This document shows, piece by piece, positions 1 to 64,000 of a stretch of DNA of 64,000 bases. The translations under genes were made by a program, and so were the position numbers. The stretch covers positions 64,001 through 128,000 of IMG/VR virus record IMGVR_UViG_3300022752_000020. One strand, 5' to 3'. Below the pieces are notes generated by a model. That model made no database searches. It was not told the DNA's origin and worked only from the letters and a program-made list of their open reading frames with translations. The stretch is from a virus. Each line of letters starts with the position of its first letter. Position 1 is the first letter of the stretch.

Positions 1-3000
1 ACATCATGTCATAACGTACTGCATCAATAACTAGACCAACGTCACGCTCACATTTGTCAATGTCATATGTAAACATTTCATAGACTGTGCCTTCACCTGC
101 TACAGCATTTAGAGGTGTTGTGTTACGAATAAACACATCATCTTGAGCACCTACAGGAGTTGTAGCATATGTAGTCCAACTGGTTGTACCAATAGTCTTG
201 ATCTTGTATCTCTTACCTGCTACTGTTTGGCTAGCTTTTAGTACTTTTACTACACGACCAGTAGTACCAGTAATAAGAGCATTGTTATATACAAATTCTG
301 TTCCAGCTGTTTGAGCCCCAGCACTACCAATAGCAGACCAATTTGTGTTACCAACTGTATGAATTACATAACTTTGTCCATTAACTAGGTTATTTGTACC
401 TGAAACACCAGGTTTTACAGTTGTAGCACCAAACCAATCTGTCCATGTACCATCTCTTGTTACTGTAACTTGAGCTAATGGTCCTGTACCTTCTTGGTTA
501 CTTGCTGGAGCACTTGTATTGTTTACTCTAGCCATCTTGAGCTGTTGTCTAATGTACTCTGTTACTTGACTCTGTAGACTACTTCTACCTGGATAGCTTG
601 TACCGCTGACCACTTGAGCAGCATCACTGGTCTTGTAAAGTACTAATAGGTCATTAGGGAACTTGAGATCATTTGGTACCCAACCATAGCTTGGCTCAAC
701 AAACGCTGGAGCAGCTACAGCAAAGCTACCATCTTGATTACACAAGTTTCTAATTACCCATGCTAGACTTTGAGCTGTTTGAGCAGCAGCACTGCTACCT
801 GCATCACCTGGGCTCTGTTTAGCAATAATTCTTAAATCAGCTACATCATCACCTTGTGCTACTAGTTTAACTAGATTAGATAGACGAGTAAATGCAGCAA
901 TGCTGGCTGTTAGATCATCACCACTAATTGACTCAGTTTGAGATCCTACAAGTTCTCCACTTGCAACGCCGCCAATATAATATGCACCACCAGCAATAAT
1001 ACTTTCCATATTACCGCCATAGGTCATATCATAATATAGTGCATCTAGTATAAGATCCATATCTCTCAAGCATTTTGACTCTACGAAATCTAATGTAGCA
1101 AATGCTGCATCACTTAAGATGTATTTGAGTATTTCAGCTTTTAAGAACTCTCTATTACTTTCAATTAGGTTACGTGCATAACCATAGCTGGCCAAATAGG
1201 TTGTATTATAACCTGTTGGACTTGGGCATGAATATGCTGGGATAACTACTTCACCTTTTGTTACAATATTAATTAATAGATCCATTCTGTCTGCTACACG
1301 CTCTGAAGCTACAGCAACATTCTTTGTTAGATCAACTAATTTTTCTTTTAATAATTTAAATGCTTCAATAGTAGGTACTTTTTGATCACCAACTACCTTG
1401 CTAGCCTGTGCTCTATAGTAAGCACGAGCAGCAGTGATAGTTCTGAAGTTACTATTAAACATCATATCATAACGTACTGCATCAATAATGCTTTCAATAT
1501 CTTCTTGGCAATCAGTTACACTATATTGTAACTCTGGGAAACGATCACTAATATATGTTGTGATAGCTGCCTTAATAGTTGCTGCATTTGAATTCATTAG
1601 TGTACTGCTGGCCACTAGATCAGGATCAACCCAATCTGTTGTAGCTAGTGTTTCGTCAGCTTTAATGCGAGTAAATGTTAGTCCAGTTGTAGATCCTGCT
1701 GTTGTTCCAATCGCTGCATTTGCCAATGTTTGTAGAGTAAATGTAGTTGTACCATTTGTTGCACTGATTTTGTAAGTGCCATTAGTCACTACACCATTTC
1801 CACTATTTGTACCACTAATTGTTACTTGATGTCCAACAACTAAAGTAGTTGCGGCACATTGGAATTGGCCTGCTGTGCCTGTAATAGCGACATTTGTAAG
1901 TGTGGTATTATTAAGGAAACTATTTACATCTAAAATACGATCTCGAGCAAAATCACCAGCACCACTGCTACCAGCACTACCGTTCTTATTTTGTTCCTCT
2001 GTATAAAGAGCAACTTTTTCTAGTACCCAATCTCTTAATTCTTCATACACAGCAATACTTGCATCTTTTTGGTTAGCTAGTACATTTTTTGCACCAGTTA
2101 CACCACGATAGTAAGCATTAGCAGCAAGTTGTGTACGGTAATTTGTACCAAACATTACATCAAATCTTACTGCATCAATAACTGCATCAATGTCCTGCTC
2201 ACATTCAACTTGTAGAGTTTGACCAGTACTGGCTTGAGTTGTTGTATATCCTAGTCCTGGGAACTTATCAGCCATCAATGCTGTTACAGCAGCCTTAACA
2301 TCTACTCTAAACTGTGCTGCATTAATTGCTGTGTTAAGAGTTTGTAGTGTAGTATCAACCCATGTAATTACTGGAGCATCTTTAGCTGTTGCTGTTGCAC
2401 CATCTGTAATAATATCTACAAGTAGTGTCTTAACTAATTCTCTAGCTTTATCGCTGGCTGTGCCTGTAGCATCACCTACACCAACACGCTGTACTTCACG
2501 ACTCTGCTGTTGATTTCTGGTAAATGTTAGACCAGTAGTTGTACCACTTGCACCTGGAGCTGTTACAATAGCTGTACCATCAACATTGGCTAGTCTAATC
2601 TCAGTGCTACTTGTTACTGCAACAACCTTATAAGTCTTAATAACCTGTGTAGCAGGATCTGCACCACCGACTACTAGACCTGTAATTGTTGCGGTACCTG
2701 TATAAGTAGCTGTCTTAGTTGCTGTAATTAAATCACCAACAATCAATGGATTGCTTGGAGCAGTTAGAGTAAATGTACCATCTGTTGTAGCAGTTTTTAC
2801 TGTCATACCTGCTAGAGATTGGCTAATTACTCTTGAACCACTTGTCACAAACTTCAATAAGTTACCTAAGAATCTAAATGCTTGTTGAGTAGCATTTAAT
2901 TCACCAGCACCCAATGTACCTTGAGGACCGCTACCATTAGCATAGTAACTATCAGCAGCGATAAATGTTGCTGTATTACCACCATAGGTTAAGTCATACA

Positions 3001-6000
3001 TGATAGCATCTAGAACTAGATCTACATCTCTTTCACACTTAACTTTATTATAATTTGCTGGAGGACTATTAGCATCAATAAATGCTGTTGTCTCTGCAAT
3101 TAAGAACTGCTTATTGCTAGCAATCATCTTTACTGCATTGAAATAGTCTGTATTACCAGCATGAGCACCTGTGGCTGTTGGTTTTGGCATTACGAATGGT
3201 TTTCTTGGAGTAAATCCTGGACCATCTAAAATGATTTTATTCAACAAGTCAAAACTAGCATTTATTCTATCTTTGGCTTGGAATTGACCACTTGGCTTAA
3301 CATCTTTTAGCTGTACAACTTGATCAACAACTTCTTTTAGTCTTTCATAAGCAGCCACTGTTTGAATAATCTGCTTTGGAATTGTTGATTTTGGTGTTAC
3401 TGCACCATCAAAATATGCGATAGCTGCCTGTGTTGTATCAACATTACCACCGTATAACAAGTCATAGCACATGGCATCAATTAAGAAACCAACGTCACGA
3501 GCACACTTGTCTTTGTTATAGGCAAAATTCATATCAACAAAGTCACTTACAGCATTCTTTAACTTGTTAATTGTAGCTGTTGTTGCTAACAATGTATTAA
3601 ACTTAAGAATATTAGCATCTACCCATGATGTTACTGGTGTTGATGGACTAAATGTGTAGGTTGTTGGATCATTAATATAATTTTTAATAATTGTTACAAG
3701 AGTTTTTGCCTTATCACCACTGGTTCCATTTCCAGCATTGGCTGTTACAGGTTGATTTTGTGTGTAAGCATTGCCATCAGCATCATTATTTGTTGTTAGA
3801 GCCGTACCTTCAGCAACATCTTCAACTAGATCTGCTAGGAAGTTATAAGCAGCCACAGTAGCGGCTGTTTCACCTGCACCTAATGCTAGATTTACACCAC
3901 TTGTACCACCATAATATGCCTTAGCAGCAATAATAGTTTCTAAATTACCACCATATGTTTGGTCATAATAAATTGCATCTAAGATATATTCAACATCTCT
4001 GCGACATGCTGTTTCATCATAGTCTAAACTTGGATAATTTAATGTAATATATGCAACTACTCTATCCTCAATCCAAGCACGATTTGCCTCAATTAAGTTA
4101 CGTGCTTTTAGTCTTTCTGCATTGCTGGCATTATCAGATCCGCTTGTTGGATCTGTTATAATAAATGCTGGCTCAACTGCTAGACCATTCTCAAGTATCT
4201 TAAGAATAGTATCCATGCTACGGCTTACACGCTGAATACTAGCACTTTCTGCTGTAGTTGGATTGTCTGGATCTACTGCTTTAACAATTTCTAATAGTTT
4301 TCCTTTTAAGTATTGGAAACTGGCCAATGTAGCTGTCTTTTGATCTTTAACTACTGTACTAGCCATAGCACGATAATAGCTACGACCAGCTACAATACTA
4401 CGGAAGTTACTGTTAAACATCATGTCATAGCGTACAGCTTCAACTACATAGCCTACATCACGACGACATTTTTCTCTATCATAGCCAAATAGAACATAGT
4501 TATCGTCTACAAAATCTGCAACTTTATTTTTAACATCTTCTTTATTAGCTTGTAATATATCAAAAGATTTCTTAAGAGCTGTATCAATCCAATCTAAACT
4601 AGGTACACTTGGCACTGTGGCTAAATCGGCTACTGGTGGACTCTCAGCCACGCTGTCATCAATCAATTTGATGATTAAATCTACGCATGTACCAATTTCT
4701 TTGGCTGCTGTAGCACTACCATCACTGCCGTTTGGACTACGAACCTGTGTAGTAATATTACCAACTGTTGGTGTCCATACAAGGTCTTGAGCTACACTTT
4801 GTACAACTAACTTCAAGTATTGATATGCACGTAGAGTAGCACTAACTTCATCCATTTGAGTACCGCTTGGATCTAGTTGGCTTAGTGTGCCTACTGCATA
4901 GCTTAAACCTGCTACCTTACTTTCTAGTGTACCACCATAAGTTGTATCATAAAATAGTGCATCAAGAATCAAGTTTAGATCACGACGGCACTTGTCTACA
5001 TCAAATCCAGCTGGGTTAGCATAAGTTGAACTGGTTGCACCTGGAGTAATCTTTTCAAATCTCATTGTAGTTGTGAAACCAGATGAGCTTGTTGTAACAA
5101 CTGGGCTACCGTCTAGGTTAACAATCTTGAATCCTGGTGTATATTCAGTGGCTGTACCTGGATTAGCTCTAGCTTCAACTGTAGCTACCTTGTACACGCT
5201 TGGGCTGTTATAACCACTAATACTTGCACCAGAGAACATCTTACCACTAATTCTAATCAAATCACCAACTGCTAGAGTTGTGAATTCTGATTGTCCAGTT
5301 ACTGGGTTAACACTAAATGAGCCATCTGTTGAAAAAGCACCAATAACACCTTTGAACTTTACAACTCCTTTGACTAGTTCTAATCCTGGTGTGTTAATAT
5401 ATGTTAGAACATCATCAATAATAAACTCTCTATTCTTCTCAACTAGGTCACGAGCACGTTTGTACTCAATGGCACGACCTTTCTCTGGGAATGGCATACG
5501 ATATTTTGGAACTGTTTCTAAACCTTTATCCACAATATCAATAATAATATCCATATTGCTTTCTATACTGTTAACTGCTAATGAGTTAGTCTTAACTAAT
5601 TCTTTAGCTAATTTCCTCAAGTGTCTGAAAGCACCCACTGTGGCTAGTTTTTGATCGCCTTTAACCTTAGCAGCATTAGCTCTATAATAAGCACGACCAG
5701 CACTAATACTACGGAAGTTGCTGGTAAATGCTAGGTCATATGATAATGCATCTACAATTAGTTCAACATCTCTAGCACACTTATCTCTATCAAACTCATT
5801 TAGAGTAAAGTTAGCATCAATGAATCCTACAATTTCATCTTTGATGAATTCAACATTATTACGTAGGATATTAACTGCTGTTTTACGATCTAGGTCTTCC
5901 TCGTTATTTCTTGTTGGGATTGGGAATGTTAATGCTGTACCATAACCATTGATTGGATCATAGCCATAAGCAACACCATTCACTGTAACCTTAGCATTTG

Positions 6001-8420
6001 TGATAATATCACCATCTTCATTAACTCTTGCACCGTCTAAAATATCAATAACAATATCAAATCTTGTACTGATTTCTTCTTTAGCACTTGGAGCAACGAT
6101 TCTCTTTAGTGTAATATTTTTGGCAGCTTTCAAGCTGGCTACAGTTTGTACTTTTTGAGCACCAACTACTTCGCTAGCATAAGCACGTAGGTAACTGATA
6201 GCAGCATTAATAGTCTTATAATTACTGCCAAAAACCATGTCACTTAAAATAGCGTCTAAAATTAAACCAACGTCTCTATAGCACTTTGGCTTATTAAAGC
6301 TAAAGTTATCAAAGAAGCTGTTAGCCATAAACTTGATTGTTTCTGTTTTAATATCTTCCTTGGCTGCTAGAACTGCATCACGAATAGCCTTATATGTTGT
6401 AGGCTGATATGTAACAGTTGGATAACCTGTTGTAGTTGTACCTAATGTTAGATCTGTTGCTGTGTTAACACGAGCAAACTTAGTATCACCATCACTAATT
6501 GTATACCAGTTAATGTTAATATATGCTAACATTTCAGCACGGATGAAATCTCTGTTAGCCATCAATAGATCAAAGGCACGTATTTTGTTTGTATCTGTGC
6601 TGGCAACAAGATTAATAGGCTGCTTTAGTCTTTGAACACTATCTTCACTGTTGTTTGGACCTTCTTGTAAGATCTCGTTAATAATGTCAATTAAATTACC
6701 AATAGCTACAACTTCTGTACTAGTAGCTGGAGGTAAATCTGTACGTTGTGGTACAGCCTCTTGCCATGGATTTGGAGTTGGGCTGCAAGTAATTACATCA
6801 CGTACAAGTTCCTTCATGTACTTGTAAGCATTTACTGTCTGCTTGATCTGATTTGGTAATACACTCTTTAATACATTTGTGTCTTCATTAAAGTCAAAGT
6901 AATAAATGCCTGCTGTAACAGCTTGACGATTACCACCGTGTACAAGGTCAAAACAGATACTGTCAATAATGTAACCTACATCACGGCTACACTTAACTCT
7001 ATCATAATCAAATCCTGGGAATGCTCTACCTAAATAACTGATAACGTCATCTCTAATTGCTTGTTTATTTGTTTGTAGTGCTGTAAATGCAGCTTCAAGA
7101 TCAGCATCATTTAGACGCTTACCATTTGGCTGAATAAAATCACTTGTTCCTACGATTTCATTATCTAGTCCTTTTAAGAACAAACTAAACAAGGCACCAA
7201 GTCTATTAACCTGTGTTTGAGTAGTTGCTACTAGACCATTAGCTTCTTTAAACTGAGTTATTCCAGCTTGAGCACTTTCAATGGTATCTAAAATTACCAC
7301 ACGCTGTGAAAATAATTGAGCACGACCATAGGCATCAACAGTTGCTGGGACTTCTTCAGCTGCCTTAAGTTGGCTTAGACCATTTGCATAATTGTAATAA
7401 CGCTTGGCAGCATCTACTGTTTGGCTATTACCACCATAGATCAAGTCATAGCAAATTGCATCAATTGTATAACCAATATCTCTACCGCATGTAGCCTGCT
7501 TGTCTGCATCAAAGCCATAAATTACAATCTGTGGCCAGTTTTTCTTAATATAGTCAATAACTTCAGCTACAACAAATTTCTTATTAGCCTGTAAGTTCTT
7601 TACTAGATTAACTACACTTGCTTCTGTATCCTGTAAAGCTGGATATGCTAGCTTGTAATTATTTGTATCTCTATAATCTAAATAAGTTGTTAAAGTTGCT
7701 AGACCACCTGATGACATTGCTGTAGTAAGAATATCAAAATTGCTCTGTACTCTTGATAATAACACTGCATCTTCTTGCACAATAGGAGCAATTTGATCTC
7801 TTACAAACTTATAAGCTTCAATAGTTGGTACTCTTTGTTCTTCACTAATAGTATATGTTCCAGCAACGGCTGTCAAATATGTAATAGCAGCCTTGATAGT
7901 TCTATAGTTTGTACCAAATATAATATCATCTGCCACTGCTTCAATAACTAGTCCAACATCACGCTTGCACTTTGAACTTACAAAGGCTAAAGTTGGATAA
8001 TTCTTTTTCAAGAAAGCAATAGCAGCATCTTCAATTTGAGCTTTTCTATCTAATATAGTTTGTCTTAATACCTTATATTCTGGTTCTGCTGCATCTAGAT
8101 CAGGACCAACAATTAATGTTGGACTTAATGGACCTTCTGCTACAATTTTACTGATGATGGCAAATTCATCTTTTACAATACGCTTGGCTGTGGCTGTAGC
8201 ACTAGCAGTAGTCAATACACTGGCGGCAGTAACTTGAGCACGTTGAATAGCTGCTGCTGTTTGAACTTGTTGTTCAATACCAGTTGTAATATTATCTTTG
8301 GCCCAATAACGTAGGCCAGCAAATGTACTTTGTGTAGTACCTTCATATAATAGGTCAAATGCTAGACCATCTACTACAAGACCGTTATCTCTATCACATG
8401 TTGTTTGGTTGTAATTGGCA
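1..8420 (-). repeat. 15 degenerate protein-level repeats with core [K/T/A]C-x-RD-[VI]-x-x-[IV]-[IVL]-DA-x-x-YD-x-x-[YF]G[GT]N
   Basis: Cys codons start at 8398, 7969, 7489, 6991, 6283, 5779, 4990, 4468, 4006, 3505, 3037, 2203, 1510, 1072 and 52, all in one frame. Basic spacing 143-174 codons; longer where modules are inserted. Confidence 0.9.
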
Positions 8421-9337
8421 AAAAGTACACCATCACCAATGTTAGGACGTCTTGCTAAATTCTTAAATGTGATCTGACGACCAGCTGACTTCTTAACAAT
8501 ACCACGATATAATGGATCACTGGCACCACGACTAACTAGACCGTAGTTACCAAATGAGCTGTTGGACAAGTTAACTGAACAGAATCCACCGTTCTCACAC
8601 ATAAATGATATGTCACAGCAAATTGTAAAGATGGACACTAACTGTGTATTACCTCTGTTCAACATGTGAATACCAATACCACCTTGGTTATACTGTGTAA
8701 ACGCATCACAAACCATTGAACGTAAGCCTGTGGTCAATGCACCGTCAACACGCATACCTGTACCAGTAGTTGTAATACTTGTAACAGCCTGTGTGTATGG
8801 TGATGTTACGATTTCACCAGCACTACCGTCTGGTGGGAAACATACCGCAGCACTTGGTGCAATATGTCCTTTAAAGTTCATACAGAAGATGTAAGCGCCA
8901 TTGTATACCCAGAAGATATCCTTGGTTGGATTCTTTGGACGAACTGTGGTGTTACGCAAGTTGTCACCAACAACTGACACACGAGCTGGAACACGTAGTG
9001 GGTTATCTTCAATATACTCCCCACTCTTTAAGAATATAGTTGTGCCAGGAGTCGCTATGCTCAGTGCCTTCTTTAGTGTCAAAAAAGCTTGACCTAATGT
9101 CTTTCCGCTGTTACTATCATCACCGTTCTTGGCCACATAAAGTACATTAGGTACTTCCATTGCTCCAATTTCAATAATTTTCTGAATAGCAGCGAAACCT
9201 TCTGGTTGCTTGATTTCTTGTTTTGTAAACAGTTTACCATCGGCTGTGTTAAGTGCTAATTCGCCTAGGTCAATGCTATCTAGTGATGGTACTTTGCCAG
9301 GTATATCACTACGCTTAAATCTAATATTTGTGCTCAT
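1..9337 (-). CDS. Giant distal tail-fibre-like virion protein (>3,112 aa, 3' end outside window): gp37-like N-terminus, beta-helix-like domain, then 15 phycobiliprotein-like helical repeats
   Basis: Not in the ORF track. ATG at 9335-9337 with AAGGA Shine-Dalgarno and TAAATA late promoter upstream. Manual translation begins MSTNIRFKRSDIPGKVPSLDSIDLGELALNTADGKLF (resembles the T4 gp37 N-terminal IQFKRS...GELAIN motif), then VLYVAKNGDDSNSG...TIFLKSGEYIEDNPLRVPARVSVVGDNLR (pectin-lyase/DUF1565-like opening). All segments translated, from 9337 down to position 52, lie in the same frame. Confidence 0.9.
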   Translation of the reverse strand, partial: MSTNIRFKRSDIPGKVPSLDSIDLGELALNTADGKLFTKQEIKQPEGFAAIQKIIEIGAMEVPNVLYVAKNGDDSNSGKTLGQAFLTLKKALSIATPGTTIFLKSGEYIEDNPLRVPARVSVVGDNLRNTTVRPKNPTKDIFWVYNGAYIFCMNFKGHIAPSAAVCFPPDGSAGEIVTSPYTQAVTSITTTGTGMRVDGALTTGLRSMVCDAFTQYNQGGIGIHMLNRGNTQLVSIFTICCDISFMCENGGFCSVNLSNSSFGNYGLVSRGASDPLYRGIVKKSAGRQITFKNLARRPNIGDGVLFANYNQTTCDRDNGLVVDGLAFDLLYEGTTQSTFAGLRYWAKDNITTGIEQQVQTAAAIQRAQVTAASVLTTASATATAKRIVKDEFAIISKIVAEGPLSPTLIVGPDLDAAEPEYKVLRQTILDRKAQIEDAAIAFLKKNYPTLAFVSSKCKRDVGLVIEAVADDIIFGTNYRTIKAAITYLTAVAGTYTISEEQRVPTIEAYKFVRDQIAPIVQEDAVLLSRVQSNFDILTTAMSSGGLATLTTYLDYRDTNNYKLAYPALQDTEASVVNLVKNLQANKKFVVAEVIDYIKKNWPQIVIYGFDADKQATCGRDIGYTIDAICYDLIYGGNSQTVDAAKRYYNYANGLSQLKAAEEVPATVDAYGRAQLFSQRVVILDTIESAQAGITQFKEANGLVATTQTQVNRLGALFSLFLKGLDNEIVGTSDFIQPNGKRLNDADLEAAFTALQTNKQAIRDDVISYLGRAFPGFDYDRVKCSRDVGYIIDSICFDLVHGGNRQAVTAGIYYFDFNEDTNVLKSVLPNQIKQTVNAYKYMKELVRDVITCSPTPNPWQEAVPQRTDLPPATSTEVVAIGNLIDIINEILQEGPNNSEDSVQRLKQPINLVASTDTNKIRAFDLLMANRDFIRAEMLAYININWYTISDGDTKFARVNTATDLTLGTTTTGYPTVTYQPTTYKAIRDAVLAAKEDIKTETIKFMANSFFDNFSFNKPKCYRDVGLILDAILSDMVFGSNYKTINAAISYLRAYASEVVGAQKVQTVASLKAAKNITLKRIVAPSAKEEISTRFDIVIDILDGARVNEDGDIITNAKVTVNGVAYGYDPINGYGTALTFPIPTRNNEEDLDRKTAVNILRNNVEFIKDEIVGFIDANFTLNEFDRDKCARDVELIVDALSYDLAFTSNFRSISAGRAYYRANAAKVKGDQKLATVGAFRHLRKLAKELVKTNSLAVNSIESNMDIIIDIVDKGLETVPKYRMPFPEKGRAIEYKRARDLVEKNREFIIDDVLTYINTPGLELVKGVVKFKGVIGAFSTDGSFSVNPVTGQSEFTTLAVGDLIRISGKMFSGASISGYNSPSVYKVATVEARANPGTATEYTPGFKIVNLDGSPVVTTSSSGFTTTMRFEKITPGATSSTYANPAGFDVDKCRRDLNLILDALFYDTTYGGTLESKVAGLSYAVGTLSQLDPSGTQMDEVSATLRAYQYLKLVVQSVAQDLVWTPTVGNITTQVRSPNGSDGSATAAKEIGTCVDLIIKLIDDSVAESPPVADLATVPSVPSLDWIDTALKKSFDILQANKEDVKNKVADFVDDNYVLFGYDREKCRRDVGYVVEAVRYDMMFNSNFRSIVAGRSYYRAMASTVVKDQKTATLASFQYLKGKLLEIVKAVDPDNPTTAESASIQRVSRSMDTILKILENGLAVEPAFIITDPTSGSDNASNAERLKARNLIEANRAWIEDRVVAYITLNYPSLDYDETACRRDVEYILDAIYYDQTYGGNLETIIAAKAYYGGTSGVNLALGAGETAATVAAYNFLADLVEDVAEGTALTTNNDADGNAYTQNQPVTANAGNGTSGDKAKTLVTIIKNYINDPTTYTFSPSTPVTSWVDANILKFNTLLATTATINKLKNAVSDFVDMNFAYNKDKCARDVGFLIDAMCYDLLYGGNVDTTQAAIAYFDGAVTPKSTIPKQIIQTVAAYERLKEVVDQVVQLKDVKPSGQFQAKDRINASFDLLNKIILDGPGFTPRKPFVMPKPTATGAHAGNTDYFNAVKMIASNKQFLIAETTAFIDANSPPANYNKVKCERDVDLVLDAIMYDLTYGGNTATFIAADSYYANGSGPQGTLGAGELNATQQAFRFLGNLLKFVTSGSRVISQSLAGMTVKTATTDGTFTLTAPSNPLIVGDLITATKTATYTGTATITGLVVGGADPATQVIKTYKVVAVTSSTEIRLANVDGTAIVTAPGASGTTTGLTFTRNQQQSREVQRVGVGDATGTASDKARELVKTLLVDIITDGATATAKDAPVITWVDTTLQTLNTAINAAQFRVDVKAAVTALMADKFPGLGYTTTQASTGQTLQVECEQDIDAVIDAVRFDVMFGTNYRTQLAANAYYRGVTGAKNVLANQKDASIAVYEELRDWVLEKVALYTEEQNKNGSAGSSGAGDFARDRILDVNSFLNNTTLTNVAITGTAGQFQCAATTLVVGHQVTISGTNSGNGVVTNGTYKISATNGTTTFTLQTLANAAIGTTAGSTTGLTFTRIKADETLATTDWVDPDLVASSTLMNSNAATIKAAITTYISDRFPELQYSVTDCQEDIESIIDAVRYDMMFNSNFRTITAARAYYRAQASKVVGDQKVPTIEAFKLLKEKLVDLTKNVAVASERVADRMDLLINIVTKGEVVIPAYSCPSPTGYNTTYLASYGYARNLIESNREFLKAEILKYILSDAAFATLDFVESKCLRDMDLILDALYYDMTYGGNMESIIAGGAYYIGGVASGELVGSQTESISGDDLTASIAAFTRLSNLVKLVAQGDDVADLRIIAKQSPGDAGSSAAAQTAQSLAWVIRNLCNQDGSFAVAAPAFVEPSYGWVPNDLKFPNDLLVLYKTSDAAQVVSGTSYPGRSSLQSQVTEYIRQQLKMARVNNTSAPASNQEGTGPLAQVTVTRDGTWTDWFGATTVKPGVSGTNNLVNGQSYVIHTVGNTNWSAIGSAGAQTAGTEFVYNNALITGTTGRVVKVLKASQTVAGKRYKIKTIGTTSWTTYATTPVGAQDDVFIRNTTPLNAVAGEGTVYEMFTYDIDKCERDVGLVIDAVRYDMM

Positions 9338-9370
9338 TTATTTTCCTTTAACATGAAAATTCATACTTTA

Positions 9371-9376
9371 TATTTA
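9371..9376 (-). promoter_or_regulatory. T4-type late promoter (TAAATA)
   Basis: TTTTTGGTAAATA upstream of the giant fibre gene; the same 13-mer occurs at 17231-17243. Confidence 0.65.
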
Positions 9377-9397
9377 CCAAAAATGCAGGAAATACTG

Positions 9398-11485
9398 TTA
9401 GTACTCCCCACAATCGATCACTGTGTCCACTAACTTTCCACCTTTGATGTACCCTCCTACATTAAGGTCTTTGGTTATGTTAGTGTCGCCCTCTACTTCT
9501 AATTCTCTCTGAACTTTTACACTATCTTCTACCTCCAAGCTTTGGCTAACTCTTGCAGATGCTTCAACGTACAAGTTGTTGTCCACTGCAAAATTACCAG
9601 CGATAGCTAAATCTCTATTAATCTGTAGATTTCCATCTACTTCCAAATTATTATTAACATTGGTAACACCTTCACTACTACCAATTTCAATGTTTGTTGC
9701 TTCACCTGCAAAATTCACAGTCTTGGCTGTGGTATTTGCTAGATTAAATTCTGATGTACTAACTCTTAAATCACCACCATCAATATTAACATCACCATCA
9801 ACATCTAAGTTATTATTAATATTGGTTGTACCAGTACTAGCACCTATTTCAATATTTGTAGCAGCACCAGCAAAATTAACATTCTTAGCTGTGTTATTTG
9901 CAAGGTTAAATGTTTCTGTGCTGACTGTTAGATCTCCACCATCAATATTAACATCACCATCTACATCTAAATTATTATTAATATTGGTTGTACCAGTACT
10001 AGCACCTATTTCAATATTTGTTGCAGCACCAGCAAAGTTTACTGTGGTTGTTGTCTCATTTAATAAATTAAAAGTAGATGTACTGGCACGTAAATCTCCG
10101 CCATCAATGTTAACGTCACCATCAACATCTAAATTATTGTTAATATTGGTTGTTCCGGTACTAGCACCTATTTCAATATTTGTTGCAGCACCACCAAAGT
10201 TAATTGTTGTAGCATTGGCATTAGCTATATTAAATGTTGGTGTACTAACTGTTAAATCACCACCGTCAATATTCAAATCACCATCAACATCTAAATTTTG
10301 TCCGATATGAAAGTTACCGTCTACATTAAGATTACCATCAACATCTAAATTATTACGAACATTTGTTGTACCTGTTGTTGCACCAAGAACAATACTGGTA
10401 GCTGCTTTGGCAAAATTCACTGTAGTTGCTACATCTGGAATTAGGTTAAAAGTTTGACTAGTTGTCTTTAAGTCATCTCCATCAATAACTACATCACCAT
10501 CAACTTCAAGATTATTACGAACATTTGTTGTACCTGTTGTTGCACCAAGTAAAAGACTAGTAGCAGCACCAGCAAAGTTAATAGTTGTAGCAGTTGTGTT
10601 TAAAAGATTAAACACACTTTGACTAGTAGTTAAATCACCACCATCAATATTAACATCACCATCTACATCTAAATTATTATTAATATTGGTTGTACCAGTA
10701 CTAGCACCTATTTCAATATTTGTTGCAGCACCACCAAAGTTAATTGTTGTAGCAGTTGTGTTTAAAAGATTAAACACACTTTGATTAGTAGTTAAATCAC
10801 CACCTTGTATTTCTAAATCTTTCTTAATTACTGCATTTTCTTCAACAACAATATCACCTCTTAGTGTAATTAGAGTAGGTAAGGCTGGATTACCACGCAT
10901 TATGGGACTATCTACCTTAAATGCATAGTCAAATCCTTTTGGTCCTACATACCTATATCCAAATACATAGATAACATGACTACCGGTCATACCTGTTGGT
11001 ATTGTATTTCCATAAAAATGTAGTATACCAGCTTGATAATCAAAATACCATTCACCAGCACCTAATATACCATCAGCAAATATTTGTGTACCACCACTTG
11101 TACTTGGGTCTGTTAAACCACTATTACCGTAATAAACTTTTACTCTATAACTATTTGTAACATTAACTGTATCAAATTCAGGAGGGATCCAATCTGTGAG
11201 ACCAGTTTTCCATGTAGGATAAACAGTACCACTCATTCTTTGACTAGTAGTATCTGCTGTACATTCTACTCTATTATTTTGTAAGTAGCCTGTGACGGTG
11301 CCTATTGTTGCATTTGCAGTAGCAGGAACCAAATAGGCATTGAGCCAGATACTGTCCCCTCTATTTAGAGAGGGGCTGGCTATAGATTCATTACTTACAC
11401 TCTTGTTGGCAGCGGTATCAGTTTTAGCTACACCTGCTAACTTCTTTAGTAATAAATCAACTCTGGTTGTATCAGTTACGGCCAT
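9398..11485 (-). CDS. Tail fibre protein with seven 54-aa repeats (gp36-like connector position)
   Basis: Repeat NNLDVDGDVNIDGGDL...FNL.N.TA..[IV]NF.GAAT.IEIGASTGTT. C-terminus IDCGEY resembles the ID-x-G-x-[YF] ending of T4-like fibre connectors; lies directly upstream of the gp37-like gene. Confidence 0.7.
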   Translation of the reverse strand: MAVTDTTRVDLLLKKLAGVAKTDTAANKSVSNESIASPSLNRGDSIWLNAYLVPATANATIGTVTGYLQNNRVECTADTTSQRMSGTVYPTWKTGLTDWIPPEFDTVNVTNSYRVKVYYGNSGLTDPSTSGGTQIFADGILGAGEWYFDYQAGILHFYGNTIPTGMTGSHVIYVFGYRYVGPKGFDYAFKVDSPIMRGNPALPTLITLRGDIVVEENAVIKKDLEIQGGDLTTNQSVFNLLNTTATTINFGGAATNIEIGASTGTTNINNNLDVDGDVNIDGGDLTTSQSVFNLLNTTATTINFAGAATSLLLGATTGTTNVRNNLEVDGDVVIDGDDLKTTSQTFNLIPDVATTVNFAKAATSIVLGATTGTTNVRNNLDVDGNLNVDGNFHIGQNLDVDGDLNIDGGDLTVSTPTFNIANANATTINFGGAATNIEIGASTGTTNINNNLDVDGDVNIDGGDLRASTSTFNLLNETTTTVNFAGAATNIEIGASTGTTNINNNLDVDGDVNIDGGDLTVSTETFNLANNTAKNVNFAGAATNIEIGASTGTTNINNNLDVDGDVNIDGGDLRVSTSEFNLANTTAKTVNFAGEATNIEIGSSEGVTNVNNNLEVDGNLQINRDLAIAGNFAVDNNLYVEASARVSQSLEVEDSVKVQRELEVEGDTNITKDLNVGGYIKGGKLVDTVIDCGEY
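9650..10810 (-). repeat. 162-bp (54-aa) tandem repeat, about 7 copies
   Basis: TAATATTGGTTGT recurs at about 9817, 9979 and 10141 (162-bp period); seven GGDL/DDL units in the protein. Confidence 0.85.
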
Positions 11486-11497
11486 TATCTATCCCTA

Positions 11498-14350
11498 TTA
11501 TTGATCGCTCACATCTAAATATAAACTAGTCATTGACTGACCTTGATTTAATCTAATTCTTACCCATATTTCATTGTTAGTACTATTGGTACTACTCAAT
11601 GTTCCAAAACTAATATTAACTTGATTAGTACCTGCTGCTGTTGGGAGATTACCGCCTAATGCACAACCGCCTGCTAGACTATTGTCTATGGCTGCACTTA
11701 ACCAACTGTTAACATGTCCTGATTTTAAACTAGTTCCATTTGCTCCTGGTAATGCTGCCCAAATACCTGCTATACCCCCTGGTGTAGTCCAACGTATTCT
11801 AAACTTGCTTACTCCGCTTCTTACAAATCTAAAAGTAAAATATTGTGGATTAGCCGCTGTTCTTGTACTTAAATTTGGTCCTGCAGGAAGATATCCTGTT
11901 GAATAATTTGTTACATCATGTTTAAGACTATTAACACCTGTTCCTGTTCCTACTACTGTAGCATCTGTAGCTAATAATGTACTTGTTTGACTGTTGAACA
12001 ATGTGCTACCTGCTGTGAATACTGGATTATCTGTGCTGGCAACTCCTGCATCTGGATTCTGACATCTTGTAGCACCAGTTGTACTACCACCTACTGCTGC
12101 ATTAAAAAATATATTAGTTTCATCTAAAAATGATGTGCTACTTGTTGTTCCAGTTTTATAAAGAACTATAGCATTTAGTGTTGGTAATGCTGAATTAGCT
12201 GTAAGATAACTATTATCTGCTGTGAATTGTGGCACAGTAGTTGTAGTTGTCCAAGCACCAAATCCTGTAATTATGTTAACAACAAAGTTTGTACTATTTG
12301 GGCCTGCTCCTGTTGTAACCGTAGTTGTTGCTGGCAATGTTGTATAGGCAAAATTAGCCAATGTTTTATTACCTGCACTGGTCCATGGTCCTACTGCACT
12401 AGTAGTTAGACATGTGCTGGCTGTACTAGGTAAACTGGTTTGTCCTGGATTCCAAGTTACGACAAATCCTATGTTATAAATTGTACTACTATTGTAATGT
12501 GGAATAGTACTACTATAGGTTATATTGCTTGTACCAAGAGTAAAAGTTTGAGCGCTGAATACAGGGGCTAGTGGGCTAGTACTATCATAGTACCAAATAC
12601 CTATATTACTGGTATTAGCTCCAATTGTAGTTGATCCTGCCGCATCATGAGCTATTTGCACTGTATTCCATCCTGCTGGCACTGATGTTCCAGTAACGCT
12701 TAAATCTACTGTCTCATGAAATCCTGGCTTGTCAACAGGATAAGCTACATTATTACCTACAACAAGACTAGTATTATATGCTGTATATGTATTATTATCG
12801 TTCTGTGTAGTAAATTGTAAACTTTGTCCACTTGTTGTAGCATTGGCTACTATATTGGTTGCACTTTGTTGACCAGTTACAGTATTATAACTGGCCAATT
12901 TTAAAATCTTTGAACTAATAAAAGTTATAACATATGTACCATTAAGTGCTAGTCCACCAAAAGCAGTACCACTTGCTGATATTTTAATCAAATAACCTGG
13001 AACTAATACGCCTGTAGTTGGCTGTGTGTACTTGAATTCTTCACTGCCATTAGTTGATCCTGTTAGCACTGTAGTTATTACTTGGGTAGTATTACCATAA
13101 GTTAATTTCTTTGTAACCGCTGCACTATTATTTCTATTAACTGTTATAATACCACGATTGCCTGGACCAGTGTCTGATATTGTATTGGTACTAAATGTAC
13201 TGACTCTTGCCACATATACTACTGTTCCAGCTGCTGGTGCAGTAATACCTGTACCATTTGTTGATTGACTAACAGCATCAATATTCATAATACGTTGTGT
13301 TAGACTATTAATAGTTAAATTTGTAGCATTTGGAAAACTTGGGGGTGGTAGAGGAACTAATAATGTTAATGTTAAATTAAGTTGAGCTACACCATCTGTT
13401 AAACTGGTCTGCTGCGTCATATCCACTGCACCAGCTAGTATTCCATATTCTGGATCACCCATTAAAATATAGTTTGCGTTATCTGTAGCTACATCTCCAA
13501 GGACATTTAGATCATTATGTATTCTGGTATCATTAATAAGTTCGATCAGCCCATTACCATTTGACGCTAATGTTAAATGTCCTTGGCTAAATGTATTGCT
13601 AACTTTTGTATAATTCTGTGGATTGTTTATGCCAGTAAATGTTTTAGCTGGTAGTGTACCAGATCCGGGGATAGATGTTTGAGTAAAGTTATAAGTGTCA
13701 CCAACTTCTGGACCACCTAATCTCATATCATCAACATAAACTTGACGCCATGATTTAGTCAAACTTCCCAGATCATAAGTATCATCTACATCGGGAATAA
13801 TATCACTTATAATATCTGCATTAAATTGAATAGTATCTGTATTTTGATCACCTAAGACCAAATTGCCATCTGCTGTAATACTACCGGTAGCATGTATATT
13901 ACCATTAACTTCTAAATTACCTCTTAAATCTAACTGGCTAAATCCGTTAACTGAATCTGTTGTTGTAATTTTAAATGTTCTACTATCAAAAGTTATGTAG
14001 TCTAAAACTGTATTAGTTTTAAAACTAAGTCCTTGACTATAACTTTTTATTTCATTACCATCAATTTGAACATTATCTATTCTAAGATAATCACCAAGAT
14101 ATGTATTACTAAAAGTTGTACCTGAAACATCTAATGGATATATAGGGTTTACTTTGTTTATACCTACACCAACTATCTTAGTAGGATCATTATCCTTAGG
14201 AACTGATAGGTATAACAGAGCTCTATTTACATTGGTAGTTACGCCACCTACTGTTTCTGGTACAGATCTCTCCTCAAAAGACATATCTTCTCCATATCTG
14301 AGAAGATTCTTTCTGAGCATCGAACCTGAAATACGACCTACATTGGCCAT
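11498..14350 (-). CDS. Virion structural / tail-fibre-associated protein (950 aa)
   Basis: Thr/Gly/Asn-rich; fibre-type motifs GVGINKVNPIYPLDVSG, GNLEVNGNIHATGSITADGN and IIPDVDDTYDLGSLTKSW; located in the fibre cluster. Confidence 0.65.
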   Translation of the reverse strand: MANVGRISGSMLRKNLLRYGEDMSFEERSVPETVGGVTTNVNRALLYLSVPKDNDPTKIVGVGINKVNPIYPLDVSGTTFSNTYLGDYLRIDNVQIDGNEIKSYSQGLSFKTNTVLDYITFDSRTFKITTTDSVNGFSQLDLRGNLEVNGNIHATGSITADGNLVLGDQNTDTIQFNADIISDIIPDVDDTYDLGSLTKSWRQVYVDDMRLGGPEVGDTYNFTQTSIPGSGTLPAKTFTGINNPQNYTKVSNTFSQGHLTLASNGNGLIELINDTRIHNDLNVLGDVATDNANYILMGDPEYGILAGAVDMTQQTSLTDGVAQLNLTLTLLVPLPPPSFPNATNLTINSLTQRIMNIDAVSQSTNGTGITAPAAGTVVYVARVSTFSTNTISDTGPGNRGIITVNRNNSAAVTKKLTYGNTTQVITTVLTGSTNGSEEFKYTQPTTGVLVPGYLIKISASGTAFGGLALNGTYVITFISSKILKLASYNTVTGQQSATNIVANATTSGQSLQFTTQNDNNTYTAYNTSLVVGNNVAYPVDKPGFHETVDLSVTGTSVPAGWNTVQIAHDAAGSTTIGANTSNIGIWYYDSTSPLAPVFSAQTFTLGTSNITYSSTIPHYNSSTIYNIGFVVTWNPGQTSLPSTASTCLTTSAVGPWTSAGNKTLANFAYTTLPATTTVTTGAGPNSTNFVVNIITGFGAWTTTTTVPQFTADNSYLTANSALPTLNAIVLYKTGTTSSTSFLDETNIFFNAAVGGSTTGATRCQNPDAGVASTDNPVFTAGSTLFNSQTSTLLATDATVVGTGTGVNSLKHDVTNYSTGYLPAGPNLSTRTAANPQYFTFRFVRSGVSKFRIRWTTPGGIAGIWAALPGANGTSLKSGHVNSWLSAAIDNSLAGGCALGGNLPTAAGTNQVNISFGTLSSTNSTNNEIWVRIRLNQGQSMTSLYLDVSDQ

Positions 14351-14472
14351 TACGCTCCCCTATACCCCGTGTTTCACGGTTAACCTTTGTTTGAGCTTGC
14401 GCTCGCATCCCTTACGGGCTCTTTGCCGGTTTACCACAGTTTGATGTGATACTCACAGAATCATGAGTACCA
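14351..14472 (-). ncRNA. Candidate structured 5' leader (cis-regulatory RNA) of the 950-aa gene
   Basis: GC-rich ~120 nt between a TAAATA promoter (14477-14482) and SD GGGGAG/ATG. Hairpins GUACUCAU/GUGAGUAU, CCC-GUAA-GGG, GAGC-GCAA-GCUC, CCGUG-AAA-CACGG; long-range GGUAAACC/GGUUAACC. Confidence 0.6.
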
Positions 14473-14476
14473 ATCT

Positions 14477-14482
14477 TATTTA
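14477..14482 (-). promoter_or_regulatory. T4-type late promoter (TAAATA)
   Basis: GCTAAATAAG in the intergenic gap immediately before the structured leader. Confidence 0.55.
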
Positions 14483-14500
14483 GCTAGATTTGGGAAAAGG

Positions 14501-15175
14501 TTAGTCAAACCCGTGAATTACAGTCACCGTTTTACCAGGAGGTGGTGGACTAAAAAATTGAATATATTTTCCAGTAGGGTAGGATTTTGAGCTTGGGGCA
14601 TTAACCATGATATAATTCGTATATGGTATTTGAAAAACATTTTCAACATATACAAATATGTTAGCAGCACTCTTTGGTACAAGTGCATTTACATCTCTTA
14701 TAGGACCAAAATTTAATTCTGTCCCATCAACAAAGCTTATAGTATTAAGATTTTCAATTTCACTATCAGCATCGCCTTCATAAGATGGATAAGTTTCTTC
14801 ATCTGCTAGAAATATTCCGCTGCTTGCTGGATCTGCACCAAATCTTTGTATGGTTACTAGAGCAGGTTGTTTAGCTTTTAACTGAATCCAGATACCATTA
14901 GTTAATACTTCAAGAGCATCTTCATCAAGATTATATCTTATTAAACCGCTATTTTTATACCATGTTGTGGGTGCAGGTCTTTCGTCAGTATATCCTGTGG
15001 GTAAAAATAAAGCTTTTAACTGAGGCAATCCTGTATACCAAGTAGCACCTGGAGCAGTTCTATCATAACTATATGGAATATCCATTATGACCTGTCCATC
15101 ATACCTACTGCTATAGGTCAATTCTAAACTTTTAGCACTATTATTATTAATTTTATTTTGTTTATAAAATTTCAT
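14501..15175 (-). CDS. Small virion structural protein
   Basis: LPTGYTDERP...GLIRYN and IFVYVENVFQIP...IQFFSPPP..VTVIHGFD motifs typical of T4-like fibre/baseplate-associated beta modules. Confidence 0.6.
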   Translation of the reverse strand: MKFYKQNKINNNSAKSLELTYSSRYDGQVIMDIPYSYDRTAPGATWYTGLPQLKALFLPTGYTDERPAPTTWYKNSGLIRYNLDEDALEVLTNGIWIQLKAKQPALVTIQRFGADPASSGIFLADEETYPSYEGDADSEIENLNTISFVDGTELNFGPIRDVNALVPKSAANIFVYVENVFQIPYTNYIMVNAPSSKSYPTGKYIQFFSPPPPGKTVTVIHGFD

Positions 15176-15564
15176 TACTGTACCTGCACAACGCTTAAAA
15201 AAGCATTGATAGCACTGGGGCGATCAGCACTGGCCCAAATAGCATCCAGTTCGCCTAAAATAATTTTTTCGCTATCAAAAGCAAATGTATCACCTACATT
15301 AATAGCAAGTTCCTTAATACATACATTAGTACTACTAGGATTCCTCCCTTTCTCTACAAGATATATGGTAAGCAAGGCTGGTTGAGTATCTCTATTACAG
15401 AAAAACATACTAGTAATAGCATATGCTTTACCTGGAAAGTTTGGAGCGGTGAAAGGAGGAGTGTTAACTTGAAAAAGAGCAGTGCCACCTGCAACAGTGC
15501 CTGGTGTTGTCACCGTTGCTTCTGTTACACTTAACACTGGTACTAGAGCTGTTACTAAAGCCAT
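15175..15564 (-). CDS. Small structural protein (129 aa)
   Basis: Overlaps the next start codon; beta-rich with AITSMFFCN and EKIILGELDAIWA; structural operon context. Confidence 0.55.
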   Translation of the reverse strand: MALVTALVPVLSVTEATVTTPGTVAGGTALFQVNTPPFTAPNFPGKAYAITSMFFCNRDTQPALLTIYLVEKGRNPSSTNVCIKELAINVGDTFAFDSEKIILGELDAIWASADRPSAINAFLSVVQVQ

Positions 15565-15574
15565 AAAAATTCCT

Positions 15575-16777
15575 TTAAAATATTAGCCCATAAACTAGAG
15601 CATTAGCAGCACTACACAGTTCACCAGTGGTATTATTGTTAGTAAAAAATATACCTGTTCCACCTGATCCTTGTGTGGCTCTACTATATATAGTATTTGT
15701 TCCCGTTGTACTTGTAGGATCAGAAAGAGCTGGACTGAGATAATCAATCTTAACTATGCTCCTTATCACTACATTTCCTGTAGAAGGATTGATTACTAGA
15801 TCAGCATTATCTGTTTTAATTATTGCCTGATCACCAATATCTATAACGACCTTAAGATTCCTATCAGCTAATCCGCCTCGACCAACAACTAAGCCTTGAT
15901 CCGTACCTACTTTACCTATTCTAGCCACAGCCAATTGAGCTAAATCTCCAGGTGGTGTTCTTGGAAAACTACCTAAATCACTACCTACAGTAAACAATAC
16001 TCCACTAAATCCATCACCTGTTTGACTTATATCCTTGGCCTGTGCACCACTATAAGTATTTAGAGTGTTTAAATCAGTATATCTAAAAAACTGTTGAATA
16101 ACAGCTTGACCTGCTTCAGCTCTTACATAATCCCTAATGAACTGTATGTTAGGTATAGCATTATTACCTTCTTCTTGCATTGTTATATCAGGATTATCAA
16201 TTAATTTTTTAATACGTATATGATAAGCATCATAAAGCTGATCCTCATTTAGATCGGAAGCTTTATAATCAACTTTTAAAAGTCCTTCATATCCAACAAA
16301 AAAACTTAAATCTTTATTTGGTTGCACACCATAAGTTTGTATTCTATTAGTTGTTATCGGTAATAAAGACTTATTAGGTAAAGTACTTTTACTGACAAAC
16401 GATTCTAAAACAGGATATGCAGTTTTATCTTCTAAACTGTCACCACCTAAAACATAACCTCTTAAAGGAACTTCATCAAACACAAATAATGCGTCTACAT
16501 TTCCTCTATCTATTTCTATTCCAGACATTGGTTCAACACCGCTTATGCCACTCTGACCATTTCCTGGACCTTGTTCACCTCTGTTCAGTCTTATAATACG
16601 GTCTTCAATTTCTAAATTTGTGGAATTTACATAGGTGGCACCACCTTCTACATAAAGATCTCCTGTTACAGTAACTCTACCAGAATTACCTGGTCCAGGA
16701 TTCAATAGAATTTCACTACCTGTTTCTTCGGCAATGATCTTATAACCACCTTTCTGTATTCTTAAAACTTTAGACAT
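15575..16777 (-). CDS. Virion structural / fibre-like protein (400 aa)
   Basis: VTVTGDLYVEG..TYVNSTNLEIEDRIIRLNRG and SGIEIDRG motifs common in T4-like fibre proteins. Confidence 0.6.
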   Translation of the reverse strand: MSKVLRIQKGGYKIIAEETGSEILLNPGPGNSGRVTVTGDLYVEGGATYVNSTNLEIEDRIIRLNRGEQGPGNGQSGISGVEPMSGIEIDRGNVDALFVFDEVPLRGYVLGGDSLEDKTAYPVLESFVSKSTLPNKSLLPITTNRIQTYGVQPNKDLSFFVGYEGLLKVDYKASDLNEDQLYDAYHIRIKKLIDNPDITMQEEGNNAIPNIQFIRDYVRAEAGQAVIQQFFRYTDLNTLNTYSGAQAKDISQTGDGFSGVLFTVGSDLGSFPRTPPGDLAQLAVARIGKVGTDQGLVVGRGGLADRNLKVVIDIGDQAIIKTDNADLVINPSTGNVVIRSIVKIDYLSPALSDPTSTTGTNTIYSRATQGSGGTGIFFTNNNTTGELCSAANALVYGLIF

Positions 16778-16778
16778 T

Positions 16779-17165
16779 TTAGACTGCTGTTAGTTTAATA
16801 ATATCCCCAGTGCTATCTTCGTATTGTGTTAGAAACCATGTATAACGATTTCCACTAAAATCTGTAGCAATACGCTTGGTAAGTTTAGCTACACTTACAC
16901 TACCTGGACTTAATCCATCTGTACTGCCTGTAATTAAAATTTGACCATTTGCTATGGCATTGTCAATAGAATTAACCAGTGTTCCTACTCTATATGTTGA
17001 ACCATCTCTTGTTACTAGATATGTTCTAGCACCTCTTTGTTTTACAATCCAGTAGTCTGTGTTAGTTGTTCCACCAAATCTACCAGTTACTCTAATACCT
17101 GCATCACCTACATATGTGCCAATAACTTTGACACCATTAACATCTTTGCTTAACGGACGTCCCAT
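16779..17165 (-). CDS. Hypothetical late protein (128 aa), possible head-associated protein
   Basis: Strong SD (AAGGAG), own late promoter, close downstream of gp23. Confidence 0.55.
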   Translation of the reverse strand: MGRPLSKDVNGVKVIGTYVGDAGIRVTGRFGGTTNTDYWIVKQRGARTYLVTRDGSTYRVGTLVNSIDNAIANGQILITGSTDGLSPGSVSVAKLTKRIATDFSGNRYTWFLTQYEDSTGDIIKLTAV

Positions 17166-17179
17166 TTGTTTCTCCTTTA

Positions 17180-17236
17180 ATGGCGTTCTAGGCCTACGGG
17201 GAGGGTTACCCCGTAATAGCTCTGACTATGTATTTA
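17180..17236 (-). promoter_or_regulatory. Late promoter (TAAATA, 17231-17236) followed by a GC-rich leader hairpin
   Basis: UACGGGG-UAACCCU-CCCCGUA stem (17195-17215), then GGCCUAGAACGCC just before the SD. Confidence 0.6.
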
Positions 17237-17244
17237 CCAAAAAA

Positions 17245-17943
17245 TTAATTTAGTAAGTTACTATTCCTCAAATGTTCAGGATTTTTTCCATCTGTGTGTA
17301 CTATAGTTGGAGGGTGTCCTCTTGGTCCATATATTGCACCTCGAATAGGACTACCTGTCAAATATTCTTCTAAGCCATATTCCTGACCAAAACCTACATA
17401 ATGAGTATGTTTTGCAGCTTCATTTAACCAACGCTGACGGTTAATAATATGTGGATTATTACTTACTGCATTTACCATAGCATAGGGAAATACGCTGCCT
17501 TCATAGTCAACCCAATCCATATCATGACCAAAACTTGCATGTACGTCTGGATGATTTCCGTGTACTTTACGATTAAATCTCATATGCAAAATATCGTCTT
17601 TACGCATTCCATCTACTATTTGATCTAGGGTATGATGTATATGTTCTTTGTTAAACAACCAATCATGTTCTAACATAAACAAAAATTCTTTATTACTACC
17701 TCTAACAGCTAAATGATAACCATGACTTAACCCGCCTACTTCATGATTAACTACGGGAAAAATTTTATTAAGAGCTTCAATGTATTCGTAACATTTTTCT
17801 TTGTTTGGATTTTTATCACACCATACTGTTACAGGAATATCTGCATTAAAAGTATCCATAAAACTTTTATATGTTGATTCAATATGCCAAGTATCAGGTG
17901 CGTTTATAGTACTGTTTGTAAAAATATGCAATTCTATATCCAT
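17245..17943 (-). CDS. Glycosyltransferase-like protein (GT-A/GT2-like)
   Basis: GGLSHGYHLAV...FLFMLEHDWLF (DxD-like position) and SNNPHI motifs. Confidence 0.55.
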   Translation of the reverse strand: MDIELHIFTNSTINAPDTWHIESTYKSFMDTFNADIPVTVWCDKNPNKEKCYEYIEALNKIFPVVNHEVGGLSHGYHLAVRGSNKEFLFMLEHDWLFNKEHIHHTLDQIVDGMRKDDILHMRFNRKVHGNHPDVHASFGHDMDWVDYEGSVFPYAMVNAVSNNPHIINRQRWLNEAAKHTHYVGFGQEYGLEEYLTGSPIRGAIYGPRGHPPTIVHTDGKNPEHLRNSNLLN

Positions 17944-17969
17944 AATGATTCCTAAATAATAGCATATTT

Positions 17970-18000
17970 AAAAAAAAAGGCACCAAGTAGGGTGCCTTTT
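17970..18000 (-). terminator. Rho-independent terminator downstream of the major capsid gene
   Basis: AAAAGGCACC-CTACTT-GGTGCCTTTT followed by a T run; the T run abuts a new TAAATA (17965-17970) for the next gene. Confidence 0.85.
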
Positions 18001-18032
18001 ATAATAGAACAAATTCTTGGTCTATTGAATGA

Positions 18033-19211
18033 TTAGCTAAACTTGACGTTAGCTGTGTTCAATCCAACTTTACCCAAATAGTCTTGAGCGTTACCAAGAG
18101 AACTTGCTGTATTTGTCAACTCTACATAACCATAACGTGTCATAAATGATACGACTGGTTCAAATGTAGATGGATCCAATACAACACCACTGCTCATCAA
18201 TGGAATGTATGGGCAGTAGAATGCAGCAGCATCACTCTCGCTTGTACCTTTGTAACCAATTAGGATATCAGAGGTATCGCTAGCATATGTGTTTACATAT
18301 ACTTTCATAGCACTATTTAATGTACCAACTAGCTTGGTGTTAGTTGGAGCTTCAAATGTGCCTTCTGTTGTACGAGCAAATGCGCTGGTTGTAGCACTTT
18401 GTAGAATAGTTAGTACAAATGGACTTACTACTGCCCAGTTAGCAGCACCACGACGTGTGCGTTGAGCAATAATATTAGCAACACGGTTGATTAAAACTGC
18501 TAAAGCAGCATGTTCATCACCAACGAATGTAGCTGTACCACTTACAGTAGCTTGATTATATGTAGCAAGTGCAGGTCCGGCCAAGTTATTTAGACTTGCT
18601 AGAATTTCTTGATCGATTTCAGCAGTAATTTCCTGTGCTAGAGCAGCCATGATCTCTGCTTCAACATCAATGCCGTGTTGTGCTTGCATATCCTGAGCAG
18701 CCTCAAATGTCCAGCGAGCGCTTAACTTACGAGTTTTCGCTTCAACTGTTTGTTTGAGGATTTGAATGCTCATTCTACGACCAGCAACACCTTCCATTGT
18801 AGCTGTACTAGCAGCTTTGCCACTAGAAGCACCGGAATACTGTTCTGCAATCTTGAATGGGCTTAGTGCCTCTTCACCAGCAGTTGTTCCAACAATGTCA
18901 CCGTTAGCACCGACTGTGTCAGCATAACGTACTCTCAATGTATGGATTTGACCAACTGGTCCAGTTAGTGGTTGTACACCAACCAACTCGTTAGCAATAA
19001 CGGTTGGCATAACACGACGGATCACTGGAAGGATCACGCGGTTTAAAGTTGCGACGTTGCCAGCAGAAGTAGTACCAGCTGAAGCGGTTTCTGCGAGATA
19101 CTTACGAGTATTCTCTAGTGCTACACCCATCACTGATTTCTTTGTGCCTTGGAGGCCTTCGAGTAGAGCCTCTTTTGTCTCCTGCCAACGGTTTGTTAGT
19201 AGTTCAGACAT
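18033..19211 (-). CDS. gp23: Major capsid protein
   Basis: VGVQPLTGPVGQIHTLRVRY, VEAKTRKLSARWTFEAAQD, AAFYCPYIPL, FMTRYG: T4-like gp23 motifs. Confidence 0.97.
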   Translation of the reverse strand: MSELLTNRWQETKEALLEGLQGTKKSVMGVALENTRKYLAETASAGTTSAGNVATLNRVILPVIRRVMPTVIANELVGVQPLTGPVGQIHTLRVRYADTVGANGDIVGTTAGEEALSPFKIAEQYSGASSGKAASTATMEGVAGRRMSIQILKQTVEAKTRKLSARWTFEAAQDMQAQHGIDVEAEIMAALAQEITAEIDQEILASLNNLAGPALATYNQATVSGTATFVGDEHAALAVLINRVANIIAQRTRRGAANWAVVSPFVLTILQSATTSAFARTTEGTFEAPTNTKLVGTLNSAMKVYVNTYASDTSDILIGYKGTSESDAAAFYCPYIPLMSSGVVLDPSTFEPVVSFMTRYGYVELTNTASSLGNAQDYLGKVGLNTANVKFS

Positions 19212-19221
19212 TTCTTTCTCC

Positions 19222-20322
19222 TTAATTAAGTCCAGCTAGGCGACGGATATCAACGATGTTACTATCGGGTTCGCTGCTGTTTGTCTTTTGTGTGGTAACC
19301 TTGTTACCGGTAATTTCCTTTGCCTCTACAAGTGCCTGTCTTTTCTTGGTTGTACCAGCACTACCTTCTATAATAGTTGGTAGATACTTGTTAAAACTTT
19401 CTGTTAGTCGTGTTGTTTGTACGCTTTCTAAAAGTTCACTCATAATTCCCTTTTGTTCTGCGTTTAATGGAGCAAGCAGTTCACCCATTACTTCTCTACG
19501 CTTGGCTGCTTCTTTTAGACGACGAATTTCCATTTCCTTGGTTTCTATAACTCTCTGTGCTTTCACTGCCACTGTATTAGCCATAGTGATGGCAGAGTCT
19601 TTCTTGTTTATAACCTTGAGCAATTTACTTGTTTCTGATTTCTCATTCAAGTAACTATTCTGGTATTCGTTGCTAAATGCTTCAAATATCTTACGACCAA
19701 AGTCTGCTCTACGGGCTGCTTCAATGTCCTCTTTAAGTTGTACAAGCTCTTTATTCAAGCTCTTTGTTACAACTTGCTCGACCATTACTGCGGCACGCTT
19801 CACAAAATCCTTTTTCATCTTTCCTAGCTGTTGGCGACCTTCTTTAATTAACTTAACTTTGGTCTGAGCTAGATCCTTCTTATCTGCATAAAATTCAGCA
19901 ATTTCATTAGCGAGAGCTTCAACCACAAATTCTTCTAGTTTAAAGAATTTTGTAGCCATAGACTTTTGATCTTCATGCAATTCTTTTACTTCTTTGGCGA
20001 GACTACGTGTGATGAACTCTTTGAGTACAGCACTGTCTTGCTTCATTTTCATTGCATACTTGGCTTTGGCTTCGGCTAATTGTTTACGATCTTCTGCGAA
20101 CTCAGCAATTTCAGGTGCTAGTTGATCTGCTACCATTCTGTCAATGGCTTCAATCATGACCGTACGATCATGCTCATAACGCTGAGCAAATTCTTCCCTT
20201 AATTGTTGGCTTAGCTGTTCACGATTTTCGGCAACACGGGCTTCCCATGCTTCCTCAATTTGAGATCTAATATCCTCACTAATCACATTGTTTTCAAATA
20301 AGCTTTTTAATACATCCAACAT
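19222..20322 (-). CDS. gp22: Prohead core / scaffold protein
   Basis: Coiled-coil, E/K/A-rich, FGRKIFEAF motif; sits between protease and capsid genes. Confidence 0.88.
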   Translation of the reverse strand: MLDVLKSLFENNVISEDIRSQIEEAWEARVAENREQLSQQLREEFAQRYEHDRTVMIEAIDRMVADQLAPEIAEFAEDRKQLAEAKAKYAMKMKQDSAVLKEFITRSLAKEVKELHEDQKSMATKFFKLEEFVVEALANEIAEFYADKKDLAQTKVKLIKEGRQQLGKMKKDFVKRAAVMVEQVVTKSLNKELVQLKEDIEAARRADFGRKIFEAFSNEYQNSYLNEKSETSKLLKVINKKDSAITMANTVAVKAQRVIETKEMEIRRLKEAAKRREVMGELLAPLNAEQKGIMSELLESVQTTRLTESFNKYLPTIIEGSAGTTKKRQALVEAKEITGNKVTTQKTNSSEPDSNIVDIRRLAGLN

Positions 20323-20338
20323 TGTGATTCTCCTCTTG

Positions 20339-20965
20339 TTATCGGAGCTTGCCTATTACTGCTAATAGGCTCTCTTTAATATACTTCTGTGCCTTGGCAT
20401 CTTTCTTCACTTCCTCCGCTATGCGTAAGGCTCTATAACCACCACGACTATTCATCAAGTGTTCATAGATTGGTGTAGGATATGCACCTGGGGCACTAGG
20501 TTGAGCTACCACATCCACTGTGATAATCTCAAAATCACTGACCTTGCCAGTACCATCTCCACTGACATTGCCGGATCCTCTACTACTTACTCCCAACTTA
20601 ACTCCACTTTCTAACATGGTACGAACTAATTGTCCCATGGGTGTTGGCAGTATTTTAAACTTTCCATAACCATTTGGACCGTCCATCCACATTTCTGTAA
20701 TCATGTGGCTTACACGGTCCAAATTAATTTTTAAATCATCTGGATGATCTACTTCACCGAGAACGCTATATCCTCCTGATATCTGATCGTTCAAAGTTTT
20801 GACAGCTCGCTCTATCTCATCAACAGGATATATTCTCTGGTTGGCATTTTTAATACCACCTTGAATACAAATACCTTTCATAAAAAGGTCTTTACCATTT
20901 TCACCTTGACTTTCGACCACGACACGAGCCTGATCGAAACTCAAGTTTTCACGTAAGTAGCTCAT
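20339..20965 (-). CDS. gp21: Prohead protease
   Basis: KNANQRIYP, LGEVDHP, LGVSSRGSG and TVDVVAQPSAPGAY motifs. Confidence 0.96.
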   Translation of the reverse strand: MSYLRENLSFDQARVVVESQGENGKDLFMKGICIQGGIKNANQRIYPVDEIERAVKTLNDQISGGYSVLGEVDHPDDLKINLDRVSHMITEMWMDGPNGYGKFKILPTPMGQLVRTMLESGVKLGVSSRGSGNVSGDGTGKVSDFEIITVDVVAQPSAPGAYPTPIYEHLMNSRGGYRALRIAEEVKKDAKAQKYIKESLLAVIGKLR

Positions 20966-20975
20966 CTATCTGTGT

Positions 20976-22013
20976 TTACTTGGCTCTTTTTGGTGCGCCG
21001 TTTAGTGGACTCTTTGTGTTTAGTCCACCAACTTGACCTGCTGCGCCGCCTGTACCTGCACCCCAAGCTTTACCTTCTGCTTCACCTTTCTTCTCTGCAC
21101 CGTGTCCAGGCTCTTTCTTCTTAAAGCCTGTCTTACCAGCATTGCCACCTGGCTTGTTTACATTGCCAAAATCTTCAATTTGTGGCTTGCTTTGTTTAAA
21201 CACACCGTTACCTTGTATAGTACGTCCTGCACCTACTTCTACAGGAGCAGCACCATTACGGCCACTTAGAATGTTTTGATTTGTACCACCCATGTCATTT
21301 TTCATGTTGTCGATGATACTTTTTGTGTTAACACCATCATCACCCATTTTACCCCAGGTGTTATAGTTACCACCACCTACTTTCTCTACATATTCACGGA
21401 TGAAGTCTTCATCACTGCGTGACTCTTCTTCCTCTTCTTCCTCTTCCTCTTCTTCACTACGCTTTTCAAAGTACATACTGTCTTTTGTAGGTTCTTCTTC
21501 ACCGCCCATGTCATCGCCGCCCATGCCCATGTCATCGCCGCCCATGCCCATGTCGTCGCCTTCTTCACCACCTTCATCACCCATTAGACTTTCAAACTCG
21601 TCTCTTAGTGCTTCAAGTTCTGATTCTAGATCGTCCAAACGGTCACCAAGTTCTTCTTCTCCACCAGCACCCATGTCCATGTCGCCGCCCATTTCATCGT
21701 CGCCGCCCATGTCCAACTCATCACCACCTTCATCACCAACGTCACCTAGCATGTCGTCGGATGAATCACCACCGAAGGCTTCCATACCTGGCTCTGTTGG
21801 CTCAGGTAACATACCCATGTTTTCTTCGACATCGTCCTCATCGTCATCACGTGACTCTTCGGTTTCCTCTTCTTCGAAATCATCGGCTAATAAATTCTCG
21901 TAAATCTCGCGGCTTTTAGCCACGACTATATCATGAAATAACTCTCGTGCTCGTGCTTCCTCATCGTTAATAAGGTACTCAAGCATCTGTTCGAACTTTG
22001 AACGATCTCCCAT
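20976..22013 (-). CDS. Acidic low-complexity prohead core protein (gp67/gp68 position)
   Basis: Extremely D/E/G/M-rich N-terminal two-thirds and basic G/K-rich C-terminus; directly upstream of gp21 with its own TAAATA (22048-22053). Confidence 0.6.
   Translation of the reverse strand: MGDRSKFEQMLEYLINDEEARARELFHDIVVAKSREIYENLLADDFEEEETEESRDDDEDDVEENMGMLPEPTEPGMEAFGGDSSDDMLGDVGDEGGDELDMGGDDEMGGDMDMGAGGEEELGDRLDDLESELEALRDEFESLMGDEGGEEGDDMGMGGDDMGMGGDDMGGEEEPTKDSMYFEKRSEEEEEEEEEEESRSDEDFIREYVEKVGGGNYNTWGKMGDDGVNTKSIIDNMKNDMGGTNQNILSGRNGAAPVEVGAGRTIQGNGVFKQSKPQIEDFGNVNKPGGNAGKTGFKKKEPGHGAEKKGEAEGKAWGAGTGGAAGQVGGLNTKSPLNGAPKRAK
21502..21560 (-). repeat. 21-bp coding tandem repeat (GGDDMGM, about 3 copies)
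   Basis: gcccatgtcatcgccgcccat units. Confidence 0.75.
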
Positions 22014-22047
22014 TTTGGTCTCCTATAGGTTATGAGCTGTCAAGTAT

Positions 22048-22053
22048 TATTTA
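22048..22053 (-). promoter_or_regulatory. T4-type late promoter (TAAATA) for the head-assembly operon
   Basis: ATGTAAATAA about 35 nt upstream of the ATG with AGGAG SD. Confidence 0.6.
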
Positions 22054-22090
22054 CATATAACTGTAAAAAAGGGTGTCTAATGGCTAAAAT

Positions 22091-22702
22091 TTAACGTATT
22101 TTATCCCATGTTGATATCATTTTTCTAAAATCTTCGTATAGTATTTGGTAATAGTTATCATATGTCCATTTGGTCTCAAAGAAATTTGGAATAGTCACTC
22201 TAAAATATTTGATATGCGTATTTTCTTTAATAATATTTTCTGTTTGTTTGAGCCAATTGCCATAGAATGTAGCGGCATGATCAGCAGGTCTATAGTTAAT
22301 TGTGCCTGCAAATACGTTATTAATTTTACCATCAATGCCTTCAAAATCAAACCCAAATATATAGACTTCATCAGGACAATGAGTCTTACTTAGATACAAG
22401 GCAGTGGGACCACTACTATAGCCTAAAGCTGGATCTATATAGTTTAAATTTTGATATTTTAAGGTTTTTTGAGTTATATATGTATAGACATTATGATCCT
22501 GCATATAGCCAGTGTTATGCAATTCTTCTAACATTTTTTTATCAACGGCTATGAGGTAATCAGGCTTATAAACCCTATAAACAGCATTACATGCATATAT
22601 TGTTCCATAGGGCTTAACTTCATCAAAATCTATATTTAGGCGTGTTTTTCCGTTGCCAAATATAAAATGTCGTATTACATTGGCTTTCTTCGACACATCC
22701 AT
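22091..22702 (-). CDS. Maf/DUF115-like (sialyltransferase-fold) transferase
   Basis: IFGNGKTR, IYACNAVYR..PDYLIAVD, YSSGPTALYL and VYIFGFDF motifs; start codon uncertain because it overlaps the upstream gene. Confidence 0.55.
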   Translation of the reverse strand: MDVSKKANVIRHFIFGNGKTRLNIDFDEVKPYGTIYACNAVYRVYKPDYLIAVDKKMLEELHNTGYMQDHNVYTYITQKTLKYQNLNYIDPALGYSSGPTALYLSKTHCPDEVYIFGFDFEGIDGKINNVFAGTINYRPADHAATFYGNWLKQTENIIKENTHIKYFRVTIPNFFETKWTYDNYYQILYEDFRKMISTWDKIR

Positions 22703-23271
22703 GCTACGTTTTGAAACTCATCATACATATAATCTTCTAGTTTATTTCTATCAATTGTTTCTTGTATGTCAGCATCTACTATCTCACACCAATTCCAGAT
22801 ACGACGATTAATATTTTGTTCAAAAATATCTCTATCTTTACAATAATCATGGGCCATGATGAAATCACCGGGCTTTAAATAATCTGTAAGTAAATTTACT
22901 TCCATTTGCTTTAATCCACCGTCGCAGAGTAAAACAGTGGTGCCACTACGCTGTAGATTAGCTATAATTTCTTCTTTATTATCTGGTCTTAGATTCATGT
23001 AATCATCAGTAAAAAGATTACATATTCTAACATTAATACCTTCATTACTTAACATTACATACCAACCTTGTGGATATAGTTCATAACTGATCATTTCATA
23101 TTCATGACCAACTTCTTTTAAAAGTCTGTTTAGTGCCAAGCTAGTAGCACCTTGAGCTATACCAATTTCTATAACTGTTGTGGGCTTTATTTTATGAAAA
23201 AAATCCCTAAAAACTTCCTGAAATCTATAATGTTGCTGGCACACTAGGCCATCAATTGGTGGATGTTCCAT
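22675..23271 (-). CDS. Class I SAM-dependent methyltransferase-like protein (CmcI/Methyltransf_24-like)
   Basis: KPTTVIEIGIAQGATS (motif I), LLCDGG, LKPGDFIMAHD. Confidence 0.65.
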   Translation of the reverse strand: MEHPPIDGLVCQQHYRFQEVFRDFFHKIKPTTVIEIGIAQGATSLALNRLLKEVGHEYEMISYELYPQGWYVMLSNEGINVRICNLFTDDYMNLRPDNKEEIIANLQRSGTTVLLCDGGLKQMEVNLLTDYLKPGDFIMAHDYCKDRDIFEQNINRRIWNWCEIVDADIQETIDRNKLEDYMYDEFQNVAWMCRRKPM

Positions 23272-23290
23272 ATTATTCCTTTATAAATGA

Positions 23291-23533
23291 TTAGGCAGCA
23301 GGCTGTGCAGGTTCAGTGCCGTACATTTTTTGAACAAACTCCATTTCTTCTTCTGTTTCTAAAATGTGTGCTTCCGAAGCCTTACGTAAATCATTTATCT
23401 GTTTCAGGGTTAACCTAGTTTTTCTTTGGTCTGTACGCATTAGTTCATCAAGATCCCGTGCAGAATCAAATCTGAAATCATTCACAATCTTATTTGTTTC
23501 TGTATTAAGGTAAAATAGTTCTCGAAGTATCAT
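23291..23533 (-). CDS. Small hypothetical late protein (80 aa)
   Basis: Intact ORF directly after the portal gene; TAAATAAATA 4 nt before the ATG; no SD. Confidence 0.65.
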   Translation of the reverse strand: MILRELFYLNTETNKIVNDFRFDSARDLDELMRTDQRKTRLTLKQINDLRKASEAHILETEEEMEFVQKMYGTEPAQPAA

Positions 23534-23544
23534 AGTGTATTTAT

Positions 23545-25269
23545 TTACATTGGAGCCTGTACTGGAGGTGTTGCTCCCATACCTGTATCCATACCCGGTG
23601 GCATAGCTCCTTGCTGTGTCATATCTTCTGGTGCAGTAGTATCGCTGCTCATCTCTAAATCGCTGTCAATTCCTGCTGCACTAATGCCTGCACCGCGTAA
23701 TTCTCCGCTGGAATCAGTACCTGTGATAGGTGCCATGCCCTTCTCTTGACGCCATAGATTTTCGTTTTCTGCCATCTCTTCTTCACTTAAACCTAGGAAT
23801 CTCTTTAGGGCAAAACGCTTACTGATATAAGGAACTTGTTGTATGGTATTAAATGTATTGATCCTCTGTCCATCCATCTCACTTTGACGATAAGCAGCAA
23901 AGTTTAATGGTGCTTGAAATTTTAACTCAAACAAACTTGTGTCAATGTTTACACCTTTACTATAGAGGAACCTCTTAAATTCCTCATCAAAAACACTGGT
24001 TAACAATGTTTGTAGTCTCATACAATAATTATTAAAACGTAGTTCTTGTATATAGGCTGTACCTACACGACCATCGTTATATTGCTGTTGTCCATCATCT
24101 GGACCGCTGGGAAGATAGCTACTCGGTATACGCAAAGCTCTAAATAATTTGTTTGTAAAATATCTTAAATCGTCAATTTCACCAAGATTTTGACCGCCTG
24201 CTAGTGTTTCTACCTTACTGCCTCTACCGCCTTCAGTCTGCGGGAAGAAATAGTCTTCACCAATACTCAATGGGTTGTAAGCACTATCAATAATGTTCAT
24301 ACCACCGCCATTTTGACTAGGAATACGACGTTGATGTATTTCATTTTTAACACGCTCTACAAAGCTCATAGCCATATGACTGGGCATATTTCCCACATCA
24401 ATATAGAAAATTCTACGCTCTGGAGCACGTTGTATACGATAGATTAAAATAGCATCTTCTAATAATTCTTTTTGTTTATAAACTTTAAAAACTTGTTCAA
24501 GTAGACTAGTACCAAATGGATAATTGTTGTCAAGACCTTCACTTAAACTCAAATGTATAACGTGAGCAGCATCAATGGCCATCTCATTTTCGTTGATACT
24601 AAAGCGATCTCCGTACTGACTAGGATATGCACCTGTAGCACCACGAGCCATACCTCCACCTGCTACATAATTACTACCTCTATTGTTAGTTTGATATGGA
24701 CTTAATTGAATTTGAGTAGCTACTAAATGTGTAAAATTAGGATTTAAATCTCTAATTACATATTGTTCAGGCTTTTTACCTTCACTTTCATTAACAATTA
24801 CCTTGACTAATTTACTGGGGTCTATGTAAAACCATTTCTGTGTTTCTGGATCACGAATAAAAAAACTATCACCAAATTTAAAAGTATTTCGTACCATACG
24901 AAAAAATCTTACATCAAATTGTTGTAGTTTGAACCATTGCTGTAAGTATTCTCTGAGCACACGAATTTCTGTATTTGTGGCACGATCCTTAAAACTTAGA
25001 CTAAAAGTTGTATTATTTTCTTTATTTTTTTGTGTACAAAATTCTGCAAGTATATCCAATGCTGCATTAACTTCTGGATCCATGTCCATGGTCTCATATT
25101 GCATATATCTTTCAATACGATTTGGACTACCGGTGTAGATATCAGGTAGATAACTGCTATAATTACTACGAGCAGGTCCTGGCTTATTACCTGAATTCAT
25201 ACCATTAATCACGCTAAGGCCTGATTGATTACTGGTATCAACAGGTGTAAAGTATCTACGCCAACTCAT
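23545..25269 (-). CDS. gp20: Portal vertex protein
   Basis: LLEDAILIYRIQRAPERRIFYIDVGNMP, EDYFFPQTEGGRGSKVETLAGGQNLGEIDDLRYF, ALRIPSSYL. Confidence 0.97.
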   Translation of the reverse strand: MSWRRYFTPVDTSNQSGLSVINGMNSGNKPGPARSNYSSYLPDIYTGSPNRIERYMQYETMDMDPEVNAALDILAEFCTQKNKENNTTFSLSFKDRATNTEIRVLREYLQQWFKLQQFDVRFFRMVRNTFKFGDSFFIRDPETQKWFYIDPSKLVKVIVNESEGKKPEQYVIRDLNPNFTHLVATQIQLSPYQTNNRGSNYVAGGGMARGATGAYPSQYGDRFSINENEMAIDAAHVIHLSLSEGLDNNYPFGTSLLEQVFKVYKQKELLEDAILIYRIQRAPERRIFYIDVGNMPSHMAMSFVERVKNEIHQRRIPSQNGGGMNIIDSAYNPLSIGEDYFFPQTEGGRGSKVETLAGGQNLGEIDDLRYFTNKLFRALRIPSSYLPSGPDDGQQQYNDGRVGTAYIQELRFNNYCMRLQTLLTSVFDEEFKRFLYSKGVNIDTSLFELKFQAPLNFAAYRQSEMDGQRINTFNTIQQVPYISKRFALKRFLGLSEEEMAENENLWRQEKGMAPITGTDSSGELRGAGISAAGIDSDLEMSSDTTAPEDMTQQGAMPPGMDTGMGATPPVQAPM

Positions 25270-25272
25270 ATG

Positions 25273-28200
25273 TTATGCCCTATTATAAAGATTGCCGTTA
25301 TTGGCTTTTACTGCACTTACCTGTGCTCTACCAGTCTCTTCAACCTTATTGATTAGTTTATTCATGCTACTATTTAATGATTCTAAAGTTTTAACTACAT
25401 CATCAAGAGTTTTAGTTGCTTGCTTTTCTGTACCAGTTGTACTAGTTTTCTTATCATCATTCTTTTTAGAATCTTCTTTGTCCTTATCCTCTTTCTTGGC
25501 GTCATTTTGTCTTTGTAATCTTCTTGTTTCAGCATCGCTTTGATTTTCTATAGTTTTAGCTTGACTTCTTGGCTTGGGTATAGGTAGTCCATCAGGACCC
25601 ATAGTAAAGTCGCCCATACTTAATGGTGCTACATCTGCTTGTCCCTCCTGTTCTGCTGCCTTGGGATTAGATTCACCAAAATCTACAAAATTGTTGCTCA
25701 TGGCCAAAGGTTCAGCTGCATCAAAACCTGCTACACTGGCATCACCAGGATCTGTTCCACCTATTAGATCGTTACCTGCACCATATTCATCTTCCTCAAA
25801 GCTACGATCTAGTTCTCCACCAATAGCTTCACCACCTTCACCATATTCATCTTCCTCAAATTCTTTCAACCCTGATACTTGATCTTTAAACTCTTTTAAT
25901 GCAAGTCCTATATAATCTTCTTCTGGCTCTTTAGGTAGCACTATGTCCTCACCACCTTCACCATATTCATCTTCCTCAAACTCGCCACGCTCTGGCATGT
26001 CAAACATTTCATTGAGCTCTTGCATCATAGAATCTTGTGCATCAGATATAACTTGTGATGGCATGTCAAACATTTCATTGAGCTCTTGCATCATAGAATC
26101 TTGTGCATCAGATATAACTTGTGATGGCATGTCAAACATTTCATTGAGCTCTTGCATCATAGAATCTTGTGCATCAGATATAACTTGTGATGGCATGTCA
26201 AACATTTCATTGAGCTCTTTCATCATAGAATCTTGTGCGTCAGATATAACTTGTGATGGCATGTCAAACATTTCATTGAGCTCTTGCATCATAGAATCTT
26301 GTGCATCAGATATAACTTGTGATGGCATGTCAAACATTTCATTAGTTTCTTGCATCATAGAATCTTGTGCATCAGATATAACTTGTGATGGCATGTCAAA
26401 CATTTCATTGAGCTCTTTCATCATAGAATCTTGTGCATCAGATATAACTTGTGATGGCATGTCAAACATTTCATTAGTTTCTTGCATCATAGAATCTTGT
26501 GCATCAGATATAACTTGTGATGGCATGTCAAACATTTCATTGAGCTCTTTCATCATAGAATCTTGTGCGTCAGATATAACTTGTGATGGCATGTCAAACA
26601 TTTCATTAATTTCTTGCATAAATGCTGATTGTGCAGCCACAGCAGCATCAGTCATTCCACCTACACTTTCTATTTGTGCCTCATTAGCTTTTTCTGTTTG
26701 TTCTAAAATTTTATTATCAGATTCTTTTTTAGCTATCCCAAGTGCTTCATCTAATTCTTTTTGTTGTTCTAGATTAGATTTAAGATTATTCTGAGCTCTT
26801 ATTACACCGTTTTCCGCCAACTTCAACTGTGCCTGCTCTTCTTCTGTCAGTGCTCTTTCATTAGCTAGAGCTTTTAGTCCGTCTACTTCACCTTGACGCT
26901 CTAATAGTCTTTCTTCAATTTCTGTTCTTCTCTCTGCCAATTTGTTCATTTCTTCAGTCTTGTCTCTTATACCTTGAACTGGCAGTGCTTCCTTCATATC
27001 CTCTTTGATTTTTTCACTATTAGACTTAACTTCTACCTTAGCATCAGTTAATGGCGCCACTATTAGCTTGCCCATATCTTTACTGATATTTTCAGCTTCC
27101 CTATAAGCCTGTTTCATTTCTTGATTGGCTTTTTTAAATGCTTCACTGCCTTCAATTTCTTCTTTGCTCTTGCCTTCTCTCTGCCCTTTAGCCATCATAG
27201 TGTCCATAGCTGCGCTTGCTTGATCTCCTCGTTCAGTGGCAGCTTCTTTGGCCTTGGCTAAATCGTTTATTTTTGCCTGTCTCTCCATTTGGCGTTGATA
27301 GAGTTCTTCTCGTTTCTTCTCCTGCTCTGCTTCTTCGGCATTACGACGAACTATATTATCCCCGCCACCAGTTACATTCTGTGTTTCAGTGATCATAGTC
27401 TCGGCATTTTTTAGTTTCATTCCTGTGGATTCTTCTATCTTAGGTACTGGCATTGTACCCTGTAGATCCTTAACCATATCCATGGCTTTTTGTGTATCAA
27501 ACTTTCCGTTGAATAACTCTCTTAACTTTTTCTCTTCATTCTCTAGTTTCTTAATTACTGCTTGACCTTCTGGACTATTTGGATCAACATCTTTACCATC
27601 TATAGTGACCTTCGTATTACTCTTTTTATTTTCTATAGCATTATCTACAGCACGTACACTAGCTTGGGTAGGAATTTGATTATTGAGATCTCTTTGTTTT
27701 TCCTCCCACATTTTCCTAGCTTCTGCTTCTGAAATTTTTGGAGTTTCAGATTTCTTATCTTCAGCTTTTTTGTCTTCAGCTTTTTTGTCTTCAGCTTTTT
27801 TGTCTTCAGCTTTCTTTTCAGTTGCAACTTGTACTTGTCCAAAGTTTTTAGGCCAATTAATGATTTCAACTTTGCTAGTGGTTGTTGCAATATCTTTAGC
27901 AATTTTTTGTAGATCAATTCCTGGAAGCTTTGTAGCATCACTAGTTCTAGATCCTTGTGCAGCTACCACTCTGTTCAACACATCACCTATAGCTTCTGTC
28001 CTTACATTTTGTATTAGATTTTTCTGTTGCTCAGGTGTCAGTACCATTTCACCTTTGTGTAATAAGGCCATTACATCTTTTGTTTCTATGGCTCTACCAG
28101 TTTCACCTAAAGTACCGCCAGCACGACCAGTTTCTTCTTTGGTAACCTTTAGAGTACCTACATTCATTATACCCACTTTTGCATCTTGTAGTGCTCCTTG

Positions 28201-29586
28201 TATAGCGGGTATAATGCCCTTATCATAGGCAGTAGTGACTGCTTTGGCAGTTCCTTGTGCTAGGCCTGTACCTATATCAGTAAACATTCCTACTGTACCT
28301 TCCAGTCGATCTTGTCTAGTAGCTGGACTGAATTTGCCCTTTTCTGCATCCTTCTCCTGCTGTATTCTAGCCTGATTATACCTTCTAGCAATGTCTTCAG
28401 GGTTATCCCCTGCCTTGGTCATGAGCATTGATTCACTTAATCTTCTACCTGCTTTGTCAATGTCACCGCCTTTTCTATTCAGTTCTCCTAAAGTTCTAGT
28501 AGATGCAGCAGCATTTAAATCATCTATAACAATGCCTAAAGTTCTTATACTTTGAGTAATACCTGAACGTGCCTTTTGTTCTTCTTGTATGGCTGCTACT
28601 TGTTTTTTCATAGCAGCTTCAACATCTCCGCTACCTTTGGCAACATTTTGCATACCATGATAGGCAGTGTCATTAGCCTTCATCAAATTTCTACTGGCTT
28701 CACCTGCTTCGCCGCCTGCATAGATTGATGTTTGTAAAAATGCTTTATCCTTTTGCAACTTCATAGCTTCAATACTAGCACGCTCTGTATAAACTTTTGC
28801 TAGTTCTGTATTACCTCGACTGAGCTCTGTAGCACTTTTAGCAGCATTCATACCTGCCTGACCATACATGCCCATCTGTGTCTGAGCACTTTTACTCATG
28901 GCTGTACCAGTGGCAAAATACTCCTTATATAGGTCTCCCATGCCCTTAGCAGCCATTTGAGCATAGTTATTTTTAAATTGATCTCTTGCTCTTTTCTCTG
29001 CTTCTTCACCTTGTTCCAGACCAATTAGTCTAAACTTGGCCTCTAACTTCATATCAGCTTGAGCTTTTTTGAGGTTGTCTTCTTGTTCCTTACGACTTAC
29101 ACCTGTTAATTGTGTTAACTGATCTAATTCTAATGCAAATTGAGCAGCACTGGCCGCTGCCTTAGCCTGACCTTCTTTGGTATTTTCAAATGTACTTTTT
29201 TGAAATCCTACAGTAAGAGCTAAAACTTCATTAAGTTCACCAGTAGTAAAACCCATTTGACGTAGGTTTTCTGTGAGACCACTACTATGATATACCTTGG
29301 CTAGATCTGAGAATACTTGAGTACCTTTGCTAACACTACCGCCCAAGGTGCCCATGATATCATTATTACTTTGTAGTAATTCAGCAAACTTTTCAATAGG
29401 CATGCGAGCATTGGTAGCTGCCATCTGCATCTTGATCATATCATTGCCAAAGGTATTACCCGTGACACTGAGCTGCTCAAAGGTTTGATTCATCCTCTCA
29501 ATAGGTGTTTTAGCCTTTTCAACAGTTTGACCAAACTTTCTAACACTATCTACAGCACTACCTAACATACCCTTTTCATCTGCCAT
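25273..29586 (-). CDS. Tail tape-measure / baseplate-hub-like protein (gp29-like, 1,437 aa)
   Basis: Long helical A/Q/K/E-rich protein, ALLHKGEMVLTPEQ tape-measure-type motif, 22-aa repeats; divergent from the gp26-like gene. Confidence 0.7.
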   Translation of the reverse strand: MADEKGMLGSAVDSVRKFGQTVEKAKTPIERMNQTFEQLSVTGNTFGNDMIKMQMAATNARMPIEKFAELLQSNNDIMGTLGGSVSKGTQVFSDLAKVYHSSGLTENLRQMGFTTGELNEVLALTVGFQKSTFENTKEGQAKAAASAAQFALELDQLTQLTGVSRKEQEDNLKKAQADMKLEAKFRLIGLEQGEEAEKRARDQFKNNYAQMAAKGMGDLYKEYFATGTAMSKSAQTQMGMYGQAGMNAAKSATELSRGNTELAKVYTERASIEAMKLQKDKAFLQTSIYAGGEAGEASRNLMKANDTAYHGMQNVAKGSGDVEAAMKKQVAAIQEEQKARSGITQSIRTLGIVIDDLNAAASTRTLGELNRKGGDIDKAGRRLSESMLMTKAGDNPEDIARRYNQARIQQEKDAEKGKFSPATRQDRLEGTVGMFTDIGTGLAQGTAKAVTTAYDKGIIPAIQGALQDAKVGIMNVGTLKVTKEETGRAGGTLGETGRAIETKDVMALLHKGEMVLTPEQQKNLIQNVRTEAIGDVLNRVVAAQGSRTSDATKLPGIDLQKIAKDIATTTSKVEIINWPKNFGQVQVATEKKAEDKKAEDKKAEDKKAEDKKSETPKISEAEARKMWEEKQRDLNNQIPTQASVRAVDNAIENKKSNTKVTIDGKDVDPNSPEGQAVIKKLENEEKKLRELFNGKFDTQKAMDMVKDLQGTMPVPKIEESTGMKLKNAETMITETQNVTGGGDNIVRRNAEEAEQEKKREELYQRQMERQAKINDLAKAKEAATERGDQASAAMDTMMAKGQREGKSKEEIEGSEAFKKANQEMKQAYREAENISKDMGKLIVAPLTDAKVEVKSNSEKIKEDMKEALPVQGIRDKTEEMNKLAERRTEIEERLLERQGEVDGLKALANERALTEEEQAQLKLAENGVIRAQNNLKSNLEQQKELDEALGIAKKESDNKILEQTEKANEAQIESVGGMTDAAVAAQSAFMQEINEMFDMPSQVISDAQDSMMKELNEMFDMPSQVISDAQDSMMQETNEMFDMPSQVISDAQDSMMKELNEMFDMPSQVISDAQDSMMQETNEMFDMPSQVISDAQDSMMQELNEMFDMPSQVISDAQDSMMKELNEMFDMPSQVISDAQDSMMQELNEMFDMPSQVISDAQDSMMQELNEMFDMPSQVISDAQDSMMQELNEMFDMPERGEFEEDEYGEGGEDIVLPKEPEEDYIGLALKEFKDQVSGLKEFEEDEYGEGGEAIGGELDRSFEEDEYGAGNDLIGGTDPGDASVAGFDAAEPLAMSNNFVDFGESNPKAAEQEGQADVAPLSMGDFTMGPDGLPIPKPRSQAKTIENQSDAETRRLQRQNDAKKEDKDKEDSKKNDDKKTSTTGTEKQATKTLDDVVKTLESLNSSMNKLINKVEETGRAQVSAVKANNGNLYNRA
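25993..26619 (-). repeat. 66-bp (22-aa) near-perfect coding tandem repeat, about 9.5 copies
   Basis: TGGCATGTCAAACATTTC recurs from 25993 to 26587 (594 = 9 x 66 bp); encodes MM[QK]E[LT]NEMFDMPSQVISDAQDS. Confidence 0.95.
27752..27818 (-). repeat. 15-bp coding tandem repeat (KKAED x4)
   Basis: tcttcagcttttttg units. Confidence 0.85.
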
Positions 29587-29610
29587 ATTTTTTCTCGTAA
29601 AATAAACACA

Positions 29611-29636
29611 TATAAATATGTTTCTATATATTTATT
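29611..29636. promoter_or_regulatory. Face-to-face pair of late promoters
   Basis: Plus-strand TATAAATA (29611-29618, the exact T4 late consensus) and minus-strand ATAAATA (29629-29635) form an inverted repeat between divergent genes. Confidence 0.65.
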
Positions 29637-29642
29637 GGAGCT

Positions 29643-30482
29643 GTGATGACTGGAAATCCCTTACAAAAATACTTTCGTCAACCTAAAATCTTCATTGATT
29701 TACCCAGCAAAGGACGCTATTATGACCCTAATAGTTTAGATAAAAAGAATGATCAATTACCTATTTTTGGTATGACAGGTATGGATGAGATCATAATGAA
29801 AACTCCAGATGCTTTGTTTAGCGGTGAAGCCACAGTAAAAGTTATTGAAAGTTGCTGCCCCGCTATAAAAGATGCTTGGAAAATGCCCAGTATTGATGTA
29901 GATTGTCTATTAGTCAGTATAAGAATTGCAACATTTGGATCAAATATGAATGTGACTCATAGATGCCCAGCTTGTCAAAGTTATAACGATTATGAAATTG
30001 ATCTAAGCAAAGTATTAAGTTATCTAGGCTCACAAGAATATGACAGTGTTATAGACTGTGGTGATCTAAAAATTGTTATACGTCCTTTACGCTACGAAGA
30101 AATTACTCGATTTAACATAGAAAACTATAAGCTACAAAGAATGTTAGGTCAACTCAGTAAGATGGAAACACAGGGTGATGATGACGGTAGTATACGTAGT
30201 CAAAACGAAGTTTATCAAAAAATCAGTGACATGCAACTAAACTTGTTTCAAATCAGTGTGGAAAAAATTATTACACCAGAAGGTGAAGTCACCGACAAAA
30301 ACTTTATTGCCGAATGGATTCAAAATAGTGACAAAGAATATTTTAAATTTATTAAGAAAAAACTAGAAAGTAATAAAGCACAATGGGACGTGCCCAGTCA
30401 AGATGTTGTATGTCCTGAATGTGAACATGCCAGTAAGGTAGTTGTTACTATGGATCAAACAAGTTTTTTCGAAAAAGGCTAA
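29643..30482 (+). CDS. gp26: Baseplate hub assembly protein (gp26-like)
   Basis: NPLQKYFRQPKIFIDLPS, MTGMDEIIMKTPDAL, IDVDCLLVSIRIAT, two CxxC pairs (CPAC, CPEC) and a C-terminal FF. Confidence 0.75.
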   Translation: MMTGNPLQKYFRQPKIFIDLPSKGRYYDPNSLDKKNDQLPIFGMTGMDEIIMKTPDALFSGEATVKVIESCCPAIKDAWKMPSIDVDCLLVSIRIATFGSNMNVTHRCPACQSYNDYEIDLSKVLSYLGSQEYDSVIDCGDLKIVIRPLRYEEITRFNIENYKLQRMLGQLSKMETQGDDDGSIRSQNEVYQKISDMQLNLFQISVEKIITPEGEVTDKNFIAEWIQNSDKEYFKFIKKKLESNKAQWDVPSQDVVCPECEHASKVVVTMDQTSFFEKG

Positions 30483-30703
30483 TAACAATACCGGATTCTG
30501 ACTTAGAAGATTTCCTAAATAGCTACGATCTACACTGTAAACAAATTAAAGATGATATCTTTACCATAAGCTGGTATATGCGTGGTGGTGTCACAGCCAA
30601 CGACTTATTTCATATCTATAGCTATGAAGATCGTAATATTATGAATGGTATAATCAAAAATAATATAGAACTTACTAAGAAAAGCGGTTTACCTTTGATG
30701 TGA
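30464..30703 (+). CDS. gp51-like hub-assembly / tail-chaperone extension, probably expressed by -1 frameshift from the gp26-like gene
   Basis: Not in the ORF track. The -1 frame is open from 30437 to TGA at 30701-30703: ...IPDSDLEDFLNSYDLHCKQIKDDIFTISWYMRGGVTANDLFHIYSYEDRNIMNGIIKNNIELTKKSGLPLM. No ATG/GTG/TTG until 30578; slippery T TTT TTC at 30464-30470. Confidence 0.65.
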   Translation, partial: FFRKRLITIPDSDLEDFLNSYDLHCKQIKDDIFTISWYMRGGVTANDLFHIYSYEDRNIMNGIIKNNIELTKKSGLPLM

Positions 30704-31627
30704 TTCAAATGCAGGCAAGCTAAGATTACTAACAGTGCCAGGACGATCAGTATACCGATAAGCATCACCTACTTTAGGCAATTTATTTTTTATCTTATCC
30801 AAGGCTCCACCAATAGCACCAATTGGTCCTTTATCAATTACTTCCTTACCAAATTCTATTACCTTTTCTAATGCGTATCCTGCTGATGTAAATAAACCCA
30901 TAATTACTGGAAAAGTTTCAGCAAACCATTTTTTACCGGCATCAGTACGAAACCATGCCATGGCAGCAACTTCACCCACACGGGCAACATGTCCCAACCA
31001 ACGTCTACTAACTTCAGCAGCTCTAGGAAATCCAGTAGCCTGTATCATTTTTGCTATAGTTTTACTACCAACTTTGCCTATAGCCCCAACGACTTTGGGC
31101 ATAATAAGTCCCATAATAAATTCACCATTAAGTTTAGCCAATTGTTCTTCATAATTTGGGTCTTTAGGATCTAATGCCCATCTACTCATCAAATAGTCAT
31201 AAGTTCCATAAAGTAAACTTGCTGTTGTAGCAAATGATACACCCAAGTTAGCCAGTTTTTCTTGAGCTGCTGTAGCTGCCTGCATATTGTTCACTATAGC
31301 TGCTTGATGATTTTTTTCTCCTTGCCTTATTATAGCTTTTTTCATACTATCAATACGCCACTTACCAACAGTTGAATTTTTACTAAAGCCAATTTTATTC
31401 CACCAAGTGCCAGCATATTGTTGTGCTGCTTGTCTTTGAGCAGCTACTTGTCCAGGTATTTTAGGTATAGGAACTCGTGAAACATTTGCAGGTAGTGTAC
31501 GTGATCCACGCCATAATCCACCTAAAGCTCTAGCACCCGCACTAATCAGTTTACCAGTTCCAATAGCAGCTAACGGTATTATGAATTCATCTAATTCTTC
31601 TTCTGTCAACAATTCATTAAGTTTCAT
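30689..31627 (-). CDS. Hypothetical late protein (312 aa), possible internal head/ejected protein
   Basis: Acidic N-terminal MKLNELLTEEELDE followed by a basic, amphipathic G/A-rich body; TAAATAAATA 4 nt before the ATG. Confidence 0.55.
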   Translation of the reverse strand: MKLNELLTEEELDEFIIPLAAIGTGKLISAGARALGGLWRGSRTLPANVSRVPIPKIPGQVAAQRQAAQQYAGTWWNKIGFSKNSTVGKWRIDSMKKAIIRQGEKNHQAAIVNNMQAATAAQEKLANLGVSFATTASLLYGTYDYLMSRWALDPKDPNYEEQLAKLNGEFIMGLIMPKVVGAIGKVGSKTIAKMIQATGFPRAAEVSRRWLGHVARVGEVAAMAWFRTDAGKKWFAETFPVIMGLFTSAGYALEKVIEFGKEVIDKGPIGAIGGALDKIKNKLPKVGDAYRYTDRPGTVSNLSLPAFESHQR

Positions 31628-31642
31628 CTTATATTTATTTAG

Positions 31643-31690
31643 GAGAGTGAAGCTACGCTCACTCTTTTTTAGGACTTATCGTCCTAAAAA
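31643..31690. other. Two adjacent inverted repeats (possible terminator or processing element)
   Basis: AGAGTGA-AGCTACGC-TCACTCT and TTTTTAGGAC-TTATC-GTCCTAAAAA, next to a T-rich tract at 31691-31717. Confidence 0.55.
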
Positions 31691-31699
31691 CTTTTTTCT

Positions 31700-32069
31700 T
31701 TCTTCTTTGTTTTTTTTAATATTATGCAGATTGTGACGTCACTCTTCGCCCGTCCGAGGGCGAAAGGAACATTATGCGAGTTGCTCAGTCCATAGCATTA
31801 GTGCATTACAGAGGCGGTTGTCCGGTACCTCGAGCACAGTCTTCATACAACGGCGGTTAATATACAGTATGCTATCACTATATACTAACGTGCTGCGTTT
31901 TTACAGCGTCTTTTAGCCTTTTAATCCTGTTCAAACAGCCAAATCACGGCATTTAAGTGATCGTCATCCTTGCGGGTAGTGGCTGAGTACTCACTACGGC
32001 GGTGAGTTTTCCATCCCTGCGACTCGTGGTCCAGGTATAGGGGCACCTGAAATTGGCCGGTGCCTAGCC
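31700..32069 (-). ncRNA. Candidate large structured non-coding RNA directly downstream of the GIY-YIG gene
   Basis: ORF-free, GC-elevated ~370 nt containing at least 8 stems, a GCAA tetraloop, a 13-bp stem with G-U pairs and a 7-bp loop pseudoknot. Confidence 0.6.
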
Positions 32070-32507
32070 TTAACCGTGTAATATTTTGCCTTTGATGTGT
32101 TTGCCGTGAACTCTGACCTGAATATGCCCGTTATAATAATCGTCTGATTCTAACACTTTTCTTTCAAACTGTATTTTCGCTTCAACATAACTACATTCTG
32201 ATTTGCTGGTACAATAATATAATATTTCTCTTGTGAAATTTTCAGTGCCTAATTTGATAACATCTGCCTTGAGTTCGTCATTTGAGCCATAATAATCTTG
32301 CCAATCACTTGATACTTTGCCTCTGATTCGTTTTCTTTTCTTAGTACCATTTTTTAATTTTACTATTTTGTAACTTGTTTTTGCAAACTGAGCTAATTTT
32401 TTGCCTATATACATACGGCCTGACTGTGTATTCGTAATAAGATAAACGAAGCCTATATACTCTTCTGGAATTTCTGTAACTAATTGGCCTTGATAAGTCC
32501 ATGACAT
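32070..32507 (-). CDS. Stand-alone GIY-YIG family endonuclease (Seg-like catalytic domain)
   Basis: GFVYLITN...RMYIGKK, YYGS, FTREIL, E..IQF and YYN motifs. ATG at 32507 preferred over the TTG at 32510. Confidence 0.85.
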   Translation of the reverse strand: MSWTYQGQLVTEIPEEYIGFVYLITNTQSGRMYIGKKLAQFAKTSYKIVKLKNGTKKRKRIRGKVSSDWQDYYGSNDELKADVIKLGTENFTREILYYCTSKSECSYVEAKIQFERKVLESDDYYNGHIQVRVHGKHIKGKILHG

Positions 32508-32539
32508 CAATTATATATTCCATTACGGTGCCTTTATAA

Positions 32540-33496
32540 TTATTTTACGCTATCCATCACAGCTAAAACATATTCAGCTAGTGTTCTAGTTGTGCAATGT
32601 TTTTGAAAATGTTCAAAAATTTTATTTTCTAAATCATGATATTCCTTGTGTCCCTGTTCTGTAGCATAGTATCTCATTTTATCATCATATATACCACGCA
32701 TACTAACAGCCTCTTTGATTAAGCCTTTGGGTAAAGTTTTACATACTTCAGGAGGACAACCATCTATGTCAGTGAAATATGGCAAGCATCTACAGGCCAT
32801 TATTTCATAATGACGCATACAGTCCCATCCTGCTTTTTTATAGGTTAATCCAAACAAACTTTCTCTATATCCATCATAATAATCTTGTTCTGTTTTATAT
32901 GGGTATACATAGTCTCGATATTTTTTTCCTAATGGTTTAGGCTTCATTTTTGCCTGTGCTCTAGTTTTTGGTAGAGATGTTTGAATTTTTTCTTCAGGAA
33001 AAGCAAAACTTATAGGATACATTGTTTTATTACGAAAATTTCCATACAGTTCTCTTTTAAAATATGTACCATAATCAAAAGCTTCATCAACAAAATAAGC
33101 TACTTCATCATGACCCTCTATTACTGCTATTTGTTTTTTATCGTAATATTTTATAACTTCTTTTACCAAAGGATGTATTTCGGCCACATACATACTTGTT
33201 CTAGCACTGACATAGGGTAATATAATATAATCAAAATAATTTTTTTTAACTTTCTCTAATATATCATTTTCTTCATAAGGTCCACGATAAACAGGCAAAG
33301 TTCCAAAAATAGTAAACCCCATACCATAAATTCTAGCTTTTTTAATATTTTCAAAAGTATCCATATACATAAAGTCAGTTTTAGGATAGTTTGTTAGTTC
33401 AATATTAGGCAAAAAATATAGCCCATGTAATACCATATCAGGCAAATAATCAGTGACAGCTCTTCCTAAAAAAAGTATTTTAGTTTTTTCTTTCAT
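32540..33496 (-). CDS. Glycosyltransferase-like protein (GT-B/exostosin-like C-terminus)
   Basis: DYLPDMVLHGL, YFKREL, SLFGLTYKKAGWDCMRHYEIMACRCLPYF. Confidence 0.55.
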   Translation of the reverse strand: MKEKTKILFLGRAVTDYLPDMVLHGLYFLPNIELTNYPKTDFMYMDTFENIKKARIYGMGFTIFGTLPVYRGPYEENDILEKVKKNYFDYIILPYVSARTSMYVAEIHPLVKEVIKYYDKKQIAVIEGHDEVAYFVDEAFDYGTYFKRELYGNFRNKTMYPISFAFPEEKIQTSLPKTRAQAKMKPKPLGKKYRDYVYPYKTEQDYYDGYRESLFGLTYKKAGWDCMRHYEIMACRCLPYFTDIDGCPPEVCKTLPKGLIKEAVSMRGIYDDKMRYYATEQGHKEYHDLENKIFEHFQKHCTTRTLAEYVLAVMDSVK

Positions 33497-33722
33497 TTTT
33501 TTGTTTTTTCCTTTCTGCTTTTTCTCTATCTATTTGATAACGCCATTGCATGATTACTTCACGACGTTCTATAGCAATATGCCTAATTTCACTGAGCCAT
33601 TTTCTTGTTTTCAACCCTGCTCTTCGTGTGCCTTTATCAATCCATTCTTGATTGGCCTTGTAATATTGCCTAAATGCATCCATTAAACGATCATGGAGTT
33701 CTTCATCACGTGGAGGTTTCAA
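33480..33722 (-). CDS. Small basic helical protein, Hc1 (histone H1-like) family resemblance
   Basis: KGTRRAGLKTRKWLSEIRHIAIERR resembles the Hc1-type KGNKAAGTRARK..L motif. Confidence 0.45.
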   Translation of the reverse strand: MKPPRDEELHDRLMDAFRQYYKANQEWIDKGTRRAGLKTRKWLSEIRHIAIERREVIMQWRYQIDREKAERKKQKNERKN

Positions 33723-35491
33723 TCCCTAATCTCCAAGTCATTGGCATAACTGGTATATCCATTTTCTTTAATAACTTTTAATACATTATTTACACGACCA
33801 ACTAGTTCATCCTTATGACTGATCAAATATATATTCTTATTACGTTCTCTGGCCATTTTCTTTAATACTGCTAGAGCACTTTCTACCCCACTGGCATCCA
33901 AACCATTGTCAATAAGTTCGTCAATAAACAACAGATTAATATTCTGATATAGGCTTTCCCATACATCTCTAAATGCCCAACTTAACCCTAAAATTAATCT
34001 ATTACGTTCACCTCTACTTAAATTGTCAAAGTCTAAATCTTGTCCTAATTGAGTAATTTCTACATTAAGATCATTTAAAAAACTAACTTGATGAGGTAGT
34101 CCCATACGATCCAAATAATAACTCAACCTATTATTCAAGTAGGCCAAGTTTTGATCAATGATCTTTTTACGAATAAAACTATCCTTACTGGTCAATAACT
34201 TAAGTAAAAATTCCTGATGTTCTTTTAAACTGTTAAGCTCATTGATTTGATCCCAACTGATTTCCTGCATGGCAGTACTACGCAATTCGTCTATCTGTTC
34301 TTGATAAGGATCCCGTTCTTCACTACGATTCAATAAGGTCTTTTCCAGTGTAGTAAGATTATTTTGATGTTTTAATGCTTGTTCCACAGTGTCATAAAAT
34401 GTTTGAGGTCTGCCATTTATGTTGCCAATCTCATCTAATTCTGCTACCACATTAATTAATTTAAAATCTACATTGTTAAGATAAGTTTGTGCCTCATCTA
34501 AATTCTTTTTAGCCTCAGCTATCAAATCATCATGTATATGCCCTGGCAAGTTTTGATCACATTTGGAACATTTATTATTGGCTAACTTTTCTAATTCAAC
34601 AGTATAATTTTTAACACTACGTTCAGCCTGATTAACAGCAGTTTCTAATGTGGCCTTTTCCTTATTCAAACTATTAATACGAGCACTCTGTTCCAGATAA
34701 TTTTTTAATTTATCATGTTGTTCTAGTTCTTGTTCAATATCGATACTCTGTAGTTCTAAAATACTTTTAGCAATCTTTTCTAAATCTTGCTCTTGTTGAC
34801 TGAGCCAAGCACGTTGTTTAGAATGTAGACTGTTTATACTTTGTTCAATACGTTCATTGCTGCGTTTGGCTGCTTCAATGTTAGCAGATTCTTGCTGTAT
34901 AGCATCTTTAGTTTCTTTTATTTGATTTTTTAAACTTTCACTTTTATCACTGAGCAAGGTAATACCCAGTAACTGCTCAATGATCATACGTTGATCCGCA
35001 GCCCTCATGCTTAGAAATGGCTCTGTGTATGTGTTCAATGCCACAATATGCTTAAACATATCATGGCTCATACCCAATAGTTCATCTAAATCTTTCTGTG
35101 TTTCTCTTACATCACCTTGACTTTCATCAATGACTTCTTGTTCTAAGCCATTGACAAAAAATTTAAACACATTAGGCCTACGTCCACGCTCAATGCGATA
35201 TTCAACACCATTCTTTTCAAAGTTTAACTTGACCAACATGGCTTTGCCATTAGTCTTATTGACCAAGTTATCTTTCTTAATGTTGGTTAATGCTTGGCCG
35301 TAGAGCGCATAACTTAGAGCATTGACGATTGTGGTTTTCCCGGTACCATTACGGCTTCCTGAATCATCACCTCCTTGATCTAAATTTTCGCCTAATACTA
35401 AAGTTAATTGCTCTCGGCCGAAGTCGACGGCTTGGGTATTATTACCCACGCTCATAAAATTCTTAACACTAAGATCCTGTATCTTAATCAT
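33719..35491 (-). CDS. gp46: Recombination endonuclease ATPase subunit (Rad50/SbcC-like)
   Basis: Walker A NGTGKTT, coiled coil with CSKC hook, signature LSRGE, Walker B LLFIDE, ISH. Confidence 0.95.
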   Translation of the reverse strand: MIKIQDLSVKNFMSVGNNTQAVDFGREQLTLVLGENLDQGGDDSGSRNGTGKTTIVNALSYALYGQALTNIKKDNLVNKTNGKAMLVKLNFEKNGVEYRIERGRRPNVFKFFVNGLEQEVIDESQGDVRETQKDLDELLGMSHDMFKHIVALNTYTEPFLSMRAADQRMIIEQLLGITLLSDKSESLKNQIKETKDAIQQESANIEAAKRSNERIEQSINSLHSKQRAWLSQQEQDLEKIAKSILELQSIDIEQELEQHDKLKNYLEQSARINSLNKEKATLETAVNQAERSVKNYTVELEKLANNKCSKCDQNLPGHIHDDLIAEAKKNLDEAQTYLNNVDFKLINVVAELDEIGNINGRPQTFYDTVEQALKHQNNLTTLEKTLLNRSEERDPYQEQIDELRSTAMQEISWDQINELNSLKEHQEFLLKLLTSKDSFIRKKIIDQNLAYLNNRLSYYLDRMGLPHQVSFLNDLNVEITQLGQDLDFDNLSRGERNRLILGLSWAFRDVWESLYQNINLLFIDELIDNGLDASGVESALAVLKKMARERNKNIYLISHKDELVGRVNNVLKVIKENGYTSYANDLEIRD

Positions 35492-36498
35492 AAATTGTTA
35501 TAAATGTCCATTAATAGTTTAACATTGTAGGTATCACTCTCTACACTGGTCAGTTGATTCATTACAATTTGATCTACACTTTCAAATTGTTTAATTTCCA
35601 AATCACTATCGAATTCAATCTCACGTTTTTCAGGTATCAAGGTTAACTCCCTAATTTCGTATTTGTTAAAAAATTCTTCTTTAATATGACCACTTTCTTC
35701 ATAACTGATATCTACATCTAATAATACTCTTAGGTGTTGTTTAGGTTTTATTATACGCTCTTGTTCATCTATAAGTTGAGTCAATTTGATAGTTCTGAAT
35801 GTAGGTTGAGCAGGCCAAGCGTGATATTCTGGATCACCTCCCCATTCTAAAATCATCATGCCTCGGTCATCATCCCAAGCATCCGCATAGTTATGTGGAA
35901 ATGCGTTGCCAATATAGTGCATGTTCTGTTTATTTTGGCGTTTATGAAAATGTCCACTCAACCCAAGTTCATATTTTTTAAATTGAGCCAGTTGTATCTC
36001 ACCGTGATCAGGCATCTGTACCATGGCATTCATATAAAAACTAGGCAGTTCAAAATGACCAAATATATAACGGGCATCTTTCTTGCCCACAGTTTTCCAC
36101 TCTTCACCTACAAGCCAAGGACACATAATAACTTCGCCTAATGTCATAGGCTGATGCACTACTGTGATCCCTGGTATATATTTGCCAAACTCTACACTAT
36201 GGATATCTCGTTTATCTTTATAATAGAGATCATGATTACCAGGAAAGAAAAAGAACTGGTCAAATGCCCTGCCCAGTTTTTCCAAAGCTCTAAGACTATA
36301 ATCCATAGTAACAATATTAAGACTGTTTCGGTTATGATGCCAATCACCCAAAAAGAATCCGGTATCACATCCATTCTTTTTAGCAGTGGCAATAAACCAA
36401 TCTACAAAATCTTCACAGTCTTGATTATGTGTTTGGCTATTTGATTTTAGACCAAAGTGTATGTCTGTAAAAAATGCTGCCTTTTTGAATAAGCTCAT
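35488..36498 (-). CDS. gp47: Recombination endonuclease nuclease subunit (Mre11/SbcD-like)
   Basis: TDIHFG, LGDWHH, GNHD, GHFE and SGHFH phosphoesterase motifs. Confidence 0.95.
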   Translation of the reverse strand: MSLFKKAAFFTDIHFGLKSNSQTHNQDCEDFVDWFIATAKKNGCDTGFFLGDWHHNRNSLNIVTMDYSLRALEKLGRAFDQFFFFPGNHDLYYKDKRDIHSVEFGKYIPGITVVHQPMTLGEVIMCPWLVGEEWKTVGKKDARYIFGHFELPSFYMNAMVQMPDHGEIQLAQFKKYELGLSGHFHKRQNKQNMHYIGNAFPHNYADAWDDDRGMMILEWGGDPEYHAWPAQPTFRTIKLTQLIDEQERIIKPKQHLRVLLDVDISYEESGHIKEEFFNKYEIRELTLIPEKREIEFDSDLEIKQFESVDQIVMNQLTSVESDTYNVKLLMDIYNNL

Positions 36499-37316
36499 TC
36501 CTCTTCTCTCTCAAATCTACGTAGGCTAGCGGCGTGTTCAGCATTACTAGTTCTAGTATAACTTGGGGCCATATCATTCATTTCTAGTATATCATCCCTA
36601 ATATTTTGATTACGTTTTTCAATATTGATTATCCGTACAAAACTGTTAGTAACAGCAGCAGTAAAATAAGCAAATGGATTATTCGATTTAGCTTCATTAA
36701 ATTGTAGTCCTACTTGTGTGAGTTGCAGTATAGCCTGTGCCCTCATTTCATCGTTATAGGTATAGCCACGCACATTACCACGGGTAGCATAACGTTCGCA
36801 TAGTTTGATATACATACGGGCCAATGTGTTGGTTATTTGTCCATGATCCTTACTGAACTTGCCACTTTTTACACCACCTCTCCAATGACTTTTCCCTACG
36901 CATATGAGTTCGTCATTTTCATCAAACTTCCAATGTTGGAAAGGTGGAAAATTTACTCGATCGTGACTATCTGCTTCAGTTTTTTGATTTTTCTTACGTG
37001 TTTTGTTCACAGGGATATGATCATAAGTCATGATCCTAAAAACCAAGTCTCCTTTGGCTATTTTTTTATAATCAATTTCACAGTCAGCCATTTTGACCTT
37101 TTCACCTGCTTCTTTTAGTCTAGCATATTCTTGGTCACCCATACGTTTGGCACGGTTTCTTTTAGCTTCTGCTATGGTTCTTATGTTAATTTTGTCCAAG
37201 CTGGGTAAAATAATATCGTATTGATTATATTCTGGCTTAGAATAACTGCTATAAGTGTTTTTACTTTTGTGTATTTCTTCTAACAAATCTTTGTTATTAA
37301 GATAATTTACAGTCAT
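36495..37316 (-). CDS. gp55: Late-transcription sigma factor
   Basis: NYLNNKDLL, RGYTYNDEM, FNEAKSNNPFAYFT; directly upstream of gp47/gp46. Confidence 0.9.
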   Translation of the reverse strand: MTVNYLNNKDLLEEIHKSKNTYSSYSKPEYNQYDIILPSLDKINIRTIAEAKRNRAKRMGDQEYARLKEAGEKVKMADCEIDYKKIAKGDLVFRIMTYDHIPVNKTRKKNQKTEADSHDRVNFPPFQHWKFDENDELICVGKSHWRGGVKSGKFSKDHGQITNTLARMYIKLCERYATRGNVRGYTYNDEMRAQAILQLTQVGLQFNEAKSNNPFAYFTAAVTNSFVRIINIEKRNQNIRDDILEMNDMAPSYTRTSNAEHAASLRRFEREEE

Positions 37317-37338
37317 TTGTAATAATTCTCCTCATGTT

Positions 37339-37367
37339 ATTATAAACTACGCACATTTGAAAGTCAA
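37339..37367 (-). promoter_or_regulatory. Sigma70-type promoter for gp55-gp47-gp46
   Basis: TTGACT (37367-37362), 17-bp spacer, TATAAT (37344-37339), then GAGGAG SD. Confidence 0.8.
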
Positions 37368-37374
37368 ATAAATA
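37368..37374 (+). promoter_or_regulatory. Late promoter (ATAAATA) for the baseplate operon
   Basis: Located about 20 nt before AAGGGG-ATG (37394). Confidence 0.6.
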
Positions 37375-37393
37375 TTTGCCAAAGGGGAATAAA

Positions 37394-38422
37394 ATGAGTC
37401 TAATTTCAAATATTGCCAGTGCTGCTGTGGGTGCTGCTGTAGGTAACCTAGCTAGTGGGTTAGCAGGTGGCCTAGCTGGTGCAGCAAATAGTCTTGTAGG
37501 TGGCCTAGCTGGTGCAGGTAATAACTTAATGAGTGCTCTAAGAAGTAAAAATATACCCATTAATGCAGAAAATTTTATTCCCAAGGAAGTTACAACAGCG
37601 CAAATTGGTTCAGATGGCGATCCAAAAGATTGGAGAGTCCGTCTTAGTTTTCCCTCCAGTGTGGCTCCATATCAAGACTCTCCATTATTTACTCCTTTAC
37701 GAGAGGCTGGCGGCTTAATTTTTCCCTACACTCCAACAATAAGTATCAGTAGTCAAGCTAACTACACTGAGACTCCTATAACACATAATAATTTCCATTT
37801 TACAAGTTTTTCCAGTAGTCGTGTTAGTGAAATCAGTATCAGTGGTGATTTTTATGTTGAGGATGCTGTTCAAGGACAGTATTGGTTAGCATGTATACAT
37901 TTTTTGCGTAGTGTAACTAAAATGTTCACCGGTGGTGTTGGCCTAAGTGGCAATCCTCCTGTTATTTTATATTTTAACGCCTATGGAGATTATGTATTCA
38001 AAGATGTTCCTGTGGTAGTAAGAAGCTTTAGCATGACCTTGCCCAAAGAAGTAGATTATATAACTACCAACATGACAAATCCCAAGCAGGGATCAGCAGG
38101 TGGTTTTGCTGATCCTACCAGCAGTTTAGCAGATACAGCCAGTCAAATGGCAGGGTTGGCCAGTGCATTTGGAGCTACTAAGGCTGCTAATGCTCTAAGA
38201 ACAGTCAGCAATGTGTCAAATGTCCTAGGCGGATTAACCAGTCTAGCAAATAAAACACTAGCACCCAGTAACGAAGGTAAAGCCGGTGCAGATGATAGCC
38301 ATGTGCCAACTCAAAGTAGTTTAAATATAAGTCTTATACCCATTTACAGTAGAAATAGAATTAGAAAATTCAACTTAGAAGATTTTATCAAAGGAACATA
38401 TGTAAAGGATGGGTTCATTTAA
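37394..38422 (+). CDS. Baseplate tail-tube initiator/cap (gp48/gp54-like)
   Basis: GLIFPYTPTISI, ISISGDF, HFLRSVTKMF, PPVILYFNAYG..VFKDVPVVVRSFS tube-fold motifs; ATG at 37394 preferred over the track start at 37376. Confidence 0.7.
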   Translation: MSLISNIASAAVGAAVGNLASGLAGGLAGAANSLVGGLAGAGNNLMSALRSKNIPINAENFIPKEVTTAQIGSDGDPKDWRVRLSFPSSVAPYQDSPLFTPLREAGGLIFPYTPTISISSQANYTETPITHNNFHFTSFSSSRVSEISISGDFYVEDAVQGQYWLACIHFLRSVTKMFTGGVGLSGNPPVILYFNAYGDYVFKDVPVVVRSFSMTLPKEVDYITTNMTNPKQGSAGGFADPTSSLADTASQMAGLASAFGATKAANALRTVSNVSNVLGGLTSLANKTLAPSNEGKAGADDSHVPTQSSLNISLIPIYSRNRIRKFNLEDFIKGTYVKDGFI

Positions 38423-38724
38423 TGGTAGCGAAATATAATTCAACTAGTCCTTGGCAAAATACCAAGATAACAAAAAATTATTTAGATATATTGACCATTA
38501 GGCCTGTAAGTGCTGAAAGTGATGATTTTCTTTATACTATAGAAAGTCAATATGCTCTAAGACCAGATCTATTGGCCTACGATCTATATGGTAGTCATAA
38601 TCTATGGTGGGTGTTTACACAGCGTAATTTAGACGTACTACAAGATCCTATATTTGATTTTGTTCCAGGAGTACAAATATACCTACCAAAAAAGAGTAGT
38701 TTATTTAAGGTGTTAGGAAACTGA
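38422..38724 (+). CDS. gp53: Baseplate wedge protein (LysM-like)
   Basis: RPDLLAYDLYGSHNLWWVF motif. Confidence 0.85.
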   Translation: MVAKYNSTSPWQNTKITKNYLDILTIRPVSAESDDFLYTIESQYALRPDLLAYDLYGSHNLWWVFTQRNLDVLQDPIFDFVPGVQIYLPKKSSLFKVLGN

Positions 38725-38725
38725 T

Positions 38726-41245
38726 ATGAGCATTTTAAAAAATGCTGTAAAGGCTACTATAGCTACAGCAGCAGTAGGTGCAGTGGCTAACCAACTTAAA
38801 AATGTAAATCCTGTAAGTGATTTAAAAAATGCTGTATCTACGCTATCAGGTGGTTTAGATAAACTAAAAGCAGGACTAAGTCTTGATGCTAGTCAATTAG
38901 TAAACAAAATAGCAGGGCAAGTACCAACAGCATTTGATGTAGGTGAAGTTGGCGGGTTCTTCAAAGTCCCAACTCGTAAAATTAGTATTGATCTCAAAAA
39001 CGAAAATATTGTAGAAACAAATATTAAAAAACTACCTTTGTCTAATGTATTACGAAACTATGCCAGTGTTAACTATGTTTGGACTCTAAGTGTACTCAGT
39101 CCTTTTGCCTGTAATTTTCCAGATGAAACTTATAAAAAAGGTGAGTTAGGTGATATTATTCTTCGCAGTGGTGGTGGAGATCCAGAAAATAGAGTAAGTT
39201 TAAAAAACTATGGTTATACAGGTGAAGCTAGAATGGATCATAATCCTGATGGTAAATTTGATTTTTATATAGACAACCTTAAAATTCAAAGTGTTATAGG
39301 TTTAGATCAAAATACCAAAAATACAAATGCTAGTACTCTACAATTCAAAGTATTTGAACCCTACAGTATAGGATTATTTTTTCAAAGTTTACAAATGGCA
39401 GCTGCTAATAATGGTTATGAAAACTGGATCATTATGCCTGTGCTACTTACTTTAGAGTTTAAAGGGCATTATGGTCCAGATCAACAAATGGTGGACAGTG
39501 CCGTAACTAAAAGACATTTTCCAATCAAAATTACCAATATAGATTTAAGAGTTACAGATAAAGGTAGTGAATATGAATGTCAAGCTGTGGCATGGAATGA
39601 CGAAGCATATAGCGACACCATAAGTAGAACAAGAGTTGATCTACAATTGCAAGGAAAAACTGTACAGGAAATGTTGCAAAGTGGTCCCTACAGTGTACAA
39701 AGTATTGTTAATGATCAATTATTAGAACAAGCTATAAAAAATAAAGTTCCTATAGCAGATCGTATTGTTATATTATTTCCTACAGATACCAGTAGTAAAA
39801 GGAATAGTGATACCACAGACGATACTAGTAGTCCAAAAAGTGCCACTGCCAATCCAAATGTTAAAAAACAAAATGTATTCAAAAAACTAGGATTAGAAAT
39901 AGCCAACGATGGATACAACTATGTGCAGAAAGACAATGTAAACAATGTTGGAACAGCTTCAATGGGATTTACTGATCGTAAAAAAGCAGAGGGTGTATTT
40001 GGTAAGGACGGTGCAATTTGGGACGAAAAGAAGCAAGTATTTACAAGAGGTAAAATCGAATTAAGTACTACCACTGGCAAAGCAGAATTTAAACAAGGTA
40101 GTATGATACCTAACATAATCATTGAAATAATAACCAGCAGTAATTATGGAATTGAAGCATTGCAACCTAGTAATATTGTAAAAGGTAAAGTTAATTGGTT
40201 CAAAATAGACAGCCAAAGCTATATAATAGATACTGATGCCAACATACCAAAAACAGGACGTATGCCCATGGTCACAGTATTTAGAATTATACCTTTTCAG
40301 GTTGATAAGTCTAGATTTCAGAGTGCTGGAGCTGCTCCAGAACATGCCCCAGAAGTGGTCAAAACCAGCCTAAAACAATATGATTATTATTACACAGGAG
40401 AAAATACAGAAATTTTAGATTTTCAAGTTAAATTTGCCACTACATTTTATAAAGCTACCACTGCTGATAGTGGTATTAATAACGAAGATGCTAGACAACG
40501 TGATAAAAATGCACCAGTAGCCACACCCACTAGTCCAGTGATCACTAATGGTAAGGTTACCAATTTTAGACGTAAAGAAGATGGTAGTATATACGATGCA
40601 ACTGATGAATATAAACAAGGCAAACATGGCAATACAAATATAGGTGACGCTGCTACTAAGGTATTAGTACAAGCAGATCAGTTAAAACCTAAGCGTAATG
40701 GGGGAGGAGTGACTGTACAGGATACAGGTACATTGATAGCTAAACAATTCAATGATGCTATAAACAGTGCTGGTGATATGATCACTGTTAATATGAAAAT
40801 TCTAGGAGATCCATTCTTTTTAGGTGATAGTGGATTTGGAAATTATACTGCTCAAGGTACTGAAAATCCTGCCATCACCGCCGACGGTACTATAAATCAA
40901 CAACGTGGTGAAGTTTTTATAACAGTAAATTTTAAAAATCCTACAGATATCAATGGTAATTTATACAAATTTCCTGGGCCTAATACAGTTAATACAATAA
41001 GTGGTTTATATAGAGTGAATACATTAGAAAGTTATTTTGACAGAGGCATGTTTACACAGAATTTAGATTTATGTAGAATGCCAAATCTAGACAGTGCCCC
41101 AACTGATGCTGCATTAGGTGAATTAGGTATAAACACTGCCCTACAAAGCCAAACAGTGTCACCAGCAGCACCTGATATATTGACTGGCCCGCCACCTCCT
41201 TCTGACGCTGATCTAACAGTTTATCCAGATGACGGAGTTATCTAA
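38726..41245 (+). CDS. Baseplate hub protein (gp27-like position)
   Basis: Lies between gp53 and gp5; C-terminal MKILGDP...SGLYRVNTLESYFDRGMFTQNLDL hub-type ending. Confidence 0.65.
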   Translation: MSILKNAVKATIATAAVGAVANQLKNVNPVSDLKNAVSTLSGGLDKLKAGLSLDASQLVNKIAGQVPTAFDVGEVGGFFKVPTRKISIDLKNENIVETNIKKLPLSNVLRNYASVNYVWTLSVLSPFACNFPDETYKKGELGDIILRSGGGDPENRVSLKNYGYTGEARMDHNPDGKFDFYIDNLKIQSVIGLDQNTKNTNASTLQFKVFEPYSIGLFFQSLQMAAANNGYENWIIMPVLLTLEFKGHYGPDQQMVDSAVTKRHFPIKITNIDLRVTDKGSEYECQAVAWNDEAYSDTISRTRVDLQLQGKTVQEMLQSGPYSVQSIVNDQLLEQAIKNKVPIADRIVILFPTDTSSKRNSDTTDDTSSPKSATANPNVKKQNVFKKLGLEIANDGYNYVQKDNVNNVGTASMGFTDRKKAEGVFGKDGAIWDEKKQVFTRGKIELSTTTGKAEFKQGSMIPNIIIEIITSSNYGIEALQPSNIVKGKVNWFKIDSQSYIIDTDANIPKTGRMPMVTVFRIIPFQVDKSRFQSAGAAPEHAPEVVKTSLKQYDYYYTGENTEILDFQVKFATTFYKATTADSGINNEDARQRDKNAPVATPTSPVITNGKVTNFRRKEDGSIYDATDEYKQGKHGNTNIGDAATKVLVQADQLKPKRNGGGVTVQDTGTLIAKQFNDAINSAGDMITVNMKILGDPFFLGDSGFGNYTAQGTENPAITADGTINQQRGEVFITVNFKNPTDINGNLYKFPGPNTVNTISGLYRVNTLESYFDRGMFTQNLDLCRMPNLDSAPTDAALGELGINTALQSQTVSPAAPDILTGPPPPSDADLTVYPDDGVI

Positions 41246-42888
41246 TGCCTGAAATTAATAGATCAACTCTTGAAGGTGAAGGTACTAGTAAAGAAGATGG
41301 ACTGATATTGGCCATTGTGGTCAGTCATTTAGATCCTGATTATATGGGTAGCCTGCAAGTGGAAAAATTACGACAAGTTGGAAATGATCGTAAAAGAACA
41401 GGACAACTGGCCACTGTAAAATATGTAAGTCCATTCATAGGTGTTACCAGTGCAGAATTTAATAGTAAAGTAAATGATTACAATGGAACTCAAAAAAGTT
41501 ATGGATTTTGGGCCATACCACCAGATGTAGGTACCACAGTGGTCTGTTTCTTTGTAGATGGTGATCCAGCTAGGGGATATTATATAGGTAGCATACAGGA
41601 TAAAGACATGAATTTTATGATACCTGGCTATGCTGCTACTAGTTTTAATCAAGATGGGGAAGAAGAACGTGTACCTGTAGCTGAATACAATAAAAAAGCT
41701 GACTTACCAATTAAAAAAGATACTACCAGAATTGAAAAACCACAGCATCCATTTACCACAGTACTAAAAGATCAAGGTTTACTACGTGATGATGTAAGAG
41801 GCATAACCACTAGTAGTGCTCGTAGAGAATGGCCCAGTGCTGTATTAGGTATTAGTACACCAGGACCTATAGACAAAGATGGCCCAAAAGGAAAAGTAGG
41901 TAAACACGAAGACGAAGTTAGTAAAATGCCTATAAGTAGGTTAGGCGGTAGTAGTTTTGTTATGGATGATGGAGATGACAAATTTCTACGTAGAAAAAAC
42001 GCCAGTGAAGGTCCACCTGATTATGCTGCTGTAGAGGATGATGAATTAGATGGTGATAAAAAAATATTACACAATGAACTCATACGCATACGTACACGCA
42101 CTGGACATCAAATATTATTACACAATAGTGAAGACCTTATCTATATAGGAAATGCACGTGGTACAGCATGGATAGAATTAAGCAGTGATGGAAAGATGGA
42201 TATATTCACTGAAGACAGTGTAAACGTACATGCTAAAAACGACTTTAATCTATATGCTGACCGAGATATAAACATGGAAGCAGGACGTAACTTTAACATT
42301 AAAGTAAAAGAAGAAATGCATACACATGTTTTAAAAGATAGTATCTTAATTGTAGAAGAAAATCAAAAAATACACATCAAAAAAGATGTTGATATAACCT
42401 ATGATATGACATTTCAACATAAGGTCAAACAAGATGTAAACATTCAATTTGACACTAACTACCTACACAAAGTTGGCAGTAACTATGACTTCAATGCAGG
42501 TGGACATATCTATATGACTAGTGGTGGCAGTAATGAAACACAAGCTGGAGGAAATATTATAGAAACAGCACCACAGATTCATATGAACGGGCCAAGGGCG
42601 GCCACCGCTGCCATAGCCAGTCAAGCAGAATTACCTCAAATATTAAAAACTCATAGTGTCCCAGATCAAGAAGGTAGTGAATTATTTCAAACTATTATGC
42701 GTAGAGTACCTATTAAGGAACCTTGGTGTCACCATGAAAATTTGGATCCTGTAGAATTCAAGCCAGATAAAACAGATCGTGATATAGATGGTAGATATGA
42801 AGGTAATAGCGAAAGTATACTAAAAGTTCCTGATTTTTTCAAACAGTACACTACAAAGTATGATACTTTTAATAAGGTCAAAACATAA
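41245..42888 (+). CDS. gp5: Baseplate central spike
   Basis: OB-fold DPDYMGSLQV...SYGFWAIPPDVGTTVVCFF, RIRTRTGHQILL and VgrG-like beta-helix repeats; no lysozyme domain seen. Confidence 0.85.
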   Translation: MPEINRSTLEGEGTSKEDGLILAIVVSHLDPDYMGSLQVEKLRQVGNDRKRTGQLATVKYVSPFIGVTSAEFNSKVNDYNGTQKSYGFWAIPPDVGTTVVCFFVDGDPARGYYIGSIQDKDMNFMIPGYAATSFNQDGEEERVPVAEYNKKADLPIKKDTTRIEKPQHPFTTVLKDQGLLRDDVRGITTSSARREWPSAVLGISTPGPIDKDGPKGKVGKHEDEVSKMPISRLGGSSFVMDDGDDKFLRRKNASEGPPDYAAVEDDELDGDKKILHNELIRIRTRTGHQILLHNSEDLIYIGNARGTAWIELSSDGKMDIFTEDSVNVHAKNDFNLYADRDINMEAGRNFNIKVKEEMHTHVLKDSILIVEENQKIHIKKDVDITYDMTFQHKVKQDVNIQFDTNYLHKVGSNYDFNAGGHIYMTSGGSNETQAGGNIIETAPQIHMNGPRAATAAIASQAELPQILKTHSVPDQEGSELFQTIMRRVPIKEPWCHHENLDPVEFKPDKTDRDIDGRYEGNSESILKVPDFFKQYTTKYDTFNKVKT

Positions 42889-43328
42889 TGAGCATACAAA
42901 GACTATATGAAAATACAGTGGTTAAAGGTGATAATAGGGGATCAAAGCCACCCTTACCTAGAACTTATAGGGGGTTTAGCACAGTGAGCCCAGATAGTGA
43001 AAACTTTAGCCTTTATGATTTAAGCCTGATAAAACAAGATTTACTCAATCATTTTCATATTAGACAAGGTGAGAAATTAAATGATCCTACTTTTGGTACT
43101 ATAATATGGGATTTAATTTTTGAACCTTTGACACAAGATGTAAAACAATTGGTATTAGATAATGTAACAGCTATAATAAATTACGATCCAAGGGTACAAG
43201 CTAATAGTATCATTGTAAGCAGTTATCAAACAGGTATACAAATCGAATGCGAATTGACCTATTTGCCCTATAATGTCAGTGAAAAAATACGGTTTAGATT
43301 TGATCAAAGTTTGGGTTTGATAGGTTAA
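42888..43328 (+). CDS. gp25: Baseplate wedge subunit / sheath initiator
   Basis: LIKQDLLNHFHIRQGEK..PTFGTIIWDLIFEP..YDPRV. Confidence 0.92.
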   Translation: MSIQRLYENTVVKGDNRGSKPPLPRTYRGFSTVSPDSENFSLYDLSLIKQDLLNHFHIRQGEKLNDPTFGTIIWDLIFEPLTQDVKQLVLDNVTAIINYDPRVQANSIIVSSYQTGIQIECELTYLPYNVSEKIRFRFDQSLGLIG

Positions 43329-43334
43329 TAAATA
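43329..43334 (+). promoter_or_regulatory. Late promoter (TAAATA) upstream of gp6
   Basis: AATAAATAAG followed by AAGGA SD and ATG at 43352. Confidence 0.5.
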
Positions 43335-43351
43335 AGAAATAAGGAAGTTTT

Positions 43352-46300
43352 ATGTCATCCACTGATAGACAAAATAGATTGCTTGTAGCCGAAGATTGGA
43401 AGAGGATCTATCAAAGTTTCAAAAACGCTGATTTTACCAGCTATGATTTTGAAAATTTGCGTAGAGTAATGATAAACTATCTTCGTGAAAACTATCCTGA
43501 AGATTTTAATGACTATATTGAAAGCAGTGAATATCTAGCACTCATAGACATGATTGCTTTTTTAGGTCAAAGTTTTGCCTTTCGTGTGGACCTAAATGCT
43601 CGTGAAAACTTTCTAGAACTAGCAGAACGTAGAGAAAGTATATTAAGATTAGCACGTACTCTAAGTTATAATGCTAAACGTAATAAACCAGCTACTGGTT
43701 TACTAAAATGGGAAAGTATTAGTACCACTGAAGATGTTATAGATAGTAATGGACGTAACATCAGTAATCAAGAAATTGCTTGGAATGATCCTAGTAACGC
43801 TAATTGGTTAGATCAGTTTATTAGAATAATTAATGCGGCATTGCCTATGACTGCACAATTTGGTAGCCCAGACTCATCAGAAAAAATATTCAATATACCT
43901 ACTGAACAATATAGATTGCAAACTGTAGGAACAAGCGTGCCTGTATATGCTTTTACCAAGGCAGTTGACGGTCGTAATATGAATTTTGAACTAGTAAGTA
44001 CAGTGATCAAAGATAATAATATCGAAGAAGAACCACCATTAGCTGGACGTAGACTAAGTTTTATATACCGAGATGATGGTAAAGGTGCAGCCAGCAACAG
44101 TAACGGTTTCTTTTTATTGTTCAAACAAGGTGGATTGAATACGGGTACATTTACATTAAGTGAACCAACAACTAATGAAATAGTAGATATTGATGCAACT
44201 AATATAAATGATAGTGATGTATGGTTATACAAACTCAATGCCAACGGTAGTGAAAGCGAATACTGGGACAAAGTTACAAACTTTGAAGCTAATAATATTA
44301 TCTATAACAGTGTAAAAAAGAATATAAAAAATATCTATAATATTATTACTAGAACTAATGATAGAATAAGTTTAGTTTTTAGTGATGGCGTATTCGGTAA
44401 TCTTCCATTAGGTACTTTTAGAATATATTATAGAACTAGTAATGGTGTAAGCTATACAATTAATCCAAAAGATATGCGTAGTGTCAGTGTAGATGTAAGT
44501 TATCTATCAAATACAGGGCAATTAGAAGTATTAAGCATAGCGATGAGTCTACAAACCAGTGTATCTAACAGCAGTCCTAGCGAAAGTGATGATGAAATTA
44601 AGGCTAAGGCTCCTGCTACATACTATACTCAAAATAGAATGATCACAGCGGAGGATTATAATATTAGTCCTCTAAGTGTAGATCAAGATGTTTTAAAAAT
44701 TAAAGCTGTTAATAGATCAAGTAGTGGTATCAGTAGATATTTTGATCTTATAGATCCAACAGGCAAATACAGTAGTACTGATTTATTCAGTGATGATGGT
44801 ATAATTTATAGAGAAGAATATGAAGACAGTTTTAGATTTACCTATAAAAATCGTGTAGATATACAGGCTGTAATTATAAATCAAGTGTTACCTTATCTAA
44901 GTAAAATCAGCATTCGTAATTATTATTATCAAAAATTTGGTAGAATTGTTTTAGATTTAAGTGCTGAATCACGCATCATATGGCAGCAAAATACTGAAGG
45001 TACAAATTATAGCACAGGTAAATTTAAAAATAATGATCAAGTTATACTTGGATATAATTCAAATAATACATTTAAAAGTTTAGAGTCAGGTGCTTTATTA
45101 AAATTTGTTGCTCCTGATAATTATGCTTTTTTACGCTCAGAAAATAATAGATTAGTAAATTCAAACTTACCTAACACTACCAAATACATTTGGGCTAAAC
45201 TAGTAACTATAACCAATGATGGGTTAGTTGAAAGTTTAGATGATGGTAGCGGACCTATCACATTAAATGAAAAAATTCCTAATAATGCCATAATCACTGA
45301 AATTATACCAAAATGGACTATAACATTAGATGACGTCACAGTAACATTAATGAATGATTTAATATTCAATAATAGAGACTTTGGTCTACGTTATGATTTA
45401 GATACAAAAACTTGGCAATTAATATTTGATACTAACTTAAATCTTGTAGATCCCTTCAATATAGGAAGAACTGGAGATATTAGCAATCAAAAATTAGATA
45501 GTAGTTGGTTATTGAGTTTTACTACAGATACAGAAAAATATACTGTACTCAGTCGTAACCTAAGTTACATATTTGAAAGTGATAAAAAAATTAGATTTTA
45601 TTATGATAAAACTAACAAAGTTTTTGACACTAAAACTAATAAAATTATAAAAGATAAAATTAGTATTTTAAACATTAATACTATTCCAGATTCGCCTTAT
45701 ACACCTTTAAATTATTCAATAGATTGGGAAATAATAAATGAATTTATTGGTAATGATGGATACATCGACACCAAGAAAATTGAAATTACCTTTAAAGACT
45801 CCAATGATGATGGTGTTGTAGATGATCCAGATATTTTTAACTTAGTTGTAAGTCCTAGTACTACTGATCTTTATAAATTTGTTGTGCTTAAAAAGTATGA
45901 AACAAGTACAGGACAAATAGATTACGCTTGGATTGAAAATATAGGTTCTGACGGAAATATATTAATTCATATAGCTAATACTTTTACTAATATTCCATCT
46001 AATTATTTTATAGATAAAAAATATGTTTATGTCTATGATACAGATACATTATTTCAATATGACATGCTTTTAAATAAATTTGTAGTAAGTTTGGACTATA
46101 AAGTATACCAAGGACGTAAAGGTCTTAAATTCCATTATATACACAGTGCTGATTATGAAGCCAGAATTGATCCAGGTTATAGCAATTTTATGGATCTATA
46201 TGTTTTAACCAAACAATATGATATTAGTTTTAGACAATGGCTATTAGGTAGTATAGATCAAGAGCCCATGCCGCCTAGTACAGATCAATTGGCTATAACA

Positions 46301-46801
46301 TTAGGTAGTAAATTGGAACAAATTAAGGCAATGAGTGATGAAATTATATATCATCCTATTAGATATAAAATATTGTTTGGAGCAAAGGCTATATCAAATC
46401 TAAGAGCCAGTTTTAAATTAGTCAAAAACCAAGAACAAATTATCAGTGACAATGATCTTAAATCTAGGGTATTAAACAGCATAAATGAATTTTTTAGTTT
46501 AGAGAATTGGGATTTTGGTGATAGTTTCTATTTCAGTGAATTAGTTGCTTATATAATGAATAGAACAGCACCTTTTTTGGTAAACATTGTAATTGTACCA
46601 AGACAAGAGAATTTAACTTTTGGTAGTTTGTTTGAAATTAAAGCTGAAAATGATCAAATTTTCATAAGTGGTGCTACCAGTGAGGATTTAGAGATAATAG
46701 ATAGTATTACAACAAGTAGCCTTAATGCCACAGGGCTTATCAGTACTAATAATACTGTATTAAGTCAGCAATTTATTGAAAGCAGAGTGAGAGATAATTA
46801 A
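43352..46801 (+). CDS. gp6: Baseplate wedge subunit
   Basis: YDFENLR, FNDYIESSE, ENFLELAERRESILRLARTLSY, FSDGVFG, QNRMITAEDY. Confidence 0.92.
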   Translation: MSSTDRQNRLLVAEDWKRIYQSFKNADFTSYDFENLRRVMINYLRENYPEDFNDYIESSEYLALIDMIAFLGQSFAFRVDLNARENFLELAERRESILRLARTLSYNAKRNKPATGLLKWESISTTEDVIDSNGRNISNQEIAWNDPSNANWLDQFIRIINAALPMTAQFGSPDSSEKIFNIPTEQYRLQTVGTSVPVYAFTKAVDGRNMNFELVSTVIKDNNIEEEPPLAGRRLSFIYRDDGKGAASNSNGFFLLFKQGGLNTGTFTLSEPTTNEIVDIDATNINDSDVWLYKLNANGSESEYWDKVTNFEANNIIYNSVKKNIKNIYNIITRTNDRISLVFSDGVFGNLPLGTFRIYYRTSNGVSYTINPKDMRSVSVDVSYLSNTGQLEVLSIAMSLQTSVSNSSPSESDDEIKAKAPATYYTQNRMITAEDYNISPLSVDQDVLKIKAVNRSSSGISRYFDLIDPTGKYSSTDLFSDDGIIYREEYEDSFRFTYKNRVDIQAVIINQVLPYLSKISIRNYYYQKFGRIVLDLSAESRIIWQQNTEGTNYSTGKFKNNDQVILGYNSNNTFKSLESGALLKFVAPDNYAFLRSENNRLVNSNLPNTTKYIWAKLVTITNDGLVESLDDGSGPITLNEKIPNNAIITEIIPKWTITLDDVTVTLMNDLIFNNRDFGLRYDLDTKTWQLIFDTNLNLVDPFNIGRTGDISNQKLDSSWLLSFTTDTEKYTVLSRNLSYIFESDKKIRFYYDKTNKVFDTKTNKIIKDKISILNINTIPDSPYTPLNYSIDWEIINEFIGNDGYIDTKKIEITFKDSNDDGVVDDPDIFNLVVSPSTTDLYKFVVLKKYETSTGQIDYAWIENIGSDGNILIHIANTFTNIPSNYFIDKKYVYVYDTDTLFQYDMLLNKFVVSLDYKVYQGRKGLKFHYIHSADYEARIDPGYSNFMDLYVLTKQYDISFRQWLLGSIDQEPMPPSTDQLAITLGSKLEQIKAMSDEIIYHPIRYKILFGAKAISNLRASFKLVKNQEQIISDNDLKSRVLNSINEFFSLENWDFGDSFYFSELVAYIMNRTAPFLVNIVIVPRQENLTFGSLFEIKAENDQIFISGATSEDLEIIDSITTSSLNATGLISTNNTVLSQQFIESRVRDN

Positions 46802-49800
46802 TGTCTGACGAAAATACATTAGGAATACCTTTAGATAAAAATGAAAAGCGTAAATCTGAAAGGTTTTTACCTCAATTTTACCGTACTGATAGTAATAAAA
46901 AATTCTTGTCAGCCACAGTTGACCCTTTAATTCAAAGAGGCACAGCAAAAAAACTTAGTGGATTTATAGGTAGAAAAAATAGTAAAGCCAGCAAAGCCAA
47001 TGATATTTTTATAAATGAAGTTAATGATGAACGTAATAACTATCAATTAGAACCATGCTTGACCAATGAGGATATATTAGGTAATACAACTTTCTTTAAA
47101 GATTATATAGATTATATTAATACAATTGATGTTTTTGGAGGAGTAACTAATAATCATCAACGACTAAATGTACAAGAGTTTTACAGTTGGAATCCTCATA
47201 TTTGTTGGGATAAGTTTGTAAATTATCTACAATATTATTGGTTACCATATGGTCCAGAAACTGTAAGAGTAAATGGTACTAAAACATTAGACATAGTTAG
47301 TACCTTTAAAGTTGAAATAGTAGATGAAGGCGATAATTTTGCCTATTTAATGACTCCTGATGCACTAACTCGCAACCCAGCACTAAGATTATATAGAGGA
47401 GAAACTTATAAATTTGAAATAAATGCTGAAGCACATCCATTAAGTATACGTACAGCAAGAGTTAGTAGTACTAGTCCAGAATTTAGAGGTAGCGTTAGTT
47501 TTAACTATAATCAACATGGTAGTAATAATTTTGTTGTTGACATACTTACAGATTTTGATGTTGTACATTTAGAAAAACAACAGAAATTTGTATCCAGTTC
47601 TACAGGATTAATGAGAGCAAATGTCAAAGCTCAAGATGGTACCGTAAGAATAATTAATTCTAGTCAAACAGATCATCTAACAAATGTAGTATCAATAACA
47701 CCAACTGCTCAAAATTTATTAAAAATAGATGATGAAGTAATATTTGATTCTAATATATCTGGATCTACTGGAGTATTAGGTAGTTTAGAACCTAATCAAA
47801 CTTACTATATTAAGAGTTTTGTATATGATAATCCGCCCCCTCCACCAGAAGGCATAGCTCCTACCCCACGTAAAATTATAGGATTCACACTAAATTATGT
47901 ACCAGCAGTAAATCTATTCGCTGAAGTATATGTAAATGGTAATAAACTTAAACAAAGTGAATTTAATTTTTATACAAATGATAAAAGAAAAAGAGTATTA
48001 AACATACAATCTAATATCGGCCAAGATGACATTGTTATTTTGGACTTTTTTAAATTAAAAGAAAATGATCAGTTTAGATATTTTGATGGTATTAAAACAT
48101 TTGAATATCTAAATGATAAACTTGTTGAAACTAAAAACTTTAGTGTTAGTAAAGGAATATTAGAATTTACAGTGTCAGCTGATGCACCTGATGTATTGTA
48201 CTATGTAAGTAACATTGATCCTAATACTAGCGGATTGATTAAAATTTTTGATATTACAGAGAATACAAGTATAGATGTTGATGCTGAAATAGTTGGAAAA
48301 ATTAATTACACTTCACGAGGCATTGATCTAAGCAATGGCATGAAAATTAAGTTTGGTGGTTTAGTTTATCCTGAATCATATCGTGATAGAGATTTTTTTG
48401 TTGAAGGTGTAGGAGAAGGTATAAAATTAATAGATGTAAAAACTTTAGAAGTTGTTACAGATATAGCCTATAATGTAGACGTAAATTTTGATACAAGTGG
48501 ATATGACGAACTAGCATTTAACAATATAAATTATGCTGCTTTAGATAAGGATTATATTGTTATTAATAGATCTAGTCGTGATCGTAACCCTTGGACTAGA
48601 TATAATAGATGGTTTCACAAAGATGTAATTGAAAAAACTGCTAAAATTTTAGGCAAAGTAGCAGTGTTCGATCAAAGTCAAAGAGCTATTAGACCAATAA
48701 TTGAATTTAATCCTAATCTAAGATTACATAATTTTGGCAACACTAGTAAGAAAAATATTGATCTAGTGGATAATTTTACAAAAGATGCATTCAGCACCAT
48801 AGAAGGAAGTTTAGGATATATTGTTGATGGTATAGAATTATTTAATGGACATAGAATAATTTTTACTGCTGATTCAGATATTAGAGTAAAAAATAAAATT
48901 TACAAAGTAGAATTTATCAATGTGTTTAATGAAGATACTGGTATAACTAAAAGACTTATTCATTTAGCAGAAGAATCTGATGCTATACCACATGAATTAG
49001 AAACTGTACTAGTTCTAGCAGGTAAAGAATATGGTAGTAATATGGTTTGGTTTGATGGTAGTAATTGGCTTAAAGGGCAAGCTAAAACTTCATTAAATCA
49101 AGCACCTTTATTTGCTTTATTTGATAAAGAAGGTAGGGCATTAAACGATTCAAACAAATATGATGGTAGTACCTTTATAGGAACTAAGCTTTTTTCCTAC
49201 AGAATTGGTAATGGTAGTATAGATAAAGAATTAGGATTTAGTTTAACTTATAAAAATATTAATAATATTGGAGATATTGTATTTGATTTTAATTTAAGTG
49301 TTGATACATTTAAGTATAAACAGGAAAATAAAGTTGTAGAGGAAAGTATATCTAATAAGTTTTTACAATACTACACTGCATCTAATGAATTAAGTTTAGT
49401 TAATGGGTGGACCAGAAATAATATTGAAAATGTACAGCCTATTATTAGAATTTTTAAACAAGAATATATAGAAAAAAATGGATTAAAACAAATACAAATT
49501 AATAATTTCCCTTTAGATGTATTTGAAGATAGTATAGATTTAGAAGATTTACGTATTAAAGTTTATGTAAACAATAAAAAATTAAGTGAAACTGAGTATG
49601 AATTATATCAAGGTATTGATATAAAATATATTAGGTTAGAAAATGATATAGAAAATGATGATATTGTCACTTTAAAAATTTACACTAAAAAACCAAAAAG
49701 TACAAGTAAAGGATACTACGAATTTCCTATTAATTTTCAAAATAATCCTCTAAATGAAGACGTGACAACTTTTACTCTTGGTGAAGTTATAGATCATGTA

Positions 49801-52800
49801 GATTCAATAGTTGATAATGTGGATAGTTTTTACGGTATATACCCTGGACCTAGTAATTTAAGAGATATAGGCTACTTATCTAGTAAAGGTACAAAATTTG
49901 TACAACATAGCGGAAGCATAAATCTTAGCTTGTACCATTTAGCCAACACTGATGCTAATATTGTTAGAGCTCTTGAAAAAAGTATGTTTGACTATAATAA
50001 CTTTAAAAAATCCTTTATGTATAATACAGAGTATTTAGAAGAAGGATTAAGTGATAAAGATGCTGTAGACAAACTATTACAATCAATAAATCAAAATAAA
50101 ACAATGAATATGGCCTACTATTTTAGTGACATGTTGGCATATTTAGGCGAAAAAAATACACAATTTAAAATAAAAGAATTTGTTCAAACTAAATTTCCTT
50201 TAACAGAAAACTTTACATTGACCACTATGACGCCAAAAGCAGTGTATATCTACGTCAATAAACAGCAATTAATTTATGAAAAGGATTACAATTTTACTGG
50301 AGATGGGTTTGTAGAAATATTTATAGAGTTAAAAGAAGATGACATTGTTGATATGTACGAATATGCCAGTACAGATGGGTGTTTTATTCCACCGACTCCT
50401 ACTAGCTTAGGACTATATCCAAAATATGAACCAAAAATTTATTTAGATACCACTTTAATAACTCCTCAATATGTAATACAAGGTCATGACGGCAGTATAA
50501 TTTTAGCTTTTAATGATTTTAGAGATAATCTAATATTAGAATTAGAAAAAAGAATTTTTAATAATATTAAAATAAACTATGATCCTAAAATTTTAGACAT
50601 TTACGATTACATACAGGGACCTAATAGACCTACATCTTATAGTAAAGATGAATTTAATCAAGTACTGGCCCCAAACTTTTTTAAATGGACTACCTATGTA
50701 GATAAAGATTATACAAAAAGTCAACTTTACATTCAATCTAATCCTTTTACTTACAATTATAGTGAAATACAAAGCTTTGATTTTACACCATTACCAGGTT
50801 ATTGGAGAGGCATATACAAGTGGTATTTTGACACAGATCGTATTCATTTATGCCCATGGGAAAGTTTAGGATTTAGCATAGAACCAAAATGGTGGCAAGC
50901 AGTATATGGCCCTGCTCCTTATACCAGTGATAACTTAATATTATGGAATGATCTTAAAGAAGGACTAGTTCGTGAACCTAACAAGCCTATCAGAGTTATT
51001 AATAAATTTATTAAACCTGTATTAGAAAATATTCCAACGAATTCTAATGGTGCATTAGTTAATCCAATTCAAGCGAATTTAGCCACAGGATTATTCAACG
51101 CAAGAACAGAAAAAAATTATGTATTTGGTGATATTAGTCCTGTAGAAAATGCTTGGCGTCGTAGCAGTTATTATCCCTTCGCTATGCTAAAAACTATGAT
51201 CTTACTAACACCAAATCGTGTATTCAGTGTATATTTTGATCGTAGTAGAATATTAAGAGATCAAACTGGTCAACTTGTATATGAACCTACAGGTAAAAGA
51301 ATAAAATTAAAAGATATATTAATTACTAATACAATAAATGAACAAGAAAGGGTACAAACTTCAGGTCTTGTAAATTATATAGTAGATTACTTGATAACTA
51401 GAAAGCCTCAAGCATTAGAAAATTACAAATTTGATTTAAAAAATTTATCAAACAAAATAGGTCACAGACTAAGTGGGTTTAGCAGTGAAGAAAAATTTAA
51501 TTTAATTCTTGATAGTAGAAATATTAATTCTACAACCAGTGTATTTGTACCTAAAGAAAATTATAAAATATTTCTAAATACTGGATCACCTACTAAAAAA
51601 CTTTTTTACAGTGGTGTTATTATAACCAAACTATTAACTAGATATGGTTTAGGATATGAAATAAAAGGATATAGTCAAAATCAACCATTTTTTTATTATT
51701 TTCCTTGGTCAAAATCTGGATATAATATAAACATTGGTGGTATTAGTGAATCATATATAAACTATGAATCTAATCAAACATATGTTATTGGAAATATAGT
51801 AAAAGTTTTAGATAATTATTATAGAGTAAAAATATCCCATAACAGTGGACCTAATGTAGATTATACTCTATTAGAAAAATTACCCAGCTTGCCTATTGTA
51901 GGTGGTGTTGATGCTGAATTTAGATCAGAATTTAGTAGTATACCTCAGGTATTAAATTACGGAACTATATTATATAGCGTACAAGATGTTGTTGATTTTA
52001 TCTTAGGCTATGGAGAATACTTAAAAAGTAAAGGGTTTATTTTTGATTCATATATTGCTGAACTTAAAGATGTAGGTAGATGGGAACTAAGTTCCAAAGA
52101 ATTTATGTTTTGGATTACACAGAATTGGGGAACTGGAAAAGATTATTATGATGAATGGAAACCACAGACTAATTATAGGAGTGGTGATCTAATTATTAAT
52201 AATAATTTATTTTACAGCGTTAGACAAGATCATACTACAACTGAAATATTTGATGTTAGGAACTATATACCAGTAGAAAATATTGATAGTTCAGGTGCTA
52301 GTGCTATCAGTTTAAGTCCAGCAGCTTTAGGAATATCATTAGGATTACAATATAATGTAGTTGATAATATCATCAGTCCATTAGACTATGAAATTTTTAA
52401 AAGTGATGGTAGTAAATATGAACCTAATGATTTAAATTACTATAGAGATGGCAATAAATTTACTATAAAACCTAAAAATGAAGAACAAGGTATATATGGT
52501 GTTGGATTTCATCTAGTACAAAAAGAACATGTATTAGTGATAGATAATGTTACTCAATTTAATGATATCATTTATAATACTTCAACAGGTTATAGGCAAG
52601 AACGATTAAAGATATACGGGTATAAAACTATAGATTGGAATGGAAGTTTTGATAGTCCAGGATTTGTTTATGATTCTGCATATCTAAATGAGTGGTCTAC
52701 ATGGACAGACTATAACGTAGGTGATATTGTAAAATATAAAGAATTTTTTTATACTGCCACTCAACGAATAGATGGTACAGATGAATTTAATCCTAGTGTT

Positions 52801-55800
52801 TGGCAAAGACTAAGTCAAACACCTACTAGTAAACTATTACCTAATTGGGATTATAAATCTTTACAATTTTTAGATTTTTATGACCTAGACAGTGATAACT
52901 TTGATAGCAATCAACAGGCCATAGCTCAACATCTTATTGGTTATCAAAAACGTCAATACTTAAACAATATCATTAAAAATGATGTAAGTGAATTTAAATT
53001 CTATCAAGGAATGATAACCGAAAAAGGCACTTTAAATTCACTTAACAAGCTATTTGATGTATTAGGACCAGATAATAAAGAAAGTTTAGAATTTTTAGAA
53101 GAATGGGCTGTACGTGTAGGTACTTATGGAGCAACTAATACATTTGATGAGATAGAGTTTGTATTAGATGAAATTAAGTGGAAAACCGAACCTCAAGCTT
53201 TCGAATTAGTTAATGAAATTGATCCAACTAAAAAAGATTATGTAATTAGACAAACTGAAAATGACTTATATCTTAAGCCTCTCAATTACTCTAATAATAT
53301 TTGGCCAATTGCAACTGATTATACAAAATTTCTAAAAACTCCTGGATTTAGTAAAGTAGAATTTGCAAAACTTATATTAGATGATTTGACAGATATCATA
53401 ACACTTCAAGATACAGAATCAATAGATATAAATGTAGGCGAATACGCTTGGTGTGGTTTTCAAACAAAAATTAATCAATTTGGCGATGATTGGAATATAT
53501 TTAGATATAACAAACTAGATGTAACAGTGTCTAATGTTACAGTAAGCACTACTAATTTAATTATTACATTTAATGTTTGGCCTAACTTTGTTATTGGAGA
53601 TGTGGTTAGATTTGTCAGTAATTATGAAAAATTTAATAAATTTTATAGAATTAATAATATAAATCAAAGTTCTAAAACTATCACAGTGATAAAGGACAAA
53701 GATTTTCAAATTAATGAATTACAAAATAACACAGTTCAAACTTATGCATTTAATAATCAAAGATATAACGATATTGATCAGGTAACTATTCCTAAATATG
53801 TTAATACAGACACTAATTTATGGCCTTATGGTGAATTATTATGGTTTACAGATAACGGTAAAAATAGTATTTGGAAAAATACTAATGTATATAAACAAGA
53901 AGTTATAACAAATTTCAGTAATTTTGATAATCAAGAATTTGGTTATACTGTAGCAGTAAATGAAGATTCTACAGTACTAGCAGTGATGTCAAGAACAGAT
54001 GAAGTATGGCGTAGTAGTTGGCAATCTGGAACAACATATCAAAAGAATAACCTAGTATATAGAGATAATAAGTTTTGGCAATGTATTTCTGCTACAAGCA
54101 CTCGGGCCATATTTAATCCCAATAAATATATTACAAATGTAGAAATAATTGAATCAACTCCTGGACAAAAAATATTTACATGTGATAGTGTAGAATATTT
54201 ACAAGTAGGATCCTTAGTAGAAATAGTTGGTGTATTTGTAGGCTCTGCTCAAATTATAGATCATGTTGATGGCAAAACTTATAAAGTTAGACAAATAATT
54301 AACAATGCTAACCAAAATGATTTTATTTTAGAAAATTTAGATGGCAGTAATTTAACATTGGCAGTTGGTGTAGCTAGTAGTGTAAGCTTTTTATTAAAAG
54401 GTGATTGGACTGAAACTAATCAATCTACTAGACAAGTATTAATATATGTTAAGCCTTATCTGAGTACACAATGGGCCAAAAAACAAGTTATCTATGCTGA
54501 ATCAAATGTATTCAATTTTGGTTCGAGTATCAATATAGATAAAAATGGAAGATTTATTTCAATAACTGGTATACGAAAAAAAGTTAGTAATAATCAATTA
54601 GAATCTGCTGTATATCTTTATAGTATACCTCAAAAAATAGTTACCTTTAGTAGTAACTTTAGACTGACCACTGGGAATAGATTAGATTATGTGAATAATA
54701 AAATCGTTATACCAGGTCATCTACTATCAGAAGGGACATTAGTAAAGTATTCAACATCTGATACGCCATTAAAGGGCTTAGAAAATAATCAGGAGTATTA
54801 TGTAGAAACTCTTGATAGTGAAAGTTTTAGACTTACTCGAGATGTAGATTTAATTGATTTAATTATATTACAAAAAAGTGTATCTGGAACTCACTATATT
54901 ACTAATTTAAATATAGCTCAGAATTACAGTTTAACTACAATAATATCAAATACTGAAACTACTGATATCAACTTTGGAAGTAAAGTAAAATTTGCATTGG
55001 TTCCTAATGCTAATCCTAATTTAAGTTATTATAAAATTTACATTAGTAGCTATGAAAAGGGAGTGTTTGTTTATGAATATACTAGTTCAATAGGACCAGG
55101 ACTTAACATAGATAATAATAATCTTACGGGCTTTGCCTATGATTTTGATGTCAATAGCGACGGAACAAGAATTGTTGTTAGTGCTCCTACTCAAGGAAAA
55201 ATATTCTTTTATAATAATTCATATATACCAACAAGTATAATAAGAACAACTAGCGAAGGTTTTGGACAAAGTTTGAGTTTAAATAATGATGGTTCTTATT
55301 TGGCTGCTAGTAGTCCATTAGAGGACGGTGTAAAAACTGATCAGGGTAAGGTTAGAATATATAAACTTACTGGTAGCACTTATATTTTAGATCAAACCAT
55401 AGAAGATCGTAATCCAGAGACTAATGAGGAATTTGGTTATTATATTAAGTTTATTAACAATCAAGATAATATAGCAAAAACACTTGTAATTTACAGTAGG
55501 AAAGCTGATAGTTTTACATTAGATACTTACGATGATGTTACATATCCTCAAATAGGTGAATCTAATACTGTGGTAGATGTAGGTAGAATAGACATATATG
55601 ATAGATATTTGACCAAATATATCTATTCTGAATCACTGCCTGCAAGTAATATACCTTTAACTACGCCATATAGTTTGGCTATAGGTGAAAATACTGTAAT
55701 TTTAGGCAATCCAAACGTGCTTAAGGATAACAAACGAGATGGTAAATTGTATCTCTACACTAAAAAAGCAAACACTTATAGTTGGCAAAAGTATATTCAA

Positions 55801-58800
55801 CAACAACCCAATATTAAACTAGATTGGTTTAAAAAGATATTTGTTTATAATAAAAAGAATAACAGTTTTATAAGTTATCTTGATATAATTGATCCTGTAC
55901 AGGGTAAGATAGCAGGGGTAGCAGAACAGGAATTAAAGTTTAAAACTTACTACGATCCTGCTACATATTCCTTCAAAAATAGTACATTTAGTAAAACAGT
56001 AGCAGTAGATAGAGGTATAGCTTGGACAGATAAACATGTTGGAATGTTATGGTGGGATCTACGACGTGCTAAATTTTTAGATGCAGGATTAGGTGATGTT
56101 GTTTATAATAACAGTGTATGGAATACGTTATTCCCAACAGCCAGTATTGACATCTATGAATGGGTGGAAAGCAAATTATTACCCAGTAAATGGGATACAT
56201 TAGCTGACACTGTTGAAGGATTTGCTGATGGCATTAGTGGAACTAGTTTATATGGTGATAATGTATACAGTACCAAAACTAGTTATGATACTTTAGGTAA
56301 AAAAAATATAACAACTTACTATTTTTGGGTAAAAAATAAACGCATAACACCCAATATAAAGGATAGAAAATATAGTGCTTCGGATGTAGTCAGTTTAATT
56401 GAAAATCCTAAAAATTACAATATAAAATATATTCAATTTACATCAAGAAATAGTTGGGGATTAGTCAATGTTAAAAATGTTTTAGATAAAAAGGATGTAG
56501 CCTTAAGTGTGCAATATTGGAATTATGAACCAGATGATCTTAAGATACACAGTGAATTTAAAATATTGAGTAATAATGAAAAAACTGTAATACCAGCTAG
56601 TATTGAGGAAAAATGGTTTGATAGTCTAGTAGGGTTTGATAAAAAAGGACGTATGTTACCAAATTTAAAATTAAGTCCTAAACTTAGATATGGGATAGAA
56701 AATAAACCAAACCAAACTATGTTTGTTAATAGATTGGAAGCATTAAAGATTTTTATAGAAAATTTAAATTACGAATTAAAAGATATTCAAATAGACAATG
56801 TTGATCTACAAGATTTATATCTAAAAGATAATATTCCTGAATTTAAATTTGGATATTATGATTATGTTAAAGATTTTTATGAAGAATTAGTTTATATTGT
56901 TGTTCAAACCTTTCAACCTGGATCATTATTACCTATTATATCAAACGGTAGACTTAGCAGTGTAAAAATATTAAGTCCAGGATCAGGTTATAAATCTGCA
57001 CCAATAGTTAAAATAAAAGGTAAAGGATATGATGCAGAAGTTAAAACTCAAATAAACTCATCGGGTTCAATTACAAATGTTAAAATAGTATCAAGTGGTT
57101 ACGGATACTTAGATGATACAGAACTTGAAATCAGGCCATTAAGTGTGCTAATTCGTAGTGACAAGTATACTTTGAATGATTGGGCCATATATCATTATAT
57201 TAACGGAAATTGGATCAAAGCGAAAACTAAACAATATGATGTCACAGATTACTGGTATTTTATAGATTGGTATGCAAAAGGGTATAATCAATATACTAAA
57301 ATTGATTATATAGTTAAAGGATTCAATGAATTATTAAGCCTAAAAGCTAATATTGGAGATATTGTTCAAATTGAAAATACGCAGGGTACCACAAATTGGA
57401 CACTGGCGGAAAAAATATCAAATGATTTAGCTATTGATTATACTAAAATTTATAAAGTTGTTGGAAAGAAAAACGGTGCTATTCAAATAAGCAATAATTT
57501 TTATAATTTTAAGTTAAACGAACAGGGTTATGATGGTTTATTATATGATAGTGATTTATATGATCGAGTTGGAACTATTGAGTTAAAAACTATATTAGAT
57601 GCCTTAAAAAATAAAATTTTAATAGACAATCGTAGAAGCATTTATATGAACCTATTTTTCAGTAGTCTGAAGTATATTCTAAAAGAACAACCTTTTGTAG
57701 ATTGGTTCTTTAAAACTAGCTTTGTTAAAGTGCTTCACAATGTAGGTGGACTAAAACAAAAAGTTACCTTTAATAACGATAATTTAAGTGATTACGAAAA
57801 TTACATAAGAGAAGTAAAGCCATTTAGAACAAAAATAAGAGAATTTGTAAGCATATATGATAATACTGAAAATTCTAATAGTCTAATAACAGACTTTGAT
57901 GTACCATCTTATGTGAGCCCAGCAAATGTTATAAGAAATTTATATACTGAATATCAAAATAGTAGTGTATATGTAAATGACAATGTATTGATCAATCAAT
58001 ATCCATATAAGTCATGGATTGATAATGTTGGATTTGGTATAAAAGAAGTTGTAATTGTTGATTCAGGTCAAGGATATATTGACTATCCTAATATCAAAAT
58101 AACAGGTGCTTGTAAGAGACCTGCTAAGATTAAAATTTATATAAGTAGAGCCAAAATTAGTAAAATTGATATTTTAGATGCAGGTGAAGGATATTTTACT
58201 CCACCTACAATTAAATTAGAAGGTCAATTTACTCAAGATGGATACGAAGCTAAAGTAATAGCAATATTAGGAAATAACCCAATTAGATCTAATCATATTG
58301 CAATGAAATTTGATAGATATGCTAAGGAAACTATTGCAAACGTACAAGATATTAATGTTATAGAGAATTTTATAGGTGATTCAAGTACAACAAGTTTTAT
58401 ATTAAAATATAGTCCAGAAATAATTAGAAACAAAATTAATGTTTATGTTAATAATGTCCAATTATTCAATAATCAATTTTCTATTACTAAAACAAGTAAT
58501 AATGACAAAAAATATAAAGTTTATTTAGGAAATTTAATATTAACGAAAGCCCCAGTTGATAACGCCGCAATTAGAATAGAATATGTAAAAGATTTTAATA
58601 ACCTTAATGCACTAGAAAGAATCAAGCATTACTATACACCAACAGCAGGAATGCTGGGATTAGAATTTGATCAACTTATGACAGGTATAGATTATGCTGG
58701 AGTTAGTATTACAGGTATAGGATTTGATAAAGTTAATACTTGGGATGGAGAATATACTTGGAGCAGTAAAGGATGGGACGCAGGTGATCCTACAGATGAC

Positions 58801-61548
58801 GAGCGATATGATATAATAATTGACGGTGGTAATTTACCTAAATTAAATGCTGCCTACAGAACAGCTAATGGTATACGTGCAGAAGATATTATCATTGATG
58901 GGGATAGTTTTATTACTCCAATGACTAGTCCAGCTCCAGAAGAAATGGTACCAGGACACACAGCAGATACATTGGCTATCAAAGTTTTTGAGCGTAATAT
59001 CAGTGTAACTAGTGAAATAAACTGTGTAAGATACATTACAGATGGTATATCTAATGAATTTAAACTGGACGTTTATCCTAATAATGAACAAGCTATTATA
59101 GTAAAACTAGATGATAATGTACTAGATTCTAATCAATATGTATTTGATTATAACACATTAACACTAACTTTAATACAGACACCACCAATTAATAAAGATC
59201 TTAGCATAATTTGTTTTGGATTTAATGGAAATAATTTGCTGGCCATAGATAAAGTAGTTGTTACTGAACGTAGCGATACTGTAATTTTAAATACAGATTG
59301 GCAGGATAATATCAGTGTATATACTGTTGTTGCTGGTGATCCGACTGATTGCATACCATTTCAAACATTTGGTGCCTATCAGTCTAATATACCCTACAAA
59401 TTAAATGATAAAGTTGTCTATCAAAATCAATTATTCCAATCTAACATTAATAATAATTTTAATAATGTTCCATTAATTTATAGTGAAAATGATAGAGCAT
59501 TTATTGTAAACAATACTTTTTGGACTAAAATAAAAGATGGTGTAACTGCTTATGCAAATATAAACAAAATAGCAGTATTACTTCCAATTACAGTGGATGT
59601 AGGAGATGTAATTGTTTATAGTGTTTTCATTGGAGATACTAAAGATCAAAGTGTACTAACTAAAGAAATTGTAGTTTCTAATGGCACTAGTACTCAATAT
59701 ACCCTAAGTAATTTTGTTGGTTATAGTTTTCCCTTAGCCAGTAACACTCTAGTAAGAATTAATAATACTGTTCTTAACAGTATAGATCAATTTAAATTTA
59801 CTCTAAAAAATAGAGTAACAAAATACATTATACCCCTTAATAAAGGTGATATAGATGTTTACTCTAGTAATGATTATGAAGTTTATATTAATTCTATTAA
59901 AGTACCTGATGCTATTGCATACACTTTGAACTTATTAGATAATACTATTACAATTAAACCTAATTATTATAGAGAAAATGCTGAAGTATTAGTTGCCATA
60001 ACAAAATTTAGTGATTATACTATAAGTAACGCCACAGGTAAATCTGTTTTAACACTAAGACAAACATATCCCGCAGGTACAAGAATTGAAGTTATAGCTA
60101 TGACTAATCACGATATTTTAAAAATCAATCGTAATTATTTGACTATAGAAAAAAATGTTAATGCCCTAACAGATAATATCTATAAAGCTGTTTTAATGGA
60201 AGCCAGCGGAGGTATATTATACTTAGGACAAGAAATAGTTAATAGTAATTATGTTTGGGTAACCAAGAATAAACAACTATTAGTTCCTTTATTAGATTAT
60301 CAACTTAGAGAAGATAAGAGTAGCATAAAATTATCTAAAACACCAAGCGAAAATGATGTTTTTGGTTTAATAACATTTACCAGTAATATAGTTCGTAATC
60401 CAGTTAGTTTTATGCAGTTTAAAGATATGTTAAATGACTTTAGTTATAAACGTCTTAACAAATATAGAACTACTAGATTAAAAAATAATCTTAATCAAAA
60501 TGATAAAGAAATTATAATAGAAGATAGTGATCATATCGCAGACGGATTAAGAGACAGCAATACTTCTGGTGTAATATATGTTAATGGAGAAAGAATTGAA
60601 TACTTTGTAAGAACTGGTAATAAATTAAGTGAAATACGCAGAGGAACTAGAGGAACTGGAGTCCCCCAGATTCATAAAGCTGGTGTAGAAGTTTATGATA
60701 TTGGTATAGCAGAAACTATACCATATAGAGATACTACATCAATTTATAAAATTTTGGGAACATGGATACCTAGTTATAGATATCTAATAAACGATATTGT
60801 TACCTATAATAATGAAAACTGGATATCAATAACTGGAATTAATTATGACTTATGGACTGCTACTAAAACTTATAAGCTCAATCAACAAATAATCTTTAAT
60901 CATAACTTATACATAGCTATTAAAGACATAGATGGAACAGTAACCAATACTAATAAATCTCCAAACACTGAAAATACTTGGTGGCAATTAGAAAAAACAG
61001 GAGTAACACAATATCCTAGTTTGACTAATACAAATTGGGAAAAAACTAAAATAGCATATTTTGATGATTTTAGCTCTGTTAATGACCCATATGGGAAAAT
61101 TGTATTACCTTGGATGCCTATAGTACAAACTGATATAAACAATTCTAGCATAAAAACTGTATTAGATACTGAAATTTTTATTGGAACAGAAAGACTTAAA
61201 AAGGTACCGTATACAATACATGATAGAAATATCAATCCACATAGTCCAGAAGGTGATGTAAACTACCCAAGAGATTTTGTAACTGATGCAACAAATCACA
61301 GCACAGTTAATGGCGAAGTTGTAGTATACATTAAATTAGAAAATGATGTAGCAGTAAATAGTAGAATAACTATAGTAAGAAAACAAGGCAGAGTTTGGAG
61401 CGATTTAGGATTTAGTTTGTCAGAATCAGCTAATAAAGTAGCTGAATTTTTGAAAGTAGATGTGGCTAAATTTCCAGGGACTAACCCAACTTTTGACAGT
61501 AGAGGTTATACTATAGACTCTGGAAATATTAGAACGGATGAGGAATAA
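46801..61548 (+). CDS. Giant baseplate wedge protein (gp7-like, 4,915 aa) with accessory adhesion modules
   Basis: Follows gp6; N-terminal FLPQFYRTD..KKFL; YIREVKPFRTKIRE; G.GY..P repeats; FG-GAP-like blades; W/Y-rich carbohydrate-binding-like motifs. Confidence 0.75.
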   Translation: MSDENTLGIPLDKNEKRKSERFLPQFYRTDSNKKFLSATVDPLIQRGTAKKLSGFIGRKNSKASKANDIFINEVNDERNNYQLEPCLTNEDILGNTTFFKDYIDYINTIDVFGGVTNNHQRLNVQEFYSWNPHICWDKFVNYLQYYWLPYGPETVRVNGTKTLDIVSTFKVEIVDEGDNFAYLMTPDALTRNPALRLYRGETYKFEINAEAHPLSIRTARVSSTSPEFRGSVSFNYNQHGSNNFVVDILTDFDVVHLEKQQKFVSSSTGLMRANVKAQDGTVRIINSSQTDHLTNVVSITPTAQNLLKIDDEVIFDSNISGSTGVLGSLEPNQTYYIKSFVYDNPPPPPEGIAPTPRKIIGFTLNYVPAVNLFAEVYVNGNKLKQSEFNFYTNDKRKRVLNIQSNIGQDDIVILDFFKLKENDQFRYFDGIKTFEYLNDKLVETKNFSVSKGILEFTVSADAPDVLYYVSNIDPNTSGLIKIFDITENTSIDVDAEIVGKINYTSRGIDLSNGMKIKFGGLVYPESYRDRDFFVEGVGEGIKLIDVKTLEVVTDIAYNVDVNFDTSGYDELAFNNINYAALDKDYIVINRSSRDRNPWTRYNRWFHKDVIEKTAKILGKVAVFDQSQRAIRPIIEFNPNLRLHNFGNTSKKNIDLVDNFTKDAFSTIEGSLGYIVDGIELFNGHRIIFTADSDIRVKNKIYKVEFINVFNEDTGITKRLIHLAEESDAIPHELETVLVLAGKEYGSNMVWFDGSNWLKGQAKTSLNQAPLFALFDKEGRALNDSNKYDGSTFIGTKLFSYRIGNGSIDKELGFSLTYKNINNIGDIVFDFNLSVDTFKYKQENKVVEESISNKFLQYYTASNELSLVNGWTRNNIENVQPIIRIFKQEYIEKNGLKQIQINNFPLDVFEDSIDLEDLRIKVYVNNKKLSETEYELYQGIDIKYIRLENDIENDDIVTLKIYTKKPKSTSKGYYEFPINFQNNPLNEDVTTFTLGEVIDHVDSIVDNVDSFYGIYPGPSNLRDIGYLSSKGTKFVQHSGSINLSLYHLANTDANIVRALEKSMFDYNNFKKSFMYNTEYLEEGLSDKDAVDKLLQSINQNKTMNMAYYFSDMLAYLGEKNTQFKIKEFVQTKFPLTENFTLTTMTPKAVYIYVNKQQLIYEKDYNFTGDGFVEIFIELKEDDIVDMYEYASTDGCFIPPTPTSLGLYPKYEPKIYLDTTLITPQYVIQGHDGSIILAFNDFRDNLILELEKRIFNNIKINYDPKILDIYDYIQGPNRPTSYSKDEFNQVLAPNFFKWTTYVDKDYTKSQLYIQSNPFTYNYSEIQSFDFTPLPGYWRGIYKWYFDTDRIHLCPWESLGFSIEPKWWQAVYGPAPYTSDNLILWNDLKEGLVREPNKPIRVINKFIKPVLENIPTNSNGALVNPIQANLATGLFNARTEKNYVFGDISPVENAWRRSSYYPFAMLKTMILLTPNRVFSVYFDRSRILRDQTGQLVYEPTGKRIKLKDILITNTINEQERVQTSGLVNYIVDYLITRKPQALENYKFDLKNLSNKIGHRLSGFSSEEKFNLILDSRNINSTTSVFVPKENYKIFLNTGSPTKKLFYSGVIITKLLTRYGLGYEIKGYSQNQPFFYYFPWSKSGYNINIGGISESYINYESNQTYVIGNIVKVLDNYYRVKISHNSGPNVDYTLLEKLPSLPIVGGVDAEFRSEFSSIPQVLNYGTILYSVQDVVDFILGYGEYLKSKGFIFDSYIAELKDVGRWELSSKEFMFWITQNWGTGKDYYDEWKPQTNYRSGDLIINNNLFYSVRQDHTTTEIFDVRNYIPVENIDSSGASAISLSPAALGISLGLQYNVVDNIISPLDYEIFKSDGSKYEPNDLNYYRDGNKFTIKPKNEEQGIYGVGFHLVQKEHVLVIDNVTQFNDIIYNTSTGYRQERLKIYGYKTIDWNGSFDSPGFVYDSAYLNEWSTWTDYNVGDIVKYKEFFYTATQRIDGTDEFNPSVWQRLSQTPTSKLLPNWDYKSLQFLDFYDLDSDNFDSNQQAIAQHLIGYQKRQYLNNIIKNDVSEFKFYQGMITEKGTLNSLNKLFDVLGPDNKESLEFLEEWAVRVGTYGATNTFDEIEFVLDEIKWKTEPQAFELVNEIDPTKKDYVIRQTENDLYLKPLNYSNNIWPIATDYTKFLKTPGFSKVEFAKLILDDLTDIITLQDTESIDINVGEYAWCGFQTKINQFGDDWNIFRYNKLDVTVSNVTVSTTNLIITFNVWPNFVIGDVVRFVSNYEKFNKFYRINNINQSSKTITVIKDKDFQINELQNNTVQTYAFNNQRYNDIDQVTIPKYVNTDTNLWPYGELLWFTDNGKNSIWKNTNVYKQEVITNFSNFDNQEFGYTVAVNEDSTVLAVMSRTDEVWRSSWQSGTTYQKNNLVYRDNKFWQCISATSTRAIFNPNKYITNVEIIESTPGQKIFTCDSVEYLQVGSLVEIVGVFVGSAQIIDHVDGKTYKVRQIINNANQNDFILENLDGSNLTLAVGVASSVSFLLKGDWTETNQSTRQVLIYVKPYLSTQWAKKQVIYAESNVFNFGSSINIDKNGRFISITGIRKKVSNNQLESAVYLYSIPQKIVTFSSNFRLTTGNRLDYVNNKIVIPGHLLSEGTLVKYSTSDTPLKGLENNQEYYVETLDSESFRLTRDVDLIDLIILQKSVSGTHYITNLNIAQNYSLTTIISNTETTDINFGSKVKFALVPNANPNLSYYKIYISSYEKGVFVYEYTSSIGPGLNIDNNNLTGFAYDFDVNSDGTRIVVSAPTQGKIFFYNNSYIPTSIIRTTSEGFGQSLSLNNDGSYLAASSPLEDGVKTDQGKVRIYKLTGSTYILDQTIEDRNPETNEEFGYYIKFINNQDNIAKTLVIYSRKADSFTLDTYDDVTYPQIGESNTVVDVGRIDIYDRYLTKYIYSESLPASNIPLTTPYSLAIGENTVILGNPNVLKDNKRDGKLYLYTKKANTYSWQKYIQQQPNIKLDWFKKIFVYNKKNNSFISYLDIIDPVQGKIAGVAEQELKFKTYYDPATYSFKNSTFSKTVAVDRGIAWTDKHVGMLWWDLRRAKFLDAGLGDVVYNNSVWNTLFPTASIDIYEWVESKLLPSKWDTLADTVEGFADGISGTSLYGDNVYSTKTSYDTLGKKNITTYYFWVKNKRITPNIKDRKYSASDVVSLIENPKNYNIKYIQFTSRNSWGLVNVKNVLDKKDVALSVQYWNYEPDDLKIHSEFKILSNNEKTVIPASIEEKWFDSLVGFDKKGRMLPNLKLSPKLRYGIENKPNQTMFVNRLEALKIFIENLNYELKDIQIDNVDLQDLYLKDNIPEFKFGYYDYVKDFYEELVYIVVQTFQPGSLLPIISNGRLSSVKILSPGSGYKSAPIVKIKGKGYDAEVKTQINSSGSITNVKIVSSGYGYLDDTELEIRPLSVLIRSDKYTLNDWAIYHYINGNWIKAKTKQYDVTDYWYFIDWYAKGYNQYTKIDYIVKGFNELLSLKANIGDIVQIENTQGTTNWTLAEKISNDLAIDYTKIYKVVGKKNGAIQISNNFYNFKLNEQGYDGLLYDSDLYDRVGTIELKTILDALKNKILIDNRRSIYMNLFFSSLKYILKEQPFVDWFFKTSFVKVLHNVGGLKQKVTFNNDNLSDYENYIREVKPFRTKIREFVSIYDNTENSNSLITDFDVPSYVSPANVIRNLYTEYQNSSVYVNDNVLINQYPYKSWIDNVGFGIKEVVIVDSGQGYIDYPNIKITGACKRPAKIKIYISRAKISKIDILDAGEGYFTPPTIKLEGQFTQDGYEAKVIAILGNNPIRSNHIAMKFDRYAKETIANVQDINVIENFIGDSSTTSFILKYSPEIIRNKINVYVNNVQLFNNQFSITKTSNNDKKYKVYLGNLILTKAPVDNAAIRIEYVKDFNNLNALERIKHYYTPTAGMLGLEFDQLMTGIDYAGVSITGIGFDKVNTWDGEYTWSSKGWDAGDPTDDERYDIIIDGGNLPKLNAAYRTANGIRAEDIIIDGDSFITPMTSPAPEEMVPGHTADTLAIKVFERNISVTSEINCVRYITDGISNEFKLDVYPNNEQAIIVKLDDNVLDSNQYVFDYNTLTLTLIQTPPINKDLSIICFGFNGNNLLAIDKVVVTERSDTVILNTDWQDNISVYTVVAGDPTDCIPFQTFGAYQSNIPYKLNDKVVYQNQLFQSNINNNFNNVPLIYSENDRAFIVNNTFWTKIKDGVTAYANINKIAVLLPITVDVGDVIVYSVFIGDTKDQSVLTKEIVVSNGTSTQYTLSNFVGYSFPLASNTLVRINNTVLNSIDQFKFTLKNRVTKYIIPLNKGDIDVYSSNDYEVYINSIKVPDAIAYTLNLLDNTITIKPNYYRENAEVLVAITKFSDYTISNATGKSVLTLRQTYPAGTRIEVIAMTNHDILKINRNYLTIEKNVNALTDNIYKAVLMEASGGILYLGQEIVNSNYVWVTKNKQLLVPLLDYQLREDKSSIKLSKTPSENDVFGLITFTSNIVRNPVSFMQFKDMLNDFSYKRLNKYRTTRLKNNLNQNDKEIIIEDSDHIADGLRDSNTSGVIYVNGERIEYFVRTGNKLSEIRRGTRGTGVPQIHKAGVEVYDIGIAETIPYRDTTSIYKILGTWIPSYRYLINDIVTYNNENWISITGINYDLWTATKTYKLNQQIIFNHNLYIAIKDIDGTVTNTNKSPNTENTWWQLEKTGVTQYPSLTNTNWEKTKIAYFDDFSSVNDPYGKIVLPWMPIVQTDINNSSIKTVLDTEIFIGTERLKKVPYTIHDRNINPHSPEGDVNYPRDFVTDATNHSTVNGEVVVYIKLENDVAVNSRITIVRKQGRVWSDLGFSLSESANKVAEFLKVDVAKFPGTNPTFDSRGYTIDSGNIRTDEE

Positions 61549-61550
61549 GC

Positions 61551-62819
61551 ATGGCCAAGCAAATAATTAATGTAGGTTCTAGACCAAATGATGGCACTGG
61601 AGACAGTATACGTAGAGCTGCAATCAAGATCAATGAAAACTTTACTGAAACTTATGATAATATTCAAAGTCTTCAAAGTACTATACAAACTATAAGCCTA
61701 CAGCAAGGGTCTCAAGGTATACAAGGTATACAAGGTCGTCAAGGTATACAAGGTCGTCAAGGTATACAAGGTCGTCAAGGTACAACAGGAAGTCAAGGTA
61801 CAACAGGAAGTCAAGGTACAACAGGAAGTCAAGGTATACAAGGTCGTCAAGGTACAACAGGAAGTCAAGGTACAACAGGAAGTCAAGGTACAACAGGAAG
61901 TCAAGGTACAACAGGTAGTCAAGGTACAACAGGTAGTCAAGGTACAACAGGAAGTCAAGGTACAACAGGAAGTCAAGGTACAACAGGAAGTCAAGGTACA
62001 ACAGGTAGTCAAGGTACAACAGGAAGTCAAGGTACAACAGGAAGTCAAGGTACAACAGGAAGTCAAGGTATACAAGGTCGTCAAGGTATTTTAGGTAATC
62101 AAGGTACACAAGGTATTTTAGGTAATCAAGGTATACAAGGTATACAAGGTATTTTAGGTAATCAAGGTATACAAGGTCGTCAAGGTACACAAGGTATTTT
62201 AGGTAATCAAGGTATTTTAGGTAATCAAGGTATACAAGGTATTTTAGGTAATCAAGGTATACAAGGTATACAGGGAATTCAAAGTTTACAAGGAATTCAA
62301 GGAATTCAAGGTGCCAATGGTGTACAAGGTGCCAATGGTGCTACAGCAGCACAAGGTATTCAAGGTGCCAATGGTGTACAAGGTGCCAATGGTGTACAAG
62401 GTGCTCAAGGTACAGCAGGAAGTTCAGGTACCGGATCTGTAGGATCACGTACCACCGCACAAGCAACTACAAGCAGCATAGCCAATAATGCTAGTACTAG
62501 TTTAGATATTACTGGTTTTAAAGGTTATGTATTGTATAAAATACAGACTAGTCATGCTGCTTGGGTAAGATTATACGTATCAGCAGCAGCTAGGACAGCT
62601 GACGTAAGTAGAGCACAAGGTACTGATCCTGCTTATGATGCAGGTGTTGTTACTGAAATTATAACTACCGGGTCCAGCACTGTGATTATGGCTCCTGCTG
62701 TACATGGGTTTAATGATGAAAGCCCAGTTACTACAAACATACCAGTAGCTGTTACTAACCTAAGTGGTAGCTCAGCTACTATCACAGTGACACTAACTTT
62801 ATTGCAGGTCGAATCATGA
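61551..62819 (+). CDS. Collagen-like fibre with gp9/gp10-type baseplate-attachment N-terminus
   Basis: MAKQIINVGSRPNDGTGDSIRRAAIKINENFTE, then about 80 Gly-X-Y triplets, then a beta-rich C-terminal domain. Confidence 0.85.
   Translation: MAKQIINVGSRPNDGTGDSIRRAAIKINENFTETYDNIQSLQSTIQTISLQQGSQGIQGIQGRQGIQGRQGIQGRQGTTGSQGTTGSQGTTGSQGIQGRQGTTGSQGTTGSQGTTGSQGTTGSQGTTGSQGTTGSQGTTGSQGTTGSQGTTGSQGTTGSQGTTGSQGTTGSQGIQGRQGILGNQGTQGILGNQGIQGIQGILGNQGIQGRQGTQGILGNQGILGNQGIQGILGNQGIQGIQGIQSLQGIQGIQGANGVQGANGATAAQGIQGANGVQGANGVQGAQGTAGSSGTGSVGSRTTAQATTSSIANNASTSLDITGFKGYVLYKIQTSHAAWVRLYVSAAARTADVSRAQGTDPAYDAGVVTEIITTGSSTVIMAPAVHGFNDESPVTTNIPVAVTNLSGSSATITVTLTLLQVES
61704..62425 (+). repeat. 9/18-bp tandem repeats encoding proline-free collagen (QGTTGS, QGIQGR, QGILGN, QGANGV)
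   Basis: caaggtacaacaggaagt arrays. Confidence 0.95.
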
Positions 62820-64000
62820 AAGAATATGTGATCACCCTAAAAAACTTTGATGATCTGGATCAGTTCTATGATGACATGGAAACACCTGGCGGTAATCTGT
62901 ATGTCCCAGATCGTAGTGTAGATATTGTCAATCGTAGACCTATTAGTCGTAATACCCATTATATGCTCAGTGATGAGGAAGCAGCTCAGATAAGAAATGA
63001 TCCAAGAGTATTAGCCTGTGAGTTAACCCCAAGTCAGCTAGGTATTAGTATACGTCCATCATGGACACAATATAGTACATATTGGGATAAATCTACATCT
63101 AACAATTCTAATCATAAAAATTGGGGATTATTAAGATGTGTTGAAGGCACTCAACGTAGTAACTGGGGTAATGATAGTATATTAACAACAAAAACTGTAT
63201 CAGGAACTATTCAAGTTAATGCCGAAGGACGTAACGTAGATGTAGTTATTATAGATGGATTTATCAATCCATCGCATCCAGAAATGGCTCTAAACAGTGA
63301 TGGTGGTGGCGGCTCAAGAGTTGTTCAATATAACTGGTTACAACATCGTGCTACACCTGGAACTTATGTATATGGTCCATATACTGGAACTGGGGCCGAA
63401 AGTGATAATAATCATGGGATGCATGTAGCTGGGACCGTAGCAGGCAATACTCAAGGTTGGGCTCGAAGTGCTAATATCTATAATATTAGTCCTTATAGCA
63501 CAGACCCAAATGGTGTTAATTCATTAGAGATTTTTGATTTCATAAGAGCTTGGCATGGTAGTAAATCTATCAATCCTGCTACTGGTAGAAAAAATCCAAC
63601 AATAACTAATAATAGTTATGGGTTTTCTTATAAGCTAACCATTTCAAATATAAGTTCTATTACTAACAGAGGAATAACATACTCGAATGGATTAACCAGC
63701 TCTGCTCTTAATGCATTAGGTGTTATTAATGATGGCACGTATGCTTATACACCAGCTAGATATACTGCTTTTGAACAGGATATAATAGATGCAATGAATG
63801 ATGGTATAATATGTGTTTGTTCTGCTGGTAATGCTAGTTATAAAATAGATAAATCAGATGGATTAGATTATAATAACTATTGCATTCACAGTGGATCTAA
63901 TATACCTTATCATCAAGGCGGTGCTCCTATATCTGCTGGTAATATTATAGTTGTGGGTGCTATAGGAACAAGTGCTAATGATAGTAAGGCATCTTATAGT
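62816..64000 (+). CDS. Subtilisin-like (S8) serine protease, truncated by window end
   Basis: Not in the ORF track. ATGA overlap at 62816-62819; MKEYVITLK propeptide-like start, GRNVDVVIIDG (Asp), HGMHVAGTVAG (His), NNSYG, CSAGN (oxyanion Asn). Confidence 0.88.
   Translation, partial: MKEYVITLKNFDDLDQFYDDMETPGGNLYVPDRSVDIVNRRPISRNTHYMLSDEEAAQIRNDPRVLACELTPSQLGISIRPSWTQYSTYWDKSTSNNSNHKNWGLLRCVEGTQRSNWGNDSILTTKTVSGTIQVNAEGRNVDVVIIDGFINPSHPEMALNSDGGGGSRVVQYNWLQHRATPGTYVYGPYTGTGAESDNNHGMHVAGTVAGNTQGWARSANIYNISPYSTDPNGVNSLEIFDFIRAWHGSKSINPATGRKNPTITNNSYGFSYKLTISNISSITNRGITYSNGLTSSALNALGVINDGTYAYTPARYTAFEQDIIDAMNDGIICVCSAGNASYKIDKSDGLDYNNYCIHSGSNIPYHQGGAPISAGNIIVVGAIGTSANDSKASYS

Follow-up and report, generated by a model that had tools for sequence, protein, structure and literature searches.

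A giant tail-fibre-type protein with tandem phycobiliprotein-like globin domains in a freshwater jumbo phage

What is the very long repeated protein encoded on the minus strand at the left end of this viral DNA, and what is its recurring cysteine for? The window is a stretch of 64,000 nucleotides (positions 64,001 to 128,000 of the IMG/VR record IMGVR_UViG_3300022752_000020) from an uncultured freshwater jumbo phage whose 159,920-bp record is 45% complete. An earlier note, made from the sequence alone, proposed a tail fibre built from phycobiliprotein-like domains that retain the bilin-attachment cysteine, in an open reading frame covering 1-8420. The frame actually starts at 9337: it is a single open frame of 3,112 aa (2..9337) that continues past the left window edge, and the whole gene (G000:C1:52623-73337, minus strand) encodes 6,904 aa and is free of stops and of N. 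The features are the following.

2..9337, minus strand: giant fibre gene, first 3,112 of 6,904 codons; PHROG tail-fibre families, E 2e-127 and below
8378..9337, minus strand: N-terminal 320 aa, tail-fibre-type N-terminus, then DUF1565 segment (pectate-lyase-like beta-helix)
8066..8548, minus strand: Unit 1, Cys314 (codon 8396-8398); CDRD, divergent
7637..8119, minus strand: Unit 2, Cys457 (codon 7967-7969); CKRD, GTNYR type
7157..7639, minus strand: Unit 3, Cys617 (codon 7487-7489); CGRD, GGN type; best single-unit PF00502 match
6659..7141, minus strand: Unit 4, Cys783 (codon 6989-6991); CSRD; PF00502 E 0.06, in register
5951..6433, minus strand: Unit 5, Cys1019 (codon 6281-6283); CYRD; PF00502 E 0.004, profile positions 73-155
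5447..5929, minus strand: Unit 6, Cys1187 (codon 5777-5779); CARD
4658..5140, minus strand: Unit 7, Cys1450 (codon 4988-4990); CRRD; inserted beta-rich segment before the unit
4136..4618, minus strand: Unit 8, Cys1624 (codon 4466-4468); CRRD, NSNFR type; half 1 of the two-domain model
3674..4156, minus strand: Unit 9, Cys1778 (codon 4004-4006); CRRD, GGN type; half 2 of the two-domain model
3173..3655, minus strand: Unit 10, Cys1945 (codon 3503-3505); KDKCARDVGF; modelled singly
2705..3187, minus strand: Unit 11, Cys2101 (codon 3035-3037); CERD; inserted beta-rich segment after the unit
1871..2353, minus strand: Unit 12, Cys2379 (codon 2201-2203); CEQD, Arg lost
1178..1660, minus strand: Unit 13, Cys2610 (codon 1508-1510); CQED, Arg lost
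740..1222, minus strand: Unit 14, Cys2756 (codon 1070-1072); CLRDM
2..202, minus strand: Unit 15, Cys3096 (codon 50-52); CERD; cut at the window edge, 18 further units in the record
9398..14350, minus strand: two upstream late genes (695 aa and 950 aa), same operon direction; phrog_6002, phrog_4527, phrog_8578
18033-19211: major head protein
23545-25269: portal

In the window 15 in-frame C-x-x-D sites were located by motif search, as the earlier note had counted, and the whole gene has 33 units; the example units which the note quoted at 3505, 1072 and 6991 lie exactly there, and its tally of conserved residues is confirmed (Cys and Asp in 15/15 window units, Arg in 13/15, the exceptions being CEQD and CQED). 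In the whole protein Arg is substituted in 6/33 units, the units follow each other at 132-340 aa with the single exception of a 751-aa gap, and 33 of the 52 cysteines occupy the motif site. A profile of the unit scores 3,993 bits on the giant gene, far beyond chance, and has no match elsewhere in the 160-kb record; no stand-alone, single-domain form of the unit was found in the search.

The assignment to a fibre, also made in the earlier note, is borne out: residues 1-202 match phrog_17885 "tail fiber protein" (E 3.8e-63), followed by the DUF1565 segment (PF07602, E 6e-6, above the family cut-off), and the two upstream genes, which are virion-structural or short-tail-fibre-like, separate the giant gene from the capsid genes. 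A tail-fibre-type, late-module product is thus supported.

The relation of the units to phycobiliproteins was assessed by several methods. The phycobiliprotein family PF00502, against which the earlier note had proposed an HMM comparison, scores 24.1 bits on the giant protein (cut-off 22.2). Three single units match it in register with E 8e-4 to 0.06 (the best, Unit 3, over profile positions 27-98, E 8e-4), three additional units match in a scan of the whole record, and about half of the best 120 relatives carry a precomputed PF00502 match. Searched against 177,635 PDB sequences, the unit profiles give about 30 top matches, all of them C-phycocyanin alpha (residues 36-104, E 0.003-0.005), with the unit Cys aligned to Cys84; Arg and Asp align with Arg86 and Asp87, as the note had supposed. 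The comparison of the units with a cpcA alignment by hhalign gives a probability of 88.8% (P 2.5e-6), that of a 300-unit family profile 95% (P 3.9e-8), and the reversed controls P 0.13-0.6. In each of five cyanobacterial genomes cpcA is the best six-frame match of the unit profiles, and no gene outranks it. CpcB scores poorly. A greedy alignment to phycobiliprotein is co-linear through helices A to H; only about 26-59 columns are aligned with confidence, the signal comes mainly from helices B to E, and every sequence match is weak when taken singly.

The AlphaFold model of a single unit (Unit 10, pLDDT 79.9, pTM 0.77) is globin-like, and its top 50 Foldseek matches in the PDB are all phycobiliproteins (TM 0.52-0.64, E 0.014), which covers the fold part of the structural comparison suggested in the note. 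When 48,161 chains are compared by VIA-align, allophycocyanin (Z 13.7) and ApcE (12.5-12.9) rank highest, followed by sensor globins and then by haemoglobins near Z 7; with this tool, arrangement alone can bring helical models to Z ~13. Most of the best structural matches of a two-domain model (Units 8 and 9, pLDDT 81, pTM 0.80) are again phycobiliproteins, and its pTM suggests that neighbouring domains would be packed in a fixed fashion.

Could the units be an unrelated, convergent helical repeat, in which a short motif mimics the helix-E motif of CpcA and from which AlphaFold drew a globin fold? The small number of aligned columns, the PDB and Foldseek E-values, the behaviour of helical models in VIA-align and the poor CpcB scores are in line with this idea. 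However, independent methods all put phycobiliproteins first among all families, the reversed controls are flat, cpcA ranks first in five genomes out of five, the greedy alignment keeps the order of the helices, two models made from different alignments agree and the PF00502 match recurs in the relatives. Convergence is therefore very improbable. The Pfam and PDB profile matches, hhalign with its controls, the rank of cpcA and the two models together lead us to read the units as phycobiliprotein-like globins: they appear to be homologues of the phycobiliprotein/bilin-binding-globin family, closest in sequence to C-phycocyanin alpha.

According to published work, the CXRD motif is what marks the bilin-binding phycobiliproteins as well as BBAG-1/3, in which bilin attachment needs no lyase (PMC10151467). 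In an alignment of 1,519 units from 151 proteins, which are only about 25% identical, Cys is conserved at 95%, Arg(+2) at 95% and Asp(+3) at 99%. Arg is lost in half of the units without Cys, compared to 3% of the others (odds ratio 33), and Lys(-1), Ala(+26), Tyr(+30), Gln(+42) and Thr(+46) are lost with Cys as well, while the fold residues Asp(+14) and Asn(+20) are unchanged. Phe, Tyr, Ser or Thr takes the place of a lost cysteine. The alignment contains no conserved His or second Cys, and Trp128/Tyr129 of phycobiliprotein have no clear counterparts in it.

The site might also be functional without binding a bilin. Cys and Asp could hold a metal ion along the axis of a trimer, chains could be joined by a disulfide or some other crosslink, or the ligand could be heme-like or a molecule of the host surface. 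Trimeric phage fibres with metal sites on the axis are common, an example being the tip of the T4 long fibre; judging from their spacing, Cys, Asp(+3), Ile(+7), Ala(+10) and Asp(+14) would lie on one face of helix E, and a free thiol on an extracellular protein calls for an explanation. We nevertheless consider such a ligand unlikely, since His and a second Cys are not conserved, the proximal His of heme globins is absent, the match to the bilin triad would be a coincidence and the evidence gathered holds no pointer to a specific alternative.

The domain occurs in 350 of 50,697 cultured-phage records, all of them cyanophages. Among 16 cyanomyoviruses, cpeT, which encodes a lyase homologue, co-occurs with the domain (12/13 vs 0/3, Fisher P 0.007, phylogeny ignored), and in six cyanomyovirus genera it lies 1-2 kb upstream of the fibre gene on the same strand. 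T-type lyases act on beta-Cys153, not on Cys84 (PMC10452541). Neither bilin reductase nor heme oxygenase follows the distribution of the domain in these 16 genomes (in counts that again ignore phylogeny): P-SSM2 and S-SSM7 have both enzymes and lack it. Adsorption depends on light in P-HM1, P-HM2 and S-PM2, and takes place in the dark for P-SSM2 and P-SSP7 (PMC6628666); the domain is present in the former three and absent from the latter two.

The earlier note had also suggested a search of the genome for bilin genes. Heme oxygenase, bilin reductase, CpeS, CpeT and psbA are all absent from the 45%-complete record, and the same holds for 18 related fragments. An adjacent hemO-bilin-reductase pair is present in 3 of 9 larger records of kin jumbo phages (capsid 78-79% identical), about 145 kb from the capsid gene and therefore beyond the reach of these fragments. 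In a 93%-complete kin phage, 17/17 CxRD sites are intact and both enzymes are missing. The proposal that the fibre is the target of phage ho1/pebS/pcyA pathways is weakened by the lack of co-occurrence in cyanomyoviruses and by the absence of the enzymes from the record, from the 18 fragments and from the 93%-complete kin, and is partly rescued by the kin pairs and by cpeT. As for the host, the capsid is GAP32/Rak2-like, and the phage is therefore not a T4-like cyanophage; this capsid and the Polynucleobacter-1 RNA located within the window point to a host that may be heterotrophic and lack phycobilins, and that is probably not a cyanobacterium.

A domain without cofactor is also quite possible: descended from phycobiliproteins and sharing their fold, it would have been taken over as a rigid bead for building long fibres. 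Side chains would then occupy the bilin cleft, and Cys, Arg, Asp, Asp(+14) and Tyr(+30) would make up a buried polar network or an interface between domains or chains. Neither of the two best-conserved residues, Asp(+14) and Tyr(+30), is characteristic of phycobiliproteins, the units have a shortened B-E loop, which is the wall of the bilin pocket, and Arg is replaced in several units of the giant protein. The kin phage that keeps all its sites without heme oxygenase or bilin reductase, the probably heterotrophic host, the absence of lyase genes from the incomplete record and the fixed packing suggested by the two-domain model point the same way, and we know of no report of pigmented virions or of coloured purified cyanomyovirus particles. 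On the other hand, such conservation of Cys in so divergent a set is unusual for packing, for which Ala, Ser or Val would be the expected substitutes; the actual ones are Phe, Tyr, Ser or Thr, and Arg and other site residues disappear with Cys. Bilin binding in the parent family uses exactly this triad, and cyanomyoviruses with the domain tend to have cpeT as well, often next to the fibre gene.

We tentatively favour the view that the giant virion fibre is a shaft of phycobiliprotein-homologous domains, each putatively linking a bilin at its Cys. In this late-expressed protein the tail-fibre-type N-terminus and the beta-helix segment lead into a long shaft of 33 compact globin domains of six helices each, some of which are separated by small inserted beta domains. 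Helix E keeps the family's chromophore triad, in which Cys forms the thioether and Arg and Asp hold the propionates and the pyrrole nitrogens. Each domain would take up a linear tetrapyrrole while the fibre folds in the infected cell and then link it to Cys, either by self-catalysis, as in BBAG globins, or with the aid of a lyase, e.g., phage CpeT in cyanomyoviruses. The source of the bilin would be the host or, in phages that have it, the hemO-reductase pair. The virion would then bear tens to hundreds of bilins on its fibres. From sequence, phage particles may thus carry bile pigments. The analysis shows the gene, its repeats, their kinship in fold and motif, the pattern of conservation and the associations in the genomes; the identity of the ligand, its covalent attachment and a role of light are inferred. 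Bound bilins could stabilise the domains and could make adsorption light-responsive. None of the papers found describes an array of phycobiliprotein-like domains in a phage fibre.

Phage units and phycobiliproteins (PF00502) share a globin-like domain with six helices, A, B, E, F, G and H, in the same order, and the helix-E motif K-C-x-R-D-[IV]-G...Y.L..GG; an aromatic residue ahead of Cys in the phage units aligns with Tyr/Phe74. The closest phycobiliproteins are C-phycocyanin alpha (CpcA) in sequence and allophycocyanin and the ApcE bilin domain by fold. The earlier note equated a unit with one whole phycobiliprotein chain, but the match is limited to the globin part (helices A to H): the phage units lack the N-terminal X-Y hairpin, their B-E loop is about 11 residues shorter, and they have the additional near-invariant Asp(+14) and Tyr(+30). 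Phycobiliproteins are 160-aa subunits which form (alpha-beta)3 discs, whereas the phage domains form tandem arrays of up to ~37 units per polypeptide in a virion fibre, and both phage sequence subtypes are alpha-like, with no alpha/beta pair.

Bilin biosynthesis-associated globins (BBAGs) of heterotrophic bacteria, described by Rockwell et al. in 2023 (PMC10151467), are phycobiliprotein paralogues outside the cyanobacterial antennae. They are likened here to the phage units by their published description; the ranking by sequence covers the PDB and the five cyanobacterial genomes. BBAG-1 and BBAG-3 combine CXRD with lyase-free bilin attachment (PMC10151467), the behaviour that a fibre domain would need in a lyase-free phage. 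Each BBAG gene encodes one small protein and has HO, FDBR, V4R and Fe-S genes as neighbours, whereas the phage domains are arrayed in a structural gene; unlike BBAG loci, the phage record has no HO/FDBR, and the pair of the kin phages is about 150 kb away.

Giant tail-fibre or baseplate proteins of T4-like cyanomyoviruses contain the same domain family (E down to 1e-28), in late structural proteins of 3,300-7,300 aa: S-PM2 p091 and a 3,779-aa "short tail fiber", Syn9 gp101, annotated as a structural virion protein and putative fibre, and P-HM2 PHM2_086 (at the gp7 position) and PHM2_096. These phages have cyanobacterial hosts and carry psbA, cpeT and similar genes, none of which is in the 45%-complete record of the jumbo phage with its GAP32/Rak2-like capsid; they have 1-11 units per genome, compared to 33 in the single jumbo-phage gene.

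The repeat units belong to a single, very long gene. On the minus strand, the frame 2..9337 runs through 3,112 codons without a stop and the window begins inside the gene; in the IMG/VR source record, a 159,920-bp fragment with a completeness rating of 45%, the frame runs on to position 52623 (G000:C1:52623, in coordinates of the whole record) and the whole gene encodes a product of 6,904 aa. A motif search finds in-frame C-x-x-D sites 15 times in the window and 33 times in the whole gene. The earlier note had described at least 15 tandem units that retain a bilin-attachment cysteine. The cysteine codons of its three quoted examples lie exactly where it placed them (3503-3505, 1070-1072 and 6989-6991), and in the 15 units of the window the cysteine and the aspartate are kept in 15/15 and the arginine in 13/15, the exceptions being CEQD and CQED. 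Among the 52 cysteines of the giant protein, 33 occupy this one position of the unit. The spacing from unit to unit is usually 132-188 aa, and longer gaps correspond to β-rich insertions that are rich in threonine and glycine. The unit profile scores 3,993 bits on the giant gene, and a search of the whole record with it found no second frame that carries the unit domain. The motif counts, the codon positions and the restriction of the profile score to the giant gene thus confirm the repeat.

The first 200 residues of the giant protein match PHROG tail-fibre families with an E-value of 3.8e-63 (the matches named "tail fiber protein" are phrog_17885, phrog_9851 and phrog_5342), and DUF1565, a pectate-lyase-like β-helix, is found at residues 71-127. 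Other structural genes of the window are as follows.

23545-25269, minus strand: portal, upstream of the giant gene
18033-19211, minus strand: major head protein, upstream of the giant gene
11498-14350 and 9398-11485, minus strand: two fibre-like genes, between the head genes and the giant gene
46801-61548, plus strand: 4,915-aa ORF matching phrog_10938 (virion structural protein), directly after the gp6-like baseplate wedge gene
61551-62819, plus strand: 422-aa protein matching many tail-fibre and collagen-like minor-tail PHROG families

The plus strand thus holds gp5-like and gp6-like baseplate genes and the 4,915-aa structural protein, from which phycobiliprotein-like units are absent. The G+C content of this ORF (about 28%) is markedly below that of the fibre gene region (about 37%). 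The 422-aa protein beside the baseplate genes may be a further fibre component, and the 1,437-aa ORF that adjoins the portal gene (25273-29586, minus strand) has no PHROG match at E <= 1e-5. Based on the PHROG and DUF1565 matches and on its position, the giant gene is therefore a late structural gene of the tail-fibre type; the fibre identity put forward earlier holds for both the N-terminus and the placement in the late structural module. By analogy with the relatives in Syn9 and S-PM2, which are annotated as virion structural proteins, the giant protein may be part of the virion.

With 66-70% identity, the major head protein resembles those of the jumbo phages (about 350 kb) in the GAP32 / Rak2 / Serratia BF group, and not those of cyanomyoviruses. 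The photosystem gene psbA is absent from the window's record and from 14 kin records. A full-length Polynucleobacter-1 RNA (RF01718) lies at 31933-32068 on the minus strand, with 105 bits against an Rfam gathering score of 37, and is a hint that a freshwater betaproteobacterium is infected. On these indirect signs, the phage probably has a freshwater heterotroph and not a cyanobacterium as its host, and the GAP32-like capsid and the lack of psbA leave the identification of this phage as a cyanophage unsupported.

The relationship of the units to phycobiliproteins was examined with several profile methods. PF00502 is the top Pfam family of the whole protein (24.1 bits for a cut-off of 22.2, E 3.8e-5), in agreement with the earlier proposal, and in a scan of the whole record its three places all lie within the giant gene. 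Three excised units match PF00502 one by one (E 8e-4 to 0.06) with scores of 13.7-19.8 bits, under the cut-off though in a common register, which sets the cysteine of the unit at the profile position of Cys84. Profiles of 13 and 31 units searched against 177,635 distinct PDB sequences gave about 30 top matches, all of them C-phycocyanin alpha (CpcA) over residues ~36-104, with E-values of 0.003-0.005. For profile-profile comparisons, cpcA and cpcB were taken from real cyanobacterial cpcBA operons: hhalign aligns an alignment of 98 units with cpcA at 88.8% probability (P 2.5e-6) and a family profile of 300 units at 95.0% (P 3.9e-8, 59 columns), while reversed-sequence controls give P values of 0.13-0.6 and the probability for CpcB is just 6-21%. 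When whole cyanobacterial genomes of 2.4-8.2 Mb were searched in six frames, cpcA was the best match of the unit profile in five of five. The HMM and hhalign alignments both put the triad formed by the cysteine, Arg(+2) and Asp(+3), numbered from the cysteine, in register with Cys84-x-Arg86-Asp87 of helix E. Of the 120 closest relatives in the databases, about half have a precomputed PF00502 match, and all 120 are publicly named "hypothetical protein".

These sequence figures are modest when taken singly, and it is their agreement in rank that carries the argument for kinship. Other families that appeared, namely YvfG and Mu Gp27 in Pfam and type IV pilin and Nrd1 in the PDB search, are below threshold and out of register across units, and were discarded as noise. 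The units fall into two subtypes, GGN and NSNFR/GTNYR. Each is like CpcA and unlike CpcB, the probabilities being 95% and 90% for CpcA against 21% and 14% for CpcB. In the giant protein, 21 of the 31 neighbours change subtype, which is a weak alternation (shuffle P 0.04), and no alternation exists family-wide. The idea that the units are fused alpha/beta pairs is thus not supported.

The predicted fold agrees with the profiles. Unit 10 was modelled with AlphaFold2 from an alignment of 98 units from the window phage and eight related contigs; the model has six helices (pLDDT 79.9, pTM 0.77), and its top 50 Foldseek matches in the PDB are all phycobiliproteins (TM 0.52-0.64, 139-168 columns). 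VIA-align, which is independent of Foldseek and was run against 48,161 representative chains, ranks far-red allophycocyanin first (Z 13.7), then three ApcE chains (12.5-12.9), followed by more allophycocyanin and phycoerythrin chains, sensor globins (9-12) and haemoglobins (about 7); the top phycobiliprotein matches have Z scores of 12.2-13.7 over 122-136 aligned residues. A model of two neighbouring units in the other subtype pairing, from a different alignment of 23 rows, has a pLDDT of 81 and a pTM of 0.80, and phycobiliproteins make up most of its best Foldseek matches. In the greedy hhalign alignment, co-linearity extends over helices A through H. The models are thus consistent with the globin-like fold that the earlier note expected, with helices A, B, E, F, G and H. 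The N-terminal X-Y helical hairpin, with which antenna subunits build the alpha-beta monomer, is missing: the units align only from about subunit residue 19-38 onward, the model has no helix pair ahead of helix A, and repeat periods are as short as 132 aa. The B-E loop is about 11 residues shorter than in antenna subunits. With the profiles and the models pointing the same way, the unit is very probably homologous to the family of phycobiliproteins and bilin-binding globins, and we regard a chance resemblance of unrelated helical units as very improbable.

Among 1.84 billion representative proteins, the domain occurs in at least 1,546 protein clusters. Among the matches listed, the shortest protein has 844 aa and the longest ones exceed 6,000 aa, and each has several units (5 to 37); no stand-alone relative of 86-277 aa was found at E <= 1 among 5.8 billion proteins. 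In a sample of 1,519 units from 151 proteins, the cysteine is conserved in 95%, Arg(+2) in 95% and Asp(+3) in 99% of the units, as are Asp(+14) in 99%, Tyr(+30) in 98% and Tyr/Phe(-5) in 93%. The arginine is gone in half of the 72 units that have no cysteine, compared to 3% otherwise (odds ratio 33), and Lys(-1), Ala(+26), Tyr(+30), Gln(+42) and Thr(+46) are also less frequent in these units, while Asp(+14), Asn(+20) and Gly(+18) are unaltered. Judged from sequence, this joint loss is that of a functional site, extending over helices E, F and G, which degenerates as a whole, and the fold appears to be held by other residues. What is observed is a giant late protein of the fibre type, whose shaft is a chain of phycobiliprotein-family globins with an intact and strongly selected site of the chromophore type.

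In the giant protein itself (G000:C1:52623-73337, minus strand), 6 of the 33 units have Gln or Glu in place of Arg(+2), and the cysteine is kept in 33/33. Cysteine-bearing units without the arginine amount to about 3% family-wide, and nine kin proteins have the arginine in all units. These replacements may indicate that the site is partly relaxed in the window phage.

The reading that we favour, at slightly below even odds for the whole chain of inference, is that the site still binds a linear tetrapyrrole. The bilin would be held by a covalent bond, formed by self-catalysis or with the help of a lyase, and would be supplied by the host or by a phage pair of heme oxygenase (hemO) and bilin reductase genes. 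A simple transfer of the bilin function is weakened because Asp(+14) and Tyr(+30) have no counterpart in phycobiliproteins and Trp128/Tyr129 are unmatched in the units. Another ligand or a crosslink at this same conserved site is an unlikely explanation. A more credible one, at clearly less than an even chance, is that the unit is a structural bead free of any cofactor, in which the conserved residues serve packing or interfaces. The concerted decay of residues around the cysteine has to be set beside this explanation, which is favoured by the probably heterotrophic host and by the kin phage without bilin genes. To our knowledge, there is also no report of coloured virions.

The distribution of bilin genes bears on the proposal of bilin binding. 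An 837-aa piece of S-PM2 p091 has matches in 350 of 50,697 cultured-phage records, all of them Synechococcus or Prochlorococcus phages. The window's own piece has 94 cultured-phage matches, all in cyanophages; megablast with the giant gene gave no match in cultured phages. The domain is present in 13 of 16 complete cyanomyovirus genomes and absent from P-SSM2, S-SM2 and S-SSM7. CpeT (PF06206) is found in 12 of the 13 genomes with the domain and in none of the three without it (Fisher P 0.007, a statistic that ignores phylogeny). Bilin reductase (6/16) and heme oxygenase (4/16) do not track the domain, and P-SSM2 and S-SSM7 have both enzymes and no domain. The suggestion that the fibre is the target of the products of phage ho1, pebS and pcyA is therefore not supported by the phyletic pattern in these 16 cyanomyoviruses.

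In six genera (S-PM2, S-RSM4, S-RIM32, S-CAM3, S-H9-2 and Syn1), a domain-bearing "short tail fiber" gene of about 4,000 aa is preceded on its own strand by cpeT, at a distance of 1-2 kb, often with a 2OG-Fe(II) oxygenase gene, and also tRNAs, in between. The positions in five of these phages (stretches L224 and L228-L231) are:

L224:8953-9480 and 10929-22268, same strand: S-PM2 cpeT and fibre gene
L228:5405-5929 and 6883-20331, same strand: S-RSM4 cpeT and fibre gene
L229:4139-4672 and 6461 onward, same strand: S-RIM32 cpeT and fibre gene
L230:5217-5687 and 6719 onward, same strand: S-CAM3 cpeT and fibre gene
L231:4290-4820 and 6461 onward, same strand: S-H9-2 cpeT and fibre gene

The cpeT gene of S-H9-2 is unannotated in the public record; it is a 176-aa ORF on the plus strand (L231:4290-4820, MW147367.1 152295-152825) that matches PF06206 with E 1.5e-37. 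In Syn9, P-HM1/2, S-SM1, Syn19 and P-SSM4, the units are in a giant protein at the gp7 position, far from cpeT. In the RefSeq record of S-PM2, the CDS of the 3,779-aa "short tail fiber" encloses 16 tRNA features that bear its locus tag (L224:13557-18384, NC_006820.1 168556-173383), which looks like an annotation error.

The search for bilin genes in the window's 160-kb record found no heme oxygenase, bilin reductase, CpeS or CpeT. Neither heme oxygenase nor bilin reductase occurs in 18 related fragments, all anchored on the structural region, and psbA and CpeT are missing from the five of these that were searched for them. Nine larger IMG/VR records with relatives of the fibre protein were also sampled; in the five compared, the capsid protein is 78-79% identical to that of the window phage. 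Three of the nine carry an overlapping hemO-reductase pair (180 and 224 aa), and none has CpeT or psbA.

L273:885-1427 and 1402-2076, plus strand: hemO-reductase pair in the kin jumbo phage IMGVR_UViG_3300032236_001613, at about 163.5-164.7 kb
L271/L275 and L272/L276: further, similar hemO-reductase pairs in kin jumbo phages

In the kin record examined (G024), about 145 kb separate the pair from the capsid gene, and in the kin records that bear it the pair is about 145-150 kb from the fibre gene. Its absence from the window's record may be explained by position, because this record does not reach about 145 kb from the capsid gene. A kin phage whose record is 93% complete has no pair, yet keeps 17/17 CxRD sites, and the other kin records without the pair likewise keep theirs.

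In darkness, adsorption fails in the phages P-HM1 and P-HM2 and succeeds in P-SSM2 and P-SSP7, and the adsorption of S-PM2 and P-HM2, which depends on light and not on photosynthesis, has been attributed to light-sensitive receptors or tail fibres (PMC6628666). The domain is present in P-HM1, P-HM2 and S-PM2 and in neither P-SSM2 nor P-SSP7, an agreement of 5/5 in a tiny and confounded sample. Covalent bilins on the fibres might act as a photoreceptor or as a light-dependent switch for adsorption, an idea that we hold tentatively and find rather doubtful. If true, it would account for the adsorption of S-PM2 and P-HM1/2, which needs light and not photosynthesis, for phage cpeT, which is otherwise puzzling, and for the hemO-pcyA/X cassette in jumbo phages of non-cyanobacterial hosts, and a virion would for the first time be known to have a chromoprotein, and a light sensor, built into it.

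Full-text literature searches returned no paper on structural proteins of phages that contain domains of the phycobiliprotein type. The role of hemO, pcyA and pcyX in phages of heterotrophs has been posed explicitly as a question, and globins resembling the bilin biosynthesis-associated globins (BBAG) have been named only as a possible partner for phage-made bilins (PMC11480375). If a bilin is bound, the purpose of these genes and of phage cpeT becomes testable, and so does the reason for which certain cyanophages need light to adsorb (PMC6628666). If none is bound, the fibre still shows clearly how a light-harvesting fold of a host was made into a structural module, with an amplification of up to 33-fold within one gene.

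Rockwell et al. described CXRD as a motif common to phycobiliproteins and to the BBAG-1/3 globins of heterotrophic bacteria, which attach bilins without lyases (PMC10151467). The phage units have this motif. The BBAG genes cluster with genes for heme oxygenase and ferredoxin-dependent bilin reductase, whereas the phage fibre gene does not, in the 160-kb record and in the 18 related fragments. The domain family and its site were thus known, and it is the architecture and the biological place that are new: phycobiliproteins were known to serve as subunits of antennae, and the BBAG paralogues to be small, soluble proteins that bind bilins, whereas here giant virion fibres are built mainly from the domain, which is spread over at least 1,546 protein clusters, 13 of the 16 cultured cyanomyoviruses sampled and a freshwater lineage of jumbo phages of about 330 to 360 kb.

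What the first reader, a model, noticed from the sequence alone, without database searches (positions are those of the whole stretch)
31700..32069. Large, pseudoknotted non-coding RNA candidate immediately downstream of a minimal GIY-YIG nuclease
Seen (minus strand, starting right after the stop codon): GGCACC/GGUGCC (32064-32042); CCUG-GAC/GUC-CAGG; ACUCAC/GUGAGU (32007-31989); CAGCCA/UGGCUG (31985-31936) enclosing CC-GCAA-GG and AUCAC/GUGAU; GCUG/CAGC; a 13-bp stem with two G-U pairs (31889-31856) whose loop AUAGCAU is complementary to AUGCUAU at 31798-31792; GUGC/GCAC enclosing GAGG/CCUC and CGG-ACAA-CCG; UUCGCCC/GGGCGAA (31764-31745) flanked by two GCAUAAU copies. It is the longest ORF-free gap in the window. 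The G-U pairs work only on the minus strand, favouring an RNA. The nuclease (~145 aa) lacks the C-terminal DNA-binding domains of typical Seg/I-TevI enzymes and has a basic KKRKRIRGK insert. Inference: an undescribed nuclease-RNA ribonucleoprotein (RNA supplying specificity or inhibition), a ribozyme, or an origin-associated RNA.
Basis: partly seen in the sequence, partly recalled or inferred. Interest (0 to 1): 0.78.

Follow-up and report, generated by a model that had tools for sequence, protein, structure and literature searches.

The report
Full-length Polynucleobacter-1 twin-box phage RNA
The gene-free stretch behind a small nuclease gene of this uncultured lake phage encodes a real, knotted non-coding RNA of about 426 bases: its first third is an orphan RNA motif catalogued in 2010, the rest is uncatalogued and carries one 7-letter word twice, and full-length relatives also sit without the nuclease in chromosomes of the probable host, so its still-unknown job does not depend on that nuclease.

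Summary
Window 31644-32069 (minus strand) encodes a ~426-nt structured RNA. Covariation supports the structure: 92% of cells pair, against 75% in shuffles and 36-42% in slid controls; 52 of 65 pairs show compensatory changes; both pseudoknots covary.

The first 136 nt are Rfam RF01718 (Polynucleobacter-1, 105 bits). Its position behind this gene family was reported in 2010. The remaining ~290 nt is absent from Rfam and from the papers I could search. It holds two identical 7-mers (GCAUAAU). These are identical in 179 of 180 phage relatives, through at least 51 joint changes.

This scan found the same "twin-box" RNA before on other genomes.

New here:
- Full-length relatives lie in bacterial chromosomes (13 of 121 Polynucleobacter-genus genomes). 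They sit in an integrase-bearing island with no GIY-YIG gene.
- In one phage, a PD-(D/E)XK nuclease replaces the GIY-YIG gene.
- No nuclease residue tracks the 7-mer, and the basic segment is family-wide.
- No partner for the 7-mers turned up in cis, in conserved phage DNA or in phage tRNAs.
- The 7-mers change at ordinary rates.

The nuclease-RNA particle idea is therefore weakened. The RNA looks like an autonomous RNA of mobile elements, function unknown.

The parts
31644..32069 (-). Whole structured RNA (~426 nt), from the base after the nuclease stop codon to the last 3' hairpin
   Evidence: Conserved end to end in relatives. GC is 0.44-0.49 against ~0.31-0.35 in the flanks. Covariation.
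31933..32068 (-). 5' domain = Rfam RF01718 Polynucleobacter-1
   Evidence: 105.2 bits against a gathering score of 37, model positions 1-141, E 9e-22.
32055..32069 (-). 5' pseudoknot: tail 32069-32066 pairs with the loop of hairpin 1 at 32058-32055
   Evidence: 88.5% paired; GC<->AU compensation in two of four pairs.
31856..31889 (-). 13-bp hairpin whose loop (31875-31869) forms a pseudoknot
   Evidence: 13 of 13 pairs show compensatory changes (helix 9).
31792..31798 (-). 3' strand of the loop pseudoknot (AUGCUAU)
   Evidence: 6 of 7 pairs covary, 97.6% paired (helix 10).
31801..31837 (-). Three-tier helix around the invariant GGUACCGGA..ACCGCC core
   Evidence: helices 11-13. The core is invariant in 37 sequences.
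31771..31777 (-). Box 1 (GCAUAAU), preceded by ACUC, in the loop of a hairpin closed by 31791-31788 / 31770-31767
31745..31764 (-). Hairpin between the boxes (UUCGCCC/GGGCGAA)
   Evidence: 172 of 176 distinct relatives fold to one hairpin; 26 stem sequences.
31721..31727 (-). Box 2 (GCAUAAU), preceded by AUCU, apparently single-stranded
   Evidence: Identical to box 1 in 72 of 72, 71 of 80 (the other nine are chance pattern matches) and 179 of 180 relatives.
31691..31717 (-). Purine-rich tract (26 of 27 bases are A or G)
   Evidence: Read from the sequence. A purine-rich tract at this place recurs in phage and chromosomal relatives.
31644..31690 (-). Two 3' hairpins (31690-31666 and 31665-31644); relatives have a GA-rich GNRA hairpin plus a terminator-like hairpin here
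32070..32507 (-). SegE-type GIY-YIG nuclease gene, 145 aa, catalytic domain only
   Evidence: PF19835 E 1.8e-32. AlphaFold pLDDT 92; best folds are the I-TevI catalytic domain 1LN0/1MK0. Catalytic motifs are conserved.
32540..36498 (-). Upstream genes of the same tightly packed string: Metallophos/gp47-like, SMC/gp46-like, 80-aa and 318-aa proteins
   Evidence: Starts and stops overlap.
31632..31639 (-). AATAAATA late-promoter-like word before the next gene (30689-31627)
   Evidence: 57-74% of ATAAATA copies in four related phage genomes lie 8-70 nt upstream of ORF starts, a 19-28x enrichment.

Best explanation
Shown: the interval is most of a ~426-nt, doubly pseudoknotted non-coding RNA. It is the full-length form of the orphan Rfam motif Polynucleobacter-1. 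It is present once per genome in uncultured freshwater T4-like jumbo phages. Full-length relatives lie in an integrase-bearing island in chromosomes of Polynucleobacter-type bacteria, the probable hosts. Inferred: in the phage it is made as the 3' tail of the gp47/gp46-...-nuclease transcript. The reasons are that it always starts 0-40 nt after whichever stop codon comes last and has no conserved promoter of its own. In the island it has its own conserved upstream block, so it is a free-standing RNA gene there. Most likely mechanism (inferred, not shown): it acts in trans as a folded scaffold. It displays two copies of one 7-nt word, one in a hairpin loop and one in a single-stranded linker, to a single kind of reader. 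Both words must therefore stay the same while the word itself is free to change. Its function belongs to the infection cycle of these mobile elements. It does not require the GIY-YIG nuclease.
For: Identity and structure. Extent beyond Rfam and conservation. One copy per complete 350-kb genome. Start right after the last stop codon even when other ORFs are inserted. Twin words identical in 179 of 180 through at least 51 joint changes, while linkers 4 nt away are not homogenised. Box 1 lies in a loop closed by a covarying stem. Independence from the nuclease: chromosomal full-length relatives with no PF19835 gene; nuclease swapped for PF24608; no nuclease column predicts the word (best accuracy 0.70 against a 0.54 baseline; proteins 96.5% identical carry different words). 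The island copy has a conserved upstream block and neighbours typical of an integrative element.
Against: There is no transcript evidence of any kind; the metagenome contigs were all at least 1.2 kb, so they could not show transcript ends. No reader was found. There is no complement in cis, none in conserved DNA of six phage genomes (0 of 51 alignable sites) and none in phage tRNAs. The word is not enriched in the genome. A/G switches at two word positions would be neutral for pairing to U, yet the two copies still agree, which fits simple Watson-Crick reading poorly. Within T4-like phages the RNA follows the nuclease gene in 58 of 62 cases, so a functional tie to that gene is not excluded. 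Three of 15 chromosomal copies have unequal words.
Confidence: 0.4

Rival explanations
1. Nuclease-RNA particle. The RNA binds the small GIY-YIG nuclease, which lacks a DNA-binding domain. It either aims the nuclease, with the two 7-mers reading two half-sites or the two strands, or holds it inactive.
For: Tight linkage in T4-like phages: 18 of 20 and 58 of 62, and adjacency kept even when the order is reversed (L094). The nuclease is a bare catalytic domain with a long basic beta-hairpin arm. In L104 another small nuclease fills the slot and the RNA is kept.
Against: Full-length RNA occurs in bacterial chromosomes with no such nuclease and behind an unrelated ORF in L097/L155. Hundreds of phages have the nuclease without the RNA. 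No protein column tracks the word. The long basic segment is not tied to the RNA. A 7-nt word occurs 10-116 further times in the phage's own genome, too often for a stand-alone guide. There is no spacer-like hypervariable segment.
Confidence: 0.15
2. Cis-acting 3'-UTR element. The fold protects the operon mRNA from 3' exonucleases, ends early or middle transcription before the late genes, or couples translation termination to RNA folding.
For: It always lies at the 3' end of the gene string, 0-40 nt after a stop codon and before a late-promoter-like word or a convergent gene. It ends in hairpins.
Against: About 350 nt of invariant unpaired bases, two pseudoknots and matched words are far more than protection or termination needs. 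The chromosomal relatives are free-standing, with an upstream gene that is divergent. The window's 3' hairpins lack a U tail on the RNA strand.
Confidence: 0.12
3. Identity is required by a copying or strand-transfer step, or the words act at the DNA level. Examples are a nascent strand made at one word re-pairing at the other, an origin or primer RNA with a purine-rich R-loop tract, or paired recombination or iteron-like sites that must match each other but not any fixed sequence.
For: There is an identity-but-not-sequence constraint with no complementary partner found. Joint changes occur at ordinary single-column rates. A purine-rich tract follows box 2 in phage and island copies. The island carries a tyrosine recombinase and a clamp-loader-like ATPase.
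Against: Helices with G-U pairs and compensatory changes show selection on the RNA. No reverse transcriptase or recombinase lies near the phage copy. The words are 50-65 bp apart, too close for ordinary site-specific recombination. No one-box or three-box variants were seen.
Confidence: 0.08
4. A ribozyme (self-processing or other catalysis).
For: Its size, two pseudoknots and many invariant unpaired bases resemble catalytic RNAs.
Against: It matches no ribozyme, intron, RNase P or tmRNA model. It does not interrupt a gene, and the flanking genes differ between relatives.
Confidence: 0.05

Closest known systems
Polynucleobacter-1 RNA motif (Rfam RF01718; Weinberg et al. 2010, PMC2864571)
   Same: The first 136 nt match the whole 141-position model at 105 bits. 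The position downstream of the GOS11034 / PSSM2_218 gene family and the occurrence in Polynucleobacter are as described in 2010.
   Different: The catalogued motif is one third of the RNA. The ~290-nt 3' part, the second pseudoknot, the twin words and the sub-families whose 5' domain the Rfam model misses (L055 and L042 types) are not in Rfam. The 2010 paper found none in purified phage; here it lies on 350-kb complete phage genomes.
HEARO / omega RNA of IscB, and TnpB reRNA (nuclease-associated guide RNAs)
   Same: A large structured RNA encoded next to a small nuclease gene, first seen as an orphan motif in the same 2010 survey.
   Different: There is no 16-20-nt variable guide and no transposon ends. 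The RNA occurs without the nuclease, and the words are 7 nt and duplicated. Works-like: unproven. Member: no.
Immunity RNAs of P1/P7 (c4) and P4 (CI), which act on two short repeated target boxes
   Same: Mobile-element RNAs in which two short direct repeats must keep the same sequence and differ between related elements (from established knowledge of these systems).
   Different: In those systems the complementary loops lie in the same transcript. Here no complement exists in cis. This RNA is several times larger.
GOLLD and ROOL (large ornate RNAs often carried by phages)
   Same: Large, multi-pseudoknotted, function-unknown RNAs on phage genomes and related bacterial DNA.
   Different: There is no sequence or model match. 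This RNA is smaller, has a different genomic setting (end of a recombination-nuclease operon rather than tRNA clusters) and has twin words.
I-TevI / T4 Seg free-standing GIY-YIG homing endonucleases
   Same: The nuclease has the I-TevI-type catalytic fold and motifs.
   Different: It has no DNA-binding domain. It holds a fixed syntenic position next to gp46/gp47 rather than a sporadic one. In one relative a PD-(D/E)XK nuclease replaces it.

Membership tests
Rfam RF01718 Polynucleobacter-1 | Score at or above the curated gathering score with the family covariance model, over the full model | tested here: met
   105.2 bits against 37; model positions 1-141 of 141.
Rfam RF01718 Polynucleobacter-1 | Consensus helices kept by compensatory changes | tested here: met
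   Helices 1-7 (80-100% paired, most with changes on both sides). Pseudoknot.
Rfam RF01718 Polynucleobacter-1 | Lies downstream of the GOS11034 / PSSM2_218-like gene (2010 description) | tested here: met
   PSSM2_218 is a 40.8%-identical homologue of the window's nuclease. 58 of 62 RNA-seeded loci have the gene upstream.
Rfam RF01718 Polynucleobacter-1 | Occurs in Polynucleobacter and in fresh-water samples | tested here: met
   13 of 121 genomes of the genus of two Polynucleobacter MAGs. Sample types of the phage contigs were not told.
Guide RNA of an RNA-guided nuclease (OMEGA / CRISPR type) | A variable guide segment of about 16 nt or more next to a conserved scaffold | tested here: not met
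   The only matched variable elements are two 7-mers with about 18 states in phages. The word recurs 10-116 times in the phage's own genome.
Guide RNA of an RNA-guided nuclease (OMEGA / CRISPR type) | Obligate co-occurrence of the RNA and its nuclease | tested here: not met
   RNA without the nuclease in bacterial chromosomes and in L097/L155. Nuclease without the RNA in cultured phages.
Guide RNA of an RNA-guided nuclease (OMEGA / CRISPR type) | RNA-dependent, sequence-programmed cleavage | not testable with these tools
   Needs biochemistry.
Free-standing GIY-YIG homing endonuclease (Seg / I-TevI type) | GIY-YIG catalytic domain with intact motifs | tested here: met
   PF19835. Invariant Y22, Y33-I34-G35, R93, E109, N126. 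I-TevI fold.
Free-standing GIY-YIG homing endonuclease (Seg / I-TevI type) | C-terminal DNA-binding domain(s) | tested here: not met
   145 aa; the domain covers residues 4-130; the model shows a single domain plus a beta-hairpin arm.
Free-standing GIY-YIG homing endonuclease (Seg / I-TevI type) | Sporadic, mobile distribution between otherwise collinear genomes | tested here: inconclusive
   In the RNA-bearing phages the gene keeps one syntenic place near gp46/gp47, with other cargo genes coming and going around it. In other phages it sits near the nrd genes.
Group I intron, RNase P RNA, tmRNA, 6S RNA, known ribozymes | Match to the family model | tested here: not met
   Nothing besides RF01718 appears at E up to 10 in the region. 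ARAGORN finds nothing.

The most novel reading that the evidence does not exclude
The RNA is shared between T4-like jumbo phages and a chromosomal island of their Polynucleobacter hosts. The island carries a small tyrosine recombinase, a clamp-loader-like ATPase and DUF6641, and its RNA gene sits behind a word resembling the phages' late promoter. On this reading the island is a satellite or defence element wired to phage infection, and the matched 7-nt words are specificity (immunity-group-like) determinants in a phage-island conflict, read by a mechanism that demands identity of the two copies.
Probability: 0.12. Interest if true: 0.85.

Novelty: new variant of a known kind. Interest (0 to 1): 0.62.

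Why it matters
Large, intricately folded bacterial and phage RNAs of unknown function are few, and each one solved so far has revealed new biology; HEARO, from the same 2010 survey, became the guide RNA of IscB. This work shows three things. An orphan motif catalogued as 141 nt is really the head of a ~430-nt RNA with two pseudoknots. That RNA carries an unusual constraint: two direct copies of a word that must be equal but may be almost anything. It lives both in 350-kb lake phages and in a chromosomal island of the abundant freshwater genus Polynucleobacter. The last point separates the RNA from the nuclease gene beside it. It names a probable host for phages that have never been cultured. 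It also gives a culturable organism in which the RNA can be deleted, tagged and sequenced.

Tried and rejected
1. A copy of AGGCACCG upstream of the nuclease start looked like a long-range partner of hairpin 1. It does not recur or covary in relatives, so it is chance.
2. Intron reading: the flanking genes are complete, differ between relatives and can be convergent. Rejected.
3. Cis partner of the 7-mer: no position holds a wobble-tolerant complement consistently. The best mutual-information partner of each variable position is the same position of the other box.
4. The word as a promoter or operator: not enriched. 11 copies against 17.6 expected in the window; no consistent excess in six genomes.
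5. Trans partner in phage DNA: 290 extra word copies, 51 of them in alignable regions, and none whose homologue carries the other genome's own word.
6. Phage tRNAs as partner: no.
7. The nuclease as base-specific reader: no tracking column.
8. The basic 'insert' as an RNA-binding adaptation: RNA-linked proteins of L116, L132, L110 and L125 have the short form.
9. 'Fast-evolving' words: 28, 8, 16 and 13 changes at the four variable positions, against a column median of 16. Ordinary.
10. Plain gene conversion: the variable linkers 4 nt from the words are not homogenised.
11. Cultured phage carrying the RNA: none. No blastn match with two queries, and no pattern match in five complete genomes.
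12. Transcript ends from assembled metagenomes: all contigs are at least 1.2 kb, so this was uninformative.
13. A protein partner shared by phage and island: only generic AAA+ clamp-loader similarity at 24-31% identity.
14. Island genes driven by phage late promoters: conserved NATAAATA-like words exist, but their density is not above chance. This is a lead only.
15. Sequence search of the nuclease against solved structures found nothing significant. The fold search gave I-TevI.

Full report
WHAT IS THERE

The window is part of a 159,920-base IMG/VR virus record. Its genes are T4-like: a baseplate hub at 29643-30482, an SMC/gp46-like ATPase at 33719-35491 and a Metallophos/gp47-like protein at 35488-36498. 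On the minus strand a tight gene string runs gp47-like, gp46-like, an 80-aa protein, a 318-aa protein and a 145-aa GIY-YIG nuclease (32507-32070). Then comes the longest ORF-free gap in the window, 31628-32069. After it lie an AATAAATA word and the next gene (31627-30689).

CHECK OF THE OBSERVATION

The minus strand folds well below shuffled sequence (-112.6 kcal/mol against -93.6 +/- 5.4; z -3.5). The plus strand does not (z -0.65).

I aligned the window RNA with 36 distinct relatives. I then tested an explicit structure derived from the window sequence.
- 92.0% of cells form standard pairs. Shuffling gives 75.1%; sliding the partners gives 36-42%.
- 52 of 65 pairs show changes on both sides.
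- All 13 pairs of the long hairpin covary, as do 6 of 7 pairs of the pseudoknot between its loop and 31798-31792.
- A further pseudoknot, between the first four bases and the loop of hairpin 1, is 88.5% paired with GC<->AU swaps.
- MAFFT misaligned the hairpin between the two GCAUAAU copies. Folded sequence by sequence, it forms in 172 of 176 distinct relatives with 26 stem sequences.

WHAT IS KNOWN ABOUT IT

Rfam's Polynucleobacter-1 model (RF01718) matches 31933-32068 over its full length at 105 bits. The 2010 description says most examples lie downstream of gene family GOS11034, which resembles P-SSM2 locus PSSM2_218, and that none was seen in a purified phage. PSSM2_218 is a homologue of the window's nuclease. 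It is often mislabelled 'NAD synthetase'. So the motif and its link to this gene family are not new.

I found no later paper on the motif. Nothing else in Rfam matches the remaining 290 nt.

WHAT IS NEW RELATIVE TO THE LITERATURE

Conservation does not stop at the Rfam boundary.
- In 80 viral contigs found through the nuclease, a ~300-nt 3' domain follows the Rfam domain directly. 61 of these are full-length by strict criteria.
- Some relatives have 5' domains that the Rfam model misses, yet they keep the 3' module.
- Each of three complete or near-complete ~350-kb genomes holds exactly one copy.

The 3' module reads ACUC-[7 nt]...hairpin...GUGAC...AUCU-[7 nt]. The two 7-mers are identical in:
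- 72 of 72 protein-seeded loci;
- 71 of 80 pattern-seeded loci, where the other nine are chance hits;
- 179 of 180 RNAs carrying the conserved core.

On a tree built without the words, the word changes at least 51 times. Per position the rate is ordinary for this RNA (28, 8, 16 and 13 changes against a column median of 16). I therefore do not support the 'fast-evolving' label given in earlier notes. The variable linkers 4 nt away are not homogenised, which argues against plain gene conversion. Box 1 lies in a hairpin loop closed by a covarying stem. Box 2 appears single-stranded.

This scan had already found this 'twin-box' RNA on other genomes. I reached the same reading independently before looking.

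THE NUCLEASE

The protein matches PF19835 (SegE-type GIY-YIG), and the model has pLDDT 92. Its best structural matches are the I-TevI catalytic domain. The catalytic motifs are invariant. It has no DNA-binding domain.

The basic segment forms a beta-hairpin arm and is a family-wide feature. A version 6-8 residues longer occurs in many RNA-linked proteins. However, L116, L132, L110 and L125 have the short form and still have the RNA.

LINKAGE

Seeding on the RNA instead of the protein, 58 of 62 evaluable loci have the nuclease gene upstream on the same strand. The exceptions and variations are informative.
- In several phages, one to three other ORFs (radical-SAM-like, SGNH-like and others) lie between the nuclease gene and the RNA. 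The RNA stays at the end of the string, right after the last stop codon.
- In L094 the order is reversed.
- In L104 a PD-(D/E)XK nuclease (PF24608) takes the GIY-YIG place.
- In L097/L155 the RNA follows an unrelated ORF.

Cultured phages with the nuclease lack the RNA.

THE NEW CONTEXT

A search of bacterial genomes found RF01718 in 13 of 121 genomes of the genus that includes two Polynucleobacter MAGs. Many copies lie deep inside ~2-Mb contigs, and two genomes have two copies each. Only 3 of 150 further genomes across the order have it.

These chromosomal copies are full-length relatives. They have:
- the Rfam domain;
- a long 3' domain with the loop pseudoknot;
- the same ACUC-[7]...hairpin...AUCU-[7] module, with other words (AGCGAAA, AUCAAAA, AGAGAAA, GGAGAAA, GGCGAAA);
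- a purine-rich tract;
- the GA-rich GNRA hairpin and a terminal hairpin.

The words are equal in 12 of 15 distinct copies. No GIY-YIG gene lies within 10 kb. PF19835 is absent from five such genomes, while the same search finds it in the phage.

The setting looks like an integrative element. It contains a divergent DUF6641 gene, the RNA behind a conserved upstream block, a variable cargo slot, a 188-aa tyrosine recombinase, unknown proteins and a clamp-loader-like AAA+ ATPase. Apart from generic AAA+ similarity, no island protein has a phage homologue.

The upstream block contains TATAAATA in two copies and GCTAAATA in eight. ATAAATA behaves as the late promoter in the related phages. Whether the island RNA is driven by phage late transcription remains only a lead.

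All searches were negative.
- No complement in cis.
- No enrichment of the word.
- No co-varying site in conserved DNA of six phage genomes with six different words.
- No phage tRNA.
- No nuclease residue.

INTERPRETATION

Shown: this is a real, large, pseudoknotted RNA. It is the full-length form of Polynucleobacter-1. It is carried by T4-like lake phages and by a chromosomal island of their probable hosts. It has a strict identity constraint on two 7-nt words.

Inferred:
- In the phage it is made as the 3' tail of the nuclease operon.
- It acts in trans as a scaffold that shows both words to one reader encoded elsewhere.
- It does not need the GIY-YIG nuclease.

The nuclease-particle idea, a cis-acting UTR role, a copying or DNA-level role and a ribozyme remain as rivals with lower odds. 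None can be settled without expression data and biochemistry. The island-bearing Polynucleobacter strains now offer a culturable system for both.

Noticed in passing
L413-L422 (chromosomal loci of Polynucleobacter-genus genomes), e.g. L415:9141-13661: A recurrent island: DUF6641 (PF20346), the RNA, a variable cargo ORF, a 188-aa catalytic-domain-only tyrosine recombinase (PF00589), two unknown ~250-290-aa proteins and a 220-239-aa clamp-loader-like AAA+ ATPase. It is present in about 11% of genomes of the genus, and twice in two genomes. It could be a phage satellite or a defence island.
   Followed up: partly
L104:6475-6987 (-): In one 192-kb phage contig, a PD-(D/E)XK endonuclease (PF24608) sits where the GIY-YIG gene normally is, and the RNA is kept downstream. 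This is a non-orthologous swap of one small nuclease for another.
   Followed up: partly
L028, L033, L059, L064, L080 between the nuclease gene and the RNA; L028:1973-2986: The neighbourhood of the nuclease gene is a cargo hotspot. Radical-SAM/SPASM-like (337-366 aa), SGNH-like (277-280 aa) and other ORFs come and go between otherwise collinear phages.
   Followed up: partly
L340 (metagenome contig JACCDT010568555.1): This is the only phage-type RNA of 180 whose two words differ (AGAUAAU against GGAUAAU, one position). It is either a caught intermediate or an assembly mixture.
   Followed up: no
window 25273-29586 (-): A 1437-aa protein with about ten tandem copies of a 22-residue unit (NEMFDMPSQVISDAQDSMMQEL), next to the baseplate genes. 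Probably a tape-measure or fibre-like structural protein.
   Followed up: no
window 33480-33722 (-) and the matching ORFs in L055, L068: An 80-aa basic protein is conserved just upstream of the nuclease gene or its cargo neighbours in many relatives. Pfam and PHROGs give no match.
   Followed up: no
L002 (Melnitz phage) and L004 (phage C48C1): In these cultured phages the homologous small GIY-YIG gene lies just downstream of the ribonucleotide reductase genes. From memory of the T4 map, that is where T4 keeps denA (endonuclease II). This may hint that the family is a housekeeping nuclease rather than a homing enzyme.
   Followed up: no
L097:1459-2560 and L155: A twin-box RNA (word ACAUCAA) lies in a different phage background, behind an unannotated 173-aa ORF, with no GIY-YIG gene in the flanks.
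   Followed up: partly
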